Assembly (NCBI GenBank): GCA_045863855.1
Contig: BTVV01000012.1
Coordinates: 1 to 64,000 of the forward strand
DNA: 64,000 nt
Direction of reading: 5' to 3'
DNA from: Planctomycetota bacterium
Lineage (GTDB): Bacteria; Planctomycetota; SZUA-567; H5-PLA8
Part shown: positions 1-64,000 of the stretch, piece after piece
Numbering within the stretch: position 1 is the stretch's first letter
Layout of the letters: each line of letters opens with the position of its first letter
The notes under the pieces: generated by a model
The model's input: only the letters and a program-made list of their open reading frames with translations
Databases searched by the model: none
What the model was told of the DNA's origin: nothing
Position numbers and translations under genes: made by a program

Positions 1-879
1 CAACTGCTTGACCTTGTGAATATGCTTTGCTCGCCAGTTCCTCTTTTCGGCCCCGAGACTGCCGCTTTTCAGTGCCTTTGCAAATTGTAGGGCATACTTC
101 CTAATTTCGCTCCTGCGGTGGTTCTCGTTCCTAAAGCGTCGCGGGTGCTTCTTGTCGAAGGGCCTGGATGGAACATCCTCGTGGTCGTGGTAGAGGTAAT
201 TAAGTAAAGCATCCACCTCCATATTGATCGGAAGAGTTCTCCAAAGACGCTGAATGGACTCATAGTGCTGGACCAACTCATGGTATTGCTCTAGAAACTT
301 GTCGTAATCGCCAAAATTATCCGCCCGCACGACATAGTCCGGTGCGTCAGGGGGCAATTTAGTTAGTAACGGCAATGGTGAACCATTTTCTTCATCAACA
401 TTGCTTCTCGCTTGTTTCTTTTCGTCCAGGTCTTCTTCGACCACGGATCTTGCATGCCCCCACCACTCCTTAAAAATCGCATGCGCCATCTTTGCCTTGG
501 CACCTTGAAGAATAACGCCGACTTCGTGCCTCCTTGAGAATGCGGTTGCGGTTAGGTTCGCGGAGGTGACTAGGGCAAAGTTGTCGTCCACGATATATAG
601 TTTGGCGTGAAGGCCGCGGAGCGTTTTCACCACGCCATTTCTAAAAAAATGTTGCAGCGTATTGGTTCTGAAGTTTCCTTCTTCCTTGTCGAAAAGGAGG
701 CGCGGGTCTCTCACTCGCGTTTCCCATCCAGTGCCTAGAATGCGCCGCACACCGCTAGACCAACCACCAATATAGGGAGAGGCAATCCAAAGCCGTTGCT
801 TTGCCTTATCTGCTGCTTTTCGCAGAGCGTAAGTCAGTTCCTTGCCGTAAACGAGCTGCGTATCACTGGCTCTACTCAT
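1..879 (-). CDS. Phospholipase D (HKD) family nuclease-like protein, 3' end beyond the window (>293 aa)
   Basis: Not in the ORF track. Manual translation from ATG 879 is open to base 1: MSRASDTQLVYGKELTYALRKAADKAKQRLWIASPYIGG...VKTLRGLHAKLYIVDDNFALVTSANLTATAFSRRHEVGVIL, containing IASPY, HxKxxxxD, SANLT and the downstream Glu. Confidence 0.85.
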   Translation of the reverse strand, partial: MSRASDTQLVYGKELTYALRKAADKAKQRLWIASPYIGGWSSGVRRILGTGWETRVRDPRLLFDKEEGNFRTNTLQHFFRNGVVKTLRGLHAKLYIVDDNFALVTSANLTATAFSRRHEVGVILQGAKAKMAHAIFKEWWGHARSVVEEDLDEKKQARSNVDEENGSPLPLLTKLPPDAPDYVVRADNFGDYDKFLEQYHELVQHYESIQRLWRTLPINMEVDALLNYLYHDHEDVPSRPFDKKHPRRFRNENHRRSEIRKYALQFAKALKSGSLGAEKRNWRAKHIHKVKQL

Positions 880-1036
880 GATGCGTTTCCTTTTCTTGAA
901 ATCCTTTGGCGCTCGGCAAGAAGGAAGTCTTCGGCCACGTGTCCGTTGGGACGTTTGCCCACATCATGTCGAGCGACCGCATGGTGGTCCTGTTTGCACA
1001 TCTAAAGATCAGCATCTTCTTCTGCGAATCAACGGC

Positions 1037-1585
1037 TCATGCGTCATTTGTCCGGCGGATCTGGACGTCAACAAACTCTCGAAGCCGGGATTCCGAAATT
1101 CCTAGTTCTTCTAAACATTTAATCGCTTGGTCCATCAACTGGTCCCTACGCGCCTTGGCCGTGGCGACTTTTTCCGTCAAGCCTGCCTGTTCGATCTCTT
1201 CTGCCGTGTACTTCTCCGCAAATTGAAGAAGGTACGGCAAGGTCGCCCCGAAGGGCAGAATCGCCTGCCTGGACTGCCCCTCGCTCCAAACGCATTTGAT
1301 GGACATCCCGTTCGCGCTGATGAGGCCCTGGTCTATGCGTATGGAAACCGTCTCGCCTTTGACCTTCGTACCGATAAGCCCAATGAGGAACTTGGCAACC
1401 ACTCGTGCCTGTCCGTCCCAGGCCCCTTCCGCCGGCATACTCACGGTTAGCCCTTTCATCGTTACCTTTAGCTGCTGACCGTCAAAGGTGAGTACGGCGT
1501 CGTCCTTTTCGATTAGCTTCCGGACTCGTTTCACGGACCGCAACAGATCCTCGAAATCGGTTCGCGAAAGTTTCAGTTCCGGCAT
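1037..1585 (-). CDS. Hypothetical protein; N-terminal ~100 aa resemble one sliding-clamp (DnaN) domain
   Basis: 182-aa ORF co-oriented with the cassette. The clamp resemblance is by eye only. Confidence 0.7.
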   Translation of the reverse strand: MPELKLSRTDFEDLLRSVKRVRKLIEKDDAVLTFDGQQLKVTMKGLTVSMPAEGAWDGQARVVAKFLIGLIGTKVKGETVSIRIDQGLISANGMSIKCVWSEGQSRQAILPFGATLPYLLQFAEKYTAEEIEQAGLTEKVATAKARRDQLMDQAIKCLEELGISESRLREFVDVQIRRTNDA

Positions 1586-1647
1586 CGGTGGCGTTTCCCA
1601 ATCCCGCTTTCTTACTGCGCGGCATCCGAATTCCAGACCTCTCGAGG

Positions 1648-2262
1648 CTATCGAGCGGAAAGCATGTTTCTTAGGCGATTCAGTTCAGATTCGCTGATGT
1701 AGCTTGGTGTCCTGGTAATCGGAAACGGCCTGCTGAAAATGTCTTCGGGTACATCCGGTGGATTGTGAAGGTCCATCAATTCAGTTCGACAAGCCAGGAA
1801 GGTGCCACATTGGTCGGCCCGGAGTTGGTACTCCTGATCCCATTGAACATGGGTGCGGCATGGTGTGTTGGACACGGCCATACTGGAGGGCTTGGGCTTG
1901 TTTCCACTGACCATGCAGTTTGATGGCAGGCTCCCAACCTCTTTCATGTACCAAGCAGCCGCGTCCGCATGTGAAAGGAACTTCTTGATCACCTCCAGAA
2001 TGGCTACCAGCTTACGGACACCGGCACGCTTTACTGTGATGTACGCAATTATGTCGCCTACCCGTGTACGGCCTACCAGCTTGTCGAGCCGACAAAGGCC
2101 GGAAATTGAAGGGTATTTGCACTCAAAGTCCGGTTCACGGCGAATGGAAGCATCTATGTAAGGGGGCAATCCAAGCTCGGCGACGATGTTCTTGCCCTTA
2201 CGCGTTTCACACAGCGGATGGTAGGAATTCAGGAAAAACCGCTTTCCCTCATCTCTCTTCAT
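1648..2262 (-). CDS. Hypothetical protein, possibly Nmad2/PUA-like
   Basis: 204 aa; the ATG overlaps the helicase stop (ATGA 2259-2262). Segment PSISGLCRLDKLVGRTRVGDIIAYITV resembles the Nmad2 'TLATCKPxIRxxAxxGDW' pattern. Confidence 0.7.
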   Translation of the reverse strand: MKRDEGKRFFLNSYHPLCETRKGKNIVAELGLPPYIDASIRREPDFECKYPSISGLCRLDKLVGRTRVGDIIAYITVKRAGVRKLVAILEVIKKFLSHADAAAWYMKEVGSLPSNCMVSGNKPKPSSMAVSNTPCRTHVQWDQEYQLRADQCGTFLACRTELMDLHNPPDVPEDIFSRPFPITRTPSYISESELNRLRNMLSAR

Positions 2263-5200
2263 CTCGGAGCCTCCGCCCGAGCGAGCAGTTCCGCGAAGTC
2301 GTAGTTCACGCTCGTCACCCCGAAATCCGGCTCGCGTCGGAACGGCTGCCGCACGTAATGGACGCGGTGCTTCTCGCCGTCCAGGAATTCCACGATGGCC
2401 AGAATGAAATGCTCCGGCTGATTCAACGAATAAAGAATCTCGTTCCTGGTGACGGTGACGGTCGCCGCACCGGTCACGCGCCCCTTCACTTCAATGAAGC
2501 GCAGTTCCCCGGTGCCCGGCACGCGGCTTTCGATGTCGTACCCGAGCTTCTCGACTTCGCGGTCGGTGGGCTCGAAACCCAGGGTGCGCTCGACCTCCAT
2601 CACGATAGCGCGCGCACGCGCAGCAGACGCCTGCGTATCCACCGGATCCATGGAGACCGGCGCCGGGCGCCCCATGATCTTGGCCAGCATGCCCATCGGC
2701 ACCACGACCAGTCCGCCCAGCACCACCGGGGGCAGCGCGGAAACCTGGCCTTCGCGATCCAGTTGTTCCAGGCGCTTTTGCAGCCGGCTTTGCAGATCGT
2801 CGGCGCGGCGGCGGGCTTCCTGGCTGTTGAGTTTGGCGTTGGTCTTGCCGGCTTGTTCCTGGGCCTTCAGGTCCTCGGCACGGTGGTCCCAGTAGTTGAT
2901 TTCTTTGGTCAGGCGCTCGTATACCGCCGCGCGGGTCTTGGCAATCCACTCTTGCCGGCGGCCCTTCACTTCCTGGAAGTGCTCGGGCACCACCTGGCCG
3001 ATGGCATAGCCTTGCGCCTTCTTCTCCAGATCGCGATTGATCCACGCGCACTCGGGCCGGTCGAGGATGGCTTGCACGCCGGGTTCGCCGTCGTGCAGGG
3101 GCCGATAATCCAGGTAGGGCGCGTACTGGAGGTGGCGCACGTTGCCGGAGTCATCCAGCTCGACGTAGAGCATCCGCTTTGAAATGGTCCGCCGTTCGCC
3201 GCTTTTCGTGATGCTGGCGTCCTGGATGCTGTGCTCCAGGTAGAAGAGCATGCGGGGCTTCTCGCTTGGGTCGCGTTCGTCCACCAACACCGTGCCGCGC
3301 CGAAGCAAATCGCGATGGCGTTCCATGGTCAGGTCAAGAGTGGCGTCCAGGAGCGGGTGACCCGGACAGACGAAGGCCGCCAGGGCCTGTCCCTGCGGGG
3401 CGATAAAGTCCTTCTCGAAGGCGATGCGCTCATACCGCGACAAGACCGGTTCGCCGATGCCGATCAGGCGGTCTCGATTACGGACAGGTGCGGGTACGTG
3501 AGTGACTTCGTACCGGCGCGGCTCGCGCTGCTTGGCCGTGCCGCCCAACTGTTTGAACGCTTCCAAGAAGAAGGACTCGATATAGTGCGGCTGAAGCCGC
3601 CGGGCTTCGGCGCGCTCCATTTCTTCCCGCACCCTCCGCACGCGGCTGGCATCCATGGCGTCCGTGGCAAGAGCGTGCACGTCCAGTAAGTCCTGAATCT
3701 GATTGCGGTCGAAGGCGCCGGCAATGACTTGATTGAGCCGTGCTCGCACCTCGGGCTTTTCGCCGTAGCGCACCGCTTCAATCAGCAAATCGCGCAGCGG
3801 CTTACCCTGGAACTGGAGCTTGCCCAGCACGTCAAAGACCTGCCCGCCCAGCGCGCGGCGCGCTTCTTCTAATTTCTCCAGCAACGTGCGGTACACATCG
3901 CCTTCGCGCGTTTCGTCGGCGATCAGGTTCCACAAGTGACAGACCTCGGTCTGGCCGATGCGGTGGATGCGCCCAAAGCGCTGTTCGAGCCGGTTCGGGT
4001 TCCAAGGCAAATCGTAATTAACCATCAGGTGCGCACGCTGGAGATTGATGCCTTCTCCGGCGGCGTCGGTGGCGAGCAGTACCTTCACTTGCGGGTCGTG
4101 GCGGAAGGCTTCTTGCGCTTTTTTTCGGTCTTCGCGGCCCAGTCCCCCGTGAATGGTGACCACGGCATCCGCCTGACCGAGGAGGGTGGCGATCTTGTCC
4201 TTAAGGTAAGTCATCGTGTCGCGGTGCTCGGTGAAGATCACGAGCTTCTGACCGGGAGACGCTTTGGGCTTGGGAATCGGGTTCTTGCCGTAAGCGGGAG
4301 CTTCTTCGGCCGCTCGATTGGCGATGGCAGCAGGCGTGAAGATCTCCGACAAAAGGGTGGTCAATTCAGCCCACTTCTTGTCTTCGCCGCTGTTGCGAAC
4401 CTCATTGGCCAGGTTCTCCAGCTTCTTGAGCGTCCTGATCTCGGCTTTCAGTTCGTCGATGGTCCGTGCCGCCGTGGCTTGGTCGAGAATCTGTTCCTCG
4501 GCCTGTTCCTGCTCTTCGCCCGGCGCGTCCTCGAAGTCTTCCAGGTCCTCGGCATCCATGGCCGGTACGTCGGACGCGATGGCGTTGGCGACGGCGCCGC
4601 GTTGCATGAGCTGAAGCTCGCGCATGCGGCTTTCCAAGCGATCCTTACGGCGAACCAGGGACTTGTAGATGGCTTCCGGCGAGGACGCCAGCCGTCGTTG
4701 CAGGATGGTCAGTGCGAAGCCCACGGTCCCAGCGCGCTTATCGTTCTGGAGCGCTTCGGCGCGGTTAAACTCTTCCCGTACATAGTCGGTTACGTCCTTG
4801 TAAAGCCTCGCTTCGCTGTCGGTAAGCTTGTAGGGCACTGTTTTGGCGATGCGCTCCGGGAAGAGCGGCCGACCATCGAACTTGAGCAGCTTCTCCTTAA
4901 CCATTCGGCGCATCAGGTCCGAGACATCCGCGGCGTGCACGCCATCCCGGAACTTCCCCTCGAAGCGGTCGCCATCCAGCAGCGCCATGAAGAGCTGAAA
5001 GTCTTCTTCCTTCCCATTGTGTGGCGTGGCGGTCATCAGCAGAAAATGGCGCGTCAGGGTAGAGAGGAGCTGCCCGAGGCGGTAGCGCTTCGTGTACTTC
5101 ATCTCGCCGCCAAAGAATGTGGCGGAGAGCTTGTGGGCTTCGTCGCAAACCACCAGGTCCCAGCGGCAATCGGGCGCCTTGAGCTTGTCCTGCACGTCCT

Positions 5201-5837
5201 CGTTGCGGGAGAGCTTATCGAGCCGGGCGATGACCAAATCGTTTTCGAGGAACCAATTCCCGGTGCGCGCGGCCTCCAATTTGTCGTTGGTCAGGATCTC
5301 GAACGGCAGGTGAAAACGGCGGTGCAGTTCGTCCTGCCACTGCTCGGCCAGGCTGCCGGGGCAGACGATCAGGCAGCGCTTGAGGTCGCCACGGACGATC
5401 AGCTCCTTGATGAATAGCCCGGCCATGATCGTCTTGCCCGCGCCTGGGTCGTCGGCGAGCAGGAAGCGTAGCGGTTGGCGCGGCAGCATGGCCTCGTAGA
5501 CAGCGGTGATCTGGTGGGGCAGGGGTTCGACCTGTGAGGTGTGCACGGCCAACACGGGGTCGAACAAATGCGCGAGCCGAATACGGTTGGCCTCGGAGAC
5601 CAACCGGAAAAGCGCGCCGTCGCCGTCGAAGCTCCAGGGGCGCCCAACTTCGACGACTTCAAGCGCCGGCTCGTCGTGGCGGTAGAGCAGGCGCTGTTCC
5701 ACGCGCCCTGCGGGATCTTTGTAGGTCAGCTCGACAGCTTCTGAGCCGTGCCACTGGATGCTGACCACTGCGACTTGGCAGTTCGGCAAGATGCCCTTTA
5801 CGGCGGCATTGGGCGTGAGGTCTTCGAGTTTGGCCAT
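2259..5837 (-). CDS. SNF2-family helicase with C-terminal DUF3883/NOV_C PD-(D/E)xK nuclease domain
   Basis: 1192 aa with LLADDPGAGKT, CDEAH, TATPH, TDAAGEGINLQ, EQRFGRIHRIG and C-terminal GYDIES...RFIEVKGR. Confidence 0.92.
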   Translation of the reverse strand: MAKLEDLTPNAAVKGILPNCQVAVVSIQWHGSEAVELTYKDPAGRVEQRLLYRHDEPALEVVEVGRPWSFDGDGALFRLVSEANRIRLAHLFDPVLAVHTSQVEPLPHQITAVYEAMLPRQPLRFLLADDPGAGKTIMAGLFIKELIVRGDLKRCLIVCPGSLAEQWQDELHRRFHLPFEILTNDKLEAARTGNWFLENDLVIARLDKLSRNEDVQDKLKAPDCRWDLVVCDEAHKLSATFFGGEMKYTKRYRLGQLLSTLTRHFLLMTATPHNGKEEDFQLFMALLDGDRFEGKFRDGVHAADVSDLMRRMVKEKLLKFDGRPLFPERIAKTVPYKLTDSEARLYKDVTDYVREEFNRAEALQNDKRAGTVGFALTILQRRLASSPEAIYKSLVRRKDRLESRMRELQLMQRGAVANAIASDVPAMDAEDLEDFEDAPGEEQEQAEEQILDQATAARTIDELKAEIRTLKKLENLANEVRNSGEDKKWAELTTLLSEIFTPAAIANRAAEEAPAYGKNPIPKPKASPGQKLVIFTEHRDTMTYLKDKIATLLGQADAVVTIHGGLGREDRKKAQEAFRHDPQVKVLLATDAAGEGINLQRAHLMVNYDLPWNPNRLEQRFGRIHRIGQTEVCHLWNLIADETREGDVYRTLLEKLEEARRALGGQVFDVLGKLQFQGKPLRDLLIEAVRYGEKPEVRARLNQVIAGAFDRNQIQDLLDVHALATDAMDASRVRRVREEMERAEARRLQPHYIESFFLEAFKQLGGTAKQREPRRYEVTHVPAPVRNRDRLIGIGEPVLSRYERIAFEKDFIAPQGQALAAFVCPGHPLLDATLDLTMERHRDLLRRGTVLVDERDPSEKPRMLFYLEHSIQDASITKSGERRTISKRMLYVELDDSGNVRHLQYAPYLDYRPLHDGEPGVQAILDRPECAWINRDLEKKAQGYAIGQVVPEHFQEVKGRRQEWIAKTRAAVYERLTKEINYWDHRAEDLKAQEQAGKTNAKLNSQEARRRADDLQSRLQKRLEQLDREGQVSALPPVVLGGLVVVPMGMLAKIMGRPAPVSMDPVDTQASAARARAIVMEVERTLGFEPTDREVEKLGYDIESRVPGTGELRFIEVKGRVTGAATVTVTRNEILYSLNQPEHFILAIVEFLDGEKHRVHYVRQPFRREPDFGVTSVNYDFAELLARAEAPR

Positions 5838-6184
5838 GTGCGTCCTGTATGTTCAATAAAAGCCGGCCAAGATCCTGGGCGGGTTAATCTCGGCCGACCT
5901 GGACGGCGGCCATGGCGCCGTTCGAATCTGGACCAAAATGAATCCCACGCAAGGATGGGGTGCTTATATCAGACTAGGCACATGGTGCAAGCGGTAGGGG
6001 CCTATCTTGTTTCAGACGACTGGGAAATGTCTCAAATATCGAGCAGCACAAATGGCAGCAGGACCATTCTCCAGTTCATTGAATAGGCCCAAGGAGCGCT
6101 AAGTTGAGCCCTCCTGTATCCGATTGGCAGGGAGAGTTGGTTAATCTAATCCCAAATAAGGATAAGTCTGGCCCCCAGAGGCCT

Positions 6185-6208
6185 CGCGCGCGCGCACGCG
6201 CGCGTATA
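6185..6208. repeat. 24-bp alternating purine/pyrimidine tract; shares a 15-mer with 9824-9838
   Basis: CGCGCGCGCGCACGCGCGCGTATA, followed by an AT-rich patch (GAATTATTATTTTAG). Confidence 0.8.
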
Positions 6209-6359
6209 AGGTGGGAATTATTATTTTAGGGTTGTGGCTGGGAATAAATGCGGGAAAGATAGGTTCGCCGGGGGCACGGGATGATCACCCGTGGCGGTTG
6301 CTCCGACCGCCTGCCCCCGGCCTTTCTTCCTCGGAGTTGCGCGATGCGGAGCACGCGCC

Positions 6360-7391
6360 ATGGCAGGCTATTCTGATTTCTTGAAGTTCTGCGACCACAT
6401 CGAACATTTCGCCGCAGGCTCAGGCCCGCCCGACCCTGCTCCCGAGTTATTCGAAGCAGCCTTTCGTTTCCTGAGCGAGCGTGGGCGTGAGGACGAAGGT
6501 AAGGCTCTGCGCGAGCTTTATGAAGCCGATCTACGTCCAAAATGGAAAGCCGTCCATGAACGGGTCTTCCCGTTGAATATCTCGGAGACGGACAGGCTTT
6601 CGGTGGAAGCGGTTTGGGCGGTGGAGAGGCGTGAATTGCTTTTGGCCAAGGCGCGGCTTTCAGAACACGTCAAAGGGCTCCGTGCTCGACTTGAATCGGG
6701 GGACGAATCCGCCCAGGACTGGATGCGGCTGCGCGATTTGTTTTGCAATCGTGGAGCGGACATTCTGAGCGCGCACCACCTGGAGAAGAAGCAGGCACTT
6801 CAACGCCAAGCAGGAGCTACCGGAATGGGGTCGAGTGGCGCCCTGACGGCAGGTGAGGTGGTGCTCGAAAGCGAAAGGCAGGCATTGTTGCGCGAGTGGG
6901 AGCGGCTTGTGGATATGGCGGCGATGGGGAAGCGGGAGATGGCAGTGGGGGTTTTGGATGCCAGATATGAATTAGACGAGGTTCGAAGCCGCCTGAAATC
7001 CGTTTTACTTGAGTTCCCGGACCAACTACCGAATCCAGTACCAGACGACTTAGCGGTACGCGACGAAGAGGCCGCGCACGCGGCAGGCTGTGCGACGGAT
7101 GCCCACTCTTCGCGGGCGGAGCATGCAATCTTGACCGCGCGGGGATTATCTGAGGGAAGTCCTTCCAATGGGTACTTCTCTTCGACCGATCTTGCAATGC
7201 GTCATGGACTCGACTCCGAGGCGTTGCGAAAGCGTCTGGAGCGCTGGCGGAAGGAAAACGGGGAAGGATGGATCGAGACGCCCAACAGGAAATCCCGGCA
7301 ACCTGCTGCCACTTACCAGGAGAGCGCTGTTTGGGCTGTACTCAAGGCGCTGAAAGCGCGGAAGGAAACGTCCAGCGAACGTCCAGCATGA
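6360..7391 (+). CDS. Hypothetical protein with probable C-terminal HTH (element regulator)
   Basis: The track ORF starts at 6291 (GTG); ATG 6360 is the more likely start. C-terminal STDLAMRHGLDSEALRKRLERWR is HTH-like. Confidence 0.65.
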   Translation: MAGYSDFLKFCDHIEHFAAGSGPPDPAPELFEAAFRFLSERGREDEGKALRELYEADLRPKWKAVHERVFPLNISETDRLSVEAVWAVERRELLLAKARLSEHVKGLRARLESGDESAQDWMRLRDLFCNRGADILSAHHLEKKQALQRQAGATGMGSSGALTAGEVVLESERQALLREWERLVDMAAMGKREMAVGVLDARYELDEVRSRLKSVLLEFPDQLPNPVPDDLAVRDEEAAHAAGCATDAHSSRAEHAILTARGLSEGSPSNGYFSSTDLAMRHGLDSEALRKRLERWRKENGEGWIETPNRKSRQPAATYQESAVWAVLKALKARKETSSERPA

Positions 7392-7452
7392 CCAATTTTT
7401 CGAGATTGTTTTCCCTATAGAGCGAAGCTGGACGCACTTCCAGCGAATGTCC
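7369..7452. promoter_or_regulatory. Cluster of (CG)TCCAGC repeats, putative operators upstream of the replication operon
   Basis: CGTCCAGC at 7369 and 7380, inverted GCTGGACG at 7427, and TCCAGCGAATGTCC at 7439 matching TCCAGCGAACGTCC at 7371. Confidence 0.5.
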
Positions 7453-7652
7453 GATGACAACATAAGTCATGAACTCCTGATTTACTTCGGGCATGAACGC
7501 ATACGAAATCCCTCTACGTAAGCTGCGCAGGATATTGCACGATACGGAAGTTGCCGACCCCCGCTCGCAGGGGGCTGCGATTCTCCGTCGAGTGCTGGCT
7601 GAGCGCGAAGCCCTGGAATGCCGTGGGTGGCGCCGCGCGGAAAGGCGCGCAA

Positions 7653-8573
7653 GTGAGTGCTGTTGCACATGTACTCACCGCACTGGAGGCCGCCGGTTGC
7701 TCGCCGCGCCCCGCAGGCACGGGTTGGGCCGCAAGGTGCCCGGCGCACGACGACCACAATCCATCATTTCAGCTCGACGAGGGAGACGACGGCCGGGCGT
7801 TGGTCCGATGCCATGCCGGTTGCGATACGCGAGATGTGCTGGCCAGCCTGGGGCTGACCGTCGCCGACCTGTTCAACGGAGATCAATCGAAAACTTCGCG
7901 CCCTGACGTGCAATGCCGCGACCTGAACGGGCGCGAACCTGCACCGCCGCCGAACCCGGACGTTACACGGTTGCAGCGGTTTTCAGAAGAACTCTCGCGA
8001 CGGCAATCTGCGCATCCCGATTCTCAAACGGCGGCACTGTCTCGGCGCGGTATCTCGCGAGAAATAGCCTGCGCCTACGGAATCGCGTTCTTCGACAACA
8101 TTACCTTCGACAGGTGGCGACCAATTGAAAATGTTTGGTGCATCCCGATTCCAACGCCTACCGGTGAGTATCGCGGGGTCAAGCTACACAAGGAAGGCGC
8201 GGCGAAGGGCACCCCAAAAACGCTCTGGGCACCTTTCGGCTCCGAGCCTACTGACCGTCCTCGCCATGGGTGGACAACGCTTTGGCCACCGGCGGAATGG
8301 TTCGCGTCTACCGAGCCAATTACTATTTGTGAAGGTGAATTAAAGGCCGCGGCGGTCTTGAGCGCCGGGCGCAACGCAGTATCGCCGACTACGGGTGCGG
8401 CAACGCGCTGGACACCTAAGCTTGTGCAGCATCTGTATGGGCGACGCGTGGTCATTCTTTACGACGCCGACGACGCCGGAATCAAGTTCCGTAACAATCT
8501 CACTGCGGTGCTTTGTAAAAAAGTGGCGAGCCTTCGCGCAGTCACCTTTCGTCAAAGCCAGGTGGCCAAATGA
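7653..8573 (+). CDS. Primase: zinc-binding domain plus TOPRIM
   Basis: CPAHDDHNPS...CHAGC zinc finger, ICEGELKA and ILYDADDAG TOPRIM motifs. GTG 7653 follows GAAAGG (track start 7551). Confidence 0.85.
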   Translation: MSAVAHVLTALEAAGCSPRPAGTGWAARCPAHDDHNPSFQLDEGDDGRALVRCHAGCDTRDVLASLGLTVADLFNGDQSKTSRPDVQCRDLNGREPAPPPNPDVTRLQRFSEELSRRQSAHPDSQTAALSRRGISREIACAYGIAFFDNITFDRWRPIENVWCIPIPTPTGEYRGVKLHKEGAAKGTPKTLWAPFGSEPTDRPRHGWTTLWPPAEWFASTEPITICEGELKAAAVLSAGRNAVSPTTGAATRWTPKLVQHLYGRRVVILYDADDAGIKFRNNLTAVLCKKVASLRAVTFRQSQVAK

Positions 8574-9820
8574 AACGAGACGCGAACGACGTTGCGCGCG
8601 AATGCGGACCGGGCGGACTGCGGTCCGAGTTGGAGCAAATGGAGCACGAAGCGCCCGAGCTTGCGCTAGCGGATGTAGGGCCGGACCTAGACACTCCGCA
8701 CAACGCCGCGCCGCGCGAGCGCTGTGCGCCATTTGTCATTCAGAGCGCTCGCGAGTTGCTTCGCAATCATCCACACCTGCGCGAACCGGTCGTCCATGGA
8801 TTGCTGAGGTGCGGAGAAACCATGAACGTCATTGCGCCTCCAAAAACCGGAAAATCCTGGCTCACCTTAGGCCTCGCGCTCTCCGTCGCCGCCGGACGCG
8901 ACTGGCTTGGGTTTCGCGTAGAACCGGGGCGGGTGCTGATTCTCGATAATGAACTCCACCGGGAAACCCTGGCGTCTCGCCTGCCGCGCGTTGCTGAGAC
9001 GCTGTGCATCCCGCTGGACTCCGAGGCCATCGCCGGAGTGGATGTAGTCTCCCTGCGCGGCGCGCTGCGCGACCTGTTCGGCTTGGCCGACGACCTGCGC
9101 GCTATCGAGTCGGGCACTTACCGCATTGTCATCCTCGATGCGTTCTACCGGTTCCTTCCGAAAGGCACTGACGAAAACGACAACGGCACCATGGCGAACC
9201 TGTACAACACCCTAGACGCTCTGGCAGCGCGCTTGGGCTGCGCGTTCGTGTGCATCCACCATACTTCGAAGGGCGTGCAAACCGGCCGCGCTGTTACTGA
9301 CGTGGGCGCGGGCGCTGGAGCGCAGAGCCGCGCCACTGACTGTCATTTGGTTTTGCGACCACATGAGGAACCCGGTGCGGTTGTGCTGGAGGCGGCGATT
9401 CGTTCGTGGGCACCCATTGAGCCGTTATGTCTGCGCTGGCGGTTCCCGACTTGGGAACTCGCGGCCGATTTGAATCCCGCCGATCTGGCGCATACCAAAC
9501 CGCGCAAAAAGTCGAAGCCGGCCGAGTCTGATGCCGAAAATTCGACCGAGCCAGGATGGAGCGGCGAGCGGTTCGCGGCTGCATTCCTCGCCGCCGAGCC
9601 GCGCTCGCGCAGCACCATTCTCCTCGCCGCTGAGGAGGCCGACTTGAGCAATAACCGCGCGCGCAGGTACTTACAGAACGCAGTGGATACCGGACGCGCC
9701 CACGAGTGGCACGGAGTGGGAGGGAACAACCGCGAACGGCGATTCGCCACCGTACCCCAGCCGAAATTGGACCTGCAACCACCCCAAAAACGTGGGGTTG
9801 GGAGGCCACGGAGGAAATAA
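8570..9820 (+). CDS. AAA_25 / RepA-like replicative helicase
   Basis: APPKTGKS Walker A, LILDNE, IVILD Walker B, IHHTSK; ATGA overlap with the primase stop. Confidence 0.88.
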   Translation: MKRDANDVARECGPGGLRSELEQMEHEAPELALADVGPDLDTPHNAAPRERCAPFVIQSARELLRNHPHLREPVVHGLLRCGETMNVIAPPKTGKSWLTLGLALSVAAGRDWLGFRVEPGRVLILDNELHRETLASRLPRVAETLCIPLDSEAIAGVDVVSLRGALRDLFGLADDLRAIESGTYRIVILDAFYRFLPKGTDENDNGTMANLYNTLDALAARLGCAFVCIHHTSKGVQTGRAVTDVGAGAGAQSRATDCHLVLRPHEEPGAVVLEAAIRSWAPIEPLCLRWRFPTWELAADLNPADLAHTKPRKKSKPAESDAENSTEPGWSGERFAAAFLAAEPRSRSTILLAAEEADLSNNRARRYLQNAVDTGRAHEWHGVGGNNRERRFATVPQPKLDLQPPQKRGVGRPRRK

Positions 9821-9821
9821 T

Positions 9822-9895
9822 TGCGCGCGCGCGCACGCACCCCCCATACCCCCCGGCTGGCGCTGAAGCGCCGCCGGGCGAGGGGAATGCGCGCA
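9822..9895. other. Putative replication origin of the element
   Basis: Directly after the helicase stop: (GC)n tract, CCCCCCATACCCCCC, hairpin CCCGGC-T-GGCGC-TGAA-GCGCC-GCCGGG (9852-9878), then the palindrome TGCGCGCA. Confidence 0.4.
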
Positions 9896-9976
9896 CAGAC
9901 GCGGAGGAAGACCTGGCCGCGTCCGATGCAACTAAACTTAATCGAGAGCAACCGTCACGAAACGGAGGTATCGGCC

Positions 9977-10291
9977 ATGCAGCAACCTGAAATCCCCGCG
10001 CCGCAAGCACCCGAGGCCGCGTCCGCGCAGGACGCACCGGGCGTCCTGGCGGCGTTGGCCCGATTGCCGGATAAGGCGCTGCTGACCGAAGACGCGCTTG
10101 CACGGGCGCTGGATGTATCCAAGCGAACTGTGCGGCGCATGGTGGCGCGGTTCGAGTTGCCACCCGCCGTCCGCTTGGGCGGGAAGTCCACTTGGCAGGC
10201 CGGAGCGGTGCTGCGATGGTTCGAGGCCCGCGCCGAACGTGCGGCCCGGCAAGCCCAGCGTGCCGCCGAACAAAGAGCGCGGACAGCTTGA
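9977..10291 (+). CDS. AlpA/excisionase-like HTH protein
   Basis: GGAGG RBS then ATG 9977; LLTEDALARALDVSKRTVRRMVARFELPPAVRLGGKSTW. Confidence 0.85.
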   Translation: MQQPEIPAPQAPEAASAQDAPGVLAALARLPDKALLTEDALARALDVSKRTVRRMVARFELPPAVRLGGKSTWQAGAVLRWFEARAERAARQAQRAAEQRARTA

Positions 10292-10322
10292 CTTTTTCGC
10301 ATACAGGAAGTTAAGTGAGCGC

Positions 10323-10493
10323 ATGGGAAAGAAACGCATGGGACGCCCGCCGAAGCCCAAGGCCGAACGCCTTAGCGAAATCATCAACCTGCGCATGACG
10401 CCCGGTGAGCGACGGCGCTTCGAGGAACTCGCCCGGCTGGAAGGCTGCACGATATCGGAGTTGATCTTGAGGCCCTGGCGCAAGGAGTCCTGA
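10323..10493 (+). CDS. Small ribbon-helix-helix protein (56 aa)
   Basis: MGKKRMGRPPKP...IINLRMTPGERRRFEELARLEGCTISELI; ends 3 bp before the integrase. TTGACT-N17-TTAAGT lies just upstream (possible leaderless promoter). Confidence 0.7.
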   Translation: MGKKRMGRPPKPKAERLSEIINLRMTPGERRRFEELARLEGCTISELILRPWRKES

Positions 10494-10496
10494 CCG

Positions 10497-11741
10497 ATGA
10501 GCTACACGTTTCAGACGAACGACGGCGACGGGAAGCCGCATCCGCGCTGGCGTTACCAGTTCACCGACTACAAGGGCCGACGCCGGACGGCTTCGGGCAC
10601 TTCAAGCCGTGCCGATACCGAACGCATGGCCGAACGTCGGCAGGCGTTCGAGAACGAAATCCGCGACGGCATCCGACCGGTCCCGAAGTCGTGGGACACC
10701 GCTCGCGAGTACGCCGACACGGTACGGGAATACGTGGCTTGGGGCGGCGAGAAGGGCGGACGCAACGGGCATGGCTGGCCGATGAACTTGGTCAAAGAGA
10801 AAGGCCGCGTGCTGACCTACTGGGGCAACCGGTTGGGACTCAAAACGCTGGCCGATCTGGATGATTGCTTGCCGCGTGTGGACGACGCCTTGGCCGAGTT
10901 AGCGAAGGCCGGTCGGAAAGGCAAGACCGTCGCTCACTACGGCGCGCACTTGGCCGCGTTCTGCGATTGGTGCGTTGACCGTGGTTTCATTGCTGCCGAT
11001 CCCTTGGCGAGTTTGAAGCTGCCGGACGATTCACCGGAGATTCCACACCGAGCCTTGACCCGCGAAGAAGTAACGCGGCTGCTGGAAGCCGCCCCGCCTG
11101 ACCGCGCGTTGGTCTATCGAGTGGCCTTGGCGACGGGCTTTCGCCAGAATGAGCTAAGGGCGCTCTGCGTAGCCAACCTTGACCGCTTCGGACCGTCGCT
11201 GGCCTTGCCTGCCCGGTTTGCGAAGAACCGGAAGGATGCCCGGCAGTTCATCCCTGCGGACTTGGCTGCCGAACTGGCCAAACGCTGCAAGGACTTGGCT
11301 CCTGACGCGCCGCTCTTGCCCATGCCGAAGAAGAACACGACCGGAGAGAACTTTGCGCGCGATCTTGCCAATGCGCGTATCGTGCGCCCAACTCCCGACG
11401 GCAAGGCGACGTTTCACAGCCTGCGCGTTACGGCGATCAATGCCGTTGTGGATGCCGGAGCCGATCTTAAAACGATTATGACCTTTGCGCGTCACAGCGC
11501 CGCACAGATGAGCATGGAGACTTACGCCAAGCCCAAGACTGACCGCTTGCGCGAAGCCTGCCAAGCCGCCGCCGCGCTCGCAAACACCCCAACATCGAAC
11601 GAAGAGAACACCAAGGGAACACAACGGAAAGCTGCCGGTGCTGAAAGTGATTGCGTGGCCGTGGGTTACGAGGAACCCGCGCTAGGTTCGAGTCCTGGCC
11701 CGGTAACCAATTCGGCTCGGCACGTTTTCACTCCTGCTTAA
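10497..11741 (+). CDS. Tyrosine recombinase / integrase
   Basis: Catalytic set TGFR, K (AKNRK), FHSLR, ARH and TY. The ORF reads through the att site. Confidence 0.93.
   Translation: MSYTFQTNDGDGKPHPRWRYQFTDYKGRRRTASGTSSRADTERMAERRQAFENEIRDGIRPVPKSWDTAREYADTVREYVAWGGEKGGRNGHGWPMNLVKEKGRVLTYWGNRLGLKTLADLDDCLPRVDDALAELAKAGRKGKTVAHYGAHLAAFCDWCVDRGFIAADPLASLKLPDDSPEIPHRALTREEVTRLLEAAPPDRALVYRVALATGFRQNELRALCVANLDRFGPSLALPARFAKNRKDARQFIPADLAAELAKRCKDLAPDAPLLPMPKKNTTGENFARDLANARIVRPTPDGKATFHSLRVTAINAVVDAGADLKTIMTFARHSAAQMSMETYAKPKTDRLREACQAAAALANTPTSNEENTKGTQRKAAGAESDCVAVGYEEPALGSSPGPVTNSARHVFTPA
11682..11709 (+). other. Attachment site: tRNA 3'-end fragment (possibly tRNA-Gln)
   Basis: CTAGG-TTCGAGT-CCTGG T-arm, CCCGGTA acceptor strand, discriminator A, CCA. 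A at position 72 implies U1-A72, typical of tRNA-Gln; the identity is inferred. Confidence 0.8.
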
Positions 11742-13209
11742 GCTGCCCATCTTTCTTCGCGATCCGTTTCGCCAGGGCCGCGCCGGAATGCAGCGCGCCT
11801 TCCATGTAGCCCACGAACGCATAGCACGTGTGTTCGCCGGCGAAATGAAGGCGCTCCAGGCCCTCGTACAGCGTCTTGCCCATCGACGTGATCTGCCCTG
11901 GCGCGGGAAACGAGTAGCTCGCCCCCGCCCACGGATCGCCCGGCCAATCCATAAAGCGGCTCCCGACGAACTGCTCGCGCAGGCCCGGATAGCGTGCTTC
12001 GAGCGCTTTGAGGTACTGCTCGTCGCGCTCCGCCAGCGTCCACTGGCGGCAGGTTTCCGCGGCCGGACCGCCGGAGAACGTCGTCAGGCACGCGCCGGCT
12101 TCGCCTTCCTTCTGGTTATCGGTGGCGTCCCAGGTCATCGTCGCGGGGCCGTCGGAGAGGCTGTACTGCGAGAGCTTCGCCGCTTCCCAGAAGCGGCTTT
12201 TGACCGAAGCGAGGTACTTCACGTTGCAGCCCATCTGCGGGCGCAGGTCGCCGGGCAGCGGCGGATCGAAGGCGATCTTGGTCCAGACGCTGGGCGAGAC
12301 GGCCAGCACCACGCGGTCGAATTCCAGGGCCGTGCCGTCGGCGCCGGTCACGACGGCGCGTCGGGCTTCGATCTTCACCGCGCGAACTGGCGCGTTCAGG
12401 CGCAGGCGCGGGGCGCCCAAGGCTTCGGCGAGTTTCGCCGCGAGCTGCTGGTTGCCGCCCGCGCAGCGGTAGACTTCCGATTCGGTCCAGTACTTCTCCA
12501 GCCCGCCGCCGCTCACTTGCGCCAAGTTGCCCAGATAGCTTTGCCATGCGGGGAGCACCCCGTTGTCCGACGCGAGCTGCGCGCTCAACGCGGCTTTGCA
12601 GGTGGGCGAGGCCTGCTGTGCGGCGATCCAGTCGGCGGTGGTGCGGCGGTCGAGCTTCTTCGCGCCGGGCGCTTTCCACGGTTGATAGCCGTCCACGCGC
12701 GCGGCGTCGGCGTTCATGCGCGGCAGTACCGCATCCAGCTCTTCCCACAGGGCTTCCGCTTCCCGCGCACTCAGACGTTTGCCGTCCAGCACGATCGGCG
12801 CCTCGGCTTCGGCGTCGTCGGTCACGTCGAGAAATTTAAGACCGAAGCGTTCGGAGTAGGCGACCCAGGCGGGATGATTGGAGCCGATCAGTTCGGCGCC
12901 GCCTTCGACATTGCGCTTAGGCACGAAATCGGAAAACGAGAGCACACGTCCGCCCAAGCGGTTGCGCGCTTCCAGCACCGTCACGCGGTAACCGGCGGCG
13001 GCCAGTTCGTGCGCCGCGGCCAGACCCGCAAAGCCGGCTCCGATCACCGCCACGCGCGGCGTATTGCGCTCGTCGGCCAGGCAGCGTCCGGCGCTCAGGA
13101 GCAGCGCGGCGCCCGAGGCGAGGCTGAGCTTGAGCATCTCGCGCCGCGAAAGCGCTTGGTCGTTCGGTGCAAACCGGCGGTACAGGACGGCGTAAAGGGA
13201 GCGGGACAC
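11728..13209 (-). CDS. Flavin monoamine oxidase family protein with Tat-like signal
   Basis: SRREMLK twin-arginine motif, VAVIGAGFAGL, EARNRLGGR, FAGEHT...GYMEGALHSG; GTG 13209 with GGAGG RBS. Confidence 0.9.
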   Translation of the reverse strand: MSRSLYAVLYRRFAPNDQALSRREMLKLSLASGAALLLSAGRCLADERNTPRVAVIGAGFAGLAAAHELAAAGYRVTVLEARNRLGGRVLSFSDFVPKRNVEGGAELIGSNHPAWVAYSERFGLKFLDVTDDAEAEAPIVLDGKRLSAREAEALWEELDAVLPRMNADAARVDGYQPWKAPGAKKLDRRTTADWIAAQQASPTCKAALSAQLASDNGVLPAWQSYLGNLAQVSGGGLEKYWTESEVYRCAGGNQQLAAKLAEALGAPRLRLNAPVRAVKIEARRAVVTGADGTALEFDRVVLAVSPSVWTKIAFDPPLPGDLRPQMGCNVKYLASVKSRFWEAAKLSQYSLSDGPATMTWDATDNQKEGEAGACLTTFSGGPAAETCRQWTLAERDEQYLKALEARYPGLREQFVGSRFMDWPGDPWAGASYSFPAPGQITSMGKTLYEGLERLHFAGEHTCYAFVGYMEGALHSGAALAKRIAKKDGQLKQE

Positions 13210-13258
13210 GCGAAGCCTCCAGATGGTGTAGAGGCCCGGGTTATACACGTTCGGCGGC

Positions 13259-14176
13259 TTAGGGACGAGGTTTAGGAACCGGACGCCGATCGGCACTCGA
13301 CGGGGGCGGACCTTCGGGCGGCGGGGGCTTGCGGTCCTCGAAATCGCGGCGCATTTGATCGTTCAAGGCTTTCGCTTCCCGCAGCATCTCTTCCAGTTCA
13401 GCGCGTAAGCGTGGCTGTTTAACCCGCGCCACGTCTTCATGCAGCAGCGGACCGATCGCTTCCGGGCGCAGGCGTTCGTCGGCTTGGTAGGCGATCATCA
13501 AGGCCAGCAGGTGCTCCTTAGCGGGCCCTTCCTCCGTGGCCACGGCCAGCGCGCGGCGATAGCGCTGCTGCAATTCCTCCATCTGCTCCGGCGTCTCGGC
13601 GCGTTCCACCTCGCCGCGCGCCACCAGCAGGTGGCCAATCTTACCGGTCAGGTCCTTCAACTCGTTTCGCTCTTCGAGCGTCAGCGTATCCTCGCGGCTC
13701 TTATGCGACAGCTCCCGCACGCGCTTGCGTTCGGCGGTGGTCAGCATCAACGCCCCGGCGGACTCCAAAAAGCCTTTGATCAGCGGCCGGTTCTGCATCC
13801 GGGTTCCGATCAGGTCTCTTCCGCCGCCCATCGGAGGACGCCGCACGAACGGCCGGTCCGTGCCGTCGCCCGGCGGACCGTCCGGGCGTTCGGCCGGTGC
13901 TTCGGGCGCGAGCCAACGCATGCGTTTGATGCTGTCGGCCGAAACCGAAGCCGGCTCATTCGAATCCAAAGGCTGCAACTTGACCGTCTGCGGATCGAAG
14001 GCCAGCAGGTAACCCGTCATTTTTGCGCTGGGCGGGTGAATCAACTCCAGCTCGACCTTCGGCCCCGGTGCGGGTTCAAGCAACGCGGCGGGCTCGGTCG
14101 CACGCGCGACTCCGGCGCCAGCCAGCAGCGCCAAGACAGCGAGTAGGATTCGGCTGCCGGATATTCCGACGCGCAT
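13259..14176 (-). CDS. Secreted hypothetical protein
   Basis: Signal-like ILLAVLALLAGAGVARA after ATG 14176; host-like codon pattern. Confidence 0.7.
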   Translation of the reverse strand: MRVGISGSRILLAVLALLAGAGVARATEPAALLEPAPGPKVELELIHPPSAKMTGYLLAFDPQTVKLQPLDSNEPASVSADSIKRMRWLAPEAPAERPDGPPGDGTDRPFVRRPPMGGGRDLIGTRMQNRPLIKGFLESAGALMLTTAERKRVRELSHKSREDTLTLEERNELKDLTGKIGHLLVARGEVERAETPEQMEELQQRYRRALAVATEEGPAKEHLLALMIAYQADERLRPEAIGPLLHEDVARVKQPRLRAELEEMLREAKALNDQMRRDFEDRKPPPPEGPPPSSADRRPVPKPRP

Positions 14177-14255
14177 GGCGCGGCACTCCACACCCCGGAC
14201 CACATCGGCCGGTTCCGAACACTCTACCGCAATCGGCATACCCGGGGATAGTCAC

Positions 14256-17018
14256 TCAAGGCCGCAGCCAGATCGCCTCGTCTTCGACGACGACTCGCAG
14301 GCCCGCGGCTCCAGCCAACTCGTGCAGCACCTCGCCAAGCGACTTCTCGCGCGTGGCCAACTCCGGCATCTGCTTCGCGGCCAGCCGCTCCATCGACGCC
14401 GGATCGACCAGCACGCTGGCGTGCAATGCCGCGAAGCGCCCGCTGCGCAGCCATTGACGGAAGGTGGCGCTGGCCGGCATCGCCCCGGTCTCGCTGCGGA
14501 ACGGCAGCTTGAGGCTGACGTCCAGTTCCCTCCGCCACTCGGGCTGCCAGCCCTTGAGGTCGAACGCGTTGGGATCGGGAGCGGCGCGGAGCGCGTGCTC
14601 CAGTTCGCGCATCACGCGCATCGCGGCGGCCAGGCGTTGCGCATCGCCCTGAAAAACGAGCCGTTCACGGAACCCATAGAAGCACGCGTCGCTGAAGAGT
14701 TCGGGGAACCACATCCGGATCTGCCCAGCCAAGGCGTGGGGCAGTAGCTGCGATTGGTTCGGCGCGAGACGAGCAAGCGCCGCGAGATCGAGCACCTGCA
14801 TGCGCGCCGAACCGTAACAGGCTTTCGCTTCGTCCACCACGATGCGGCGGCCTTCGCGGCGCAGCCCCATCCCGTGCAGGCGCGCACCCCATTCGAGGAC
14901 GCGGCTGAGCGGGAGCGATTTGCAGAAGAACGCTTGTTGCGGGAAGGCGCCCTTCCCTTCCGGTACCGCGATTTCGATCTCCGCTTCGGCGGCGCGGGCG
15001 GCCAGCGCCTGCAGGTCGCGCACGTGCCCGGCTTCGCGGAGCGAGTAGAGTTCCTCGGCGAGCGCCGCGGGCGCGGCCGCGGGCTGCCGCAGTGCGGCGA
15101 GCGCGCGGTTCATCGCACGCTGCGCGCGCAAACCGCCCGAATAACGCAACCGCGCGCCTTGCGCCTCCACTTGGGCATCCGCGAACATGGCCGGCCCCTC
15201 CAGAATCCAGCCCGCGGGCGTTTCGCGGACCGCGCGCGCCCAACCTTCCAGATCGCACCTCCAGACTTCAGGCGCATCCGGCGGCAGCCACGCATCGACA
15301 ACGGCGAATCGCGCCACGTTCGTCAACGCTTCCACGCGCTCCGGTGCGGCCACGTACAGCAGGCCGTCGTAGGCGCAGACTTCCAAGCCGGCGGCGCGCA
15401 ACGCCGCATCCAATACCGCCACGAGGCTGGGGCGGTCGTCGGACGGAGCCGGCCACTCCCATGCGCCTTCCGGCGCATCGCGCGTATCGATCCAGAGGTT
15501 CACACCTGAGCGTTCGGAGAGTTCGGCGCAGAGCTTCTCCAGCGTGCGCGGCCCGGCCGGCTGGGCCGCAAGCGGCAACGGCGCTCCGGCGCGTTCGAGC
15601 AGTTCGGGAGGCCAGACGCCGGAAGCCGTCGGTCCGGGTAATTCGGCGGGTTCGGCGGCACGCAGCCGGCGGTCGGCTTCGTCGAAACGCAAACCGAAAT
15701 CGCGGGCCAGCCAGCGCACCGCGGCCGATAGCGCGAGCGTATCGTGGATCGCAAGCGTCGAACGGCGCTCGGCCGCCCCGAGGCCCTCGGCCGCCGCGGC
15801 CAATTCCAGCAGCGCAGGCGGCGACTCCAGACTCCGCGCCAGGCGCGCAAAGGCCTCCGCGCACGTAAGCCCGCGCAGATCGAGCCCCGCGACGGGACGC
15901 GACCAGTCCAGCGGCGGCGCCTCCGGAGGCCGGACGTCCGACGGCGCGGGGGCTTGCGGCACCGGGTGTTGCGCGACCGGCGTCCCCGAGACGCGCACGC
16001 CCGCGCGCACCCAAGCCAGTTGCGTGGCGCCGATGGGGCGCACGCTGGAGACTCCTCCTTGCACGAGATCGGCTTCGTGCGCGGCCAACAGCAGCGACGG
16101 AGAACCGCTCAGCGGGCGCAGCCGGACCGTACCTTCGTCCACCACCACCGTCACCGCCTGCGGTTCGCGCGCGGGCACCTGTACGCCAAAGACCGTGCCC
16201 ACGACTTCCACCTGCCCCAGCGGCGTCTCGACGACGAAGGACTCGTTCGCCGCGCCGGGGCGATCCTTGCGCACCTCGAAGTACGCTTCGCCTTGGGTCA
16301 GCTCGAAATGATGGCGGTTACGGACCAGAAGCTGCGCGCCGGGCTTGAGATGCACGTCGGCAAGCGTGCGCATCGCACTCTGCAGCCGCACGGTCAGCCG
16401 CGGATCGGCCGAACCCACCTGCGCGGTGATCAGATCGCCAGGCTGGAGCACACCGCCAGTGCGCAGCGTTTCGTCGCGTTCGCGGTGGCGCACCGTTCCG
16501 GCGCCCTGAACGTCTACGGCGATGCAGCCCGCATCGGCCGGATCGCCCAGGATGCCGTGGCGCAGGTAGGCGCCCAGCAAACCGGCTCCGATCGTCAGCG
16601 CCACGAAGAGAAAGACGGCGTACACTCGCACGCGGCGCAGCCAGAGTCCGACCCGGCGCGAGCGGCCTGCGCCGGCGGCTTCGGCCAAATCGGCCAGCCG
16701 CGGCCGGGATGCGCGTGCCTCCAGCCACGCCGGCGCATCGGGCTCGCCCGCCACCGGCAGCGCCGCCACGACCTTCGCCGAAAACTCGGGCGCCGTATCC
16801 AGCCCGCTCAGCACCCGGCGCATGCGCGCCTCCAGCGCGCGCAGTCGCTCGAACTCGCCGCGGCACGCGGGACACGGCTTCAGATGAAGCTGCAACAAGC
16901 GCTGCTCGCTGTCGGTCAGCGCTCCCTCTTCCAACAAGGTTTCGAACAAACGGCGCGCTTCGTCGCAATTCAAAAGCGGCGCGTCCGGCGGGCGCGGTTC
17001 GGGCGGAAGCGTACTCAC
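14256..17018 (-). CDS. Anti-sigma factor: zf-HC2, TM helix, FecR domain, long C-terminal extension
   Basis: HLKPCPAC, TM segment, LTQGEAYFEV...FVVETPLGQVEVVGTVFGV...VDEGTV; overlaps the sigma gene by 4 bp. Confidence 0.85.
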   Translation of the reverse strand: MSTLPPEPRPPDAPLLNCDEARRLFETLLEEGALTDSEQRLLQLHLKPCPACRGEFERLRALEARMRRVLSGLDTAPEFSAKVVAALPVAGEPDAPAWLEARASRPRLADLAEAAGAGRSRRVGLWLRRVRVYAVFLFVALTIGAGLLGAYLRHGILGDPADAGCIAVDVQGAGTVRHRERDETLRTGGVLQPGDLITAQVGSADPRLTVRLQSAMRTLADVHLKPGAQLLVRNRHHFELTQGEAYFEVRKDRPGAANESFVVETPLGQVEVVGTVFGVQVPAREPQAVTVVVDEGTVRLRPLSGSPSLLLAAHEADLVQGGVSSVRPIGATQLAWVRAGVRVSGTPVAQHPVPQAPAPSDVRPPEAPPLDWSRPVAGLDLRGLTCAEAFARLARSLESPPALLELAAAAEGLGAAERRSTLAIHDTLALSAAVRWLARDFGLRFDEADRRLRAAEPAELPGPTASGVWPPELLERAGAPLPLAAQPAGPRTLEKLCAELSERSGVNLWIDTRDAPEGAWEWPAPSDDRPSLVAVLDAALRAAGLEVCAYDGLLYVAAPERVEALTNVARFAVVDAWLPPDAPEVWRCDLEGWARAVRETPAGWILEGPAMFADAQVEAQGARLRYSGGLRAQRAMNRALAALRQPAAAPAALAEELYSLREAGHVRDLQALAARAAEAEIEIAVPEGKGAFPQQAFFCKSLPLSRVLEWGARLHGMGLRREGRRIVVDEAKACYGSARMQVLDLAALARLAPNQSQLLPHALAGQIRMWFPELFSDACFYGFRERLVFQGDAQRLAAAMRVMRELEHALRAAPDPNAFDLKGWQPEWRRELDVSLKLPFRSETGAMPASATFRQWLRSGRFAALHASVLVDPASMERLAAKQMPELATREKSLGEVLHELAGAAGLRVVVEDEAIWLRP

Positions 17019-17590
17019 GATTCGCGCGCCTCCCCGGTTCGAGCGCCGCCCAAGGCGGACTGCAGATGCCGCAACGCGTGATGCAAACGGCTGCGAATCG
17101 TCCCGCGCGGCTCACCCAGGCGCGCAGCGATCTCCTTGGGGCTCAGGCCTTCCAGATAGCGTAGCGCGACCACGATCCGATGCTCCTCGGTCAAGCCGTG
17201 CATGGCCGCCGCCACTTCGCCCAGTTCTTCGTCGAAGCCCGGATGCGCCCGGAACTCCAAAGCCGCCTCGGGCTCCGGCGCCTGCTCCAGCCCCGGCTCT
17301 TCGCGCGACAAGCGCCGCCGCCGCGTCCGCGCGCCGTCGGCGCACACGTGGCCCACAATTCCGTACAACCAGCGCGCGAAGGCCGTCGCGTCCTGCAGCG
17401 CATCGAGGTTCCGGTACGCTCGGATAAACGTTTCCTGCGCCAAGTCCTCGGACTCCGCCGGCTGGAACCCGCGTTGCAGACACAAGGCGTAGATCGTGCG
17501 GCGATGGCGCTCCACGAGCTTCCCGAAGGCCTCGCGGTCTCCGGCTCGCGTTTGGCGAACCAATTCGGCATCCGAAAGCGCCACGCCCAT
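17015..17590 (-). CDS. ECF RNA polymerase sigma factor
   Basis: DAELV...GDREAFGKLV, EDLAQETF, FARWL, LRYLEGLSPKEIAARLGEPRGTIRSRLH. Confidence 0.93.
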   Translation of the reverse strand: MGVALSDAELVRQTRAGDREAFGKLVERHRRTIYALCLQRGFQPAESEDLAQETFIRAYRNLDALQDATAFARWLYGIVGHVCADGARTRRRRLSREEPGLEQAPEPEAALEFRAHPGFDEELGEVAAAMHGLTEEHRIVVALRYLEGLSPKEIAARLGEPRGTIRSRLHHALRHLQSALGGARTGEARES

Positions 17591-17846
17591 CCACCCCGTC
17601 CTTATGCAGTCGCCGCCGTCGGCGGTCCTGTTGAAGGGATTGTATCCGCTTGGCCTCTCGCCTCCCTTAAGGATGGCGCTGGGCGCCGATTAAGCCGCTC
17701 GAAGTTCACGCTTTCGGACTGGAATTAAGCCCGCTCTAGCTTTGGAGGCGGTGTATGGTCTTATGGCTAGGCCATCAAAGCATTTGGCGTAGTCGACTCA
17801 TAACACAATATATATAAATACTTTAAGTGATTCGCCCGGAGTGTTC

Positions 17847-18908
17847 ATGCAGCGATTCGAGACCATCACCAAGGCCGAGCAGGCGCTCAACCACATGCGC
17901 CGGCGGATCCTCACCGGTGAGTTGCCTGGCGGCAGCCAGGTTCCGCCCGAACGGACCCTGTGCCGCGAATACGCGCTCAGCCGGGTCACGATCAACAAGA
18001 TCACCAGTTCGCTTGTGCAAGAAGGCCTGCTCGAACGCCGCGGTCCGCGCGGCACCTATGTGGTGGGTCAGAACGGCCGGGGCGCGACCCTCAAAATCGG
18101 CTTCCTGATGCAGACGATGCAGCCCCAAGAGGTCAATCCGGTGCTCGAAGCGATCTTTCGCGCGTTCGTGCAGGCCAGCCATGCACATCCGGTGCTGGTC
18201 AGCTTCGGGATGGCCGGGCGCTGGGGCGAACGTCTTCCGGCGAGCTTCACCGCCACGGAACTCGACGCGCTGGTCGTTGCCGGTTCGGCGCATCCGGAAT
18301 TGATTAACAGCTTTCGCCAGCGCAACCGCCCGCTGCTCTTCGTCGACGAGACCGACGCGGCCGATCCGGAGCACTGCGTCACGACCGATCAAACCGAAGC
18401 CGGCCGGCTGGGCGCGAAGCATCTGCTCGAATGCGGCCGCCGCCGGATCGTCGCCTTCACGTACCCGAAAGGCAGCTACCGGGGCTTCGATTTGCGCCTG
18501 GAAGGCTTTCGGCGCGCGCACGCCGAAGCGGGCGTCGAACCGGACGAACGTCGCATCCTGCGGCCGTGGTTCTCGCGCGCGGAGCATATCGTCGAGATCC
18601 TGCGCAAAATGGAACAGGACGCCGGGAGCTTCGACGCGTTCTACGGTTTCGCGGATCTGATTGCGCTCTGGGGAATGGACGCGTTGCTGCGCATGGGCAA
18701 GCGTGTGCCCGAAGAGGTCGCGGTGCTGGGCATCGACGGCCTGCCGCTGGGCGAGTGGTCACGCCCGGCGCTTTCGAGTGTCGGGCAGCCGGTAGAGCAA
18801 CTCGGCACGCGCGCATTCGAACGCATCCATCATTGGCTGCAAAGCGGACGCGACGAGGCCGGCCTCGAGCGCCTCGCGCCGGTATTGCTGCTGCGGTCTT
18901 CCACGTAA
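17847..18908 (+). CDS. GntR HTH / LacI-type sugar-binding regulator (AraR-like)
   Basis: PPERTLCREYALSRVTINK N-terminus; VPEEVAVLGIDG...PALSSVGQP C-terminus. Confidence 0.9.
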   Translation: MQRFETITKAEQALNHMRRRILTGELPGGSQVPPERTLCREYALSRVTINKITSSLVQEGLLERRGPRGTYVVGQNGRGATLKIGFLMQTMQPQEVNPVLEAIFRAFVQASHAHPVLVSFGMAGRWGERLPASFTATELDALVVAGSAHPELINSFRQRNRPLLFVDETDAADPEHCVTTDQTEAGRLGAKHLLECGRRRIVAFTYPKGSYRGFDLRLEGFRRAHAEAGVEPDERRILRPWFSRAEHIVEILRKMEQDAGSFDAFYGFADLIALWGMDALLRMGKRVPEEVAVLGIDGLPLGEWSRPALSSVGQPVEQLGTRAFERIHHWLQSGRDEAGLERLAPVLLLRSST

Positions 18909-18929
18909 GCTTTCCAAGGAGAAGCGCGC

Positions 18930-21900
18930 ATGAAAACCCTCATCGTCTGCGCCTTAGCGGTCGGCTGTGCCTGGAGCGCGCTTGCGGGCGAACCGTACAG
19001 TTGGCAGATCCCGCATGCCACGCCCGCTCCCAACGGCGACCTGGCCTGGACGCCGCAAGCGTTCGTCTTCGAGCCCGGAGCCTCGAAGCGCTACATCGAT
19101 TTCGAAAACGGCAACGACGAGAACCCCGGCACCCGCGAAGCGCCGTGGAAGCATCATCCGTGGGACGTCGCCGCGCAGGGCCGGGCCGCCGAGTGCACCG
19201 GCGTTCACACGTACGTCTTCAAGCGCGGCGTGGTTTACCGCGGCGCGCTGACCGTCAAGGAATCCGGCCGGCCGGGGCAGCCGATCCGCCTCACCAGCGA
19301 TCCGAAATGGGGTGAAGGAGAAGCGGTGATCTGCGGCTCGAACGTCGTCGGCGGCTGGAAACAGGGTGCCGAGCACGCGGACATCCCCGAGCGCGCGAAA
19401 GTCTGGTACGCCGATCTCGATTTCGTTCCGCGCACGCTCTGGACCGTGGACGGCGCCGGCAAGATCGCGCGCATCCCGCTGGCCCGCACGCCGAACTGGA
19501 AGGTCAGCGACCCCGACGACATCAAGAGCGAGTGGTGGCACTGGGACTACAAGGACTCACCCAAGCACTTCGATATCTTCACGGAAGTCGGCGGGCGCAA
19601 GCTTCACCTCGGCATCGACACCGCGAACCTCACCAAGCCGGCCGCATACTACGAGAACGCGATCCTGTGGACCGAGAACGGCTGGGTGATGGGCACGCCG
19701 TACCCGGTGCGCGTGGATGCCGTGGACGCCAAACAAAAAGGACTGGCTTTCGGCGGGCGCTGGGGCGGCGCGGCGGGCAGTTACAAGATCATCCGCTACA
19801 ACCGCTACTTCCTCGAAGACAAGCCGCATTACCTCGACGATCCGGAGGGCGAATTCTGGTTCGAGAAAAAAGGCGCAGGCGGGCGGCTTCACGTGCGCGT
19901 GCCCGGCGACGCCGATCCCCAGTCGCTGCGCTTCGAGGCCGGCCGGTCCTTCAGTTTGATCGACGGCTCGAACATCAGCCACCTGCACGTGGCCGGATTG
20001 ACCTTCCGCTTCGGCAACATCCACTGGGACCTCGACGGCGTGCCGTACAGCCAAGGCAAGGCGCTGGATCCCGCGTGCGTGCGGCTTTCGGGCAAAGGTC
20101 AGGACCTGCGCGTCTCGAACTGCCTGTTCGAGCACGTCAATCATCCCATTCGGATCTCCGCTGGCGGCGCACTGGGCGAAGACATCGACGAGGTGCTGGT
20201 TACGGACAACGACATTCGCTTCACGGATCGCGGCGGGATTTACATCGACGAAGGGTCCGCATGGGGCGAGACCGAGCCGATATCCGGTCTCCTCTTCGAC
20301 GTGAAGGTCCTGCGCAACCGGATGCGCGAAGTCGGCCGACGCCCCACGCGCTTCGACCAGGGCTTCGGACTTACGGTGACGAACGCGCGGACGCTCGAAG
20401 TCGCCGGAAACGTGCTCGAACGCATTTACGCCGGCGGGATCAACCTTTTCGGCGCCAAACGCAGCGGAGCCCTCCGCGATGTGCCCCTCTCGCGCTTGCT
20501 CGTCCACCACAACAAGGTGATCGACCCGTTGCTCAACACCAACGACTTCGGCGGGATCGAAACTTGGCAGGGCGGGCCTGCGTACGTCTACAACAACATT
20601 TCGGGCAATCCGGGCGGATACTGGCATTACGGCCATAAGAATCATCCCGACAATCCCGCCAACGCTCGCTTCGGGCACGCTTATTACCTCGACGGCGCGT
20701 TCAAGAATTACCACTTCAACAACATCGCCTGGGGCAAATCGAAAGACCCGCTCAGCCGGCTGGGCAACACGTGCGCGTTCCAGGAAATCCACAGCTACCA
20801 GAACATTTTCTTCAACAATACGGTCTACAATTTCGTGAAAGGGTCGCGCCGGCAGGCGCCGCACGCCGGACGCGTCAAGTGGCTGGGCAACGTCTGGGAC
20901 GGCATCGGCGAATGGCTCTTCTGGCATTCGCAGCCGTCCAAGACCCCCGAAGAAGGCAACGCCCGCGACGCCGGCCCGCAGAAGGAACACTACGCATTCG
21001 AGTCGGTCGCGTACGCGCGGAACGTCATGCACGACATCGCGCCCAACCGCTTCGGCGTCTTCGAGCCCTCGGGCCGCTGGCTCGAAACCTTCGACGCGTT
21101 CAAGGCCGCCTTGAAGGAACGAAAGGTCCTGCTCGCCGACGTGGGCGAGGTGGCCTCCACCGCGGTGCTTCGCGATCCGGCCAAGCACGATTTCCGGCCC
21201 ACCAGCAGTTCGCCGGCGGCCGAAAAAGGCGTGCGCGTCTTTGTGCCTTGGGCGCTGTACGCCGAAGTGGCCGAATGGAACTTCTATCCGGCAGGCGGCG
21301 ATGCGGCGACCGTCCTCGACGAACATTGGTACATGACAAAATACTACGCGGACCGGCAAACCTACTCCGAGCGACCGACTTATCCGCTCAGCGTGAAGAA
21401 CGTCGCGCCAGACGCCTATGTCGCCGGAGCCTTGGAGGACTGGACCGCCGGGGCGCTGGCCTTAAACGGAAAGGACCGCTACGCCGTGCTGCCTCAAGCG
21501 CTGCTGGCCAAACCCTTCGAGTACGAGGCCAAGGTCACCAAGGACAAGCAGATGGTGAACGAGAAGCGCACGTTCTCGGGCGCGGAGCTTAAGAATCCGC
21601 AGGTGTATACCTCGAACTTCCTGATCGAAGTTTACTTCAAGATCGACCCCGGCCAGGCCGGCGGCGTGTTGATCGAAAAGCTCAAGGCCTCGGGCTATTC
21701 GTTGAACGTCAACGCGCAAGGGCTTGCGATCTTCGCGCTTTCCGGAGGCGGCGAGACGAAATCAGTCGCGAGTACCGCGAAGGTCAACGACGGCGCTTGG
21801 CATCACCTCATCGCCGAAGCCGACCGCACGACTCGCAAGCTCACGTTGTATCTCGACGGCAAACGCCACGCGGAAGCCGAAGGCTTCGGCGCGGACGTCT

Positions 21901-22121
21901 CGCTGGCCAACGAAGGCGACCTCTTCGTAGGCGGAACCCCCGAAGGACGTTGCGTGGCGGGCGCACTCGACTTCATGCGCATCGCGCTGGGCACGCTGGC
22001 CGACGCGCGCACGACGATCGAAGAACTCCACGCCTGGGAATTCGACGGGCCGTTCCTGCGCGATTTCGCGGGGCGCAAGCCGCAGGGCAAGCGCGACGCC
22101 GGTGCGCTGGAGTCGGAATAG
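18930..22121 (+). CDS. Large secreted parallel beta-helix protein with C-terminal LamG-like domain
   Basis: Signal peptide, YIDFENGNDENPGTREAPWK, LARTPNW, Asn-ladder repeats, VNDGAWHHL...LYLDGK. Confidence 0.8.
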   Translation: MKTLIVCALAVGCAWSALAGEPYSWQIPHATPAPNGDLAWTPQAFVFEPGASKRYIDFENGNDENPGTREAPWKHHPWDVAAQGRAAECTGVHTYVFKRGVVYRGALTVKESGRPGQPIRLTSDPKWGEGEAVICGSNVVGGWKQGAEHADIPERAKVWYADLDFVPRTLWTVDGAGKIARIPLARTPNWKVSDPDDIKSEWWHWDYKDSPKHFDIFTEVGGRKLHLGIDTANLTKPAAYYENAILWTENGWVMGTPYPVRVDAVDAKQKGLAFGGRWGGAAGSYKIIRYNRYFLEDKPHYLDDPEGEFWFEKKGAGGRLHVRVPGDADPQSLRFEAGRSFSLIDGSNISHLHVAGLTFRFGNIHWDLDGVPYSQGKALDPACVRLSGKGQDLRVSNCLFEHVNHPIRISAGGALGEDIDEVLVTDNDIRFTDRGGIYIDEGSAWGETEPISGLLFDVKVLRNRMREVGRRPTRFDQGFGLTVTNARTLEVAGNVLERIYAGGINLFGAKRSGALRDVPLSRLLVHHNKVIDPLLNTNDFGGIETWQGGPAYVYNNISGNPGGYWHYGHKNHPDNPANARFGHAYYLDGAFKNYHFNNIAWGKSKDPLSRLGNTCAFQEIHSYQNIFFNNTVYNFVKGSRRQAPHAGRVKWLGNVWDGIGEWLFWHSQPSKTPEEGNARDAGPQKEHYAFESVAYARNVMHDIAPNRFGVFEPSGRWLETFDAFKAALKERKVLLADVGEVASTAVLRDPAKHDFRPTSSSPAAEKGVRVFVPWALYAEVAEWNFYPAGGDAATVLDEHWYMTKYYADRQTYSERPTYPLSVKNVAPDAYVAGALEDWTAGALALNGKDRYAVLPQALLAKPFEYEAKVTKDKQMVNEKRTFSGAELKNPQVYTSNFLIEVYFKIDPGQAGGVLIEKLKASGYSLNVNAQGLAIFALSGGGETKSVASTAKVNDGAWHHLIAEADRTTRKLTLYLDGKRHAEAEGFGADVSLANEGDLFVGGTPEGRCVAGALDFMRIALGTLADARTTIEELHAWEFDGPFLRDFAGRKPQGKRDAGALESE

Positions 22122-22199
22122 CTCCCTGCGTCAACGCCGCTGACGGGCGCAAGCGTCCAGGGTAGCATGGGTGCCGCTTCATGACTCGGAGCCGCCCCC

Positions 22200-23219
22200 A
22201 TGCACGCGACGTACATCCTGTTCCCAGAAAAAAACCGTGTCAGCGTCGAACGCGAAACGCTTCCGGACACGCCGCTGGAGCCGCTGGAAGTCCTCGTCCG
22301 CAACGAAACCAGCATCGTCAGCGCCGGTACGGAGCTGGCGCGGCTGAGCGGGCTCGAGCAGGCCACGAGTTTCCCGCTGCGTCCCGGCTACGGTTGCATC
22401 GGCCGGATCGAGGCGCAAGGCGCGGGCGTCACCGACTTCACGGTTGGGCAGCGCATCTTCTACGCCGGAAAGCACGCCAGCGTCAATCGGTTCAAGCACG
22501 GACAGGACCACCAGTGGGGACGGCTCTACCCCGTTCCCGAAGGGCTCGATCCGGTGGACGGCGTCGTCGGCTGCATGGCGCAGATCGCGATGACCGCGCC
22601 GAACGTAACGCAATTGGATCTCGGCGACCGCGTCGCCGTTTTCGGCTTGGGGCTGGTGGGCAATCTGGCCGCGCAGTTGTACGCCTTGCGCGGTGCGAAC
22701 GTGCTGGCGCTGGACCCGGTTCCGGCGCGCTGCGCCCAAGCGCGCGCCTGCGGCCTCACCGATGCCGTCGAAGCGCCTCCCGCCGAACAAGTCGCCGCGG
22801 TGAAACGCTACGCCGGCGAAGTAGGCGCGGCCGTTTGCGTGGACGCCGTCGGACACAGCGCCGTGATCCAGCAAGCGGTCGCCGCATGCGCGCCATTTGG
22901 GCAAGTGGTCCTGCTGGGCACCCCCCGCGCGCCGCACCAGACCGATCTGACGCCGATGCTTCTGGACATTCACCGCAAAGGACTGGTCGTCCGCGGCGCG
23001 CATATGTGGCGCTTGCCGGCCGTTCCGGCCAGGGGCATGAAACAGGATGTCGCTTGGGCTTTCGCGACGATCTTCGGGCTCTTGCGCGACGGGAAGCTCA
23101 TCGTTCGCCCGCTGCTCAGCCACGTCGTCAAGCCTGACGCAGTGCCCGCGGCTTACCGGGGCTTGCAGCACGAAAAGGACCGCTACACAGGAGTGGTTAT
23201 CGACTGGCGCGAGGCGTGA
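22200..23219 (+). CDS. MDR-family (zinc-binding-type) dehydrogenase
   Basis: VSAGTE, PGY, VAVFGLGLVG Rossmann motif. Confidence 0.85.
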   Translation: MHATYILFPEKNRVSVERETLPDTPLEPLEVLVRNETSIVSAGTELARLSGLEQATSFPLRPGYGCIGRIEAQGAGVTDFTVGQRIFYAGKHASVNRFKHGQDHQWGRLYPVPEGLDPVDGVVGCMAQIAMTAPNVTQLDLGDRVAVFGLGLVGNLAAQLYALRGANVLALDPVPARCAQARACGLTDAVEAPPAEQVAAVKRYAGEVGAAVCVDAVGHSAVIQQAVAACAPFGQVVLLGTPRAPHQTDLTPMLLDIHRKGLVVRGAHMWRLPAVPARGMKQDVAWAFATIFGLLRDGKLIVRPLLSHVVKPDAVPAAYRGLQHEKDRYTGVVIDWREA

Positions 23220-23237
23220 TCGCCTTCCCCGCGAGGG

Positions 23238-24185
23238 CTACTGCCGCGCGACATCCGTAAGCGAGCGCCCGCCCACAGGAACGCCGGGGCGTCCGCCGCC
23301 GCCGGGCGCGGGTTGCGGCACGGGTGCAGGCGTGGGGCGCGGAGCCTGACTCGCCAGCAAGCGCTTCAGCCGTTCGACTTCTTGCTGCAGCGCGAAGACT
23401 TGATTCGAAAGCGCCTGATTCTGCTGCCGCAGGTGCGCCTCGGTGCGGTGGTGCTGGTCGATGTGGCGCTGGGCGTCGTTCAACGCCGAACCGGTTTGCG
23501 CGGCCTGCCACGCCGCCGCGTCGCGCTGGGCTTGCGTCTGGCCCAGTTCGCCGGAAAGCCGGCGGTTGGCCGAATCGATGTTCTTGGCCAGGTTCGCGGT
23601 CTTGGCCAGATCGGTTTCCAGTTCGACGGCCTTCGTCTGCGCGCGCTTGAGTTCGAGTTCCGCTTCCTTGATTTGGCGCTGCGCGCGGTCGGACTCGTCG
23701 CGCAAGCGCGCGGCCTGAGCGGCGGCGGTCTCGCGCTCGACGGCCAAACGCGCCGCGAGTTTCTCGCGATCTTCCGACGTACCGGCCAGTTCGGCCTGCA
23801 AAATCGTCGCCTGCGTGCGCGCGGCGGCCAGTTCGCCTTCCAGCGTCTCGATGCGCTGCATCAGATTCGACTTCTCGCTCACCACCTCGTCGAGGATGTT
23901 GCGGTGGCGCACCGATTGATCGCGCAGCGCGGCGCTCAACGCATGCAACTCGGTTTCGAACTTCTCCAGCCTTTGCGAAGTCTGCTGCTCCTGGCGCGCG
24001 GCCTCACCAAGCTTCGCGTCCTGCTGGTTCACCTGGATCTGCAGCGTCGCGGCCTGCTCTTCGGCCTGCCGCCGTGCGACGCGTTCACCCAGCATGCCGT
24101 TGAGCAGCACGCCGCCGGCCACCAGCAGCGCCAGCGCCGCTCCGCCCGAGACCACCCAGCGCTTCGAGATGCTTTGCGAATCCAT
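23238..24185 (-). CDS. Membrane-anchored coiled-coil protein
   Basis: N-terminal hydrophobic helix followed by a long Q/E/A-rich heptad region; GGAGG RBS before ATG 24185. Confidence 0.75.
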   Translation of the reverse strand: MDSQSISKRWVVSGGAALALLVAGGVLLNGMLGERVARRQAEEQAATLQIQVNQQDAKLGEAARQEQQTSQRLEKFETELHALSAALRDQSVRHRNILDEVVSEKSNLMQRIETLEGELAAARTQATILQAELAGTSEDREKLAARLAVERETAAAQAARLRDESDRAQRQIKEAELELKRAQTKAVELETDLAKTANLAKNIDSANRRLSGELGQTQAQRDAAAWQAAQTGSALNDAQRHIDQHHRTEAHLRQQNQALSNQVFALQQEVERLKRLLASQAPRPTPAPVPQPAPGGGGRPGVPVGGRSLTDVARQ

Positions 24186-24274
24186 GTGCCCCGCCTCCAA
24201 AGCCCACGCCCGCTTTATAGTACGCAAACGTATCGAATCGACGGTTTATTCGTGGGATTTCAGCGGCTTCCGTA

Positions 24275-24850
24275 TTAGCAGCCCGTTGGAAAAGGGTGCT
24301 TACCGCGTAAGTGCTTGTCCCGCATACGGTTCAAGAAGGCGTGATAGGTCGCCGCGCGGAAGTCCGGAAAGGTGAACTCGTGCGCTTCCCAGCGCCCGCC
24401 ACGAAAGCGCAGCGTCACCTCGGCGAAGATGCCATCCTTTAGGTAAATCCGGTGAGCGAAGTCTTTGGTCGAAGCGAGCACCAGCTTGGCGCCGGTGAGA
24501 TAGCCCGGGTCGAGATTTACGGGCCGGAGGCGCGGTGCACGTCCGAGAGCTTGATCCGATAGAGCGATCGCTTCGGCCAGAGCGACCTCCAGCGCATTCG
24601 CTTCCAGCTTGCGGTCGGCCAGATCCGCAGGATCGAAGGGCTTAAGAAAAGATACGAAGCGCCGCTTGAGGTCGGGACCCATCTCGCCGGCGTAGTACTC
24701 GGTGGCCGTGAAAGCAAAGGGCTCGCTTTCCAGATCCATCTCACCCCAGCGCTCGACCAACCGCGCGAGCGCGAGCGTATAGTCTTCCTCGCGGCCGTAA
24801 AGCACCGCGCAGATCGGCGTGACTCGGGGAACGGGATGCGGAGCGCCCAT
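24275..24850 (-). CDS. DUF4416 family protein
   Basis: TEYYAGEMG, RPVNLDPGYL, LASTKDFAHRIYLKDGIFAEVTL, TFPDF. Confidence 0.85.
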   Translation of the reverse strand: MGAPHPVPRVTPICAVLYGREEDYTLALARLVERWGEMDLESEPFAFTATEYYAGEMGPDLKRRFVSFLKPFDPADLADRKLEANALEVALAEAIALSDQALGRAPRLRPVNLDPGYLTGAKLVLASTKDFAHRIYLKDGIFAEVTLRFRGGRWEAHEFTFPDFRAATYHAFLNRMRDKHLRGKHPFPTGC

Positions 24851-24898
24851 ACGTGTGAACGGTAAGCGCATCCCGCGCAGGCGTAAAGCCGAGGCGGC

Positions 24899-25726
24899 CT
24901 ACTCCTGCGGGCGCGGCGGGTACGACCAATGTCCGAACCGGTCCTTCCCGCTGCACAGGATAGCTCGTCCGCCCCATCCGTTAAACGGCTTCACGCTGGG
25001 CGGACAGTAGCGCATGGTCAGGCCGCAGCGCCGGCGCGCCGACGGATTGGGCGGGCTGCTGTGCAGCAGCATGTCCGAGTGTATTCCGATTTGCCCGGCC
25101 TTCAGCACCGTATCCACCGGTTTGCCGAAGCGATCGACCCCCTGGGCGGTCAGCCAGAGCACATTCTTCTCGGCCTCTCCGCTCTGCCCGTGCTTCATCG
25201 GACCGTGCCGGTGGCTGCCGGGAAGCACCTGCATGCAGCCGTTCTCCGGATCGGCATCGTCAATGGCCAGCCAGACCGTGACCGTACGGCTGTGGCTGAA
25301 CGGCCAGTACACGGCATCCTGGTGCCAGCTCACCGCCTTCGTATCTCCGGGCAGTTTACAGAAGTAATGCGTCCCCCAGCACAGAATATCCTCGCCGATC
25401 AGATCTCGTACATACGCCAGCACCCGCGGTTCGGTGACGAGGTCGTACAGCCCCGCGTAACGCGTGTGCCAGCCGTTGACGGAATAGCTGTCCTTGCCTT
25501 CGCGCTGAGCGATCTCGAGCAGGCGGTCGAAGTACGCGCGGTGCTGTTCCATTTCCGAGCTGCTGAACACGTCCAATGGCGCGAGCCCGCCATCGCGGTT
25601 GAAGCGGCCGATCTGATCCGGCGTGAGTTTCTTCGGCGCCGTATTCCCACACGGCACGAAATCCAACACGCGCTCGATCTCGGCCAGCGGCTTCATTTCG
25701 GAAACGGCTTGGACGGCGGCTTGCAT
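24899..25726 (-). CDS. Phytanoyl-CoA dioxygenase (PhyH) family Fe/2OG oxygenase
   Basis: WHQD, TVWLAIDDADPENGCMQVLPGSH, LHSSPPN...RR. Confidence 0.9.
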   Translation of the reverse strand: MQAAVQAVSEMKPLAEIERVLDFVPCGNTAPKKLTPDQIGRFNRDGGLAPLDVFSSSEMEQHRAYFDRLLEIAQREGKDSYSVNGWHTRYAGLYDLVTEPRVLAYVRDLIGEDILCWGTHYFCKLPGDTKAVSWHQDAVYWPFSHSRTVTVWLAIDDADPENGCMQVLPGSHRHGPMKHGQSGEAEKNVLWLTAQGVDRFGKPVDTVLKAGQIGIHSDMLLHSSPPNPSARRRCGLTMRYCPPSVKPFNGWGGRAILCSGKDRFGHWSYPPRPQE

Positions 25727-25856
25727 GGCGGCTCCTCGCGTGGACTGAATTTCTGTCTCGTGCGTTCAACTTACCGCTCGGAGCAGGACTTGCGCCATGA
25801 ACGGAGTTCGCTAGTTTATATACTTTCTTATCATCCGGCTCAGGAGTTGCCCTCCC

Positions 25857-26657
25857 ATGCATGCTGAGTCCATGGATTTAAATATAAGAGTGGGAGGACT
25901 TTATGTATGTACTCCGCGCTGGGCTTCGAACGTACCCGAGCATACCGATGAGCATCGATTTTATGTGGGCGTACGGGGCGAAGCCGGCATGGCCATCGAC
26001 GGCAAGCGCCAGCCGCTGCGCGGCAAACGGGTCTACTTCATTCCCGCACGGCATCCGACCACACGTCACTGCTCCGTGCGGTACGAAGTCTACTGGCTCC
26101 ATTTCCGGCCGGTCTCGCCGCGCATCCACGCGCGCTTATGCCGGATGACCTTCAAGAGCTGGCCGGAAGAGCGCTGGGCCGCATTCCGCGAGACGTGGAC
26201 GCGCTTCCCAGAGTTTTTCGAAGCGCGGAGCCTCGAGATGCAGCTCAGGATGCACGCGTTGCTCTGGTCGGCCCTCGCCGAGATCATCGCCACCGCTCCC
26301 GAACCTCCGGCCGGCGAAGCGCGCGCTTGGGAGACGCTACGCCCGGCCTTCGAGTTCATGGACGCCGCCTTCACGCGAAGCCCCACGCTGGCCGAGCTGG
26401 CCGAGACGGTGCACCTCAGCCCCATCCACTTCCACCGCCGCTTCAAAGCCGCAACGGGACAGACGCCGCACGAGTACATGGAGCAGCAGCGCATGCAGCA
26501 GGCGCGGCGGATGCTGGCGGGCGGTACGGACAGCGTAAGCGCGATCGCGGAAGCCTGCGGATACGCCAATCCGTTTTACTTCTCGCGCGCCTTCAAGCGG
26601 CTGTACGGGCGCAGCCCGCTCCAATACCGCCGCTCGGGTGCGCGCGCGGAACCTTAA
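25857..26657 (+). CDS. AraC family regulator, divergent from the PhyH gene
   Basis: LAELAETVHLSPIHFHRRFK and IAEACGYANPFYFSRAFKRLYGRSP. Confidence 0.9.
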   Translation: MHAESMDLNIRVGGLYVCTPRWASNVPEHTDEHRFYVGVRGEAGMAIDGKRQPLRGKRVYFIPARHPTTRHCSVRYEVYWLHFRPVSPRIHARLCRMTFKSWPEERWAAFRETWTRFPEFFEARSLEMQLRMHALLWSALAEIIATAPEPPAGEARAWETLRPAFEFMDAAFTRSPTLAELAETVHLSPIHFHRRFKAATGQTPHEYMEQQRMQQARRMLAGGTDSVSAIAEACGYANPFYFSRAFKRLYGRSPLQYRRSGARAEP

Positions 26658-26679
26658 AATCTGAGCAGGATACGAACGG

Positions 26680-27546
26680 TCAACCGCGGCTGGCTTCGTC
26701 CATGCGCCGGCAGGCTTCGAAAATCACCGACATCGTCGCGATCGTAATATTGCGCGGGCGCTTCACTTCATCGAGCGATTTGAAGTGGAAGGTGCCTTCC
26801 TTGAAGCGGCAGAGCTGGTAGACGGCCTCCGCGCCGCTGGTGTCGAGCTGGTCGCTGAACGCGAAGGTGTCGCCCGAGAGCGCCATGGCATGCCCGAAGA
26901 CCGCTTGGCCCTTCTGAAACCCGACGGTGCCCTTCATCTTTCCGCCACGCACTTCAAGTTCGCCCGTGCGCGCTGTCGTATGCAGAAACTGGAGCACCTG
27001 CGGCAGGCTCTGGTCGTTCAGGTTGCCGGCGAGAGAAAGCTGCGCCATCGGCGGCAGGCCTTCTTCGGTCGCCACCAGATCGGCGCTGGGCGGCAGCGTG
27101 CGGTCCTCGGGCAGCGGCGGCTGCTCGTGATCGGGGATGACCTTGCCGTCCTTGAAGATATAGCCGGCTTCGAGCGTGCGCATGGTTACGAGCTTTTCGG
27201 CGGCATCGACTTCCTCGAGCGCCGGTTCCACGCCCGGCCCGCTGCCGACGTAACTGATCATGCGGCCGCCGATGCGAATACTGTCGCCGCTGTGCAGCGG
27301 GCGCGGCTCGTCGGCCTTGAGGCGCTCGTTGTTGAGGTAGGTTCCGTTGGTCGAACCCAGGTCTTTGACGAAAACGACACCCGCACTGTTGACCTGCACC
27401 ACCGCGTGCAAGCGGCTTGCATGGGCGTCTTCGAGGAAGATCTGATTGGTCGGTTCGCGCCCTAGCGTTAATTGTTCGCCGGGTTGCAGCGGCATCGGCC
27501 GCGCTTTGGCGCCCAGCAAATAGCCAATGGGTTCCGTAGGATCCAT
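26680..27546 (-). CDS. FHA domain plus DUF4388 protein
   Basis: LGR...SRLHA...DLGSTNGTYLN (FHA); LAGNLNDQSLPQVLQFL...TGEL (DUF4388). The start could extend to 27612. Confidence 0.85.
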   Translation of the reverse strand: MDPTEPIGYLLGAKARPMPLQPGEQLTLGREPTNQIFLEDAHASRLHAVVQVNSAGVVFVKDLGSTNGTYLNNERLKADEPRPLHSGDSIRIGGRMISYVGSGPGVEPALEEVDAAEKLVTMRTLEAGYIFKDGKVIPDHEQPPLPEDRTLPPSADLVATEEGLPPMAQLSLAGNLNDQSLPQVLQFLHTTARTGELEVRGGKMKGTVGFQKGQAVFGHAMALSGDTFAFSDQLDTSGAEAVYQLCRFKEGTFHFKSLDEVKRPRNITIATMSVIFEACRRMDEASRG

Positions 27547-27821
27547 ACGCTGGACCACTCCCGCTTCGTAATAGTGCTTAAAGCTCGGGTATTCTGAGGC
27601 TGAAGACTCCAAACGTCAACCGAACATGTGCTTCGCATATCGTAAGCTAAAGAGGAACTTAGAGCGGTCGGCGTTACTGGAACGAACCGAACTGTTTAAG
27701 GAAGGAGAATAGGTGATTCTGCTTAGAAAGCCCGTAGTGTACATGGTGCAGTTTCATGACTTGGGGTAAGATGCGCGGCAAGTAGAGCCTGCTTTCCGTA
27801 GGCTCCGGGAATCGACAGCGC

Positions 27822-28889
27822 ATGGCTTTCGGCCACGGCTCGTACGTACTTGAACATCCTTCGGGGGATGCCGCTGGAGGCGGCGGCGAGAAGCGTCGCG
27901 TCGTGATCGGCGGGTTCGAGCTCAAAAAGAAGCTCGGCGAAGGCGCCGTCGGAATGGTCTTCCTGGCCAAGCAGATCAGCATGGATCGCCTCGTGGCGGT
28001 GAAGATCCTGCAACCTGAGTTCGCGCGCGACCCCGTACTGCAAGAGCGCTTCCTCTCCGAAGCGCGGCTCAGCGCCCGCCTGAACCACCTCCACATCATC
28101 AACGGCATCGACTGTGGCGTCGACCAGGGCTACACCTACTTCGCCATGGAGTACGTGGACGGACCCACAGGCCAGCAGATGCTTCGCGAGCGCCAGAAGA
28201 TCGATCCGGCGGATGCGTTCGATATGATTCGCCAAGTAGTCGATGCGCTGATCTATGCACACGCCCAGGGGCTGGTGCACCGCGACATCAAGCCCGATAA
28301 CATCATGCTTACCTCGGGCAAGGTGGCCAAGCTCTGCGATTTGGGGCTGGCCAAAAAGATGGGACAGACCGAAGTCAAGGCCGACAGCCGCGCCGGCATG
28401 GCGGTGGGCACGCCGCACTACATCTCGCCCGAACAGGCCCGCGCCGACCGCAACTTCGACGGGCGGACCGACATTTACGCCTTGGGCGCGACCTTCTACC
28501 ACATGCTGGTGGGGCATACGCCTTTCACGGGTGGCGGCGCGATGGTCATCATGGCCAAGCACCTCACCGAAACCTGTCCCAGCCCGTGCGACGAAGTCCC
28601 CACGATTCCGCTGGTCTACGGCGTTGTGATCAGCCGCATGATGGCCAAGGATCCCAACGACCGCTACCCGACCGCCGAAGCGCTGGCCGAGGAACTCGAT
28701 GCCATTCGAGAAACCGGCCGCCCCGTGCACACGGTCTTCCGCGGTGCGACTTCCTGCGCGCTGCCGCAGAAGCTGCTCCAGGCGCGCGGCACCGGACCCC
28801 AAGGCGCGGTGCGGCAGTCCGGACGCCAAACCTCCGTGACGCGCCGCAGGCTCGGACCCGGACGCACCGGCCGCTTCCGCAAACGTTGA
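27822..28889 (+). CDS. Ser/Thr protein kinase (soluble)
   Basis: GEGAVG, VAVK, RFLSEA, HRDIKPDN, DLG, GTPHYISPE; no TM segment. Confidence 0.93.
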   Translation: MAFGHGSYVLEHPSGDAAGGGGEKRRVVIGGFELKKKLGEGAVGMVFLAKQISMDRLVAVKILQPEFARDPVLQERFLSEARLSARLNHLHIINGIDCGVDQGYTYFAMEYVDGPTGQQMLRERQKIDPADAFDMIRQVVDALIYAHAQGLVHRDIKPDNIMLTSGKVAKLCDLGLAKKMGQTEVKADSRAGMAVGTPHYISPEQARADRNFDGRTDIYALGATFYHMLVGHTPFTGGGAMVIMAKHLTETCPSPCDEVPTIPLVYGVVISRMMAKDPNDRYPTAEALAEELDAIRETGRPVHTVFRGATSCALPQKLLQARGTGPQGAVRQSGRQTSVTRRRLGPGRTGRFRKR

Positions 28890-28928
28890 AGCGCGCTTTC
28901 TTCACTCACTCTTTAGAAGGCTTCCCAC

Positions 28929-29867
28929 ATGTCCGCATTACCCGGCATGGAGCACTATCCCGGCGCGAGCGAGATCGACGCGTGGTGCGACGATCTGTGG
29001 GCGCTTGCCGCCCGCACCGCTTGCACGGCGGGCGTGCTGGCCGATAGCCCGGGCCGCTTCGCCTACGGCGTGCGGCACGCCAAGAACGCGGCATACGTAA
29101 AGTTCGTACCCGAAGGCCCAGAATCGCTTCCGCCGTTCCACGGCTATTGGCAACCCGCGGCCGCCGGACCCGCTCCGCTCCTGGTCCACGTGCCCGGCTA
29201 CGGCGCCGAAATGAGCGCCCATCCCGAACTGGTCGCGCAGGGGTTCAACGTCCTCCACGTCAGTCCGCTCGGCTACGCCACGCCGCAAGGCCCCGACGAA
29301 TCGAAGAAGAAGGACGGCAACTGGCCCGTGCTGCCCGAGACCGCGCGCTCGGGCGGGCGCGAAGGCTACCGGCACTGGCTGACCGAAGTGATCCTCGCCG
29401 TGCGCTGGGCGCTCGAACAAGAGAAGGTGCTCAAGAACCGCGTCAGCTTTTTCGGGACCAGCCAAGGCGGCGGAACCGCGCTGCTCTTGGGCAGCTTGTA
29501 TAAAGGCCGCGGAGCACGCTGCGTGGCGGCGGACGTGCCCTTCCTGATCAACTTCCCGCTGGCGTATTCCAAAGCCAACCAGGGCGCGTACGGTCTGATC
29601 GGCAAGGGCCTCTCGGACTCCCCCGCCCCGGCCCTCGCCTGGCGTGCCATCGGCACCGTGGACACGCTCAGCCACGCCCACCGCCTAGACCTGCCCGTGC
29701 TCCTCACCGCGGGCGAGCAGGACGGCACGTGCCCGCCCGACACCATCGAATCGCTCTTTGCCAAGCTCCCGGGCACCAAGAGCTACACGCTGCTCAAGAG
29801 CCAAGGGCACGACTACACCGGCCCGTTTTTGCAGCAGGCCGCCGCGTGGTTCCGGTTGTGGGCGTAA
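28929..29867 (+). CDS. Acetylxylan esterase-like alpha/beta hydrolase
   Basis: GTSQGG nucleophile elbow, D in QDGTCPP, H in GHDY. Confidence 0.82.
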   Translation: MSALPGMEHYPGASEIDAWCDDLWALAARTACTAGVLADSPGRFAYGVRHAKNAAYVKFVPEGPESLPPFHGYWQPAAAGPAPLLVHVPGYGAEMSAHPELVAQGFNVLHVSPLGYATPQGPDESKKKDGNWPVLPETARSGGREGYRHWLTEVILAVRWALEQEKVLKNRVSFFGTSQGGGTALLLGSLYKGRGARCVAADVPFLINFPLAYSKANQGAYGLIGKGLSDSPAPALAWRAIGTVDTLSHAHRLDLPVLLTAGEQDGTCPPDTIESLFAKLPGTKSYTLLKSQGHDYTGPFLQQAAAWFRLWA

Positions 29868-29894
29868 ACGCCTGAGATGAAAATAAGCACACCA

Positions 29895-29925
29895 GAGCTT
29901 CGCTGAAGCGCTTCAGGCGAAGCTC
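29895..29925. terminator. Hairpin between convergent genes
   Basis: GAGCTTCGC-TGAAG-CG-CTTCA-G-GCGAAGCTC. Confidence 0.45.
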
Positions 29926-29961
29926 AATCAATCGCGAAGGACCACGCGAACACGATCTGCC

Positions 29962-30810
29962 TCAACCTTTCGCGAACGCCTGCCACTCCGCCTCCACCCG
30001 CGCCGCATCGGTCGCCCCGCAGAATCCAAACACGCGGTAGCGCGAGACCGCCGTCGCGCCGCGCGCGAGCGTCCACGCACCGGCGATACAGCGGCTTGGC
30101 GCGATCCCCAACTGCCCGTCCACGCGCCACGGATTCGGATGCTCTGCGTTGCCCGGATGATCCAGAATCGCCAGGCCGCACCAGTCGCCGCGCTCCCGCC
30201 CGCCCGCATCACGGCCGGCGATCGGCAGGCTCACCGATACCCAGCGCGCGCGCTGCCCTTCGGCTTCCTGATTCTTCCGGCCTGCGCTGTTCAACGCTTC
30301 GCCGCCGTTCTCCTTGCGGTACGGCATGCGCAGAAACAGCCCGCCGTACGGATGCTTCCCGAACGTCACTTCCGCCGCCCCGGTCAGCGACCAGATCATA
30401 TCCAGTGCGTACGTCTCGCCGCGATCTTCGAGCGTCCAGTGCTGCGTTTCGGTCAGCACCGCTGCGCCGGCCCCGTCGCGCCAATCGCAGACGGCCGTCC
30501 AGTCGGCGCGCGAGCCCGTCACCTTCGGAGCGGCCAGCGGGCGCGAATGGAAAAAACCGCGCTGCTCCTTGGCCCACTGCTCGGTCCAGTAGTCCAGCCC
30601 GTTGACGTGATGCAGGCCCACGTACAAGCCGTGCTGCCACGGATGATGCCCCGGCGCGTCTTCGGTCAGTTCGCCGTTCAAATCCGGTGCGCGCAACGGA
30701 TGCAGATACAACCGCGCATCGGAACGCGCGTGCTGCGTGACCAGCGCCGGACCCTCCGGCGTGCGGTGGAAACTCAACGAGTGCGGTTCGTGGCGAGCGT
30801 GCAGCGGCAT
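29962..30810 (-). CDS. PmoA-like (DUF6807-type) soluble protein; not particulate methane monooxygenase
   Basis: YLHPL...LTEDAPGHHPWQHGL, YGGLFLR, ILDHPGN...W; AGGAG RBS before ATG 30810. Confidence 0.75.
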   Translation of the reverse strand: MPLHARHEPHSLSFHRTPEGPALVTQHARSDARLYLHPLRAPDLNGELTEDAPGHHPWQHGLYVGLHHVNGLDYWTEQWAKEQRGFFHSRPLAAPKVTGSRADWTAVCDWRDGAGAAVLTETQHWTLEDRGETYALDMIWSLTGAAEVTFGKHPYGGLFLRMPYRKENGGEALNSAGRKNQEAEGQRARWVSVSLPIAGRDAGGRERGDWCGLAILDHPGNAEHPNPWRVDGQLGIAPSRCIAGAWTLARGATAVSRYRVFGFCGATDAARVEAEWQAFAKG

Positions 30811-30898
30811 GGCCAACTCCTAATTCGGGGATGGGTTCGCAGCACTCTACCGCCGTCCCGCCGCAGGGCGAACGCAAGCCGGAGCCCGCCCGGATTAT

Positions 30899-30948
30899 AC
30901 TTTTCTTGACAAAGTCTAATACGCGGGATTTACTTTGCATCACAAAGT
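30899..30948. promoter_or_regulatory. Two ACTTT-N7-AAAGT palindromic operators overlapping a TTGACA -35
   Basis: ACTTTTCTTGACAAAGT (30899-30915) and ACTTTGCATCACAAAGT (30932-30948); TTGACA at 30906-30911. Confidence 0.7.
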
Positions 30949-30962
30949 CTAGGAGCCGCCCC

Positions 30963-31760
30963 ATGCCCGCCGCTCGAAACGCCGTCAACGCGCCCCCGCA
31001 ACCCGGCGGGCCCGTCGCGCAGAGCTGCGCCGGGCGCTGGATCGCCTACTTCGAAGCCAACGCCGGGGCTTGGAGCGCGCGGCCGTTGCATGGTTCTGCA
31101 AATTTGAACGAGGCCGAACGCGCGGCCATCGCCGACTCCATCGCCATGTTTCAGTTGGGCGAAAGCGGCGGCGGAACCCACGTGCGGCGCGCGGCCAAAG
31201 CCTACGTCGCGCTCGGCGGCGAAGCGGCGTACATGGAGGCGCTGGCCCTCTTCATCGCCGAAGAACAACGCCACGGCGCCGAACTGGGACGCTTCATGGA
31301 TGCCGCGGGGCTCGCGCGCTGGAAGCGTTGCACCACCGACGGCTGCTTTCGGTCCCTGCGGCATACGGGCGGGCTCGAACGCGCCATCGCCGTGCTGCTC
31401 ACCGCCGAGATCATCGCGCAGGTGTACTATCGAGCCCTCCGCTCGGCGACCAACTCGTCCTGGCTGCGCGCCTTATGCACCCGAATTCTGCGTGACGAAG
31501 CCGCGCACATCGCTTTCCAGACCGAACGCCTGGCGCTGCTGCGCCGATCGTGCGGGCCGTGCGCGCGGGCGTGGCGGAACGCGCTGCATCGGCTTCTATT
31601 CGCCGCTGCGGTTAGCTGGGTATACGTCACACACGGTCCCTGCCTGCGCGCCGGCGGCTTTCCTCTAAAGCGCTTCTGGCGCGCCTGCTGGAGCCGTTAC
31701 CGCATGGCGCATGCGCGCTGGAACGACCCCGCACATCCAACACAAGCTCTACGCCCGTAA
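30963..31760 (+). CDS. Ferritin-like di-iron domain protein
   Basis: FQLGE, FIAEEQRH, LTAEIIAQVYY, ILRDEAAH; AGGAG RBS. Confidence 0.85.
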   Translation: MPAARNAVNAPPQPGGPVAQSCAGRWIAYFEANAGAWSARPLHGSANLNEAERAAIADSIAMFQLGESGGGTHVRRAAKAYVALGGEAAYMEALALFIAEEQRHGAELGRFMDAAGLARWKRCTTDGCFRSLRHTGGLERAIAVLLTAEIIAQVYYRALRSATNSSWLRALCTRILRDEAAHIAFQTERLALLRRSCGPCARAWRNALHRLLFAAAVSWVYVTHGPCLRAGGFPLKRFWRACWSRYRMAHARWNDPAHPTQALRP

Positions 31761-31869
31761 CGACTAACACCCACCGGGCCGAATCGAGCCGCCTAATCGT
31801 ACGATTCCTACGAAACTTGGGCCATCCTGCTCGCGTCCTACTAAACGAGCCTTTAATAAGGAGTACCCC

Positions 31870-34800
31870 ATGAAGCGCAGATGCTCCCTCGCGGCCTTGG
31901 TCCTTGCATTGCTCGCGTTAAGCAGCCCTTACTTCCCCAGCTTCGCCAATCCCGAACCGCCGCCGCCTTCCCCGGTTTCGTTGAGCAACCCCGACGGACA
32001 AGAAATGGACCTGCTCCGCTACGACCTGCGCCTCGCGGTGCACGGTCCGCTGGCGCTGACCGAGATGGAAATGGTCTTCCGCAATCCGCAGGATCGCCAG
32101 ATGGAAGGGCGCTTCCAGTACCTGCTGCCGCCGGGCGCGACCTTAAGCCGCTTCGCCAAGGAAGTGGACGGGAAGCTGATGGAAGGCGAGGTCGTCGAGA
32201 CCAAGCGCGCACGCGCCGTCTACCGGCAGATCCTGCACACGCTGCGCGATCCGGCACTGCTGGAACAGGATCAGGGCAACCGCTTCAGCGCCAAGGTCTT
32301 CCCAATCCCCGCGAAGGGCACCGTCCGCCTCCTGCTCGGCTACTCCCAGTGCCTCCCGCTCAAGCACGACAAGCGCAAGCTCACCATCCCCATGGCCGGC
32401 ATGCCGGCGATCCAAGACTTCAGCTTCTCGGCCGTGATTCGCGCCGGCTTCGGTTCCGGCTTGCATCCGAACAGCACCCAGGGCTTCGCCGTGGCGGCCG
32501 AACAGGCCGGCGCGCTCCAGACGCTTTCCAAGCGTCAGGCGAACTTCAAGCCCGAGCGCGATCTGGTGCTCGAATTCCAGGGTTCCGGCGGCGACCCGAA
32601 AGCGCAAGCCCTGCGCGCCGGTAACTTCGAACTGCTCAGCTATCGCCCCGGTCTGGCCTGGAAGGAAGGACTGACCGCGCCGCGCGACCAAGTTTGGTAC
32701 TTCGACACCAGCGCAAGTAATGCCGATACGCACGAACGCCGCATGGAAGCCGTCGAGAAGCTCCTGAAGGTGGTACAAGGCAGTTACGATACGCTCGACG
32801 CCTACGCTTTCGATCTCGAGGTCGCGCACCTCACAACCTACACCGATCCATCGAAGGGCAGCAACGGCACGCCGAAGAGCATCCCGTGGTGTCTGCGCCA
32901 GCGTCACGCCTTGGGCGCGACGGACCTGGCTCGAGCGTTGAAGCACGCGTGCGACTTGGCCAAGGCGAAAGCCGCGCCCGCCCAGTTCGTTTTCGTTACC
33001 GACGGCATCGCGACCTGGGGCGCGACGGATGCCGGCGAGATCCTCAAGGCTGTCGATGGCTGGCCCGAGCGCTGTTCGCTGAGCGTACTGGTACTGGGTG
33101 CGAAGCAGGATGCGGCCTTCCTGAACGCGCTGGTCGAGAAGACGGGCGGCCGCGTGGCCGGCGCGTCGTTGGGCGAAGCGCTCGACAAAGAACTGCAACA
33201 GGCGTTGAGCGAGATCGCCCGGCCGTTGGGCGCGACGTTCGAGTTCTACTCCGAAGGCACCGCTTGGCTGTATCCCAAGCGCTTCCGCGACGTCCAGCCC
33301 GGCGACGAACTGCTCGTCTTCGCGCAGCTTGAAGCAGGCGCCGCGCCCAAGTTGGGGGTCATTAAGCGCGACCTCCGCGGCGGCGTCGAGCGTGACGAAG
33401 CGTTTACGCAGGCGCCCGCCGAAGCACCGGGCTTTGCGCCGTTGCTGGAACGCGAAGCGTACCGCGCCTGTCTCGCCCATTTGGAAGCTCAGGAACGCGA
33501 TGCCTCCGACGCGGCCAAAAAAGAGGCCCTGCGCAAGGAACGGATCGAGATCAGCGTCAAGCACCGCGTGCTCTGTTCGCTCACCAGCCTGCTGGTCCTG
33601 GAAACCGAGAACGATTACGCGCGCTTCGGGATCGACCGCAAGGCGCTGGCCGGCATCATGACCGTCGGCCCCCAAGGCATTCAAGCCCTGGCCCGCACCG
33701 AAGCGGATCTGGCGCTGCGTCCGGCGCCCAAGCCCGCCGAAGCCCCCAAAGCCCCAGCCAAGCAAGGCGAAGGCCGCCTTGAGCAGGAAGCGTTGGCGCG
33801 GCCCGAAGCCAAGGGCGACGATGCGCAACCTACCGCGCCGACGGCCGCGGGGGCCGATGAGGAACTCGCCGATCTGGATAAATCCATCGGCACCGCGGAA
33901 GGCGGCTACACAAACGTTAACGATCCGTCCGGGCCCGGCCGCGACGCCGGAGTTACGAGGTCCGGTGGCGGCGCCGCCGTGAACGCATTCTCCCCGCCGC
34001 CAGCGCAAGGAGATGCGCCGGCGCAAGCGCAGCCCCCCGCCAGGACCGCGCCCGAGCGCACCCGAGAAGCCGCTCAAACGGCGGCGCCCGCCGACGCGCA
34101 AAGAGCTCGTCTGGCCGAACAAGACGCAGCCTCGAACCCGGCCCTCGTGGCCCCCGCATGGACCCAACAGGCGCAGCGCAAGATCGGCGAAGGCGACCTG
34201 AAAGGCTTGCTCGCCAAGGTCCAGGCCAATCCGCTGGATCGCATGGCGCGCAACAGCTTGGCCGAAGCCCGCGTCAAACTCGCCGACTGGGATGCGCTCC
34301 TGGCCGACGCCTTCGAATGGCTTCCGCTGGACCCCGAGAACCCGCAGGTTTTCGAGCACCTCGCTTCGGCCAGCGCGAAATTGGGCGCGCCCGAACAGGC
34401 CCTCCGCGCGGTCACTTCCGTAGCCGAAGTCGCGCCGCGCAACAGCGCGTATCTCGAACGCGCCGGCTGGCTCCTGCTCGTCGCCGGACAACACGCCCAC
34501 GCCGAAACGCTCTTCCGACGCGCCATCGCCGAACGCGACGACCACGCCAATGGATTCCGGGGCTTGGCCCTGAGCCTCTGGCTGGCAGGCAAGCACGAGG
34601 CCGCCGCCGAAATTCTCGAAACCGCCTTGGGCAAGACCTTCGACGGACGCTACGGCGACGCGGCACGCGTGCTGCGCGAAGAACTGGCCTACGTCTACCG
34701 CGCCTGGATCGCCGCCGATCCGGCGGCGTTCAAGACGGTTCCCGAACGCGCCAAGCGCAATAAAGTCAGCCTCCAGAAGTGGGATGCTCTGCGCGTCACG

Positions 34801-35181
34801 CTGGCCTGGGAAACCGACGCCAACGATGTGGACTTGCACGTGGTCGATCCGAAGGGCGAAGAGTGCTTCTATTCGCACACGCAGACCGCTTCGGGCTTGA
34901 GCCTCTACAGCGATCAGACCCAGGGTCTGGGGCCGGAGGTGATTCGCACCGACAAGCTCCTGCCCGGCGCCTATCAAGTAGGGGTGAAGTACTACAACCC
35001 CGGCCCGATGGGGGTCAGCCGCGGCGTGGTAGTGGTCTATCGATCCGACCACTCCGGCTTGGTGGCCCAGCCCCAGATCGCGCCGTTCTGCCTCGTGCCC
35101 CAAGGCGAAGGCATCCGGCATCTCCTGGAGCTTACGGTGGTACCGCCCGCGCCTGCCCCGCAGCCGAAGCCGGCTCCCTGA
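31870..35181 (+). CDS. Secreted VIT-vWA-TPR-DUF2135 protein
   Basis: Signal peptide, VIT (FRNPQDRQMEGRF...DPALLEQ), MIDAS DTSAS/TDG, TPR-like helices, LAWETDANDVDLHVVDP. Confidence 0.85.
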   Translation: MKRRCSLAALVLALLALSSPYFPSFANPEPPPPSPVSLSNPDGQEMDLLRYDLRLAVHGPLALTEMEMVFRNPQDRQMEGRFQYLLPPGATLSRFAKEVDGKLMEGEVVETKRARAVYRQILHTLRDPALLEQDQGNRFSAKVFPIPAKGTVRLLLGYSQCLPLKHDKRKLTIPMAGMPAIQDFSFSAVIRAGFGSGLHPNSTQGFAVAAEQAGALQTLSKRQANFKPERDLVLEFQGSGGDPKAQALRAGNFELLSYRPGLAWKEGLTAPRDQVWYFDTSASNADTHERRMEAVEKLLKVVQGSYDTLDAYAFDLEVAHLTTYTDPSKGSNGTPKSIPWCLRQRHALGATDLARALKHACDLAKAKAAPAQFVFVTDGIATWGATDAGEILKAVDGWPERCSLSVLVLGAKQDAAFLNALVEKTGGRVAGASLGEALDKELQQALSEIARPLGATFEFYSEGTAWLYPKRFRDVQPGDELLVFAQLEAGAAPKLGVIKRDLRGGVERDEAFTQAPAEAPGFAPLLEREAYRACLAHLEAQERDASDAAKKEALRKERIEISVKHRVLCSLTSLLVLETENDYARFGIDRKALAGIMTVGPQGIQALARTEADLALRPAPKPAEAPKAPAKQGEGRLEQEALARPEAKGDDAQPTAPTAAGADEELADLDKSIGTAEGGYTNVNDPSGPGRDAGVTRSGGGAAVNAFSPPPAQGDAPAQAQPPARTAPERTREAAQTAAPADAQRARLAEQDAASNPALVAPAWTQQAQRKIGEGDLKGLLAKVQANPLDRMARNSLAEARVKLADWDALLADAFEWLPLDPENPQVFEHLASASAKLGAPEQALRAVTSVAEVAPRNSAYLERAGWLLLVAGQHAHAETLFRRAIAERDDHANGFRGLALSLWLAGKHEAAAEILETALGKTFDGRYGDAARVLREELAYVYRAWIAADPAAFKTVPERAKRNKVSLQKWDALRVTLAWETDANDVDLHVVDPKGEECFYSHTQTASGLSLYSDQTQGLGPEVIRTDKLLPGAYQVGVKYYNPGPMGVSRGVVVVYRSDHSGLVAQPQIAPFCLVPQGEGIRHLLELTVVPPAPAPQPKPAP

Positions 35182-35324
35182 GCGGCCCTGGAGCTGACCC
35201 CGCAGCGGCTATATTTACCTGGATAGGGAATAACCAGCCTGTTGCCTTCGTCTTAGTGCGGGACTATCCTTGTAGAGGATAGGGCCGGGCTAGGGGGGTG
35301 CTCGTTCGCCACCCCGGAGGCCAG

Positions 35325-36716
35325 ATGGAACAGCGCGAAGCCACGCATTCGAATCCGGAACCGGCCGCGTCGCAAACGGACGTTCCGAAGCGCATCGGAT
35401 CCTACACGATCCTGAGCCGCCTCTACGACGGCAGCATCAGCACGCTCTACAAGGCCAAGCAGGATCGTCTGGGCCGCGTCGTGGCCTTGAAGACGCTCAA
35501 GGAATGGCCGCCCGCGCACAACATGATCCTCGAACGCTTCAACCGCGCGACTTTCGTCGGCGCGCAGGTGGTGCATCCCAACGTCCCGGTGCTGTACGAA
35601 TCGGGCACGGTGGACGGATACCACTTCGCGGCGCTGGAATACATCCACGCACAGACGCTGCAGGAACTCCTCGCCGAACGCACGCGCGTGAGCGAACGCC
35701 GCGCGGTCTGGATCGGGCTTCAAGTCGCCCGGGCGCTCAGCGCGCTGCACGCGAAACGCATCATTCACCGCAACGTGAAGCCGAAGAATATCCTGGTCGA
35801 ACCCGACGGGCGCGTGCGCGTCGTGGGCATGGGCTTGGCCAAGGTCGAAGCCGCCTGCTTCACCCAGGAACTCGACGCGCAAACCATCGGCACGCCGCAT
35901 TACATGGCGCCCGAGATCATCCGCGGCTGCTGCACCGATCCGCGCAGCGATCTGTACTCGCTGGGCGTGACGATGTACGTGATGGTCGCCGGCCGCCCGC
36001 CCTTCGCAAAGGGCATCCCGGCGGCGGTGATGGCCAAGCACCTGTACGAAAAGCCCGACGCGCTGAAACAGCTCGACCCGGACCTCTCCGACGAATTCGT
36101 CGCACTGGTCGAGCACATGATGGCCAAGTGCCCGCACGAGCGCCCCGAGTCGGCCGAAAAAGTGGCCGAGCAGCTCGAACGCATGGCGCGGCGGCTCTAC
36201 CGCGACAAACTCGGCGGCGCGCCCGCCTTGGCCGAACCGTGGCATGCGAACATCCCCTGGGCGGCGCTGGCGCGGGGAGCGGGCGTCTTCTTCGGTACGC
36301 TCCTGGCCATATTCCTCCTAGGTATGGCCACCTACGGCACCTGGGCCTTTTTCTGGAACGCCGAACCGGCTCCCGCCGCACCGGCGCGCTCCGCGCCGAT
36401 CGCCGTCCCTGCGGAACCCCCAACGGCCGCGGCCGAAGCGCTGGGCGAAGAGTTGCAAGCGCCCGTCAACCCCATCCAAGAACGCATCCGAGTCGATTTT
36501 CTGCGCCTGCTGAAGCTGGAAGACGGCTTCCGCCGCGATGGCTGGCAAGGCGTAGGCGAATGGGAGCGCTTCCTGCGCACCTTCCCCGATGCGCCCGAAG
36601 AGCTCCGCGCCCGCGCGCAGGCCGAGGTCCGCCGCTTCCGGCAGCAGGAAATCGAGCGCATGGGCGCGCGCGCCGGACGACAGGACAATCCGGGCGGCGA
36701 AGACCTCGAGTTCTAA
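35325..36716 (+). CDS. Membrane Ser/Thr kinase-like protein, predicted pseudokinase
   Basis: Kinase fold (VALK, GTPHYMAPE, SDLYSLG) but HRN replaces HRD and GMG replaces DFG; one TM helix. Confidence 0.85.
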   Translation: MEQREATHSNPEPAASQTDVPKRIGSYTILSRLYDGSISTLYKAKQDRLGRVVALKTLKEWPPAHNMILERFNRATFVGAQVVHPNVPVLYESGTVDGYHFAALEYIHAQTLQELLAERTRVSERRAVWIGLQVARALSALHAKRIIHRNVKPKNILVEPDGRVRVVGMGLAKVEAACFTQELDAQTIGTPHYMAPEIIRGCCTDPRSDLYSLGVTMYVMVAGRPPFAKGIPAAVMAKHLYEKPDALKQLDPDLSDEFVALVEHMMAKCPHERPESAEKVAEQLERMARRLYRDKLGGAPALAEPWHANIPWAALARGAGVFFGTLLAIFLLGMATYGTWAFFWNAEPAPAAPARSAPIAVPAEPPTAAAEALGEELQAPVNPIQERIRVDFLRLLKLEDGFRRDGWQGVGEWERFLRTFPDAPEELRARAQAEVRRFRQQEIERMGARAGRQDNPGGEDLEF

Positions 36717-36750
36717 AAAAGAGCGGGCGGCCCGCGAAGGCCGCCCGTTT
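36715..36750 (-). terminator. Intrinsic terminator between convergent genes
   Basis: AAAAAA then GAGCGGGCGGCC-CGCGAA-GGCCGCCCGTTT; the U-tract is on the minus strand. Confidence 0.7.
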
Positions 36751-36781
36751 CCGCCGCAACTGAGCGCCGAAGCTTACGGCT

Positions 36782-37384
36782 TTAATCCAGCATCATCGAA
36801 TGCACGGACCGTTCGAACTCCGCTTCGAACTGAGTATACGAATCGGGCGTGGCGGTACAGGTGACCACGAATCCGCGCTTGCCCTTCGAGAAGTAATACT
36901 GCAGCACCTTCAGGTTCAGCTCGCCCATGCGATGGGTGAAGACCAGCCGCTTGGCCGACTGCCCCTGGATGATCGTATCGCCCAACTGGACCTCGACGAA
37001 GTCCGTCATCACCTTGCGCAACTGGAGCTGATTCGCGTCGTAGTAATCGGAAACCGAGTACTCGTTGGGCAGGTCCTCCACGACCACGTTGATGTTCTCG
37101 CGGAACGTATCGCTGGCGTTGGCCTGCGCGCTGAGCGCCAAGACCACCGTGCCGTGCGCATTCTCCTGGCGCTCCCAGGTCTCCGGCAGCACGATCGAAA
37201 ACCCTTTTGCCGGCGCCTTAAAGCGATTGGCTTCATTCACTTGCGAGCCGCCGCCCAGCCCGCCGCCGCCGCCCGGACCCGTCGGCGTCGAGGCCGTCTG
37301 GACGCCCCCGCCGCAACCGGCCAAACTCAAAGCCAGAAAAGCAGCCCACATCGCCACGCCCAGCCGCACGAACGCGCGCTTCAT
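36782..37384 (-). CDS. DcrB/PsbP-like lipoprotein
   Basis: Lipobox LAGC, Gly linker, FSIVLPETW...FRENINVV...QY...VTCTA. Confidence 0.8.
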   Translation of the reverse strand: MKRAFVRLGVAMWAAFLALSLAGCGGGVQTASTPTGPGGGGGLGGGSQVNEANRFKAPAKGFSIVLPETWERQENAHGTVVLALSAQANASDTFRENINVVVEDLPNEYSVSDYYDANQLQLRKVMTDFVEVQLGDTIIQGQSAKRLVFTHRMGELNLKVLQYYFSKGKRGFVVTCTATPDSYTQFEAEFERSVHSMMLD

Positions 37385-37544
37385 CGGTCACCTCTCCCGT
37401 TTAATGTTGAAAATCGATGTCCAGCAGTATGCCGCAACCGCCAAGAAGACCAACGCTAAACTGGGCGCGTGACCGCTTCCGCCTGGCCGGCGTGCCGGCA
37501 TGCGTCTCGAATACGCTTTCAACCTCTTTAGCTTAAAGGAGTTA

Positions 37545-37850
37545 CTACTGAGGCGAAGGGCCGCTGCGCATCTTCTTGGCGGACATCAATTCGTAACAGT
37601 TGGTGCAGATTTTCTGGTCTTCGTATTCGCGCAGGTCTTCGGCCGAGACCGTAGCCATACACATGGGGCACAACGAGGCGCTTTCGGTGGCCTGCGCCCA
37701 ACCGCCTTTGCGCGGCGCAGTGGACTTGGGTACCGGGCTCTCGGACGTGGCGCCGACTTCGGTCCCGCAGCTTGGGCACGCGGTGCGTCCCCCGCGCAAG
37801 ATGGTTCCGCAACGCTTGCAGCGCAGAACTTGGGCGGTGGGAACAGGCAT
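37545..37850 (-). CDS. Small protein with four CxxC motifs (double zinc ribbon)
   Basis: CKRC, CPSC, CPMC, CTNC; starts 2 bp after the upstream stop. Confidence 0.7.
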   Translation of the reverse strand: MPVPTAQVLRCKRCGTILRGGRTACPSCGTEVGATSESPVPKSTAPRKGGWAQATESASLCPMCMATVSAEDLREYEDQKICTNCYELMSAKKMRSGPSPQ

Positions 37851-37852
37851 GC

Positions 37853-38551
37853 TTATTTGCCCGTTTCGAGCTTTGGCGCGGCCGCGACCTGCTGGCGCGC
37901 TTCGTGGTCGAGCTTCTGGAACTCAACCGCCTTCGTGGGCCACCACTTCTTGATGTCCATCGGTGTGTCGTAGGCGGCCTTGAACGTGGAGCCGGCCGCG
38001 GCGTTAAAGGTAACCAGAATTTCCTCGAAGTACTTGCGTGTGGCCGCCGCCACCTCGCGGTTGGTGGTGCTGGAACCCATTCCATAGTTGTTCTGGTTGT
38101 TGCGGTTGCTGTCGTCCGGCAGCGGCGGATAGCGCAGCGTGGTCATGTAATGCGCGAACGCCTCCAGCGCATCGTAGCGGAACTTCAGTGTGGACAGTTC
38201 GGCCGCCATCTCTTTCTTGGCGTCGCGATCCTTCTCGTTCTTGAAAGTCAACGCGGCCAGCCGCGCCACGAAACCGTCCTTATCGGGGCACGCGCACATG
38301 AGTTTGAAAGCCGACTTGCGCACCTCGATGTCCTGGTCCATCGCCGCGACCTTATACAGCATCTGCAGCGAAGCCTGTTCCGATACGCCCTTCAGCTTCT
38401 GGACGGCTTCCAGGCGCGCGGCCGGCGGCGCATTGTTGTAACCCGCCGCAAACTCGTTGCGCAGCTCGACTTCGGCATCCGCCGCCGCGACAGCCGGAAC
38501 CGCCAGCACGGTGCCCAAAAAGACCCAGGCCCATTTCGCTTGGTTACGCAT
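37853..38551 (-). CDS. Secreted HEAT-repeat-like protein
   Basis: Signal peptide; ARLEAVQKL...DQDIEVRKSAF. Confidence 0.7.
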   Translation of the reverse strand: MRNQAKWAWVFLGTVLAVPAVAAADAEVELRNEFAAGYNNAPPAARLEAVQKLKGVSEQASLQMLYKVAAMDQDIEVRKSAFKLMCACPDKDGFVARLAALTFKNEKDRDAKKEMAAELSTLKFRYDALEAFAHYMTTLRYPPLPDDSNRNNQNNYGMGSSTTNREVAAATRKYFEEILVTFNAAAGSTFKAAYDTPMDIKKWWPTKAVEFQKLDHEARQQVAAAPKLETGK

Positions 38552-38623
38552 GATTCCACTCCCATCCACGGTTCGGCCTCTCGCAGGACAGCTTTTCCAT
38601 CGCGATGTGGCCATGCGCCGCGG

Positions 38624-39559
38624 TTATGCCCGGCCTAACGCTTTCAACATCGTGCGCCCGATTTCGGCGGGGCTGTCGGCTACTTGTACACCGGCCTCGC
38701 GCAGCGCCTTTACCTTGCTGTCGGCGGTGCCCGATCCGCCCGAGACGATCGCCCCGGCGTGCCCCATGCGCCGTCCCGGCGGCGCCGTGCGCCCGGCGAT
38801 GAACCCGGCCACCGGTTTGGTCATGTGCTGCTTGATCCACGCCGCGGCTTCTTCTTCGGCCGTGCCGCCGATCTCGCCGATCATGATCACACCCGCCGTC
38901 GCCGGATCGGCTTGGAACATCTGCAGGACGTCGATGAAATCCGTCCCCTTCACCGGATCGCCGCCGATCCCCACGCAGCTCGACTGGCCGAATCCGGACT
39001 TGGTGATCTGCCAGACGGCTTCGTAGGTCAGCGTGCCGGACCGTGAAAGAATCCCGATGTCGCCGGCTTTGTGAATGTAGCCCGGCATGATCCCGATCTT
39101 GCAGGCCTCCGGCGTAATCACGCCGGGGCAGTTGGGGCCGACCAGCCGCACGTTCGGGTAACGCTGCAAGGCCTGCTTCACGCGCACCATATCCAGCACC
39201 GGAATGCCTTCGGTGATGCAGCAAACCAGCCGGATGCCGGCGTCGGCGGCTTCGAGGATCGCATCGCCCGCGAAAGGCGGCGGCACGAAGATCATCGTCG
39301 CGTCGGCGCTCGTTTTCTTGACGGCCTCGGCCACCGAGTTGAAAACCGGAAGCTTGCCCGCGGGAATCGGCTGCTTGCCGTCGAATCCGCCGCCTGTGGG
39401 CGCGGCTTCGATCTCGAAGTACGTTCCGCCTTTGCCCGGCGTAACGCCGCCGGCCATTTTCGTGCCGTAGGCGTAGCAGCCTTTGGTATGCGCGCCGCCG
39501 AAGGCGCCCGTCATGCCCTGGCAGATCACCCGGGTGGATGCGTCAACGAGGATGGCCAT
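38624..39559 (-). CDS. sucD: Succinyl-CoA synthetase alpha subunit
   Basis: [43 protein letters not shown]. Confidence 0.97.
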
Positions 39560-39623
39560 GAACTCCTCCTGAGAAGTCGTGCCCTAAGAATAGGCGCACT
39601 GGTGCAGGGATCAAGGGAAAGGC

Positions 39624-40148
39624 TCACGCTCTGAACAACGGCTCCGGACCGCCCAGGACGAACTTCCAGAGCACCACCGCCGCCCAGTGCATCAAAAGCG
39701 GTGGCCAGACCGACCCGCTGCGCAGATACGCCACCGTACAAGCTGCGCCCAACAGCGCCGCCAGCAGCAGAAAACTCGGCGCGTAAAAGACCGGACGCGC
39801 GGCCGGACGCAGCAGCCACGCGTTCAGCGGATGCGCGGCGACGAAAAGAACCAGTGCCACGGCGCTCCAAGTCCAGACGCTGCTCGGCGAAACCGATTCG
39901 GTGCGATGCGGAAGCAGCAGCACCCGAAACAAGGTCTCCTCCAAAAGGCAAGGAATCAGGAGCGAGACGCCCATGAAGGTTACCAACTGTGCAGCGGTCC
40001 ATTCGGCGCGCTGGAAGCGGATCAGCCCCGTGGCGTAGCCAAGAGGCAGCGCGAGGACGGTAAAGGCGAGCAAGCACAGCCCCGCATCGCGCCAGCCGGC
40101 GGCGTCGGGCCAGGTACGAAACGCGGCGGCCAAGCGGGCAAGGAGCAT
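39624..40148 (-). CDS. CPBP/Abi family intramembrane metalloprotease
   Basis: EETLFR, FVAAH, and H in MHW; hydrophobic overall. Confidence 0.85.
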
Positions 40149-40258
40149 CGCGAACGGCTCTCGGGCCGAACCTCAAGACGGCACGGGCAACGAAAAACGA
40201 TAGACCCGCGGGCGAGAGGACCGCGGTACCCCCGGCCCGGCGCGCACGCCGCGAATGA

Positions 40259-41503
40259 CTACTTCTTCAGCGAGGCGCAGACCTTCTCGGCGGCGTCGGC
40301 GAGCGTGTCGGCGGTCTGGATCGGCAGGCCGCTCTCTTTCAGGAGCTGCTTGCCGCGATCGACCTGGTTGCCTTCCAGGCGCACGACCAGCGGAACCTTG
40401 AGGTTCACTTCCTTCACCGCGGCGATCACGCCCTCGGCGATCACGTCGCAGCGCATGATGCCGCCGAAGATGTTGACGAGGATCGCCTTCACTTCCGGAT
40501 CGGAGAGGATGATCTTGAAGCCCGCGGCCACCTTCTCTTTAGTCGCGCCGCCGCCCACGTCGAGGAAGTTCGCGGGCTGGCCGCCGTAGAGCTTGATCGC
40601 GTCCATGGTGCCCATGGCCAGACCGGCGCCGTTGACGAGGCAGCCGATGTTCCCTTCGAGCGCGATGTACGAGAGGTCGAACTTCTTGGCCTCGGTTTCC
40701 TTGGGGTCTTCCTCGGCCAGGTCGCGCTGGTCGGCGGACTGCTTCTGGCGGTACAGCGCGTTGTCGTCGTAACTGAGCTTGGCGTCCATGCAGAAGACGC
40801 GGTCGCCGCTGCGCGCGAGCGGGTTGATCTCGAGCATCGCGCAATCGAGCTTCACGTAGGCGCGGCAAAGCGCCGTGAGAATCTTCGCCCCGCTCTTGAA
40901 GGCTTCGCCTTCCAGGCCCAGGAAATACGCGGCGCGGCGCGCCTGGAACGGCCACAAGCCCTGGTCGGGATCGAAGTGCTGCTTCAGGATCTTCTCGGGG
41001 TGCGTCTCGGCCACTTCTTCGATGTCCATCCCGCCGGCGGGGCTGATCATCAGCAGCGGCAGGCCGGCGGCGCGATCGAGCAGCACCGCGGCATAGAATT
41101 CCTGTTCGGGCGGACAACCGGCCTCGACGTACAAGCGCTGCACTTTCTTGCCCGACGCGCCGGTCTGCTTGGTGAGGAGCACGTTGCCCAGCAGACCCGC
41201 CGCGGCCTTCTCGACGTCGGCCTCGCTCTTGCACAGCAGCACGCCCTTCTCGCTGGTGACGCCCGGACCGCTGTATGCGCCGGTATGGGCGTCGTACTTC
41301 GTCGCATCGAGCTTATCCGGAGCGACGGCTTTGCCTTTGCCGCGGCCGCCGGCGTGAATCTGGGACTTCACCACCACGACGGGGCTTTTGAGCGTCCCGT
41401 ACGCGGCTTTGGCTTCGGCGGGCGTAAACGCGACCACGCCGGGGAGCACATCGACACCCAGCGAGCGGAGCAGTTCCTTGGCCTGATGTTCATGGATGTT
41501 CAT
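40259..41503 (-). CDS. sucC: Succinyl-CoA synthetase beta subunit
   Basis: [52 protein letters not shown]. True start is ATG 41503. Confidence 0.97.
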
Positions 41504-41629
41504 GCGTGCGTGTCCTCGTGTGATGAAGCGGCAGGTGGCTACCTTATAGAAGGACCGCCGGTTGGCAAGCTCACCCCGCGAGCGCGGCCGGTCTCGCCGT
41601 TGCAATACGGGCCGGTGTGCGCAATCTTC

Positions 41630-43255
41630 ATGAGCATGAACGAGGATCCGTATCCCGTGCCCGCGGCGCCCTCGGTTCCCTCGGAACCTGCGCCGCCGCC
41701 CAGCCGGCGCTGGATCTGGATCGCGCTGCTCTCGTTCGGCGCGCTCGCGGCTTTCGTAACCTGCACCGTGGCGTACTTCGTGGGCTACGAACGAGGCCGC
41801 GGCTTCGAACGCCGGCGCTTCGGACCGGCCGCGAGCTTCAACGCGCCTTCGCTCCCCGGCGCCTTGCTCCCCGGGGATCCCGCGGAGCGCGACGGACCCT
41901 TGCCCGAGAACTGGTGCTTTGCGCCCGAGCATTGCGCACGGCTGGTCTGGCCGATGGAACTGGTCGCGCATCCCGATTTCCCGGACGGTTACACGCTGCG
42001 CGTCCGCCAAGGCGCCAACCGCATCTCCACGCCCGACAGCGGGCTGTGCGAGTTCGTCTTCGAGACCGAGGCGCGCGGCGTCTACCAAGTCTGGGTGCAC
42101 GCCAAGTATTCGGACGATTGCGGCAACAGCCTCGCCTGCCGGATCGACGGCTCCGAAAAAATCGGCGTCGGGAACCAGAAAGTCTACGGGCGCTGGATGT
42201 GGGAATGCGCCCAGCGCCCCTTCCTGCTGGAAGCCGGGCGGCACCGCCTGCTGGTGCAGACGCGCGAGGACGGACTGGAGTTCGACCGCGTGGCGGTGAT
42301 CGGCGCGCAGCAGGAAGGCCAGATCGATTTCGATTCCATGCCGCTCACGCCGCCGCCGCGTTTCGATTACTTGCCGTCCACCGGGCCGCACCAGCAGCCG
42401 CTGGGCGGCCTTGAGATGGAAGCGCTGGCGACCCAAAGCCTGGTCGCGGCGCCCACCCATCGCAACGAGCTGAGTATATTCGTAAGGCTGAACGGCGGCA
42501 CGCCGGTGAACTGCCGGATCGAATGGTACAGCCAAGGAGTGCGCCTGGGCTCTCAGGAATTGCGCTTGGACGCGCATCGCCCGTTCGAAGTGTTGAAGCG
42601 GAATCTGATACTGCCGCTCGGACAAGGCTACTGGATCCCCGTGGAAGTCCGAGCGTACACGGCCGTCGGCTGCGTGCAGGCGCGCAAGCTGCATTTTGTG
42701 CGCCCGTTCGACTGGGCTTTCCTGGGACCGATCGCGGATCCCGACGGCGCGGGCTTGAACCGGCGGCTCGCCCCTGAAGACCATCTGGATCGTCTGGCTG
42801 GGCGGCCAGCCCTGCCCGGCGCGACCTGGCGCGAGTCGCGCGACGGCGGTTGTTACGACGCGTTCGGCGTGGTGGACCTGAACAAAGTCTTCGGACGCGA
42901 GACTCCGCTGTACACGGAGGAACCGGCGAGCGATCCGCAGATCGCCTACGCGGTGACGGAAGTCTGGGCGCCGGAAGCGCACCACCTGCCGATGAACTTT
43001 ATCGGTGACGACTGCCTTCAAGCGTGGTGCAACGGGCGCGAACTGTTCAAGCAATCGGGCGCGACACCGCTCGAAACGAACCTCTTGCGCATCGGCGTGG
43101 ACACCCGCATGGGCGTGAACACGTTTGTGTTCAAAATTCCGCAGACGACGCTGGGCTGGCAGTTCCTGTTCGAACCGGACTATGTGATTCCGTACAGCCA
43201 TCCGCAGGCTTTTACGCCGGTGCCGATCGAACGGTGGGGAGCGGTGGATGAGTAA
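41630..43255 (+). CDS. Membrane-anchored protein with probable carbohydrate-binding-type beta-sandwich domains
   Basis: TM WIWIALLSFGALAAF; GVYQVWVH...LEAGRHRLLVQTREDGLEFD; C-terminal WAFLGP...GDDCLQAWCNG module. Confidence 0.7.
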   Translation: MSMNEDPYPVPAAPSVPSEPAPPPSRRWIWIALLSFGALAAFVTCTVAYFVGYERGRGFERRRFGPAASFNAPSLPGALLPGDPAERDGPLPENWCFAPEHCARLVWPMELVAHPDFPDGYTLRVRQGANRISTPDSGLCEFVFETEARGVYQVWVHAKYSDDCGNSLACRIDGSEKIGVGNQKVYGRWMWECAQRPFLLEAGRHRLLVQTREDGLEFDRVAVIGAQQEGQIDFDSMPLTPPPRFDYLPSTGPHQQPLGGLEMEALATQSLVAAPTHRNELSIFVRLNGGTPVNCRIEWYSQGVRLGSQELRLDAHRPFEVLKRNLILPLGQGYWIPVEVRAYTAVGCVQARKLHFVRPFDWAFLGPIADPDGAGLNRRLAPEDHLDRLAGRPALPGATWRESRDGGCYDAFGVVDLNKVFGRETPLYTEEPASDPQIAYAVTEVWAPEAHHLPMNFIGDDCLQAWCNGRELFKQSGATPLETNLLRIGVDTRMGVNTFVFKIPQTTLGWQFLFEPDYVIPYSHPQAFTPVPIERWGAVDE

Positions 43256-43331
43256 GAAAGCAAAGCGAAGCTGGCATTCCACGTGCGTAGAAAATATAGG
43301 AAGTTTTGCTTTAGCCCCCTTGGAAACTACG

Positions 43332-43730
43332 ATGCGCCGGAACGAATCACGCTTGTCGCGAACGGGAGCGCTGCTGTTGTGCGGCGTGGCCTTCGCGCTC
43401 GCGTGTTGTCCGGGCGGCGTGGCGATCAAGCGCGGCGGACCCTGCGGGCAAGCGCTCTGCCCGTGCCCGCTGCAGGCCGAAGCTCCGCCGGCCCATGCGT
43501 GCTGTGCGAAACTGCGCTTGGCCCCCGAACGCCCGCCTGCCGGCGGTCCGGCGCTTTCGGCGTCCGGTTCGCGCTGGGTGCTGCAGGAAGTTCTCTCGCA
43601 GTCCGAAGCCTGTGCCGTTGCCTTGAACTTCGCTTGTATAAGGAACAAACCCGCGCGCGCGGACACAGCTTCCGTGGCGCCGCCGCTCGCCCCCACGCTG
43701 GAAATCCCCACCCCGCCCCCACGCGGCTGA
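43332..43730 (+). CDS. Cys-rich leader-type protein with C-terminal PPPRG (DUF2946-like)
   Basis: 132 aa; signal-like hydrophobic stretch, CC, CxxxxCxC, HACC; ends LEIPTPPPRG. Confidence 0.6.
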   Translation: MRRNESRLSRTGALLLCGVAFALACCPGGVAIKRGGPCGQALCPCPLQAEAPPAHACCAKLRLAPERPPAGGPALSASGSRWVLQEVLSQSEACAVALNFACIRNKPARADTASVAPPLAPTLEIPTPPPRG

Positions 43731-43824
43731 CGGCGCGTACCGCACCGTCAACCGAACGTACCGCACCGCATGCGGCTCCGCGTGGAGCCGATCGTGCGGC
43801 GTTCCCGCATGGGGGAAGTCCGTC

Positions 43825-44802
43825 ATGTCATTCAGGTACCTGTTGGCAGGGCTGATCGCGCTGGGGGCGCTGCGCGCGCCGCTGGCGTGCGACAGTTGCA
43901 AATGCACGGCCGGCGACCCGGCACGCGGCGGCGCCTCGGGCATCACCGCCGGGCACGAACACCACGAAGACTACCGCTGGTCGGTGGACGCTTCGTACCA
44001 CTACAAGAACTGGGACCGGATCAAGCCGTCCCACGCGCTCGCGATCAACGACACCGCCGGACGCCATACGCATGCCGTGATCGACGAATGGACGGCGAGC
44101 ATCCGAGTAGGCTACGCGGTCACGCGAGACGTCGAGTTGGGTCTGACGCAAGGCTACCGGCACGTGCGGCAGCAGAACGCGACCGATCCGCTCTTCAACG
44201 GCGCGCACGAGACCAGCAACGGGATCGACGACCTGCGCTTCGATTTTCGCTGGCGCTTCAAGCGCCAGACGGAGGGCGGCTGGCCGGTCGATCTGGCGCT
44301 CTTCGGCGAAGGGCTGTTCCCGACGGGGCAGGTCCACGAACGTGGCGCGAACGGCGCGCGGATCGAAGCCGAGCACCAGCCCGGAACCGGCGGCTTCGCC
44401 GGGACGCTGGGGCTGGCCGTCTCGCGCGGCTGGAACCGTTGGGGCGCCAGCGGCTCGGTGACGTACACGCACAAAACCGAAGGGACGCAGGAATACAAAC
44501 CCGGCGACGTGCTGCGCGTCAGCGCGAGCGGAAGTTACCGCGTCTCGCCCGAAAGCTGGGGCACAAAAATCTGGGTCAACCTCGGCGTGCAGGCGCTCTT
44601 CGAAAACAAGGCCCAGGAAGACGGCGAGAAAGACCCCAATCACGGCGGGCAGACGATCTTCGTCATCCCCGGTCTGGCCGTGCAGCCGCTGGATCGCCTG
44701 ATCTTCAGCGCCTCCTTGCAGCAGCCCGTGTACCAACAGCTCAACGGCTACCACCAGGAAGAAGACTGGGCGCTCGCGTTCAATACGCGCGTGCGCTTCT
44801 AA
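43825..44802 (+). CDS. Outer-membrane beta-barrel transporter-like protein, probably metal related
   Basis: Signal peptide, CDSCKC, GHEHH, HTH, GIDDL, PTG...QPGTG, terminal Phe (NTRVRF). Confidence 0.75.
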   Translation: MSFRYLLAGLIALGALRAPLACDSCKCTAGDPARGGASGITAGHEHHEDYRWSVDASYHYKNWDRIKPSHALAINDTAGRHTHAVIDEWTASIRVGYAVTRDVELGLTQGYRHVRQQNATDPLFNGAHETSNGIDDLRFDFRWRFKRQTEGGWPVDLALFGEGLFPTGQVHERGANGARIEAEHQPGTGGFAGTLGLAVSRGWNRWGASGSVTYTHKTEGTQEYKPGDVLRVSASGSYRVSPESWGTKIWVNLGVQALFENKAQEDGEKDPNHGGQTIFVIPGLAVQPLDRLIFSASLQQPVYQQLNGYHQEEDWALAFNTRVRF

Positions 44803-44841
44803 ATTTCAACCCAACCCAACATCGCACAAAGGAAACCTGCC

Positions 44842-45498
44842 ATGAAGAAGACCCCGATCCTGTCCCTGGCTTTGCTGCTCGCGCTAGCCGTTCCGGCGTT
44901 CGGCGTTCCGGTCGCGCCGCGGCACGGCGGCGGCGCCGGCGCGTTCGGCCCGCACGGCATCCGCAATCGGCTGGATTTCATGCTCAACGGTTCGCGCGAC
45001 GGCCGCGACCGCTTGTCGCTCTTGCTTGACCTTGGCGAAGAAGCGTTCGACTCGGCGGCTCCCTACGACGAACCGCGGATCGCGACGCTGGTGCTCTCGA
45101 CCGAGCCGACCGCTCACGAGCACGGCGCCGCGGCCCCGCGCCACGAGACGCCGGAAAGCTGGACCTACGAGACGACCACGCCCAAAGGATTCAAGCTTTC
45201 CGTGCCGGGTACGCGCTTGCGCCTGATCAAGAAAGGCCGCGGCTTCGCGCTCGACCTATCGCGCGCAACGCTCGACGACTTCAAGGCGATGCTGCACCAT
45301 TCCGAAGGTACGATCACGCTCTACCTTACGCTTTCGCACAATCACCTTCCGCACGCCGACAGCGTGGGTCCGCGGCATGCTCACGCGTTGTACGAAGGTG
45401 CGTTCGAAGTGAAGCTCACGCGGCGCGGAGCGGTGCTGATCGGGCGAGGTACGCCGACGGAAGCCGAGGGTCCTCACGAAAAGGCCGAAGCGTTCTGA
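44842..45498 (+). CDS. Secreted His-rich hypothetical protein
   Basis: AAGGA RBS, signal peptide, AHEHG, HHSE, HNHLPH, RHAH. Confidence 0.7.
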   Translation: MKKTPILSLALLLALAVPAFGVPVAPRHGGGAGAFGPHGIRNRLDFMLNGSRDGRDRLSLLLDLGEEAFDSAAPYDEPRIATLVLSTEPTAHEHGAAAPRHETPESWTYETTTPKGFKLSVPGTRLRLIKKGRGFALDLSRATLDDFKAMLHHSEGTITLYLTLSHNHLPHADSVGPRHAHALYEGAFEVKLTRRGAVLIGRGTPTEAEGPHEKAEAF

Positions 45499-45507
45499 GC
45501 GCAACGC

Positions 45508-48500
45508 TTATTCCGCGCTGAGGACGATGAGCTGGCCTTCTTTGGTGACGACGTACACCTTGCCGTCGCGAACGGTGACGCCGGCGGGTTCGCCGCCGCA
45601 GCGGAAGCGCCAGCGCAGCTTGCCTTCGCCGTCCAGGGCATAGACTTCGCCGGAGATCGTGCCGAGGAAGACCCCCGCGCCGTCGAAGACCGGCGGCGTG
45701 ACTTGGTCGGCCAGCGGCTTCTCCCACGCGGGACGCGGCTCGACGGCGGGCGATTCGCGCGGATAGCTGCGCAGCGTGCCCACGCGGGTGAGCCCGTAAA
45801 CGCCCTGCGGACCGACCGAAACGGCGGTAAAGCGGTCCCGCGGATCGCCGGGCTTGAGCACCCAGTTCTTCTGGCCGCGCTCGAAGTTCGCGACGAGAAG
45901 CCCGCCGCTGGCGGTGGTGTAAGCGCCCAGCATTTCGCCGGGCTTCGCGCCCGTCGTCTCGTCGGGACTCGCGGCCACCAGGCGTTCGCCGGCGTCGATG
46001 GTCCAGACCTTGCGGCCATCCTCGATCCGCCACGCGCTGATCTCGCCGCCGCGCGCAGCGGTGACCAACTGGCCGCGGCCGGCCTGGCGCACGCCCGCGA
46101 TCGGCTCGCAGTCGGGGTACACGGCGTCCTGGATCTTCTGCTGCCAGAGCGGCCGCGCGGGCTTCTCGACGTCGTAGACGCGCAGGATGCCGTCGGCGCA
46201 GACCACGGCGAGCAGAGTCTTGCCGGCCAGCAGCGTATCGCGGCGCAACACCATCCCGCCCACCGGTTCGACGGGCAATTCCAACAGCCTCTTTTTCGCG
46301 CCGTCCGCGCGTGCGATCGTCCAGATTTCGCGCTGCCGCGTGGCGATCGCCAGATGCGTGGTATCCCACGCCTGCGGCGGCTGGTGAATCTGCCACCAAG
46401 TGGGATCGTCGACGAACACTTCCTTGCCCGAGCCGTCGCTCGCGGGCCGCCGCGTGGCCTTGGTGTCGACCAGTCCTTCGGTGCGCCAGCGCACCCGGCC
46501 TTCGGCATCCACGGCCAGCAGTTCCCCGCCCGCAGCCGCGTAAAGCATGCCGTCGAGCACCACGGCCGGAGCCTGGCTCGCCGCGCCGAGGTTTAACTGG
46601 CGCAGCGCCGCACGGCTGAGACTGACCCGAATATCCAGCTCGTCCACCCGCAAGCCGCGGATCACGCGTTCGAGCGGCGCATACCCGGGCAGCGAGAGCA
46701 GCAAGGTCGTCGTCTCGCCCACCGGAATGTCCAGCGCCAGCGGCGTCTTCCCCGCCACTCTTCCGTTCACCTTCACTTCGGCGCCGGTGGGATCGGTGTC
46801 CACCTGGGCCGGAAGCTTGACCTTCTGCGTAGCGAGATAGCCGCGGTGTTTTTCGAGGAGCCGTTCGTACAGCAGCAGCGCAGCGGGCCGGTCTTGCTTC
46901 TCCTGGGCCGCGCGCACCTGCTCGAGCAGATCCTTGGCTTCTTTGATCTGCTCCGCGATCTCCGCGGCCCGGTTGCCCAGCCCCTTGGCCTCGGCGAATT
47001 CGGCGTACTCGCGTTCAAGCCGGGACAGCAGTTCGAACGCTTCGTCGCCCGCCCCGCGCGCTTCGGCCAAGCGCGCGCGGTTCAGTCCTTCGCGTAATGC
47101 GTTGCGGCGTTCCTGCAACAGCGTGGCTTGCTTGGCCGCGTCTTGTGCAAGCGGAAGTTCCGGCCAGACGACCCGCGCTTCGGCGAACTTGTCCAGCGCC
47201 AGTTCGGCCTTCTGCTGCCGAACCAGTTCCAGCGCCTCGCGATGCCGAGTCTCCACCGTCTGCGCGATCCCCTCCAGGCGCTTGAGCGCGTCTTTCGCTT
47301 CCTGCCGCTGCGCTTCGGACGCGGAGGACGCGCCCTCAAGTGTTGCGAAGATTTCCTTGGCCGCCTGGTAGCGCCGCTCGCTCTCGCGCGCCTTGCCTTC
47401 CGCGAGCTTCTTGGCCCATTCGGCCTCGCTGCGGGCATCCTGGAGCTTCTGCAGCTTCTCCTGCACCCGCTTGGTCGACTGGGCCAGCGGATCCTTGAGA
47501 TGACTCTCGGGATGCTCCCGGCCGAGCGTCTCGTACGCCGCCAGCGCCTGATTCAAGCCCCCAGTCTCTTCCAGCAGGTAAGCCTGGTCGAAGCGGTAAT
47601 CGAGTTCGCGCCGAAAGCTCGCGCGCGCGTCTTCGTAACGGCGCAGCACCAGTTCGGAAAGTTCGCCGTCGGGATCGTTCAGCGTCTTCGCGAACTCTTC
47701 CCAGATCGCGATTTCGTCCTGGTAACGCTGTTCCATGTGCGCGGCCGCGGCCAGATCGACCGCCGCCAGGTACTCGTCGGGCCAGATTTTCTTGCGGCCC
47801 ATCAGGATGTACGTGACCACCGCATAGAGAAACAGCGCCACCGCGACCACCGACAGAACGGTGCGCCGGACCACCTTGCGCCGCTGGTAGGCTTCGGCCG
47901 CTCCTTTGTGGCTGACGAGATCGTCCTTGCGCTGGTCCTGGTACAGCTCGGCGCGCAGCTTCGCTTCGGCGGTCTGGTCGAGCATGCGTTGCAAGTCGGC
48001 GCGTTCGTTCTCGTCGCGGATCGTTTCGAGCAGGCGGCGGTAAATGTTCAGCGCGTCGGCGAAGCGCCCTTGCACGCGGTGCTCGCTGGCCAGATAGCGC
48101 AGCTTCCCGCTGGGGTACGGCGCGATCCAGGCGTCGTCCAGAAAGCGGATCACCGACTGGCATACCTGGAAGCGGCCTTGGCAAGAAAGCTTGACGACCG
48201 TCTCGAGCGTGCGGCCTTCGCGGATCAGCCGCAGGATGCGCTGATTCGCGGGCTGCAGCTTCTTGAACAGCTCGTTGCCCTTCTCGGTGACTTCGAAGCA
48301 TATGTACGGCGTGGGCAGGCGGCTTTGAATCTTTTCCCACTCGTCGGTGCGGCCGAACGATTCCTCGATCAGCTTTTTGAGGTCGATGCGCAAGCTGTGG
48401 ATGTTGGCGCCGCGGGCGCCGCCTTGCGTCTGGGCCACCGAGATCAGATCGACCGAACTGCCCTTCGTGTCGAAGGTGTAATCCCCGTCCCGCCACGTGA

Positions 48501-48861
48501 ATAGATCGAGCACCTCTTCTTCGAGCTGAAAGCGCAACGCCGCGTCGATATCCTGCTGCGAGACGACTTCCTTGAGCACCAGCAGCTCGCCCAGCTTCGG
48601 GCGCGGCTCCATCTTCCTCTGCTCTTCCAGCAGCGCTTCAAGCTTCTCTTCGCTGAGTTTGCCCCGCACCACCAGCAGGTCGCCCAATCGGGTTCGTTCG
48701 GCGAGACGGTCGGAGAGTACGGTGACTTGCCCGTGATCCAGCGCGACGCGCTTTTCACCCATCGACGATGAAACCGACAAGACGCCTGTGGCGCCCTCTT
48801 CGGCCAACTGCTGGAACAGCTCAACCAGCACACCGTCTTTGATGGGGCCTTGCCATTCCAT
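45508..48861 (-). CDS. DUF4388-TM-TPR-PEGA-PQQ-like beta-propeller protein
   Basis: QGPIKDGVLVELFQQL...TGVL, RLGDLL/KLGELL repeats, TM helix, VDTDPTGAEVKVNG (PEGA), G-x-x-x-W propeller repeats. Confidence 0.85.
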   Translation of the reverse strand: MEWQGPIKDGVLVELFQQLAEEGATGVLSVSSSMGEKRVALDHGQVTVLSDRLAERTRLGDLLVVRGKLSEEKLEALLEEQRKMEPRPKLGELLVLKEVVSQQDIDAALRFQLEEEVLDLFTWRDGDYTFDTKGSSVDLISVAQTQGGARGANIHSLRIDLKKLIEESFGRTDEWEKIQSRLPTPYICFEVTEKGNELFKKLQPANQRILRLIREGRTLETVVKLSCQGRFQVCQSVIRFLDDAWIAPYPSGKLRYLASEHRVQGRFADALNIYRRLLETIRDENERADLQRMLDQTAEAKLRAELYQDQRKDDLVSHKGAAEAYQRRKVVRRTVLSVVAVALFLYAVVTYILMGRKKIWPDEYLAAVDLAAAAHMEQRYQDEIAIWEEFAKTLNDPDGELSELVLRRYEDARASFRRELDYRFDQAYLLEETGGLNQALAAYETLGREHPESHLKDPLAQSTKRVQEKLQKLQDARSEAEWAKKLAEGKARESERRYQAAKEIFATLEGASSASEAQRQEAKDALKRLEGIAQTVETRHREALELVRQQKAELALDKFAEARVVWPELPLAQDAAKQATLLQERRNALREGLNRARLAEARGAGDEAFELLSRLEREYAEFAEAKGLGNRAAEIAEQIKEAKDLLEQVRAAQEKQDRPAALLLYERLLEKHRGYLATQKVKLPAQVDTDPTGAEVKVNGRVAGKTPLALDIPVGETTTLLLSLPGYAPLERVIRGLRVDELDIRVSLSRAALRQLNLGAASQAPAVVLDGMLYAAAGGELLAVDAEGRVRWRTEGLVDTKATRRPASDGSGKEVFVDDPTWWQIHQPPQAWDTTHLAIATRQREIWTIARADGAKKRLLELPVEPVGGMVLRRDTLLAGKTLLAVVCADGILRVYDVEKPARPLWQQKIQDAVYPDCEPIAGVRQAGRGQLVTAARGGEISAWRIEDGRKVWTIDAGERLVAASPDETTGAKPGEMLGAYTTASGGLLVANFERGQKNWVLKPGDPRDRFTAVSVGPQGVYGLTRVGTLRSYPRESPAVEPRPAWEKPLADQVTPPVFDGAGVFLGTISGEVYALDGEGKLRWRFRCGGEPAGVTVRDGKVYVVTKEGQLIVLSAE

Positions 48862-49106
48862 AAGCCGGTTGCCGTTAACTCCTGCCTAGAGCGCCAGAAG
48901 GTGCGTGCATGCCTGCTATCAAGTTCTAACCGACGTAGCAGGAATGGTTTGTATAGGGACGGGCAGCACAAAGCAAGCCGGTGACATGCCCCTCGCCGGG
49001 CCCGTCATCGGTCTTCCCATGCGGCCTTTTATTACACTAGGCATGTACTTCATCCAGACATACCATGCACATACTTGGTGTTTTTTACCACGCGGAGACG
49101 ATCTCC

Positions 49107-50081
49107 ATGGCTCCACACGCTGCCGCCGAACCGCGCGCCCCCCAATCCGGCGTCGAAATGGCCTTCGACGCGCTCCTGGGAGGCGTGATCGACCGCATCT
49201 TCACGGGGCACCAGGCCAGCCGCAGCGTACCCGGCTTTCACACCCATCCGGGCGAACAAGTGCTCGTCGGACTGGAAGGCGAAGGAACCTTGGAAATCCA
49301 ACGCCAAGCCGGTACGGCCCAGGAACGGCGCGCGAGCTTCCGGTTTGCCGAAGGCGATGTCGCGGTCCTGGGCACAGACAAGCCGCATCGCTGGATCACG
49401 CCGACCGGCGAACTGGTGGTCCTGGCGATCAACCTCGGGCCGCGCGAGACCGCGCCGCGCAAGCTGGAACCGCTGGCGCAAGACTACGAAGTGGTCGCCG
49501 CGAGCCTGCTGGGCGGCGGCATCCCCGAAGTGTATCCCGGGCTCGTGAAAGGCGATGCGGAGTTCGCGCGCCTCGTGGAGCAGTACCAGGCCGAATCCCG
49601 TGTGCGCCGTCCCGGTGTGCGGATTCGCGTCGGTGCGCTGGCCCTGGAGATCCTGGTGCATCTGGCGCGGCGCTGCGTTGCCACCGATCCGCAGCGCGTC
49701 CTCGACGAACGCCGCGCCGCCACCATCGAACGGCTCGCCCCGCGCCACTACGTCGAACGCGCGCGCGTGATCATGCACGCCAATTACCGCGCCAGCTTGC
49801 CGCTGGAAGCGCTGGCCGAGCAAGTCGGGCTTTCGGTCACCCACCTGCACCGGCTTTTCGTGGCCGAACTGGGCCAGCCGCCGATGCAGTACATGCGCCA
49901 GTACCGCCTGCGCCGCGCCGCCGAAGCGCTGGCCGGAACCGAGCGCCCCGTCGCGCAGATCGCCCGCGACGTAGGCTTCGCCTCGGCCGAACGCTTCGCC
50001 AAGGCCTTTCGCCAATACTTCCAGCAATCCCCGCGCATGTACCGCGCCGCGGCGCTGAAGGAGGGACGCGCGCTCCTTTAG
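49107..50081 (+). CDS. AraC family regulator with cupin sensor domain
   Basis: HTH...E...PH cupin ligands; LAEQVGLSVTHLHRLF; IARDVGFAS...FAKAF. Confidence 0.9.
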   Translation: MAPHAAAEPRAPQSGVEMAFDALLGGVIDRIFTGHQASRSVPGFHTHPGEQVLVGLEGEGTLEIQRQAGTAQERRASFRFAEGDVAVLGTDKPHRWITPTGELVVLAINLGPRETAPRKLEPLAQDYEVVAASLLGGGIPEVYPGLVKGDAEFARLVEQYQAESRVRRPGVRIRVGALALEILVHLARRCVATDPQRVLDERRAATIERLAPRHYVERARVIMHANYRASLPLEALAEQVGLSVTHLHRLFVAELGQPPMQYMRQYRLRRAAEALAGTERPVAQIARDVGFASAERFAKAFRQYFQQSPRMYRAAALKEGRALL

Positions 50082-50083
50082 CG

Positions 50084-51727
50084 CTACAGCCGATCCAGCA
50101 AGTGCTGCTGGTCCGTGCCGGCCAGGCTGCCGCCGACGGCTTTGAAGTTCTTCAGATCGATCTCTTCAAGCCGGAACGTCGTCTCGTGGCGGATCGCGTT
50201 CAGCACCGTCTCGCCCGGCGCTTCCAGCGCCGCCCGTTCGGCCGGCGAAAGCCGGGCCACCCAGCGCGGAAATTGGCTGTTGGCGCGGCGCACGTTCGGA
50301 TCGGGGGCGGGCTCCTGGAAGTTCAGGAAGCGCCCCTGCGCATCGAGCGAATCGGCGAAGCCGTGCCGCGCTTCCCAGGCCTCCAGATCGCGCCGCATCG
50401 CGTCGGCGCGCGCGCGGTGCTCCGGAGCGACCGTTCCGAGCAATCGATTCTCGGCTTCGCGCGGATCGCTCGCGAGATCGTAGAGTTCTTCCCAGCCGTC
50501 GCGCAGTGCGTAGTGGTATTTCCAGGTTCCGCGGCGCAGGCAAAGCCAGCGGCCTTGGCGGCGGCCGTATTCGAGCACCAGTTCTTCGCGCGCCTGCTCC
50601 AACCCGCCGCCTTTGCGGCCCAGCAGCGAAGCGCCCGGCAGCGCCGGAGTCCCCGGGTACTTCGCTTCGGCCAGATCCAGGCAGGTTGGCGCGAGATCCA
50701 GCAGGCTGACCGGTTCTTCGCGCACGGTCCCGGCGTCGAACCGGCCGGGCAACCGCGCCAGCATCGGAATGCGCGTCGCCGCTTCGAACGGAACGCTCTT
50801 CTGCCACTGCCCGTGATCGCCCAGCATCTCGCCGTGGTCGGGCGTAAAGACGACGAGCGTGTTCGCCGCCAAGCCGGTCTCGTCGAGTGCGCGCAGGATC
50901 TTTCCGACGCCGTGGTCGATGAAGCTGATCGAGGCGTAATACAGCGCGCGCACGCGCCGCAGCAGCGCGGGCGTCGCGGCGTACATGCTCGCGTAATCTT
51001 TCATGGGCCGCCGGTACGGCGGGATCGTTTCGGGTGCGCGGTCGTAATTGAACGGTTCCGGAATCGCCGCGGCGTCGTACATCGACGCCCACGGTTCGGG
51101 CGGGTTCCACGGCGGATGCGGCGCGATCCAGCTCGACCAGCAGAAGAAGGGCCGCTCGCGGTGCGCGCGGAGAAACTCCACGGTGCGGTCCGCGACCCAG
51201 GCGCTCCCGTGATGCTCCTCGGGAATCGCCGAAACCTGAGGCAGGTGATAGAGCAAGTTCCGCACGCCGTGAACTTCGCGCTTGTGCCCCAACCCATTCG
51301 CCTTCAGGTACATCAGATACTCGTCGTCCTCGCGGTAGTCGGGAATCTCCTCCATCAGCTCCATGCGCTGGAAGCCGAAATGCCTCCGCACCGGGCGGAA
51401 GTGCATTTTGCCGATGGCGCGCGTGACATAACCGGCCGAACCCAAAAGCTGCGGCAGCGTATACACGAGCGGTTCGGGTTCGGGAACGTTGTTGTCGTGG
51501 CGTCCGTGCACCGCGCAACGCTGGCCGGTCATGAAGCTGTGCCGCGCCGCGATGCAGACGGGCACGGGCGTATACGCCTGGGCGAAGCGAGTGCCTTCGG
51601 CGGCGATGCGGTCCAGGTTCGGCGTGCGGATCACCGGATGCCCCGCGCAACCCAGCGCGTCGGCGCGCATCTGATCGACCATCAGCACCAGTACATTGGG
51701 CGTGGCGGCTATTTTCGCGGCGGGCAT
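50084..51727 (-). CDS. Sulfatase (formylglycine type, choline-sulfatase-like)
   Basis: PNVLVLMVDQMRAD, CIAAR, GKMHF, PHPP, DHGEMLGDHG. Confidence 0.92.
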   Translation of the reverse strand: MPAAKIAATPNVLVLMVDQMRADALGCAGHPVIRTPNLDRIAAEGTRFAQAYTPVPVCIAARHSFMTGQRCAVHGRHDNNVPEPEPLVYTLPQLLGSAGYVTRAIGKMHFRPVRRHFGFQRMELMEEIPDYREDDEYLMYLKANGLGHKREVHGVRNLLYHLPQVSAIPEEHHGSAWVADRTVEFLRAHRERPFFCWSSWIAPHPPWNPPEPWASMYDAAAIPEPFNYDRAPETIPPYRRPMKDYASMYAATPALLRRVRALYYASISFIDHGVGKILRALDETGLAANTLVVFTPDHGEMLGDHGQWQKSVPFEAATRIPMLARLPGRFDAGTVREEPVSLLDLAPTCLDLAEAKYPGTPALPGASLLGRKGGGLEQAREELVLEYGRRQGRWLCLRRGTWKYHYALRDGWEELYDLASDPREAENRLLGTVAPEHRARADAMRRDLEAWEARHGFADSLDAQGRFLNFQEPAPDPNVRRANSQFPRWVARLSPAERAALEAPGETVLNAIRHETTFRLEEIDLKNFKAVGGSLAGTDQQHLLDRL

Positions 51728-51864
51728 AAGCCTTCCTTTCCAACGGGCGCGCAAGCCAATGCTTGTAGGAACGCAACCTACTATAGCACGAATGCGCGCG
51801 TACCGTGCCGCCCTGTCGATTACTCGATTTGACCTTACGCCCGGACGCGCGGTTGCTATCTTGA

Positions 51865-53331
51865 ATGGACATGAGCGCACTCGAATCCGAATCCAAAGCG
51901 ACGCCGGTCTGGCGGCTCTGGCTGGCTTGCGTAACCGTCGCCCTGATGCCGCTCTCCTTCAACCTCGGCTATTACCTCGCTCACTGGCTTCCTCAGGCAG
52001 GCTTCCAGTTGCTGCCGAAGGGCCTGCAGCAGCATCTGCTCGACCAGAAGCCGCTTTATTTTTCGCCGCAGGATCCGCTGCTCGCGCTCTGGCTGGTCAT
52101 CCTCGCTTGGGATCTCTTCAAAGGACGGCTCAAGGACTGGCTGCCGCCGGCGCCCAACTTGGTTTGGGCCGGCGTGGCTGTTTTGAGTTTCCTCTGGCTT
52201 CCCGAGGGTGGACGCGGCGCGTGGTTCAAGGCCGCGTTTTTGCAAACGGCGCTGCTGATCGTCTGCGGCGTCTGGATCTTCCGGCACATCGGGACCGATA
52301 CGCGCACCTACCGCACGCTGGCGCTGGTGCTCGGCGCGAGTCTGGGACTGTGCCTGCTCTATGCGCTGTATCAGTACGTGGGTCCGATGGGCCGGCCGCT
52401 CAAGCCGGGCGAGAAGGATCTGGCGCTGGCCGGCGGCGTGACGAATGTGCGCATCGCGGGCTGGTACGGCTACCGCGGGCAACTCGCGGCGCAGGTGGCG
52501 CTCCTGGTCCCGGCGGCGGCGGCCTTCGCGGCGCTGGGACGAAACGCCGAAGTTCGCGTGGCGGCCGGCGCGTTGGCGATGCTGGGGATGTGCGTCTGTC
52601 TCAGCGCCGGAGGCGTCATCGCGGCCAGCGCCGGAGTGCTGGCGGTGGCCGCAGCGCTCTACGCCGCCCGCGACCGGCTTCACGGCGGGCCGCTCGTAAC
52701 CACGCCGGCTTGGAAAGGCGCGCTCCTCGTAGGCGCTCTGATTCTGGTCTGGGGCGTCGTGTTGCCCCGGCTGCCGCGCGATCACGTCGCGAGTCTGTGG
52801 GATTCGCTCACCTTTTACCGCAAGGTCGAGACACCCAAAGGCCTGCGCGAGGAATCCACCGCGCGCCTGCGCAGGCACCAGGCCGCGTTGAAGCTGCTGA
52901 GCAAAGACGAACGCTGGAAGACGGGCGTCGGAGCCGGACAGTTCCAGGGCAGCGTGAACGTCTTTTACGACGTGGCCTATCCGAAGCCCGGCGCGAACAC
53001 CGACGACGAAGCGGCCTTCGACCAGGAAGCCGACGAACCGTTCACTTTCGGACTGTACGAGACGACGGCGGTGGAACTGGGCTTGGGCGGGCTCTTGGCG
53101 GCACTCTGGGTGTACCTGGCCTGGGGCGCGTCGGCCTTTTCGGCGCTGCTGCGACTGGACGACCCGGACGCACGCGTGCTGGCCCTGGCCAGCCTGGGTG
53201 CGGCGGTGGGCGCGGCAGTCTTCTCGATTTTCGGACATCCGCTCGTGCGAGGTTGCGGCGGGACGCTCTGCTTTTTCATGGGGCTGGCTTTATTTCTGAA
53301 TGCGCGGGCGGCCGAAAGGAAATCGGCCTGA
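51865..53331 (+). CDS. O-antigen ligase-like polytopic membrane protein
   Basis: Multiple TM helices; GVGAGQF and YETTAVELGLGG patterns. Confidence 0.7.
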   Translation: MDMSALESESKATPVWRLWLACVTVALMPLSFNLGYYLAHWLPQAGFQLLPKGLQQHLLDQKPLYFSPQDPLLALWLVILAWDLFKGRLKDWLPPAPNLVWAGVAVLSFLWLPEGGRGAWFKAAFLQTALLIVCGVWIFRHIGTDTRTYRTLALVLGASLGLCLLYALYQYVGPMGRPLKPGEKDLALAGGVTNVRIAGWYGYRGQLAAQVALLVPAAAAFAALGRNAEVRVAAGALAMLGMCVCLSAGGVIAASAGVLAVAAALYAARDRLHGGPLVTTPAWKGALLVGALILVWGVVLPRLPRDHVASLWDSLTFYRKVETPKGLREESTARLRRHQAALKLLSKDERWKTGVGAGQFQGSVNVFYDVAYPKPGANTDDEAAFDQEADEPFTFGLYETTAVELGLGGLLAALWVYLAWGASAFSALLRLDDPDARVLALASLGAAVGAAVFSIFGHPLVRGCGGTLCFFMGLALFLNARAAERKSA

Positions 53332-53379
53332 ACCGTAAGAATCGGTGTTGCGGCTAAATTTTGCGGACGGGGCGCGGCC

Positions 53380-54342
53380 ATGATCGTCTGCGAGCACCTG
53401 ACGCGGTACTACGGCAGCTTCGTCGCCGTGGACGACGTTTGCTTCGAACTGCCTTCCGGTTCGGTCTGCGCCATGGTCGGGCCCAACGGCGCCGGCAAGT
53501 CCACGACCATGCGCATGCTGGCGACGCTCCTCCTGCCTTCGCGCGGGCACGCGCGAATCGCCGGGCTGGATGTCGTCGAACGCCGCGACGACGTACGCCA
53601 GTTGCTCGGCTACCTGCCCGAAGCCTTCTCGTTCTACGACGACATGATTGTCGAACGTTACCTGATGTTCTTCGCGCTGGCGTACAATCTCGATCCCGCC
53701 ATGGCGCAGGAGCGCATCGAAGACTTCCTCGAACGCCTGGGGCTGGGCGATAAGCGCGCGGAAAAAGTCGGCGCGCTCTCCCGCGGCATGAAACAGCGCC
53801 TCGGCGTGGCCAAAAGCTTCCTGCACGATCCGCAGGTCGTGTTGCTCGACGAACCGGCCAGCGGCCTCGACCCCGTGGCGCGCGCCGAACTGCGCGACTT
53901 CCTGCGCTACCAGCAGCACTTGGGCAAAACAGTGGTGGTCAGCAGCCACGTGCTCAAGGAACTTGCGGACTTCTGCGAATACATCCTGATCCTCGACGAC
54001 GGGCGCGTGAAGGAATTCGGGCGCCTTTCGGGCAGCGGCGGCGTGCTGGCGCGCTACAGCGGCCTCGCGGCCGGCGGGTTGCGCTACACGTTCCGCGTCC
54101 TGAAAGACGCCCCGCGCTTGGAACTGATCCTGAAGGATACGCTGGGCGTGACGGGCGTGACCCGGCGCGACCAGACGGTCGAGTGCGAGATTGCCGGCGG
54201 CGAAGAAGCGGCCGCGGCGATCCTGGCGCAGGTCGCGGGCGCCGGGATACCGGTCACGCGCTTCGCGCCCGAAGTCATGGATCTGGAAGGCGTGTACCGC
54301 AAGGCCGCCGGCGCCGAACGGCTGGGCGGAGGCGGCGCATGA
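53380..54342 (+). CDS. ABC transporter ATP-binding protein
   Basis: GPNGAGKS, LSRGMKQR, LLDEPASGLDP, SSH. Confidence 0.95.
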   Translation: MIVCEHLTRYYGSFVAVDDVCFELPSGSVCAMVGPNGAGKSTTMRMLATLLLPSRGHARIAGLDVVERRDDVRQLLGYLPEAFSFYDDMIVERYLMFFALAYNLDPAMAQERIEDFLERLGLGDKRAEKVGALSRGMKQRLGVAKSFLHDPQVVLLDEPASGLDPVARAELRDFLRYQQHLGKTVVVSSHVLKELADFCEYILILDDGRVKEFGRLSGSGGVLARYSGLAAGGLRYTFRVLKDAPRLELILKDTLGVTGVTRRDQTVECEIAGGEEAAAAILAQVAGAGIPVTRFAPEVMDLEGVYRKAAGAERLGGGGA

Positions 54343-56264
54343 ACGGACCCGAAACCGCGCCTCCGGTGGAAGCCGTGCCCGAAATGCGCACGCGCTCCGT
54401 GCCCGTGGATACCCCAGCCGCCGAACGACGAACGCTCCTGCATTACCTGGGACTGCCCTTCTATTACCGCCACACGCCGCCGCAGGTCCTGCGCCGCACG
54501 ATCTTCTGGGGCTCCGCCGCCGCATTGCTCCTGCTCTTCTCGTCGCACGCGATCATGATGCCGGTCGACCGCGATTCGCTCCTCCATTCGTTCCGCCAGA
54601 TCTGGCCGTTCGACGGGATGCGCGAGTTTTCCACCATCCAGTCCGGATTCGCGACCCTCTATTTCGAACTGACCATCTTCGCGATCATCATCTCCTCGAT
54701 CCTCGCGCCGCTCCATTCGACGTATTCTTTCTGCACCGAGCGCGTGACGGGAACCCTGGAGTTCCTCCGGCTGGCTCCGATGCCGACGACCGGCTTGGTC
54801 CTTGGCAAGCTCTTCGCCCCGGCGTGGCCCGCCCACGCGATCAGCGCCGCGCTCCTGGTGGTGAGCTTCCCGATGGCATGGCTGGGCGAGTTGGAACTTT
54901 CATCGGTCTTCCTCGTCGTGCTTTCGGTGGTCGGAATGACGATCACCATCACCGCCATCGGCGGATTGCTGGCCTGCGCCACCTCGGCCATGCGCGGATT
55001 CGTCTCCGTTGGAGCGCTCTTGACGATCGGCTTCTTCCTCCACTTTCTGCCGATGATCGCGCTGGAACTTTCGGGCCTCGAGTTCGTCGCCTTCCTCTCC
55101 CCGTGGGGCGCGCTGGATACGTGCTTCTGGCAGGAGTTTCATTCCTCCACCCGGTACGTGGGAATGCCCAAGGCCTATTTCATGGGCGTTGCGAGTCTGG
55201 CGTGGTTCTTCATCGCCTTCTTCCACTTGGCGCTTTCCGCGCTGCTGGTCTGGGCCTCGGCGAACAAGTTGGATCATCCCGAGCACTCGGCGTTGTCGCG
55301 TAAGGGTTGGCTGCTCGTGTGGGGTCTCTTCGCTTTATCCGCGCTGGGCATCGTGCCCAACCCCGTTCGCGCCAGCGGAGTTTACTCTTACTATGGCGGT
55401 TCCTGGACCTGGCTCATCGCTGCGTTCACGATGCTGTGGGCCTTTGCGGCCGTCTGCGGACTGGCCCTTCTCGACCATCCCTTCTCCCGCGACGCGGCGC
55501 TGACCGAATCCTGCGAACGGATGGCCGGACATCCCAAACCACGCGGCGGAATCCTGGACCGCATCGGCCATGCCGGATTTGCGGCCCTGCTGGTCTTCAT
55601 CAGCGGCGCCCTGATCGTATTCGGATTCAACCAAGTCATGCTCAGCACAAGCCGGCCTTCCGATCTCGAAGAACAGGAGGCCTTCACGCAGATCGCTCTA
55701 TTGCTCTGGTTCGGCGCCACCGGCCTCGCCTGGCTGGTCGGCGTGATCCTCGAGGCGATCGCCGTGAAGCTGCGCAATTTCGTCGCGCGCGTCGTCCTGG
55801 GCCACATCCTGATCGGATTGCTCGCGGCTTTGGTGATCGTTCCACTCGTGGACGTGCAGCAGAGCTACTACGGCTGGCGCCGCTCGCTCGACTGCCAGCG
55901 CGAATTGCTGCATCCGTCCTTGAACCGGTGGCCGTCCAACAGCTCCCAGCAGCAGCGCGCGCAGTGGGCTCGCCAGAACGCCGAATACGAATTGAAGTAC
56001 CTGCGCAAGCGCTACGATTTCGACCGCTACGTCGCCGGCTTGGATACGCCGGATAAAATCGACGCCGAACTCGAACGATACAAAGGGCGCAACGTTTCCT
56101 GGTTTTGGGCCTATCACCCGCAGGCCATGCTGCTGTATCCCTGCCCGCTCCTGCTGTTCATCGTACTGATGCTGTTTTGGCGGCGTTGGACCTACCGCGG
56201 TTTAGAACGCGAAGCGCGCAAGGCCTTGAAGCTCGACGCCCCGCCCGCGCCTCAGCCTTCCTGA
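54339..56264 (+). CDS. ABC transporter permease
   Basis: ATGA overlap with the ATPase; ERVTGTLEFLRLAPM...LGKL; many TM helices. Confidence 0.85.
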   Translation: MNGPETAPPVEAVPEMRTRSVPVDTPAAERRTLLHYLGLPFYYRHTPPQVLRRTIFWGSAAALLLLFSSHAIMMPVDRDSLLHSFRQIWPFDGMREFSTIQSGFATLYFELTIFAIIISSILAPLHSTYSFCTERVTGTLEFLRLAPMPTTGLVLGKLFAPAWPAHAISAALLVVSFPMAWLGELELSSVFLVVLSVVGMTITITAIGGLLACATSAMRGFVSVGALLTIGFFLHFLPMIALELSGLEFVAFLSPWGALDTCFWQEFHSSTRYVGMPKAYFMGVASLAWFFIAFFHLALSALLVWASANKLDHPEHSALSRKGWLLVWGLFALSALGIVPNPVRASGVYSYYGGSWTWLIAAFTMLWAFAAVCGLALLDHPFSRDAALTESCERMAGHPKPRGGILDRIGHAGFAALLVFISGALIVFGFNQVMLSTSRPSDLEEQEAFTQIALLLWFGATGLAWLVGVILEAIAVKLRNFVARVVLGHILIGLLAALVIVPLVDVQQSYYGWRRSLDCQRELLHPSLNRWPSNSSQQQRAQWARQNAEYELKYLRKRYDFDRYVAGLDTPDKIDAELERYKGRNVSWFWAYHPQAMLLYPCPLLLFIVLMLFWRRWTYRGLEREARKALKLDAPPAPQPS

Positions 56265-57790
56265 GCGAGATCGCGCTTCAGCACCTTCCCCGACGCGTTG
56301 CGCGGCAGGCGCTCCAGGATGCGGACCGTCCGCGGCAGCTTGAACGCGGCCAGTTTTTCGCCCAAATAGCGGCGCAGATCCTTCTCTGTCGTCTGTTGGC
56401 CCTGCCGCAGCACCACCGCGGCGTGAACCACCTCGCCCAGCGCTTTGTCCGGTTTCCCGAAGACCGCCGCCTCTTGCACCGCCGGATGCCCGCACAGTGC
56501 GTTCTCCACCTCGATCGGATACACGTTCTCGCCCGCGACGATGATCAGTTCCTTCTTGCGCCCCTGCAGGAACAAGAACCCTTCTTCGTCCAGATACGCG
56601 GTATCGCCGGTGTGAAACCAGCCGCCGCGCAGCGCCTCCGCCGTGGCTTCGTCCCGCTTGAAATAACCCTTCAGCACGCTCGGCCCGCGAATAACCAGCT
56701 CCCCTACCGCCCGCGCCGGTAACGGCCGGTCGGCGTCGTCGACGATGCGCAGTTCCAGCCCCGGCGGCGGCAGGCCCACCGAATCGGATCGCCTCAGCAC
56801 CTGGTCGTCCGGAAGCACGGTGCTCACCGACGTCGTCTCCGTCAGGCCGAAGAAATTGTGCAACTCCACGCCCGGAAAGCGCTCGCGCAACTTCAGGATC
56901 GTCTGCGGAGACATCGGCGCACCGCTGTAGCAGATCAGGCGCAGCGATGCGGTCTTGCCGGGATCTTGCGCGGGCAAGTTGGTCAGCAGGTAAAACGTGG
57001 TCGGTACGCCGAAGAAGGTCGTGCAGCCGTGCCGTGCGATCGTCTCGAGCAGATCCTCGGGATCGGCCTGCGCGCTGACCACCAGCTTCGCGCCTTGCTC
57101 GAACGCCGTGGGCATGATCGTGTTCAGCCCCGTGACGTGAAAGAGCGGCACGACGAGCAGGTGGACATCTTCCGGCCGCAGCCCGTGGCTGTGCTTCGTC
57201 GACGCCACGTTGTACAGGATATTCCCGTGCGTCAGCATCGCGCCTTTGGGGCGGCCGGTGGTGCCCGAGGTGTAAATGATCGCGGCGACGTCGTCGCGCT
57301 CCGGTTCCGGCCGCGGCGGCGCTTCGCCGGGCTCTTCGAGCCACGCGTCGAGGCGCTCGGAACCGGGCGGTATTGCGGCCTCCGCGCGAAAGCCGACCGC
57401 GATTCGATGCTTCAGGCCCGGCAGCTTCGCCAGCGCGCCTTGCGCGGCGGCCAGCGTGGACGGGTGCAGGAAGAGCGCCTGCGCTTCGCTGTCGCCGAGA
57501 ATGAACTCCAACTCTTCCGCGCGCAGCCGCGCGTTCACCGGAACGGCCACCGCCCCGGCCCGCAATATTCCGAAGTACAGCGGCAGAAAATCCACCGTGT
57601 TGGGCAGCAGCAGCGCGACGTGCTGGCCGGGACGCACGCCGCAGCGACGCGCCAACGCCGCAGCGACCCGTTCGGACCGCGCATGCAGCTCGGCGAAGGT
57701 CAGCTCAGCGTCGCCGGAGGCGCTTACGGCGCTTGTTCGGGAGCCGTAGCGGTGTGCGGCATGGTCGAGCAGATCGAGCAGGTTCTTCAT
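56252..57790 (-). CDS. Long-chain acyl-CoA synthetase / AMP-binding enzyme
   Basis: YTSGTTGRPKG, FGLTE, HTGD, GRKKELI, PRNASGK. Confidence 0.93.
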   Translation of the reverse strand: MKNLLDLLDHAAHRYGSRTSAVSASGDAELTFAELHARSERVAAALARRCGVRPGQHVALLLPNTVDFLPLYFGILRAGAVAVPVNARLRAEELEFILGDSEAQALFLHPSTLAAAQGALAKLPGLKHRIAVGFRAEAAIPPGSERLDAWLEEPGEAPPRPEPERDDVAAIIYTSGTTGRPKGAMLTHGNILYNVASTKHSHGLRPEDVHLLVVPLFHVTGLNTIMPTAFEQGAKLVVSAQADPEDLLETIARHGCTTFFGVPTTFYLLTNLPAQDPGKTASLRLICYSGAPMSPQTILKLRERFPGVELHNFFGLTETTSVSTVLPDDQVLRRSDSVGLPPPGLELRIVDDADRPLPARAVGELVIRGPSVLKGYFKRDEATAEALRGGWFHTGDTAYLDEEGFLFLQGRKKELIIVAGENVYPIEVENALCGHPAVQEAAVFGKPDKALGEVVHAAVVLRQGQQTTEKDLRRYLGEKLAAFKLPRTVRILERLPRNASGKVLKRDLAQEG

Positions 57791-57994
57791 GGCTCCATGG
57801 TAGAAACGCGGGGTTAAACTGCAACGCACGAGCGCTCGCACAGGTGCGTATGTCCGGTGTATCTATTTCATCACCCCCTATGGCCTCGGCGTTGCACGAC
57901 ATGGTGCATCCTGCTAAGGTTAGCTTTTCGGACGGGCCAGACGCCCGTATAGACGCTGTTCTCTAAGGCCCTCCGTCCCTGCGGGTTGGGTGTA

Positions 57995-59368
57995 ATGCGC
58001 ATTCTATACTGCGAAACCTGCGGAAGGCGCGTCAGCCCGCGCGATCTGGAAACGGGACGAGTTAAACTTCGCGGCGAATTGGTTATGTGGTGTCCGAGCT
58101 GCCCGCAGGAAGCCGGCGTGCCGGCCGAACATGCGGTGGCTCAAGTGGCCCAAGCCCCGGCACCGCCGCAGGCTCCCGCCCCGGCCGCACCCTCGGGACG
58201 GCCGGGCACCGGCGGCCATCCGTCGATGGTCGATCCGCCTCAGCAGGACATCGTGCGCATGCGCCGCCGCACCACCAGCCAGACCGGCTTGGGCCGGCGC
58301 ACCCCTGCGGCGCCGTCCACGCGCGTGGTCCGCTCCGGCCGCAGCGCTTCGCCTGCCGAAGGTACACCCGCGCGGCGCGCGCGTCCCGTGCGTAGCGAGA
58401 TTCGCCCGCTGCCCGCCGGCGGCATCGGTACGCCGATGGCCCGCCGCAGCGGCGAGGAAAAGGCCGCCACCGACCCGACCATGATCTACATGATCGTCGG
58501 CGCCGTCTTGCTCCTCTTCGGGATCTTCCTCGTCGGCTACGCGCTGCTCTTCAAAAAAGATGCACCGCCGCCGCGCGCGCCCCAGGAACACACTACGGCC
58601 GGCGGAACCGAACGCACCGGGAGTTCGTCCGCCCCAGCGGCCGCGAAGACCACAAGCCAGCCGGAGAGCCGCCCCGCCGTGCCGCTGGGACGTCAAAGCT
58701 CGCTGGCCGATCTACCCGCCGACCAGTTCCCGCGCCTCAAGATTCCAAAACCCATCAGTCCGCCCAGCATCGACGGCAGGCTCGACGATCGTTCCTGGTC
58801 GCGCGCCATTCCGCAGCGCCTGCGTTTCGCGGACGGCCGCGAGACGCGCCCGCTGGGCGATACCGAGTTCTGGGTGCTGGCCACTGAAAAATTCCTCTAC
58901 GTCGCCGCGCGGCTGAGCGAGCCCGAAATGGCCCAGATCGTCAAGACGCCGCGCAAACGCGACGAAGGCGTTTGGCAGGACGACTGTGTCGAGATCTTCA
59001 TCATCCCCGGCCTCGATGCCTCGAAGCCGAAGTATCAGTGGGTGTTGAGTATCGCCGGAAGCGTCATGGACGGCTCGGGCGCGGGATCGGAAGTCAAGAG
59101 CGAGGCTTGGGATATCGAGGCCAAATTTGCGATCTTCGAAGGCAAGGACTACTGGACCCTGGAAGCCGCGCTCCCGATCGACGGCATCCCGGACGCCGAA
59201 AAAGCGCCGCTTTGGCGCTTCAACCTCACCCGGAACCGACCCGCGCGCGAAGGCCAGTCGCGGCCCGTAGAGAATACGTCCTGGGCCAATTTGCAGTCGC
59301 CCTCCAACCAGACGCCCGCGCGCTTCGGGGTCGTGGCCGTGGAAGCCTTGGGCGGAAAGCTCCCGTAA
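57995..59368 (+). CDS. Zinc ribbon-disordered linker-TM-CBM9-like protein
   Basis: CETC...CPSC, Pro/Arg-rich linker, TM helix, PSIDGRLDD..W, LYVA, WQDDCVEIFI, WTLEAALP. Confidence 0.8.
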   Translation: MRILYCETCGRRVSPRDLETGRVKLRGELVMWCPSCPQEAGVPAEHAVAQVAQAPAPPQAPAPAAPSGRPGTGGHPSMVDPPQQDIVRMRRRTTSQTGLGRRTPAAPSTRVVRSGRSASPAEGTPARRARPVRSEIRPLPAGGIGTPMARRSGEEKAATDPTMIYMIVGAVLLLFGIFLVGYALLFKKDAPPPRAPQEHTTAGGTERTGSSSAPAAAKTTSQPESRPAVPLGRQSSLADLPADQFPRLKIPKPISPPSIDGRLDDRSWSRAIPQRLRFADGRETRPLGDTEFWVLATEKFLYVAARLSEPEMAQIVKTPRKRDEGVWQDDCVEIFIIPGLDASKPKYQWVLSIAGSVMDGSGAGSEVKSEAWDIEAKFAIFEGKDYWTLEAALPIDGIPDAEKAPLWRFNLTRNRPAREGQSRPVENTSWANLQSPSNQTPARFGVVAVEALGGKLP

Positions 59369-59453
59369 TCGCGCCGGACCGCGGGTTCGATCGCGCCCGC
59401 TCCTCCACTGTAATCGCAGCAAGGAACGCCGAAGAAGCGTTGCGAGGAAGTGC

Positions 59454-61163
59454 CTAAAACTCCATTTCTTCCAGCGACTTCGCGCCCAGCTTAAGCGGAA
59501 CGAACGCGCACAAGGCCGTCACGACGCCCGTTCCGATCAAGGTCAGCGTCAGCACCAGCCGGAACTGCGCCGCTTCGTCGCTGTCCGGATTCAGCGGCAC
59601 GTCCCGCACCATGTACTGGTGGCAGACCAGCGCCTGAACGGTGATCGTGATCATGACCAGCGCGATGGAAATGATCAGCGTCAGCGTGCCGCCGAAGCCG
59701 GACACGATCTTCGACGGGTTGGGCTCGCGCAAGTTCGGGAACAGCGCGCCCATCCCCACCGTCAGGCCCGTCAGACCCAGGCAGATGAACGCCGCCGTCA
59801 GCGCCTGAACCTTGAAGACGAAATCGTCGCTCTGCAGGATGAAATTCGAGAGCACGACCAGACTCTCCGTGACGATCAGCGCGCCGCAGAGGCTGAAAAT
59901 GAACTTCGCCCACACGATGCGGCGGCGCTCCATCGGCGCGAGGCCCAGGATCCAGAAGCGCTGCCCTTCCAGCGATACCAGCGGGAAGACGAAGCGGCTC
60001 ACCATCGTCGCCAGCGTCAGGCACGTCGCGCCCAGGTTCAAGAACGAGATCAGGTTCTGGTAGAAAGGCCGGTCGAGCGGGTACGAAAAGTTGCGCAGGT
60101 TGGAAATGTAAATCGCCAGCAGCCCGAAGAAGATCAGCACCTGCGACCATTGCACCGGATCGCGCAGGAACGATTTGATATCCTTGATCACGATCACCGT
60201 GACTTGCGGCCACCGCCGCTTCACCGGCTCCAGCAGCCATTCGATCACCCAGCGCCGCTCGACCCGCCGCCCGCGCGGCGCTTCGGCCGCCAGCGAATAG
60301 GTGCGCCCGTAGAGGTACGCCGACAGAAACCAGCCCGCCGTGGCCAGCACGAGCGCGGTGCTCGCCAGCGCGGCGAAGCAAATCCCCACCGGCGCGCTCG
60401 CCTCGAAGCCCCGCGCCGCAAGCTCCAGCAGGCCTTCCTTCATCCAGAAATTCGGAGAGAACGGGTGCTGCGCAAACTCCAGCTTGCCCAGGATCAGATG
60501 CACCTCCGCGCGCATCTCCGATCCGCCGCGCACGCTCAGCACATCCGCCACCAGCCACGTGCCCACCGCCACCGCCGCGGCCACCAGGAACACCAGCGCC
60601 TTTCCGCGATGCCGCGGCAGCGTCGCCGTCAGCACCAGGCCCAGCAGCGAACCCAGCGAGGCGGGAATCAGCACGAACGGAGCGAAGAATAAAAGCACCG
60701 CCGGATAGAACGGTGCGTGCGCTTCGGCCTGAATCCCGTACGCCAGCAGCAGCGGGATGCCCAGCGCGAAAAACGCCCAGCTCGAGAACAGCAGCGACTC
60801 CAGCATCTTGTACAGATAAACCGTGTCGTGCGGCACCGGCTTGGAGAGCAGGAACTCGGTCTCCGCCGAATTGAACATGTTACCCAGCCCGATCAGCGCG
60901 TTGCTGAACGTCAGCATCACCAGCAGCACCAGGAAAAAGATGCTCAGCAGGCGCGGGATCAGCATCTCGCCGACCGGATACAACTGGTGGATCAGGAAAT
61001 CGAAGACGAGATTGAAGACGTAAAACATACCGCCCCAGAACAGCATCCCCAGCGCCAGCACCACAAAGATCTTGAACAGCGACTCGTCGCCCAGCCGGCG
61101 CATGCGGTTGCGCAGGCCGCGCACGCGCGCGCCGATCAGCAGGCCGATGGTGAAGGTGGGCAT
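59454..61163 (-). CDS. Putative ABC exporter permease subunit
   Basis: ETEFLLSKPV, KDIKSFLRDPVQWSQ, SLEGQRFWILGLAPM...AKF; two TM blocks. Confidence 0.85.
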   Translation of the reverse strand: MPTFTIGLLIGARVRGLRNRMRRLGDESLFKIFVVLALGMLFWGGMFYVFNLVFDFLIHQLYPVGEMLIPRLLSIFFLVLLVMLTFSNALIGLGNMFNSAETEFLLSKPVPHDTVYLYKMLESLLFSSWAFFALGIPLLLAYGIQAEAHAPFYPAVLLFFAPFVLIPASLGSLLGLVLTATLPRHRGKALVFLVAAAVAVGTWLVADVLSVRGGSEMRAEVHLILGKLEFAQHPFSPNFWMKEGLLELAARGFEASAPVGICFAALASTALVLATAGWFLSAYLYGRTYSLAAEAPRGRRVERRWVIEWLLEPVKRRWPQVTVIVIKDIKSFLRDPVQWSQVLIFFGLLAIYISNLRNFSYPLDRPFYQNLISFLNLGATCLTLATMVSRFVFPLVSLEGQRFWILGLAPMERRRIVWAKFIFSLCGALIVTESLVVLSNFILQSDDFVFKVQALTAAFICLGLTGLTVGMGALFPNLREPNPSKIVSGFGGTLTLIISIALVMITITVQALVCHQYMVRDVPLNPDSDEAAQFRLVLTLTLIGTGVVTALCAFVPLKLGAKSLEEMEF

Positions 61164-61322
61164 GGAGGAGGTTCTGCGCTCCGGATCGATGCGCCGGTTC
61201 TATCCGCTGGCCCCGCGAACGGCCAATCCCGGCTCCGGCAGGCAAGTGCCGCCGGATGGACCGATTCGGACCCGGATTCCACGGCGGTTGAGGAAGCGCG
61301 CGCCGTCGAGTAGACCTTTCGC

Positions 61323-62423
61323 ATGACCGCTCCCAAACGCCGGACGAAAGTGCGCCTGAAAGCCAAGATGCCCGCCGCGGTCCTGACCGCCCTGCGCCGC
61401 ATCGAACTTGCCAGCGTTCCCGTTCCCGAACCCGGACCCGGCGAACTGCTCCTGCGCATGACCGCCGTGGGCCTGTGCGGCAGCGATCTGCACTACTGGC
61501 GCTGCGGGCGCATCGGTGACCAGATCGTCAAGCTGCCGCAGCGCCTGGGCCACGAACCGGCCGGCCTCGTCGCGGCCTTGGGCCGCGGCTGTCGGCGCGG
61601 CTTCGCCGAAGGCCAGGCCGTGGCCATCGAGCCCGGCGTCTGGTGCGGCGCGTGCCTCGCCTGCGAAGGCGGGCGGCAGAATCTCTGCTACGGCATGCGC
61701 TTTCTCGGCGCGCCAGGCGAAGCCGGCGCGCTCCAGCCCTTCCTCGTCATGCCCGAAGCGAACGTCGAACCCCTCGCGCCACGCGTCGACCCCGCGCGCG
61801 CCACCGCCGCCGAACCCCTCGGCATTGCGCTCCAAGCCTTCGATCTGGTCAAACTGCGCGCCGGCGAAAGCGTCGCGGTGATCGGCGGAGGACCGGTGGG
61901 TCTGTGCGTTGCCGCGCTGGCTCAGGCTGCCGGCGCGCGCGTCGTGGCACTCTCCGAACCGCGCTCCGCCCGAGCAAAAGCCGCGCGCGCCTTGAACGTC
62001 CAGGCCGCCGTCGATGCGCGGCCCGAAGCCCTGATCGAAGCCGCCCGCGCAGCCACCGGCGGATACGGCGCCGATGTCGTCGTCGAATGCTCCGGCGCCG
62101 CCGAAACCCTCAACACCGCGATCCTCGCCGCCGCCCGCGGCGGACGCATCGCCATCGTCGGCATCCCCGAAGTCGATTCGATCCCCGTCGATCCGCATCA
62201 CTGGCGCCGCAAGGAACTCCTCATTGCCAGCGTCCGCCGCAGCAACCGCACCCTCGGGCGCGCGCTCGCGCTCCTCGAGCGCAACGACCTCGGCCTCGCC
62301 AAAGCCGGCTACTTTTCGAAGCTGCTGGGTTTGGAAGAACTTCAGAGCGCTTTCGAAGACCTCGACGATCCCGCCTCGCGCGCGATCAAACTCACCGTCG
62401 ATCCCAGCCGAGCGCTGGGTTGA
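61323..62423 (+). CDS. Zn-dependent sorbitol/threonine-type dehydrogenase
   Basis: GLCGSDLH, GHE, CGACLAC...C, GGGPVG. Confidence 0.92.
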   Translation: MTAPKRRTKVRLKAKMPAAVLTALRRIELASVPVPEPGPGELLLRMTAVGLCGSDLHYWRCGRIGDQIVKLPQRLGHEPAGLVAALGRGCRRGFAEGQAVAIEPGVWCGACLACEGGRQNLCYGMRFLGAPGEAGALQPFLVMPEANVEPLAPRVDPARATAAEPLGIALQAFDLVKLRAGESVAVIGGGPVGLCVAALAQAAGARVVALSEPRSARAKAARALNVQAAVDARPEALIEAARAATGGYGADVVVECSGAAETLNTAILAAARGGRIAIVGIPEVDSIPVDPHHWRRKELLIASVRRSNRTLGRALALLERNDLGLAKAGYFSKLLGLEELQSAFEDLDDPASRAIKLTVDPSRALG

Positions 62424-62488
62424 ACGAACCTAGAGCCGCTGACAAAACCAGCGTCGAGGCGGTTGCGCCGCGCCTCAATCCCAATTCC

Positions 62489-64000
62489 CTACATCCCTTC
62501 CTTCGGCGCCTCCGGCGGCGGACCGTACTTCAGCAGCGCGTCCTGCACCGCCGCGTCGTGGGGCATCGGGATGAGCTTCTCCTCGAGCGCCGCCTTCAGC
62601 ACCGCCGCGGCCTGCGTCCGACGAGCGGGCTCGCCTTTCGACAACAGCGCCTCGATCGACTCCTTGGGCCAGGATGAGCTTCAAATAACCGTCGTCTTGC
62701 GCGAGCGCGTGGCGTTCCTCGCGCACGATCTTCCACGCGTTCAGCACGTCCAGGCCCTGCCCTTCCCGCAACGCCTGCTCCGCCCAAACCAGCCGCTCCT
62801 TCGCAAAATGCGTGCGCAGCAGATCGTGCGCCTGGTTCGAATTCGAATCTTCGGGACCGTTGCGTGAAAGCGATTCGGTGCACGCCTTGAACATCTCCTC
62901 GTTCGCAGGCATACCGCGCTCCAGCGCCTCCTCGAAGAGCGGCACGATCACTTCTACGATGTAGCGCTTGCGCAGCAGCAGGCCCATCTCGTACGGCACC
63001 GCCGCATTTTTCGGATACTTCCGCGCCAACTCCCAGGCATGCATGGTCACGTCCTGCGAGGCCCGGCGATTCTGCATCGCATCGGCCATCGACACCCGCG
63101 CGTCAAGCAGTTGCAGACGATCTTCCAGCGGCGCAAGGTAGCGCTTCTGGTCGAGTTGCCCGCGCAGCCAGGCCAGCGCGTCGCCGGGAGAACGCTCCTT
63201 CTCGAGAAAATCGGCGTACTGCGTCGCGGCCGTCAGCGCGATGTCGCGCAGCTTGGCGTCGCCCGGTTCCTTCAGCAGCGCATCGTGAACCGCGTTCAAC
63301 GCCTCCAGAGACTCGCCCGCCTCCAGCAGCTTCGCCGGACGTGCCCACAGCGGTTCCGGAACCGGCTCGCGAGGGCCGAAGCGCAAGAACACCACCACGG
63401 CGATCAGCGCCGCCAGCGCGCCACCCGCCGCCCACATCCAGCCCGACCGCGAGGCCGCCGCCTTCTCGCGATAGCCGTGGATGACCGGACCCGACGGCAG
63501 CAGCCGAACGCATTGCGCGAGTCGGCGGGCTTGGTCGCTGGTCGGATCCTGCACCACCCGGTACACGCGGATCGGTTGCGCAATGCCTTGGAATATTTTC
63601 TCGCCCACTTCCGCCGAAGGCACTTCCGTTCGGTTCATCGCCAGATACACCGCTTCGGTGAAGTAAACCTCGCCGGCCTCGGTCGCGCCTTCCAGGCGGC
63701 TCGCGATGTTCACCGCCTCGCCCAGCACATCGCCGTCCTTCAACTCCACGTCGCCCGTGTTGATCGCCACGCGAACCTTCAGCCGCTCTTCTTCCTTCGC
63801 CGCCGTCGCGTTGAACTGGCGCAACACCTCCTGGATCGCCAGCCCGCACAGCACCGCGTCCGTGGCGCTCTCGAAGCGAACCAGAAACGCATCGCCGATC
63901 GTCTTGATCACGTGCCCGTCGAAGTAACGGATCACCGGCAGCAGCAGCCGGTCGTGCTTCTTCAGCAAGTTCACCAGGCCCTGGCGCGTCTCCTGGTTGG
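62489..64000 (-). CDS. Class III adenylate/guanylate cyclase with TM helix and C-terminal helical domain; 5' part outside the window; apparent frameshift near 62667
   Basis: IKTIGDAF, RVAINTGDV, DVLGEAVNIASRLE. The frame stays open to the window edge, and the natural-looking C-terminus is in a shifted frame ending at TAG 62489. Confidence 0.85.

Follow-up and report, generated by a model that had tools for sequence, protein, structure and literature searches.

Four co-oriented genes lie at one end of a planctomycete contig, and the question raised by this locus is whether they form an anti-phage system of their own or belong to a known system that carries additional genes. The window is the whole 64,000-nt stretch of DNA that was analyzed (contig BTVV01000012.1 of assembly GCA_045863855.1), and its base 1 is the end of the contig. 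A preliminary description had offered two readings, namely an undescribed four-gene system and a variable insertion slot of a DUF1156/DUF499 locus continuing to the left of the window. The latter proved correct, as hmaB and hmaC were found on another contig of the genome (C59); the former did not, because the helicase belongs to Hma, a named and partly validated system, and the small genes were not found together at the other loci sampled. The locus is a known system with undescribed passengers. The helicase is very probably HmaA of Hma, a Type-1 BREX-related system, with the small genes as likely independently acquired passengers between hmaA and hmaB that would have backup anti-phage functions.

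Table 1. Features of the locus and of the integrative element within the window.
Feature	Position	Strand	Basis
hmaA, 1192-aa SNF2 helicase ending in a NOV_C (PD-(D/E)xK) nuclease	2259..5837	-	PADLOC, Pfam, motifs
ORF2, 204 aa, predicted PUA-like (EVE/YTH/ASCH) fold, distantly Nmad2-like, embedded passenger	1648..2262	-	AF2, structure match, Atlas
ORF3, 182 aa, one predicted DNA-sliding-clamp domain and helical C-terminal domain, embedded passenger, unnamed family	1037..1585	-	AF2, DnaN match
PLD/HKD nuclease, N-terminal 293 of ~400 aa, open at base 1	1..879	-	PLDc_2
Primase-like gene (Toprim) of the element	7551..8573	+	Pfam Toprim_2, 22.3 bits (cut-off 22.1)
AAA_25 helicase-like gene of the element	8570..9820	+	Pfam AAA_25, E 4.2e-35
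Excisionase-like HTH_17 gene	9821..10291	+	Pfam HTH_17
Tyrosine integrase	10497..11741	+	Pfam Phage_integrase
Attachment-site repeat, copy of tRNA-Gln(ttg) 3' end	11684..11710	+	27/27 identical, E 2.5e-8

Hma (Payne et al. 2021, PMC8565338; Liu et al. 2024, PMC11232893) is a Type-1 DUF499-centered BREX-related system (PMC12839542). The gene combination had previously not been recognized as a named system, but for the helicase PADLOC gives HmaA over the full length (E = 0, 1712 bits, residues 1–1191 on positions 1–1172 of the 1176 in the profile). SNF2-rel_dom, Helicase_C and NOV_C score above the Pfam cut-offs, the last at residues 1075–1162; NOV_C is a synonym of DUF3883. Nuclease motifs noted earlier in two of the four genes are present, GYD (1099) and EVK (1116) in the helicase, together with GAGKT (132), DEAH (232) and RNE (1131), and a single intact HxKxxxxD at residue 91 of the PLD protein. 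On C59, HmaB (995 aa, 1547 bits; FAGGG at 175 and DPPY at 600, N6-adenine type) is tied to the window locus through the split PLD gene, HmaC (1164 bits) contains HEPN_Swt1 and DUF499 with an Rx4H motif (96) and a Walker A motif (249), and a PDC-M05 pair sits between hmaB and hmaC. The full-length HmaA with its NOV_C nuclease, the DUF1156 methylase and the HEPN-fused DUF499 ATPase correspond to Hma in order and in lying on one strand, whereas the cargo is particular to this locus, comprising three genes between hmaA and hmaB without a PADLOC model of their own and the PDC-M05 pair. Under the published search rule for Hma, the three core genes share one strand and no more than three embedded genes separate one from the next; here, hmaA and hmaB enclose three genes and hmaB and hmaC enclose two, a count that depends on the inferred contig join. 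DISARM likewise has an SNF2 helicase beside a methylase and a PLD nuclease that stands alone, but class I DISARM was ruled out by the NCBIfam scores of DrmD (366 vs cut-off 610) and DrmC (47.5 vs cut-off 133), and in PADLOC the fit of the helicase to HmaA is four times as good as that to DrmD. In Type-2 BREX-related systems, the helicase carries an N-terminally fused HKD nuclease instead of the C-terminal REase. This type was ruled out as well, since NOV_C is present in the helicase of this locus and a PLD domain is not, and the PLD protein is encoded by a separate gene.

Regarding the connection of the two contigs, the features of their ends suggest that they likely adjoin. The PLD reading frame of the window stops at homolog residue ~285, and a PLD C-terminus (the last 108 aa) begins at ~287 at the right end of C59, directly before hmaB. 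In 84 of 103 homologs the C-terminus matches this tail, and a C-terminal profile has no other match in the genome. The attachment repeat and the gene strands are consistent across both contigs; their ends share no overlap of at least 8 nt. The location of the genes inside an integrative element, already noticed in the preliminary description, was confirmed by the primase/Toprim, AAA_25, HTH_17 and tyrosine integrase genes at 7551–11741 and by the 27-bp tRNA-Gln repeat. An intact tRNA-Gln(ttg) gene lies at 26025–26099 of C59 and is oriented like the repeat, for which the best other matches in the genome are 15 bp. From the sequence, the two contigs would be bracketed by this repeat as one tRNA-Gln-integrated element of ~21 kb, with the probable order hmaA, ORF2, ORF3, PLD, hmaB, MNT-HEPN pair (PDC-M05A/B) and hmaC on one strand. 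Three further runs (X2, X4 and X3), which come from two other studies, have contigs that span this arrangement; their DNA is near-identical and thus of the same lineage. The contigs of X3 and X4 extend 385 and 66 letters, respectively, beyond base 1 of the window.

Embedded genes are common in Hma, being present in 62.7% of systems (931/1,485, with 376 distinct cassettes; bioRxiv 10.1101/2024.01.29.577857) and in ~66.5% in a second study. Consistent with a cargo hotspot, the spacing exceeded 400 nt in 20 of 34 sampled hmaA–hmaB pairs. Hma loci of the same genus or family (HmaA 88–90% identical) hold other cargo, including Hypoth_Ymh, GmrSD_N or unannotated ORFs (L204–L206), and a second hmaA in this genome (C164, 88% identical) is followed instead by a TmtA-like gene. 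The order hmaA–PLD–hmaB recurs at two loci (L085 and L087), and ORF3 recurs in two Hma slots (L181 and L252), in each case without the other passengers. As such, the locus is an ordinary case of a documented embedding pattern, and its value lies in three candidate passenger families missed by current defense catalogs. These share the slot, the orientation and the guilt-by-embedding logic with the candidates HEC-01 to HEC-09/PDC of the above bioRxiv study, although those nine are of ABC-ATPase, GmrSD-like or RNase types. The HEC/PDC models of PADLOC-DB 2.0.0 gave no match on ORF2 or ORF3, and none was found for PLD among the 25 listed of its 32 PADLOC matches.

It could be argued that all four genes, or the small ones without the helicase, make up a single new co-evolving system, with ORF2 as the reader of modified DNA, ORF3 as the tether to replicating DNA and PLD as the cutting enzyme. 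The genes are adjacent and co-oriented, their predicted roles are complementary, and the contigs of the three other runs keep the arrangement, within one lineage as stated above. The three small genes are also poorer in GC than the helicase (0.524 for ORF2, 0.548 for ORF3 and 0.504 for PLD against 0.625; whole genome 0.638), as had been observed before. However, the passengers were not found together at the other loci sampled. ORF3, PLD or hmaA was absent from the best 80 of 159 stretches with ORF2 homologs (70 with at least 1.5 kb downstream), ORF2 or ORF3 from the best 80 of 266 stretches with PLD homologs, ORF2 or this PLD family from all 10 ORF3 loci, and any two of the three passengers from each of the 34 sampled Hma slots. 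The PLD result is weakened because many loci are short (46 of the 80 have at least 1.5 kb upstream) and some are redundant (L101–L104 are identical). A single weak PLD match at an ORF3 locus (28.7 bits, ~6 kb away) belongs to another PLDc_2 protein. On this absence of co-occurrence at the sampled loci, a conserved three- or four-gene cassette was rejected, and with the 157 nt that separate ORF3 from PLD it makes the one-system explanation highly improbable. A relic hmaB 5' stub in that spacer was not supported, since 152 of 1000 shuffles reach the protein-profile score and the DNA profile has no match on the real spacer. A profile of hmaA 3' ends gave only weak matches, the best of which (E 0.0095) falls inside ORF2.

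Among the passengers, ORF3 is the freshest lead and is testable. Its AF2 model (pLDDT 93.9) contains one clamp domain (residues 1–102) followed by helices, and matches DnaN 6d46 with Z 11.9 and rmsd 2.7 over 98 aligned residues (Foldseek E 6.4e-4); 39 chains were found at Z ≥8, and the top 40 rows are all of the clamp fold. DNA_pol3_beta was detected in 1 of 121 homologs; the earlier label "clamp-like" is appropriate for the fold only. DnaN, PCNA, 9-1-1 and viral processivity factors carry two or three such domains per chain, in contrast to the single predicted domain of ORF3. In a two-copy model, the dimer score was 0.47 against 0.01 for the best control, suggesting that the helical C-terminal tail dimerizes; no ring is predicted at two copies because the modeled dimer pairs through helices at residues 115–179 and not through the clamp domain. 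An exhaustive search gave 492 relatives at 50% clustering, and a word-indexed search returned ORF3 alone. PADLOC models gave nothing better than E 0.005 on ORF3, and no match on the 121 homologs apart from one weak Cas11a match; ORF3 had no match in 50,697 phage records. In the literature searched, neither a stand-alone single-clamp-domain defense protein nor Nmad2 in Hma was found; the supplements of PMC12839542 and of the bioRxiv embedding paper may list them. The word "clamp" does not occur in the main text of PMC12839542 and occurs in PMC13092281 as an author name only. The PMC11232893 supplement has 0 Nmad2, 17 PLDc_2 and 28 DNA_pol3_beta occurrences, and three examined rows are helicase fusions and a full DnaN.

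The contexts of ORF3, drawn from 10 strong genome matches and one plasmid, bear on its possible function. The two best-scoring matches in ~1,200 genomes both lie between hmaA and hmaB, ORF3 being the sole insert in one of them (L181), and the three Hma-embedded copies are only 27–29% identical to each other. Together with both Hma-linked PLD homologs being located directly 3' of hmaA, these findings would agree with ORF3, and perhaps PLD, being a dedicated optional Hma subunit that binds HmaA, HmaB or HmaC and alters targeting or processivity without stand-alone defense. This explanation seems unlikely, as no Hma gene is present in the available DNA at 8 of the 10 strong ORF3 matches and 78 of the 80 PLD loci, and ORF3 occupies one of the 34 sampled Hma slots, which had already been found by the ORF3 search. 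In a quick tree of 54 rows, in which 28 of the 51 inner branches are open, the Hma-linked copies form no supported clade, and this largely unresolved tree cannot distinguish single from repeated entry into Hma.

Six of the 10 strong matches lie within or beside defense-type genes (Hma twice, MmeI, Mrr, ABC-ATPase with HNH, and HipA_2 with DUF3037), and the remaining four have no identifiable defense neighbor. ORF3 and two homologs searched against 72,556 plasmids retrieved the same single record, in which the homolog lies near genes for an exonuclease and an Ada-domain protein and near a cassette for an error-prone polymerase. This record, the broken or partial ORF3 matches (L183, L186 and L187) and the mostly housekeeping or unannotated neighbors of ORF2 are in line with neutral or non-defense cargo in a tolerant slot, a genomic sink, in which ORF3 may serve DNA repair or mutagenesis. 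The share of defense-type neighbors, the intact HKD motif of PLD and a published screen in which 7 of 9 tested Hma-embedded candidates were protective (bioRxiv 10.1101/2024.01.29.577857) argue against such cargo, which is considered rather improbable. The proposal that ORF3 represents a widespread undescribed anti-phage accessory family, with a single sliding-clamp domain on a dimerizing helical stalk, recruited repeatedly into Hma and restriction loci and offering phage proteins that bind clamps a decoy or sensor of clamp fold, is likewise tentative, and the odds are against it. If true, a replication-fold module would have been co-opted into bacterial immunity, the immune toolkit would gain the sliding-clamp fold, and ORF3 would provide a small, easily cloned probe of the way in which phage replication or anti-replication proteins are detected by defense systems.

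ORF2 is predicted to adopt a PUA-like (EVE/YTH/ASCH) fold (AF2 model, pLDDT 96.2). The best structure match is 1wmm (Z 10.0, rmsd 3.1, 123 aligned), and nine chains were found at Z ≥8; the 14 best matches (Z ≥7.5) are, by their entry titles, PUA-like readers. In the Atlas, ORF2 has TM values of 0.51–0.83 to Nmad2, ASCH and EVE clusters, with 0.83 reached for a cluster in which 35% of the members are Nmad2. None of the 81 homologs has a Pfam family match at E 0.01, including Nmad2 (PF18753); the previous name "Nmad2-like" is appropriate at the fold level and not at the family level. The predicted fold is that of EVE, YTH, ASCH, McrB-N and Nmad2, whereas ORF2 is 5–12% identical to these readers, has no fused nuclease and contains many invariant polar residues, with RREP and H98 invariant across the 81 homologs. 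The model suggests a modified-base binder or a small enzyme, and the invariant polar residues (RREPD, H98, N115 and C116) could equally mark an enzyme. ORF2 had no match at all in PADLOC, none in 50,697 phage records, and no conserved partner across its sampled loci. Its immediate neighbors were classed as defense, toxin-antitoxin or mobile at 18 of 74 loci, a raw share without a background rate. As a stand-alone PUA-like protein without a partner nuclease, ORF2 would make it possible to test directly for joint action of such readers and Hma.

The third passenger, PLD, has PLDc_2 above the Pfam cut-off; the domain guesses originally made for all three small genes were good. PADLOC matched only the generic HKD segment of the DrmC, ZacB and MkoB models. 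PLD homologs adjoin type I HsdR at three loci and an N6_N4 methylase at three loci, with one representative per group annotated. Two PLD loci are in viral contigs, and tblastn detected Hma, ORF2 or ORF3 in neither.

Taking the preferred assignment of Hma with independent passengers, a mechanism can be proposed. According to the model of PMC12839542, HmaB would mark host DNA, and HmaC would scan DNA or assemble on it, its N-terminal HEPN RNase being a last resort. HmaA would translocate on and nick invading DNA, the sole step with published experimental support; Hma-type anti-phage activity has been shown only for the Halomonas HmaA, against T4. The PLD protein, with its single HKD motif, is probably a homodimeric auxiliary DNase. 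Judging from its fold, ORF2 is probably a modified-base binder covering phages whose modified DNA escapes the Hma core, and ORF3 is probably a dimer whose two clamp domains would be displayed to phage proteins with affinity for clamp-fold surfaces, acting as decoy or sensor. The reported ATGA coupling of the first two genes was verified as an overlap of hmaA and ORF2 at 2259–2262, and would lead to their co-expression. No RNA run is among those listed as containing the locus. A scan of the locus found one promoter-like site (shuffle mean 2.0) and five terminator-like sites (shuffle mean 7.3).

The locus is read as a Hma anti-phage system (HmaA helicase-nuclease, HmaB DUF1156 methylase and HmaC DUF499 ATPase) carried by a tRNA-integrated element together with three uncatalogued passengers, namely ORF2, ORF3 and a PLD nuclease; its gene content, family matches and motifs, as well as the lack of co-occurrence among the passengers, are established in this analysis. 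ORF3 is what lifts the locus above routine. The four open reading frames, their shared strand, the ATGA overlap, the motifs and the drop in GC content reported in the preliminary description were all confirmed from the window sequence. Comparison with PADLOC families revealed that the helicase matches HmaA over its whole length at 1712 bits, versus 393 bits for the runner-up family DrmD, and by sequence it is assigned as HmaA. The locus differs from DISARM in that the NCBIfam DrmD and DrmC matches are both well below cut-off. The source genome contains a single DUF1156 match and a single DUF499 match, both on contig C59, which correspond to HmaB (1547 bits) and HmaC (1164 bits); the N-terminus of HmaC carries a HEPN_Swt1 domain with an Rx4H motif. 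HmaB would be responsible for self-marking and HmaC for scanning. Regarding HmaA, Liu et al. (PMC11232893) reported protection against T4 and nicking of supercoiled DNA by the NOV_C domain.

As base 1 of the window is the end of contig C12, the PLD gene is interrupted by the assembly and not by the window edge. C59 terminates 331 nt upstream of hmaB inside an open frame (108 aa, GC 0.47), whose stop codon lies a few bases ahead of the hmaB start. The 108-aa peptide matched the C-terminus in 84 of 103 homologs of the window PLD protein; in the best homologs, the window portion extends to residue 284-287 and the C59 tail begins at 286-290, leaving a gap of about one codon. When a profile was built from the C-terminal 105 residues of the homologs and run against the source genome, the C59 tail was the sole match. 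Independently of the PLD evidence, the orientation of a repeat of the tRNA-Gln 3' end fits the order of C59 followed by C12. Because the contigs have no end overlap and no read letters span the join, their adjacency is a strong inference rather than an observation; C59 and C12 likely adjoin, and together would probably make up a single element of about 21.1 kb integrated at tRNA-Gln. Within this element, the ORF divergent from hmaA had no match in Pfam, NCBIfam or PADLOC. A comparison with the proteins and loci collected here gave no homolog of the short frame in the ORF3-PLD spacer, in which no hmaB relic was detectable. Short DNA similarity to the replication/HTH region of the element was found at C151 13300-13503 (77%) and C178 7082-7440 (67%), hinting at related elements within the same genome. 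Another contig, C1, carries 26 tRNA genes on one strand inside 4.5 kb (23667-28178).

Positions of features in the window and on other contigs of the source genome
Feature	Location	Strand	Description
Open frame, 47 codons	window 872-1015	minus	ORF3-PLD spacer; in the ORF3 frame past its stop; overlaps the PLD start
Element ORF, 343-366 aa	window 6291-7391	plus	divergent from hmaA, upstream of primase
tRNA-Gln 3'-end repeat	window 11684-11710		27 bp, exact; intact gene at C59 26025-26099
Nucleotidyltransferase and small-partner pair	L004:15616-16624 (C59)		between hmaB and hmaC; PDC-M05A/B match
Second hmaA	L003:7063-11773 (C164)		88% identical; followed by an ATGA-coupled TmtA-like (GHKL-type) gene that the contig end truncates

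The name Hma originates from PMC8565338, and PMC12839542 renamed these systems Type-1 BREX-related and described auxiliary nucleases, HKD included, in BREX loci and in those related to them. Payne et al. (bioRxiv 10.1101/2024.01.29.577857) reported that 931 of 1,485 Hma systems harbour embedded genes, which make up 376 distinct cassettes, and that seven of nine assayed candidates were protective. DUF1156 matches were found in 67 of 391 genomes of the window's phylum and in 69 of 391 of a second phylum. Among 80 of the higher-scoring matches with upstream DNA, 34 are preceded by an hmaA end (>40% identity, same strand), and the hmaA-hmaB gap exceeds 400 nt in 20 of these pairs. In these slots 44 insert ORFs were called; the 29 scanned with PADLOC gave matches including AbiLi/AbiLii, HEC-08, HEC-09, PDC-S21 and TmtA-like proteins, in agreement with the published hotspot picture. 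The closest relatives (L204 and L205, same genus; L206, same family) have HmaA proteins 88-90% identical to that of the window, and hmaA is the only part shared with window positions 1-12000; the inserts differ. The TmtA-like gene after the second hmaA has close homologs (57-62%) in three further Hma slots (L201, L208 and L248). The assembly yielded only a single hmaB and a single hmaC against two hmaA. In another locus, hmaB is broken across three frames (L181:3843-6863).

The three passengers and the helicase had been proposed, as one of two options, to form one undescribed anti-phage cassette, a proposal contradicted by their distribution in the sampled loci. ORF3, PLD and hmaA are each absent from the best 80 of 159 ORF2 loci (70 with at least 1.5 kb on the informative side; some duplicates), one of which is located after a distant DUF1156/DUF499 pair. 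Neither ORF2 nor ORF3 occurs in the best 80 of 266 PLD loci (46 with at least 1.5 kb on that side; some duplicates), two of which have hmaA directly upstream of PLD and hmaB next. Across the 34 Hma slots, ORF2 and the window PLD family were found in none and ORF3 in one; the L206 slot gave one 20.9-bit PLD-family match. In these samples, ORF2, ORF3 and PLD do not form a unit.

PLD family members have about 396 aa with a single HKD motif, and their long C-terminal region has no Pfam match. Judging by Nuc/BfiI-type enzymes, a chain with one HKD motif is expected to act as a homodimeric nuclease, and the PLD protein may serve as a backup DNase. Its contexts include Hma (two loci), type I HsdR (three) and N6_N4 methylase (three). 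At L087:313-2580, an apparently frameshifted PLD homolog and a short piece resembling the hmaB start precede the real hmaB.

For ORF2, a word-indexed search yielded 87 homologs, and an 81-row alignment gave a confident structure model (pLDDT 96.2), whose best structural matches are EVE, YTH, ASCH, THYN1 and McrB-N domains (top Z 10.0). In the Atlas, ORF2 lies next to a cluster with 35% Nmad2 members (TM 0.83); Pfam matched none of the 81 homologs. The conserved aromatics Y74, W104, Y105 and W141 fit a base-binding pocket, and the invariant RREPD, R58 and H98 could mark catalysis. ORF2 may play a backup role via modified-base recognition. The NMAD domain is listed among predicted, unvalidated defence domains (PMC13092281). 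After two near-duplicate loci and L068 were dropped, 133 of 138 immediate neighbours from 74 loci were scanned; none is conserved, and 18 of the 74 loci have a defence, toxin-antitoxin or mobile-type immediate neighbour by our own classing.

With a cut-off of E 0.001, the ORF3 family comprises 492 clusters. Residues 1-102 were modelled as a single sliding-clamp domain (Z 11.9, rmsd 2.7, 98 aligned), in agreement with Foldseek, followed by helices. A two-copy model scored 0.47 versus 0.01 for the best control, passing the tool's mark, which 20 of 30 solved homodimers and one of 23 monomers meet and which holds only roughly with our own alignment. The runs agreed in at least 96% of contacts with pLDDT of at least 81, and the predicted interface (residues 115-179) includes the conserved hydrophobics L120, A154, L158 and L161. 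The modelling supports a putative dimer. When 1,205 other genomes were searched with an ORF3 profile, ten matches scored above 60 bits and seven were weak (19-26 bits), several of the latter lying in DnaN-sized frames of 375-386 aa. The two top matches lie between hmaA and hmaB, as the sole insert in L181 and immediately ahead of hmaB in L252, one score being inflated by 54% identity to a profile member. Four further strong matches adjoin MmeI, Mrr, ABC-ATPase plus HNH, or HipA_2 plus DUF3037 genes, and the remaining four of the ten have no identifiable defence neighbour. The three Hma-embedded copies share 27-29% identity and were not grouped in a quick, poorly resolved tree. That ORF3 is an accessory subunit of Hma seems improbable. 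A stand-alone decoy or sensor, which would use the clamp fold in a backup role, is slightly less improbable, and the remaining probability falls to other defence roles or none. The homologs P0206, P0197, P0217 and P0290 carry extra domains; in P0206, an N-terminal region with an HCxxGxxR motif, which we take to be phosphatase-like, is fused to the clamp-like domain.
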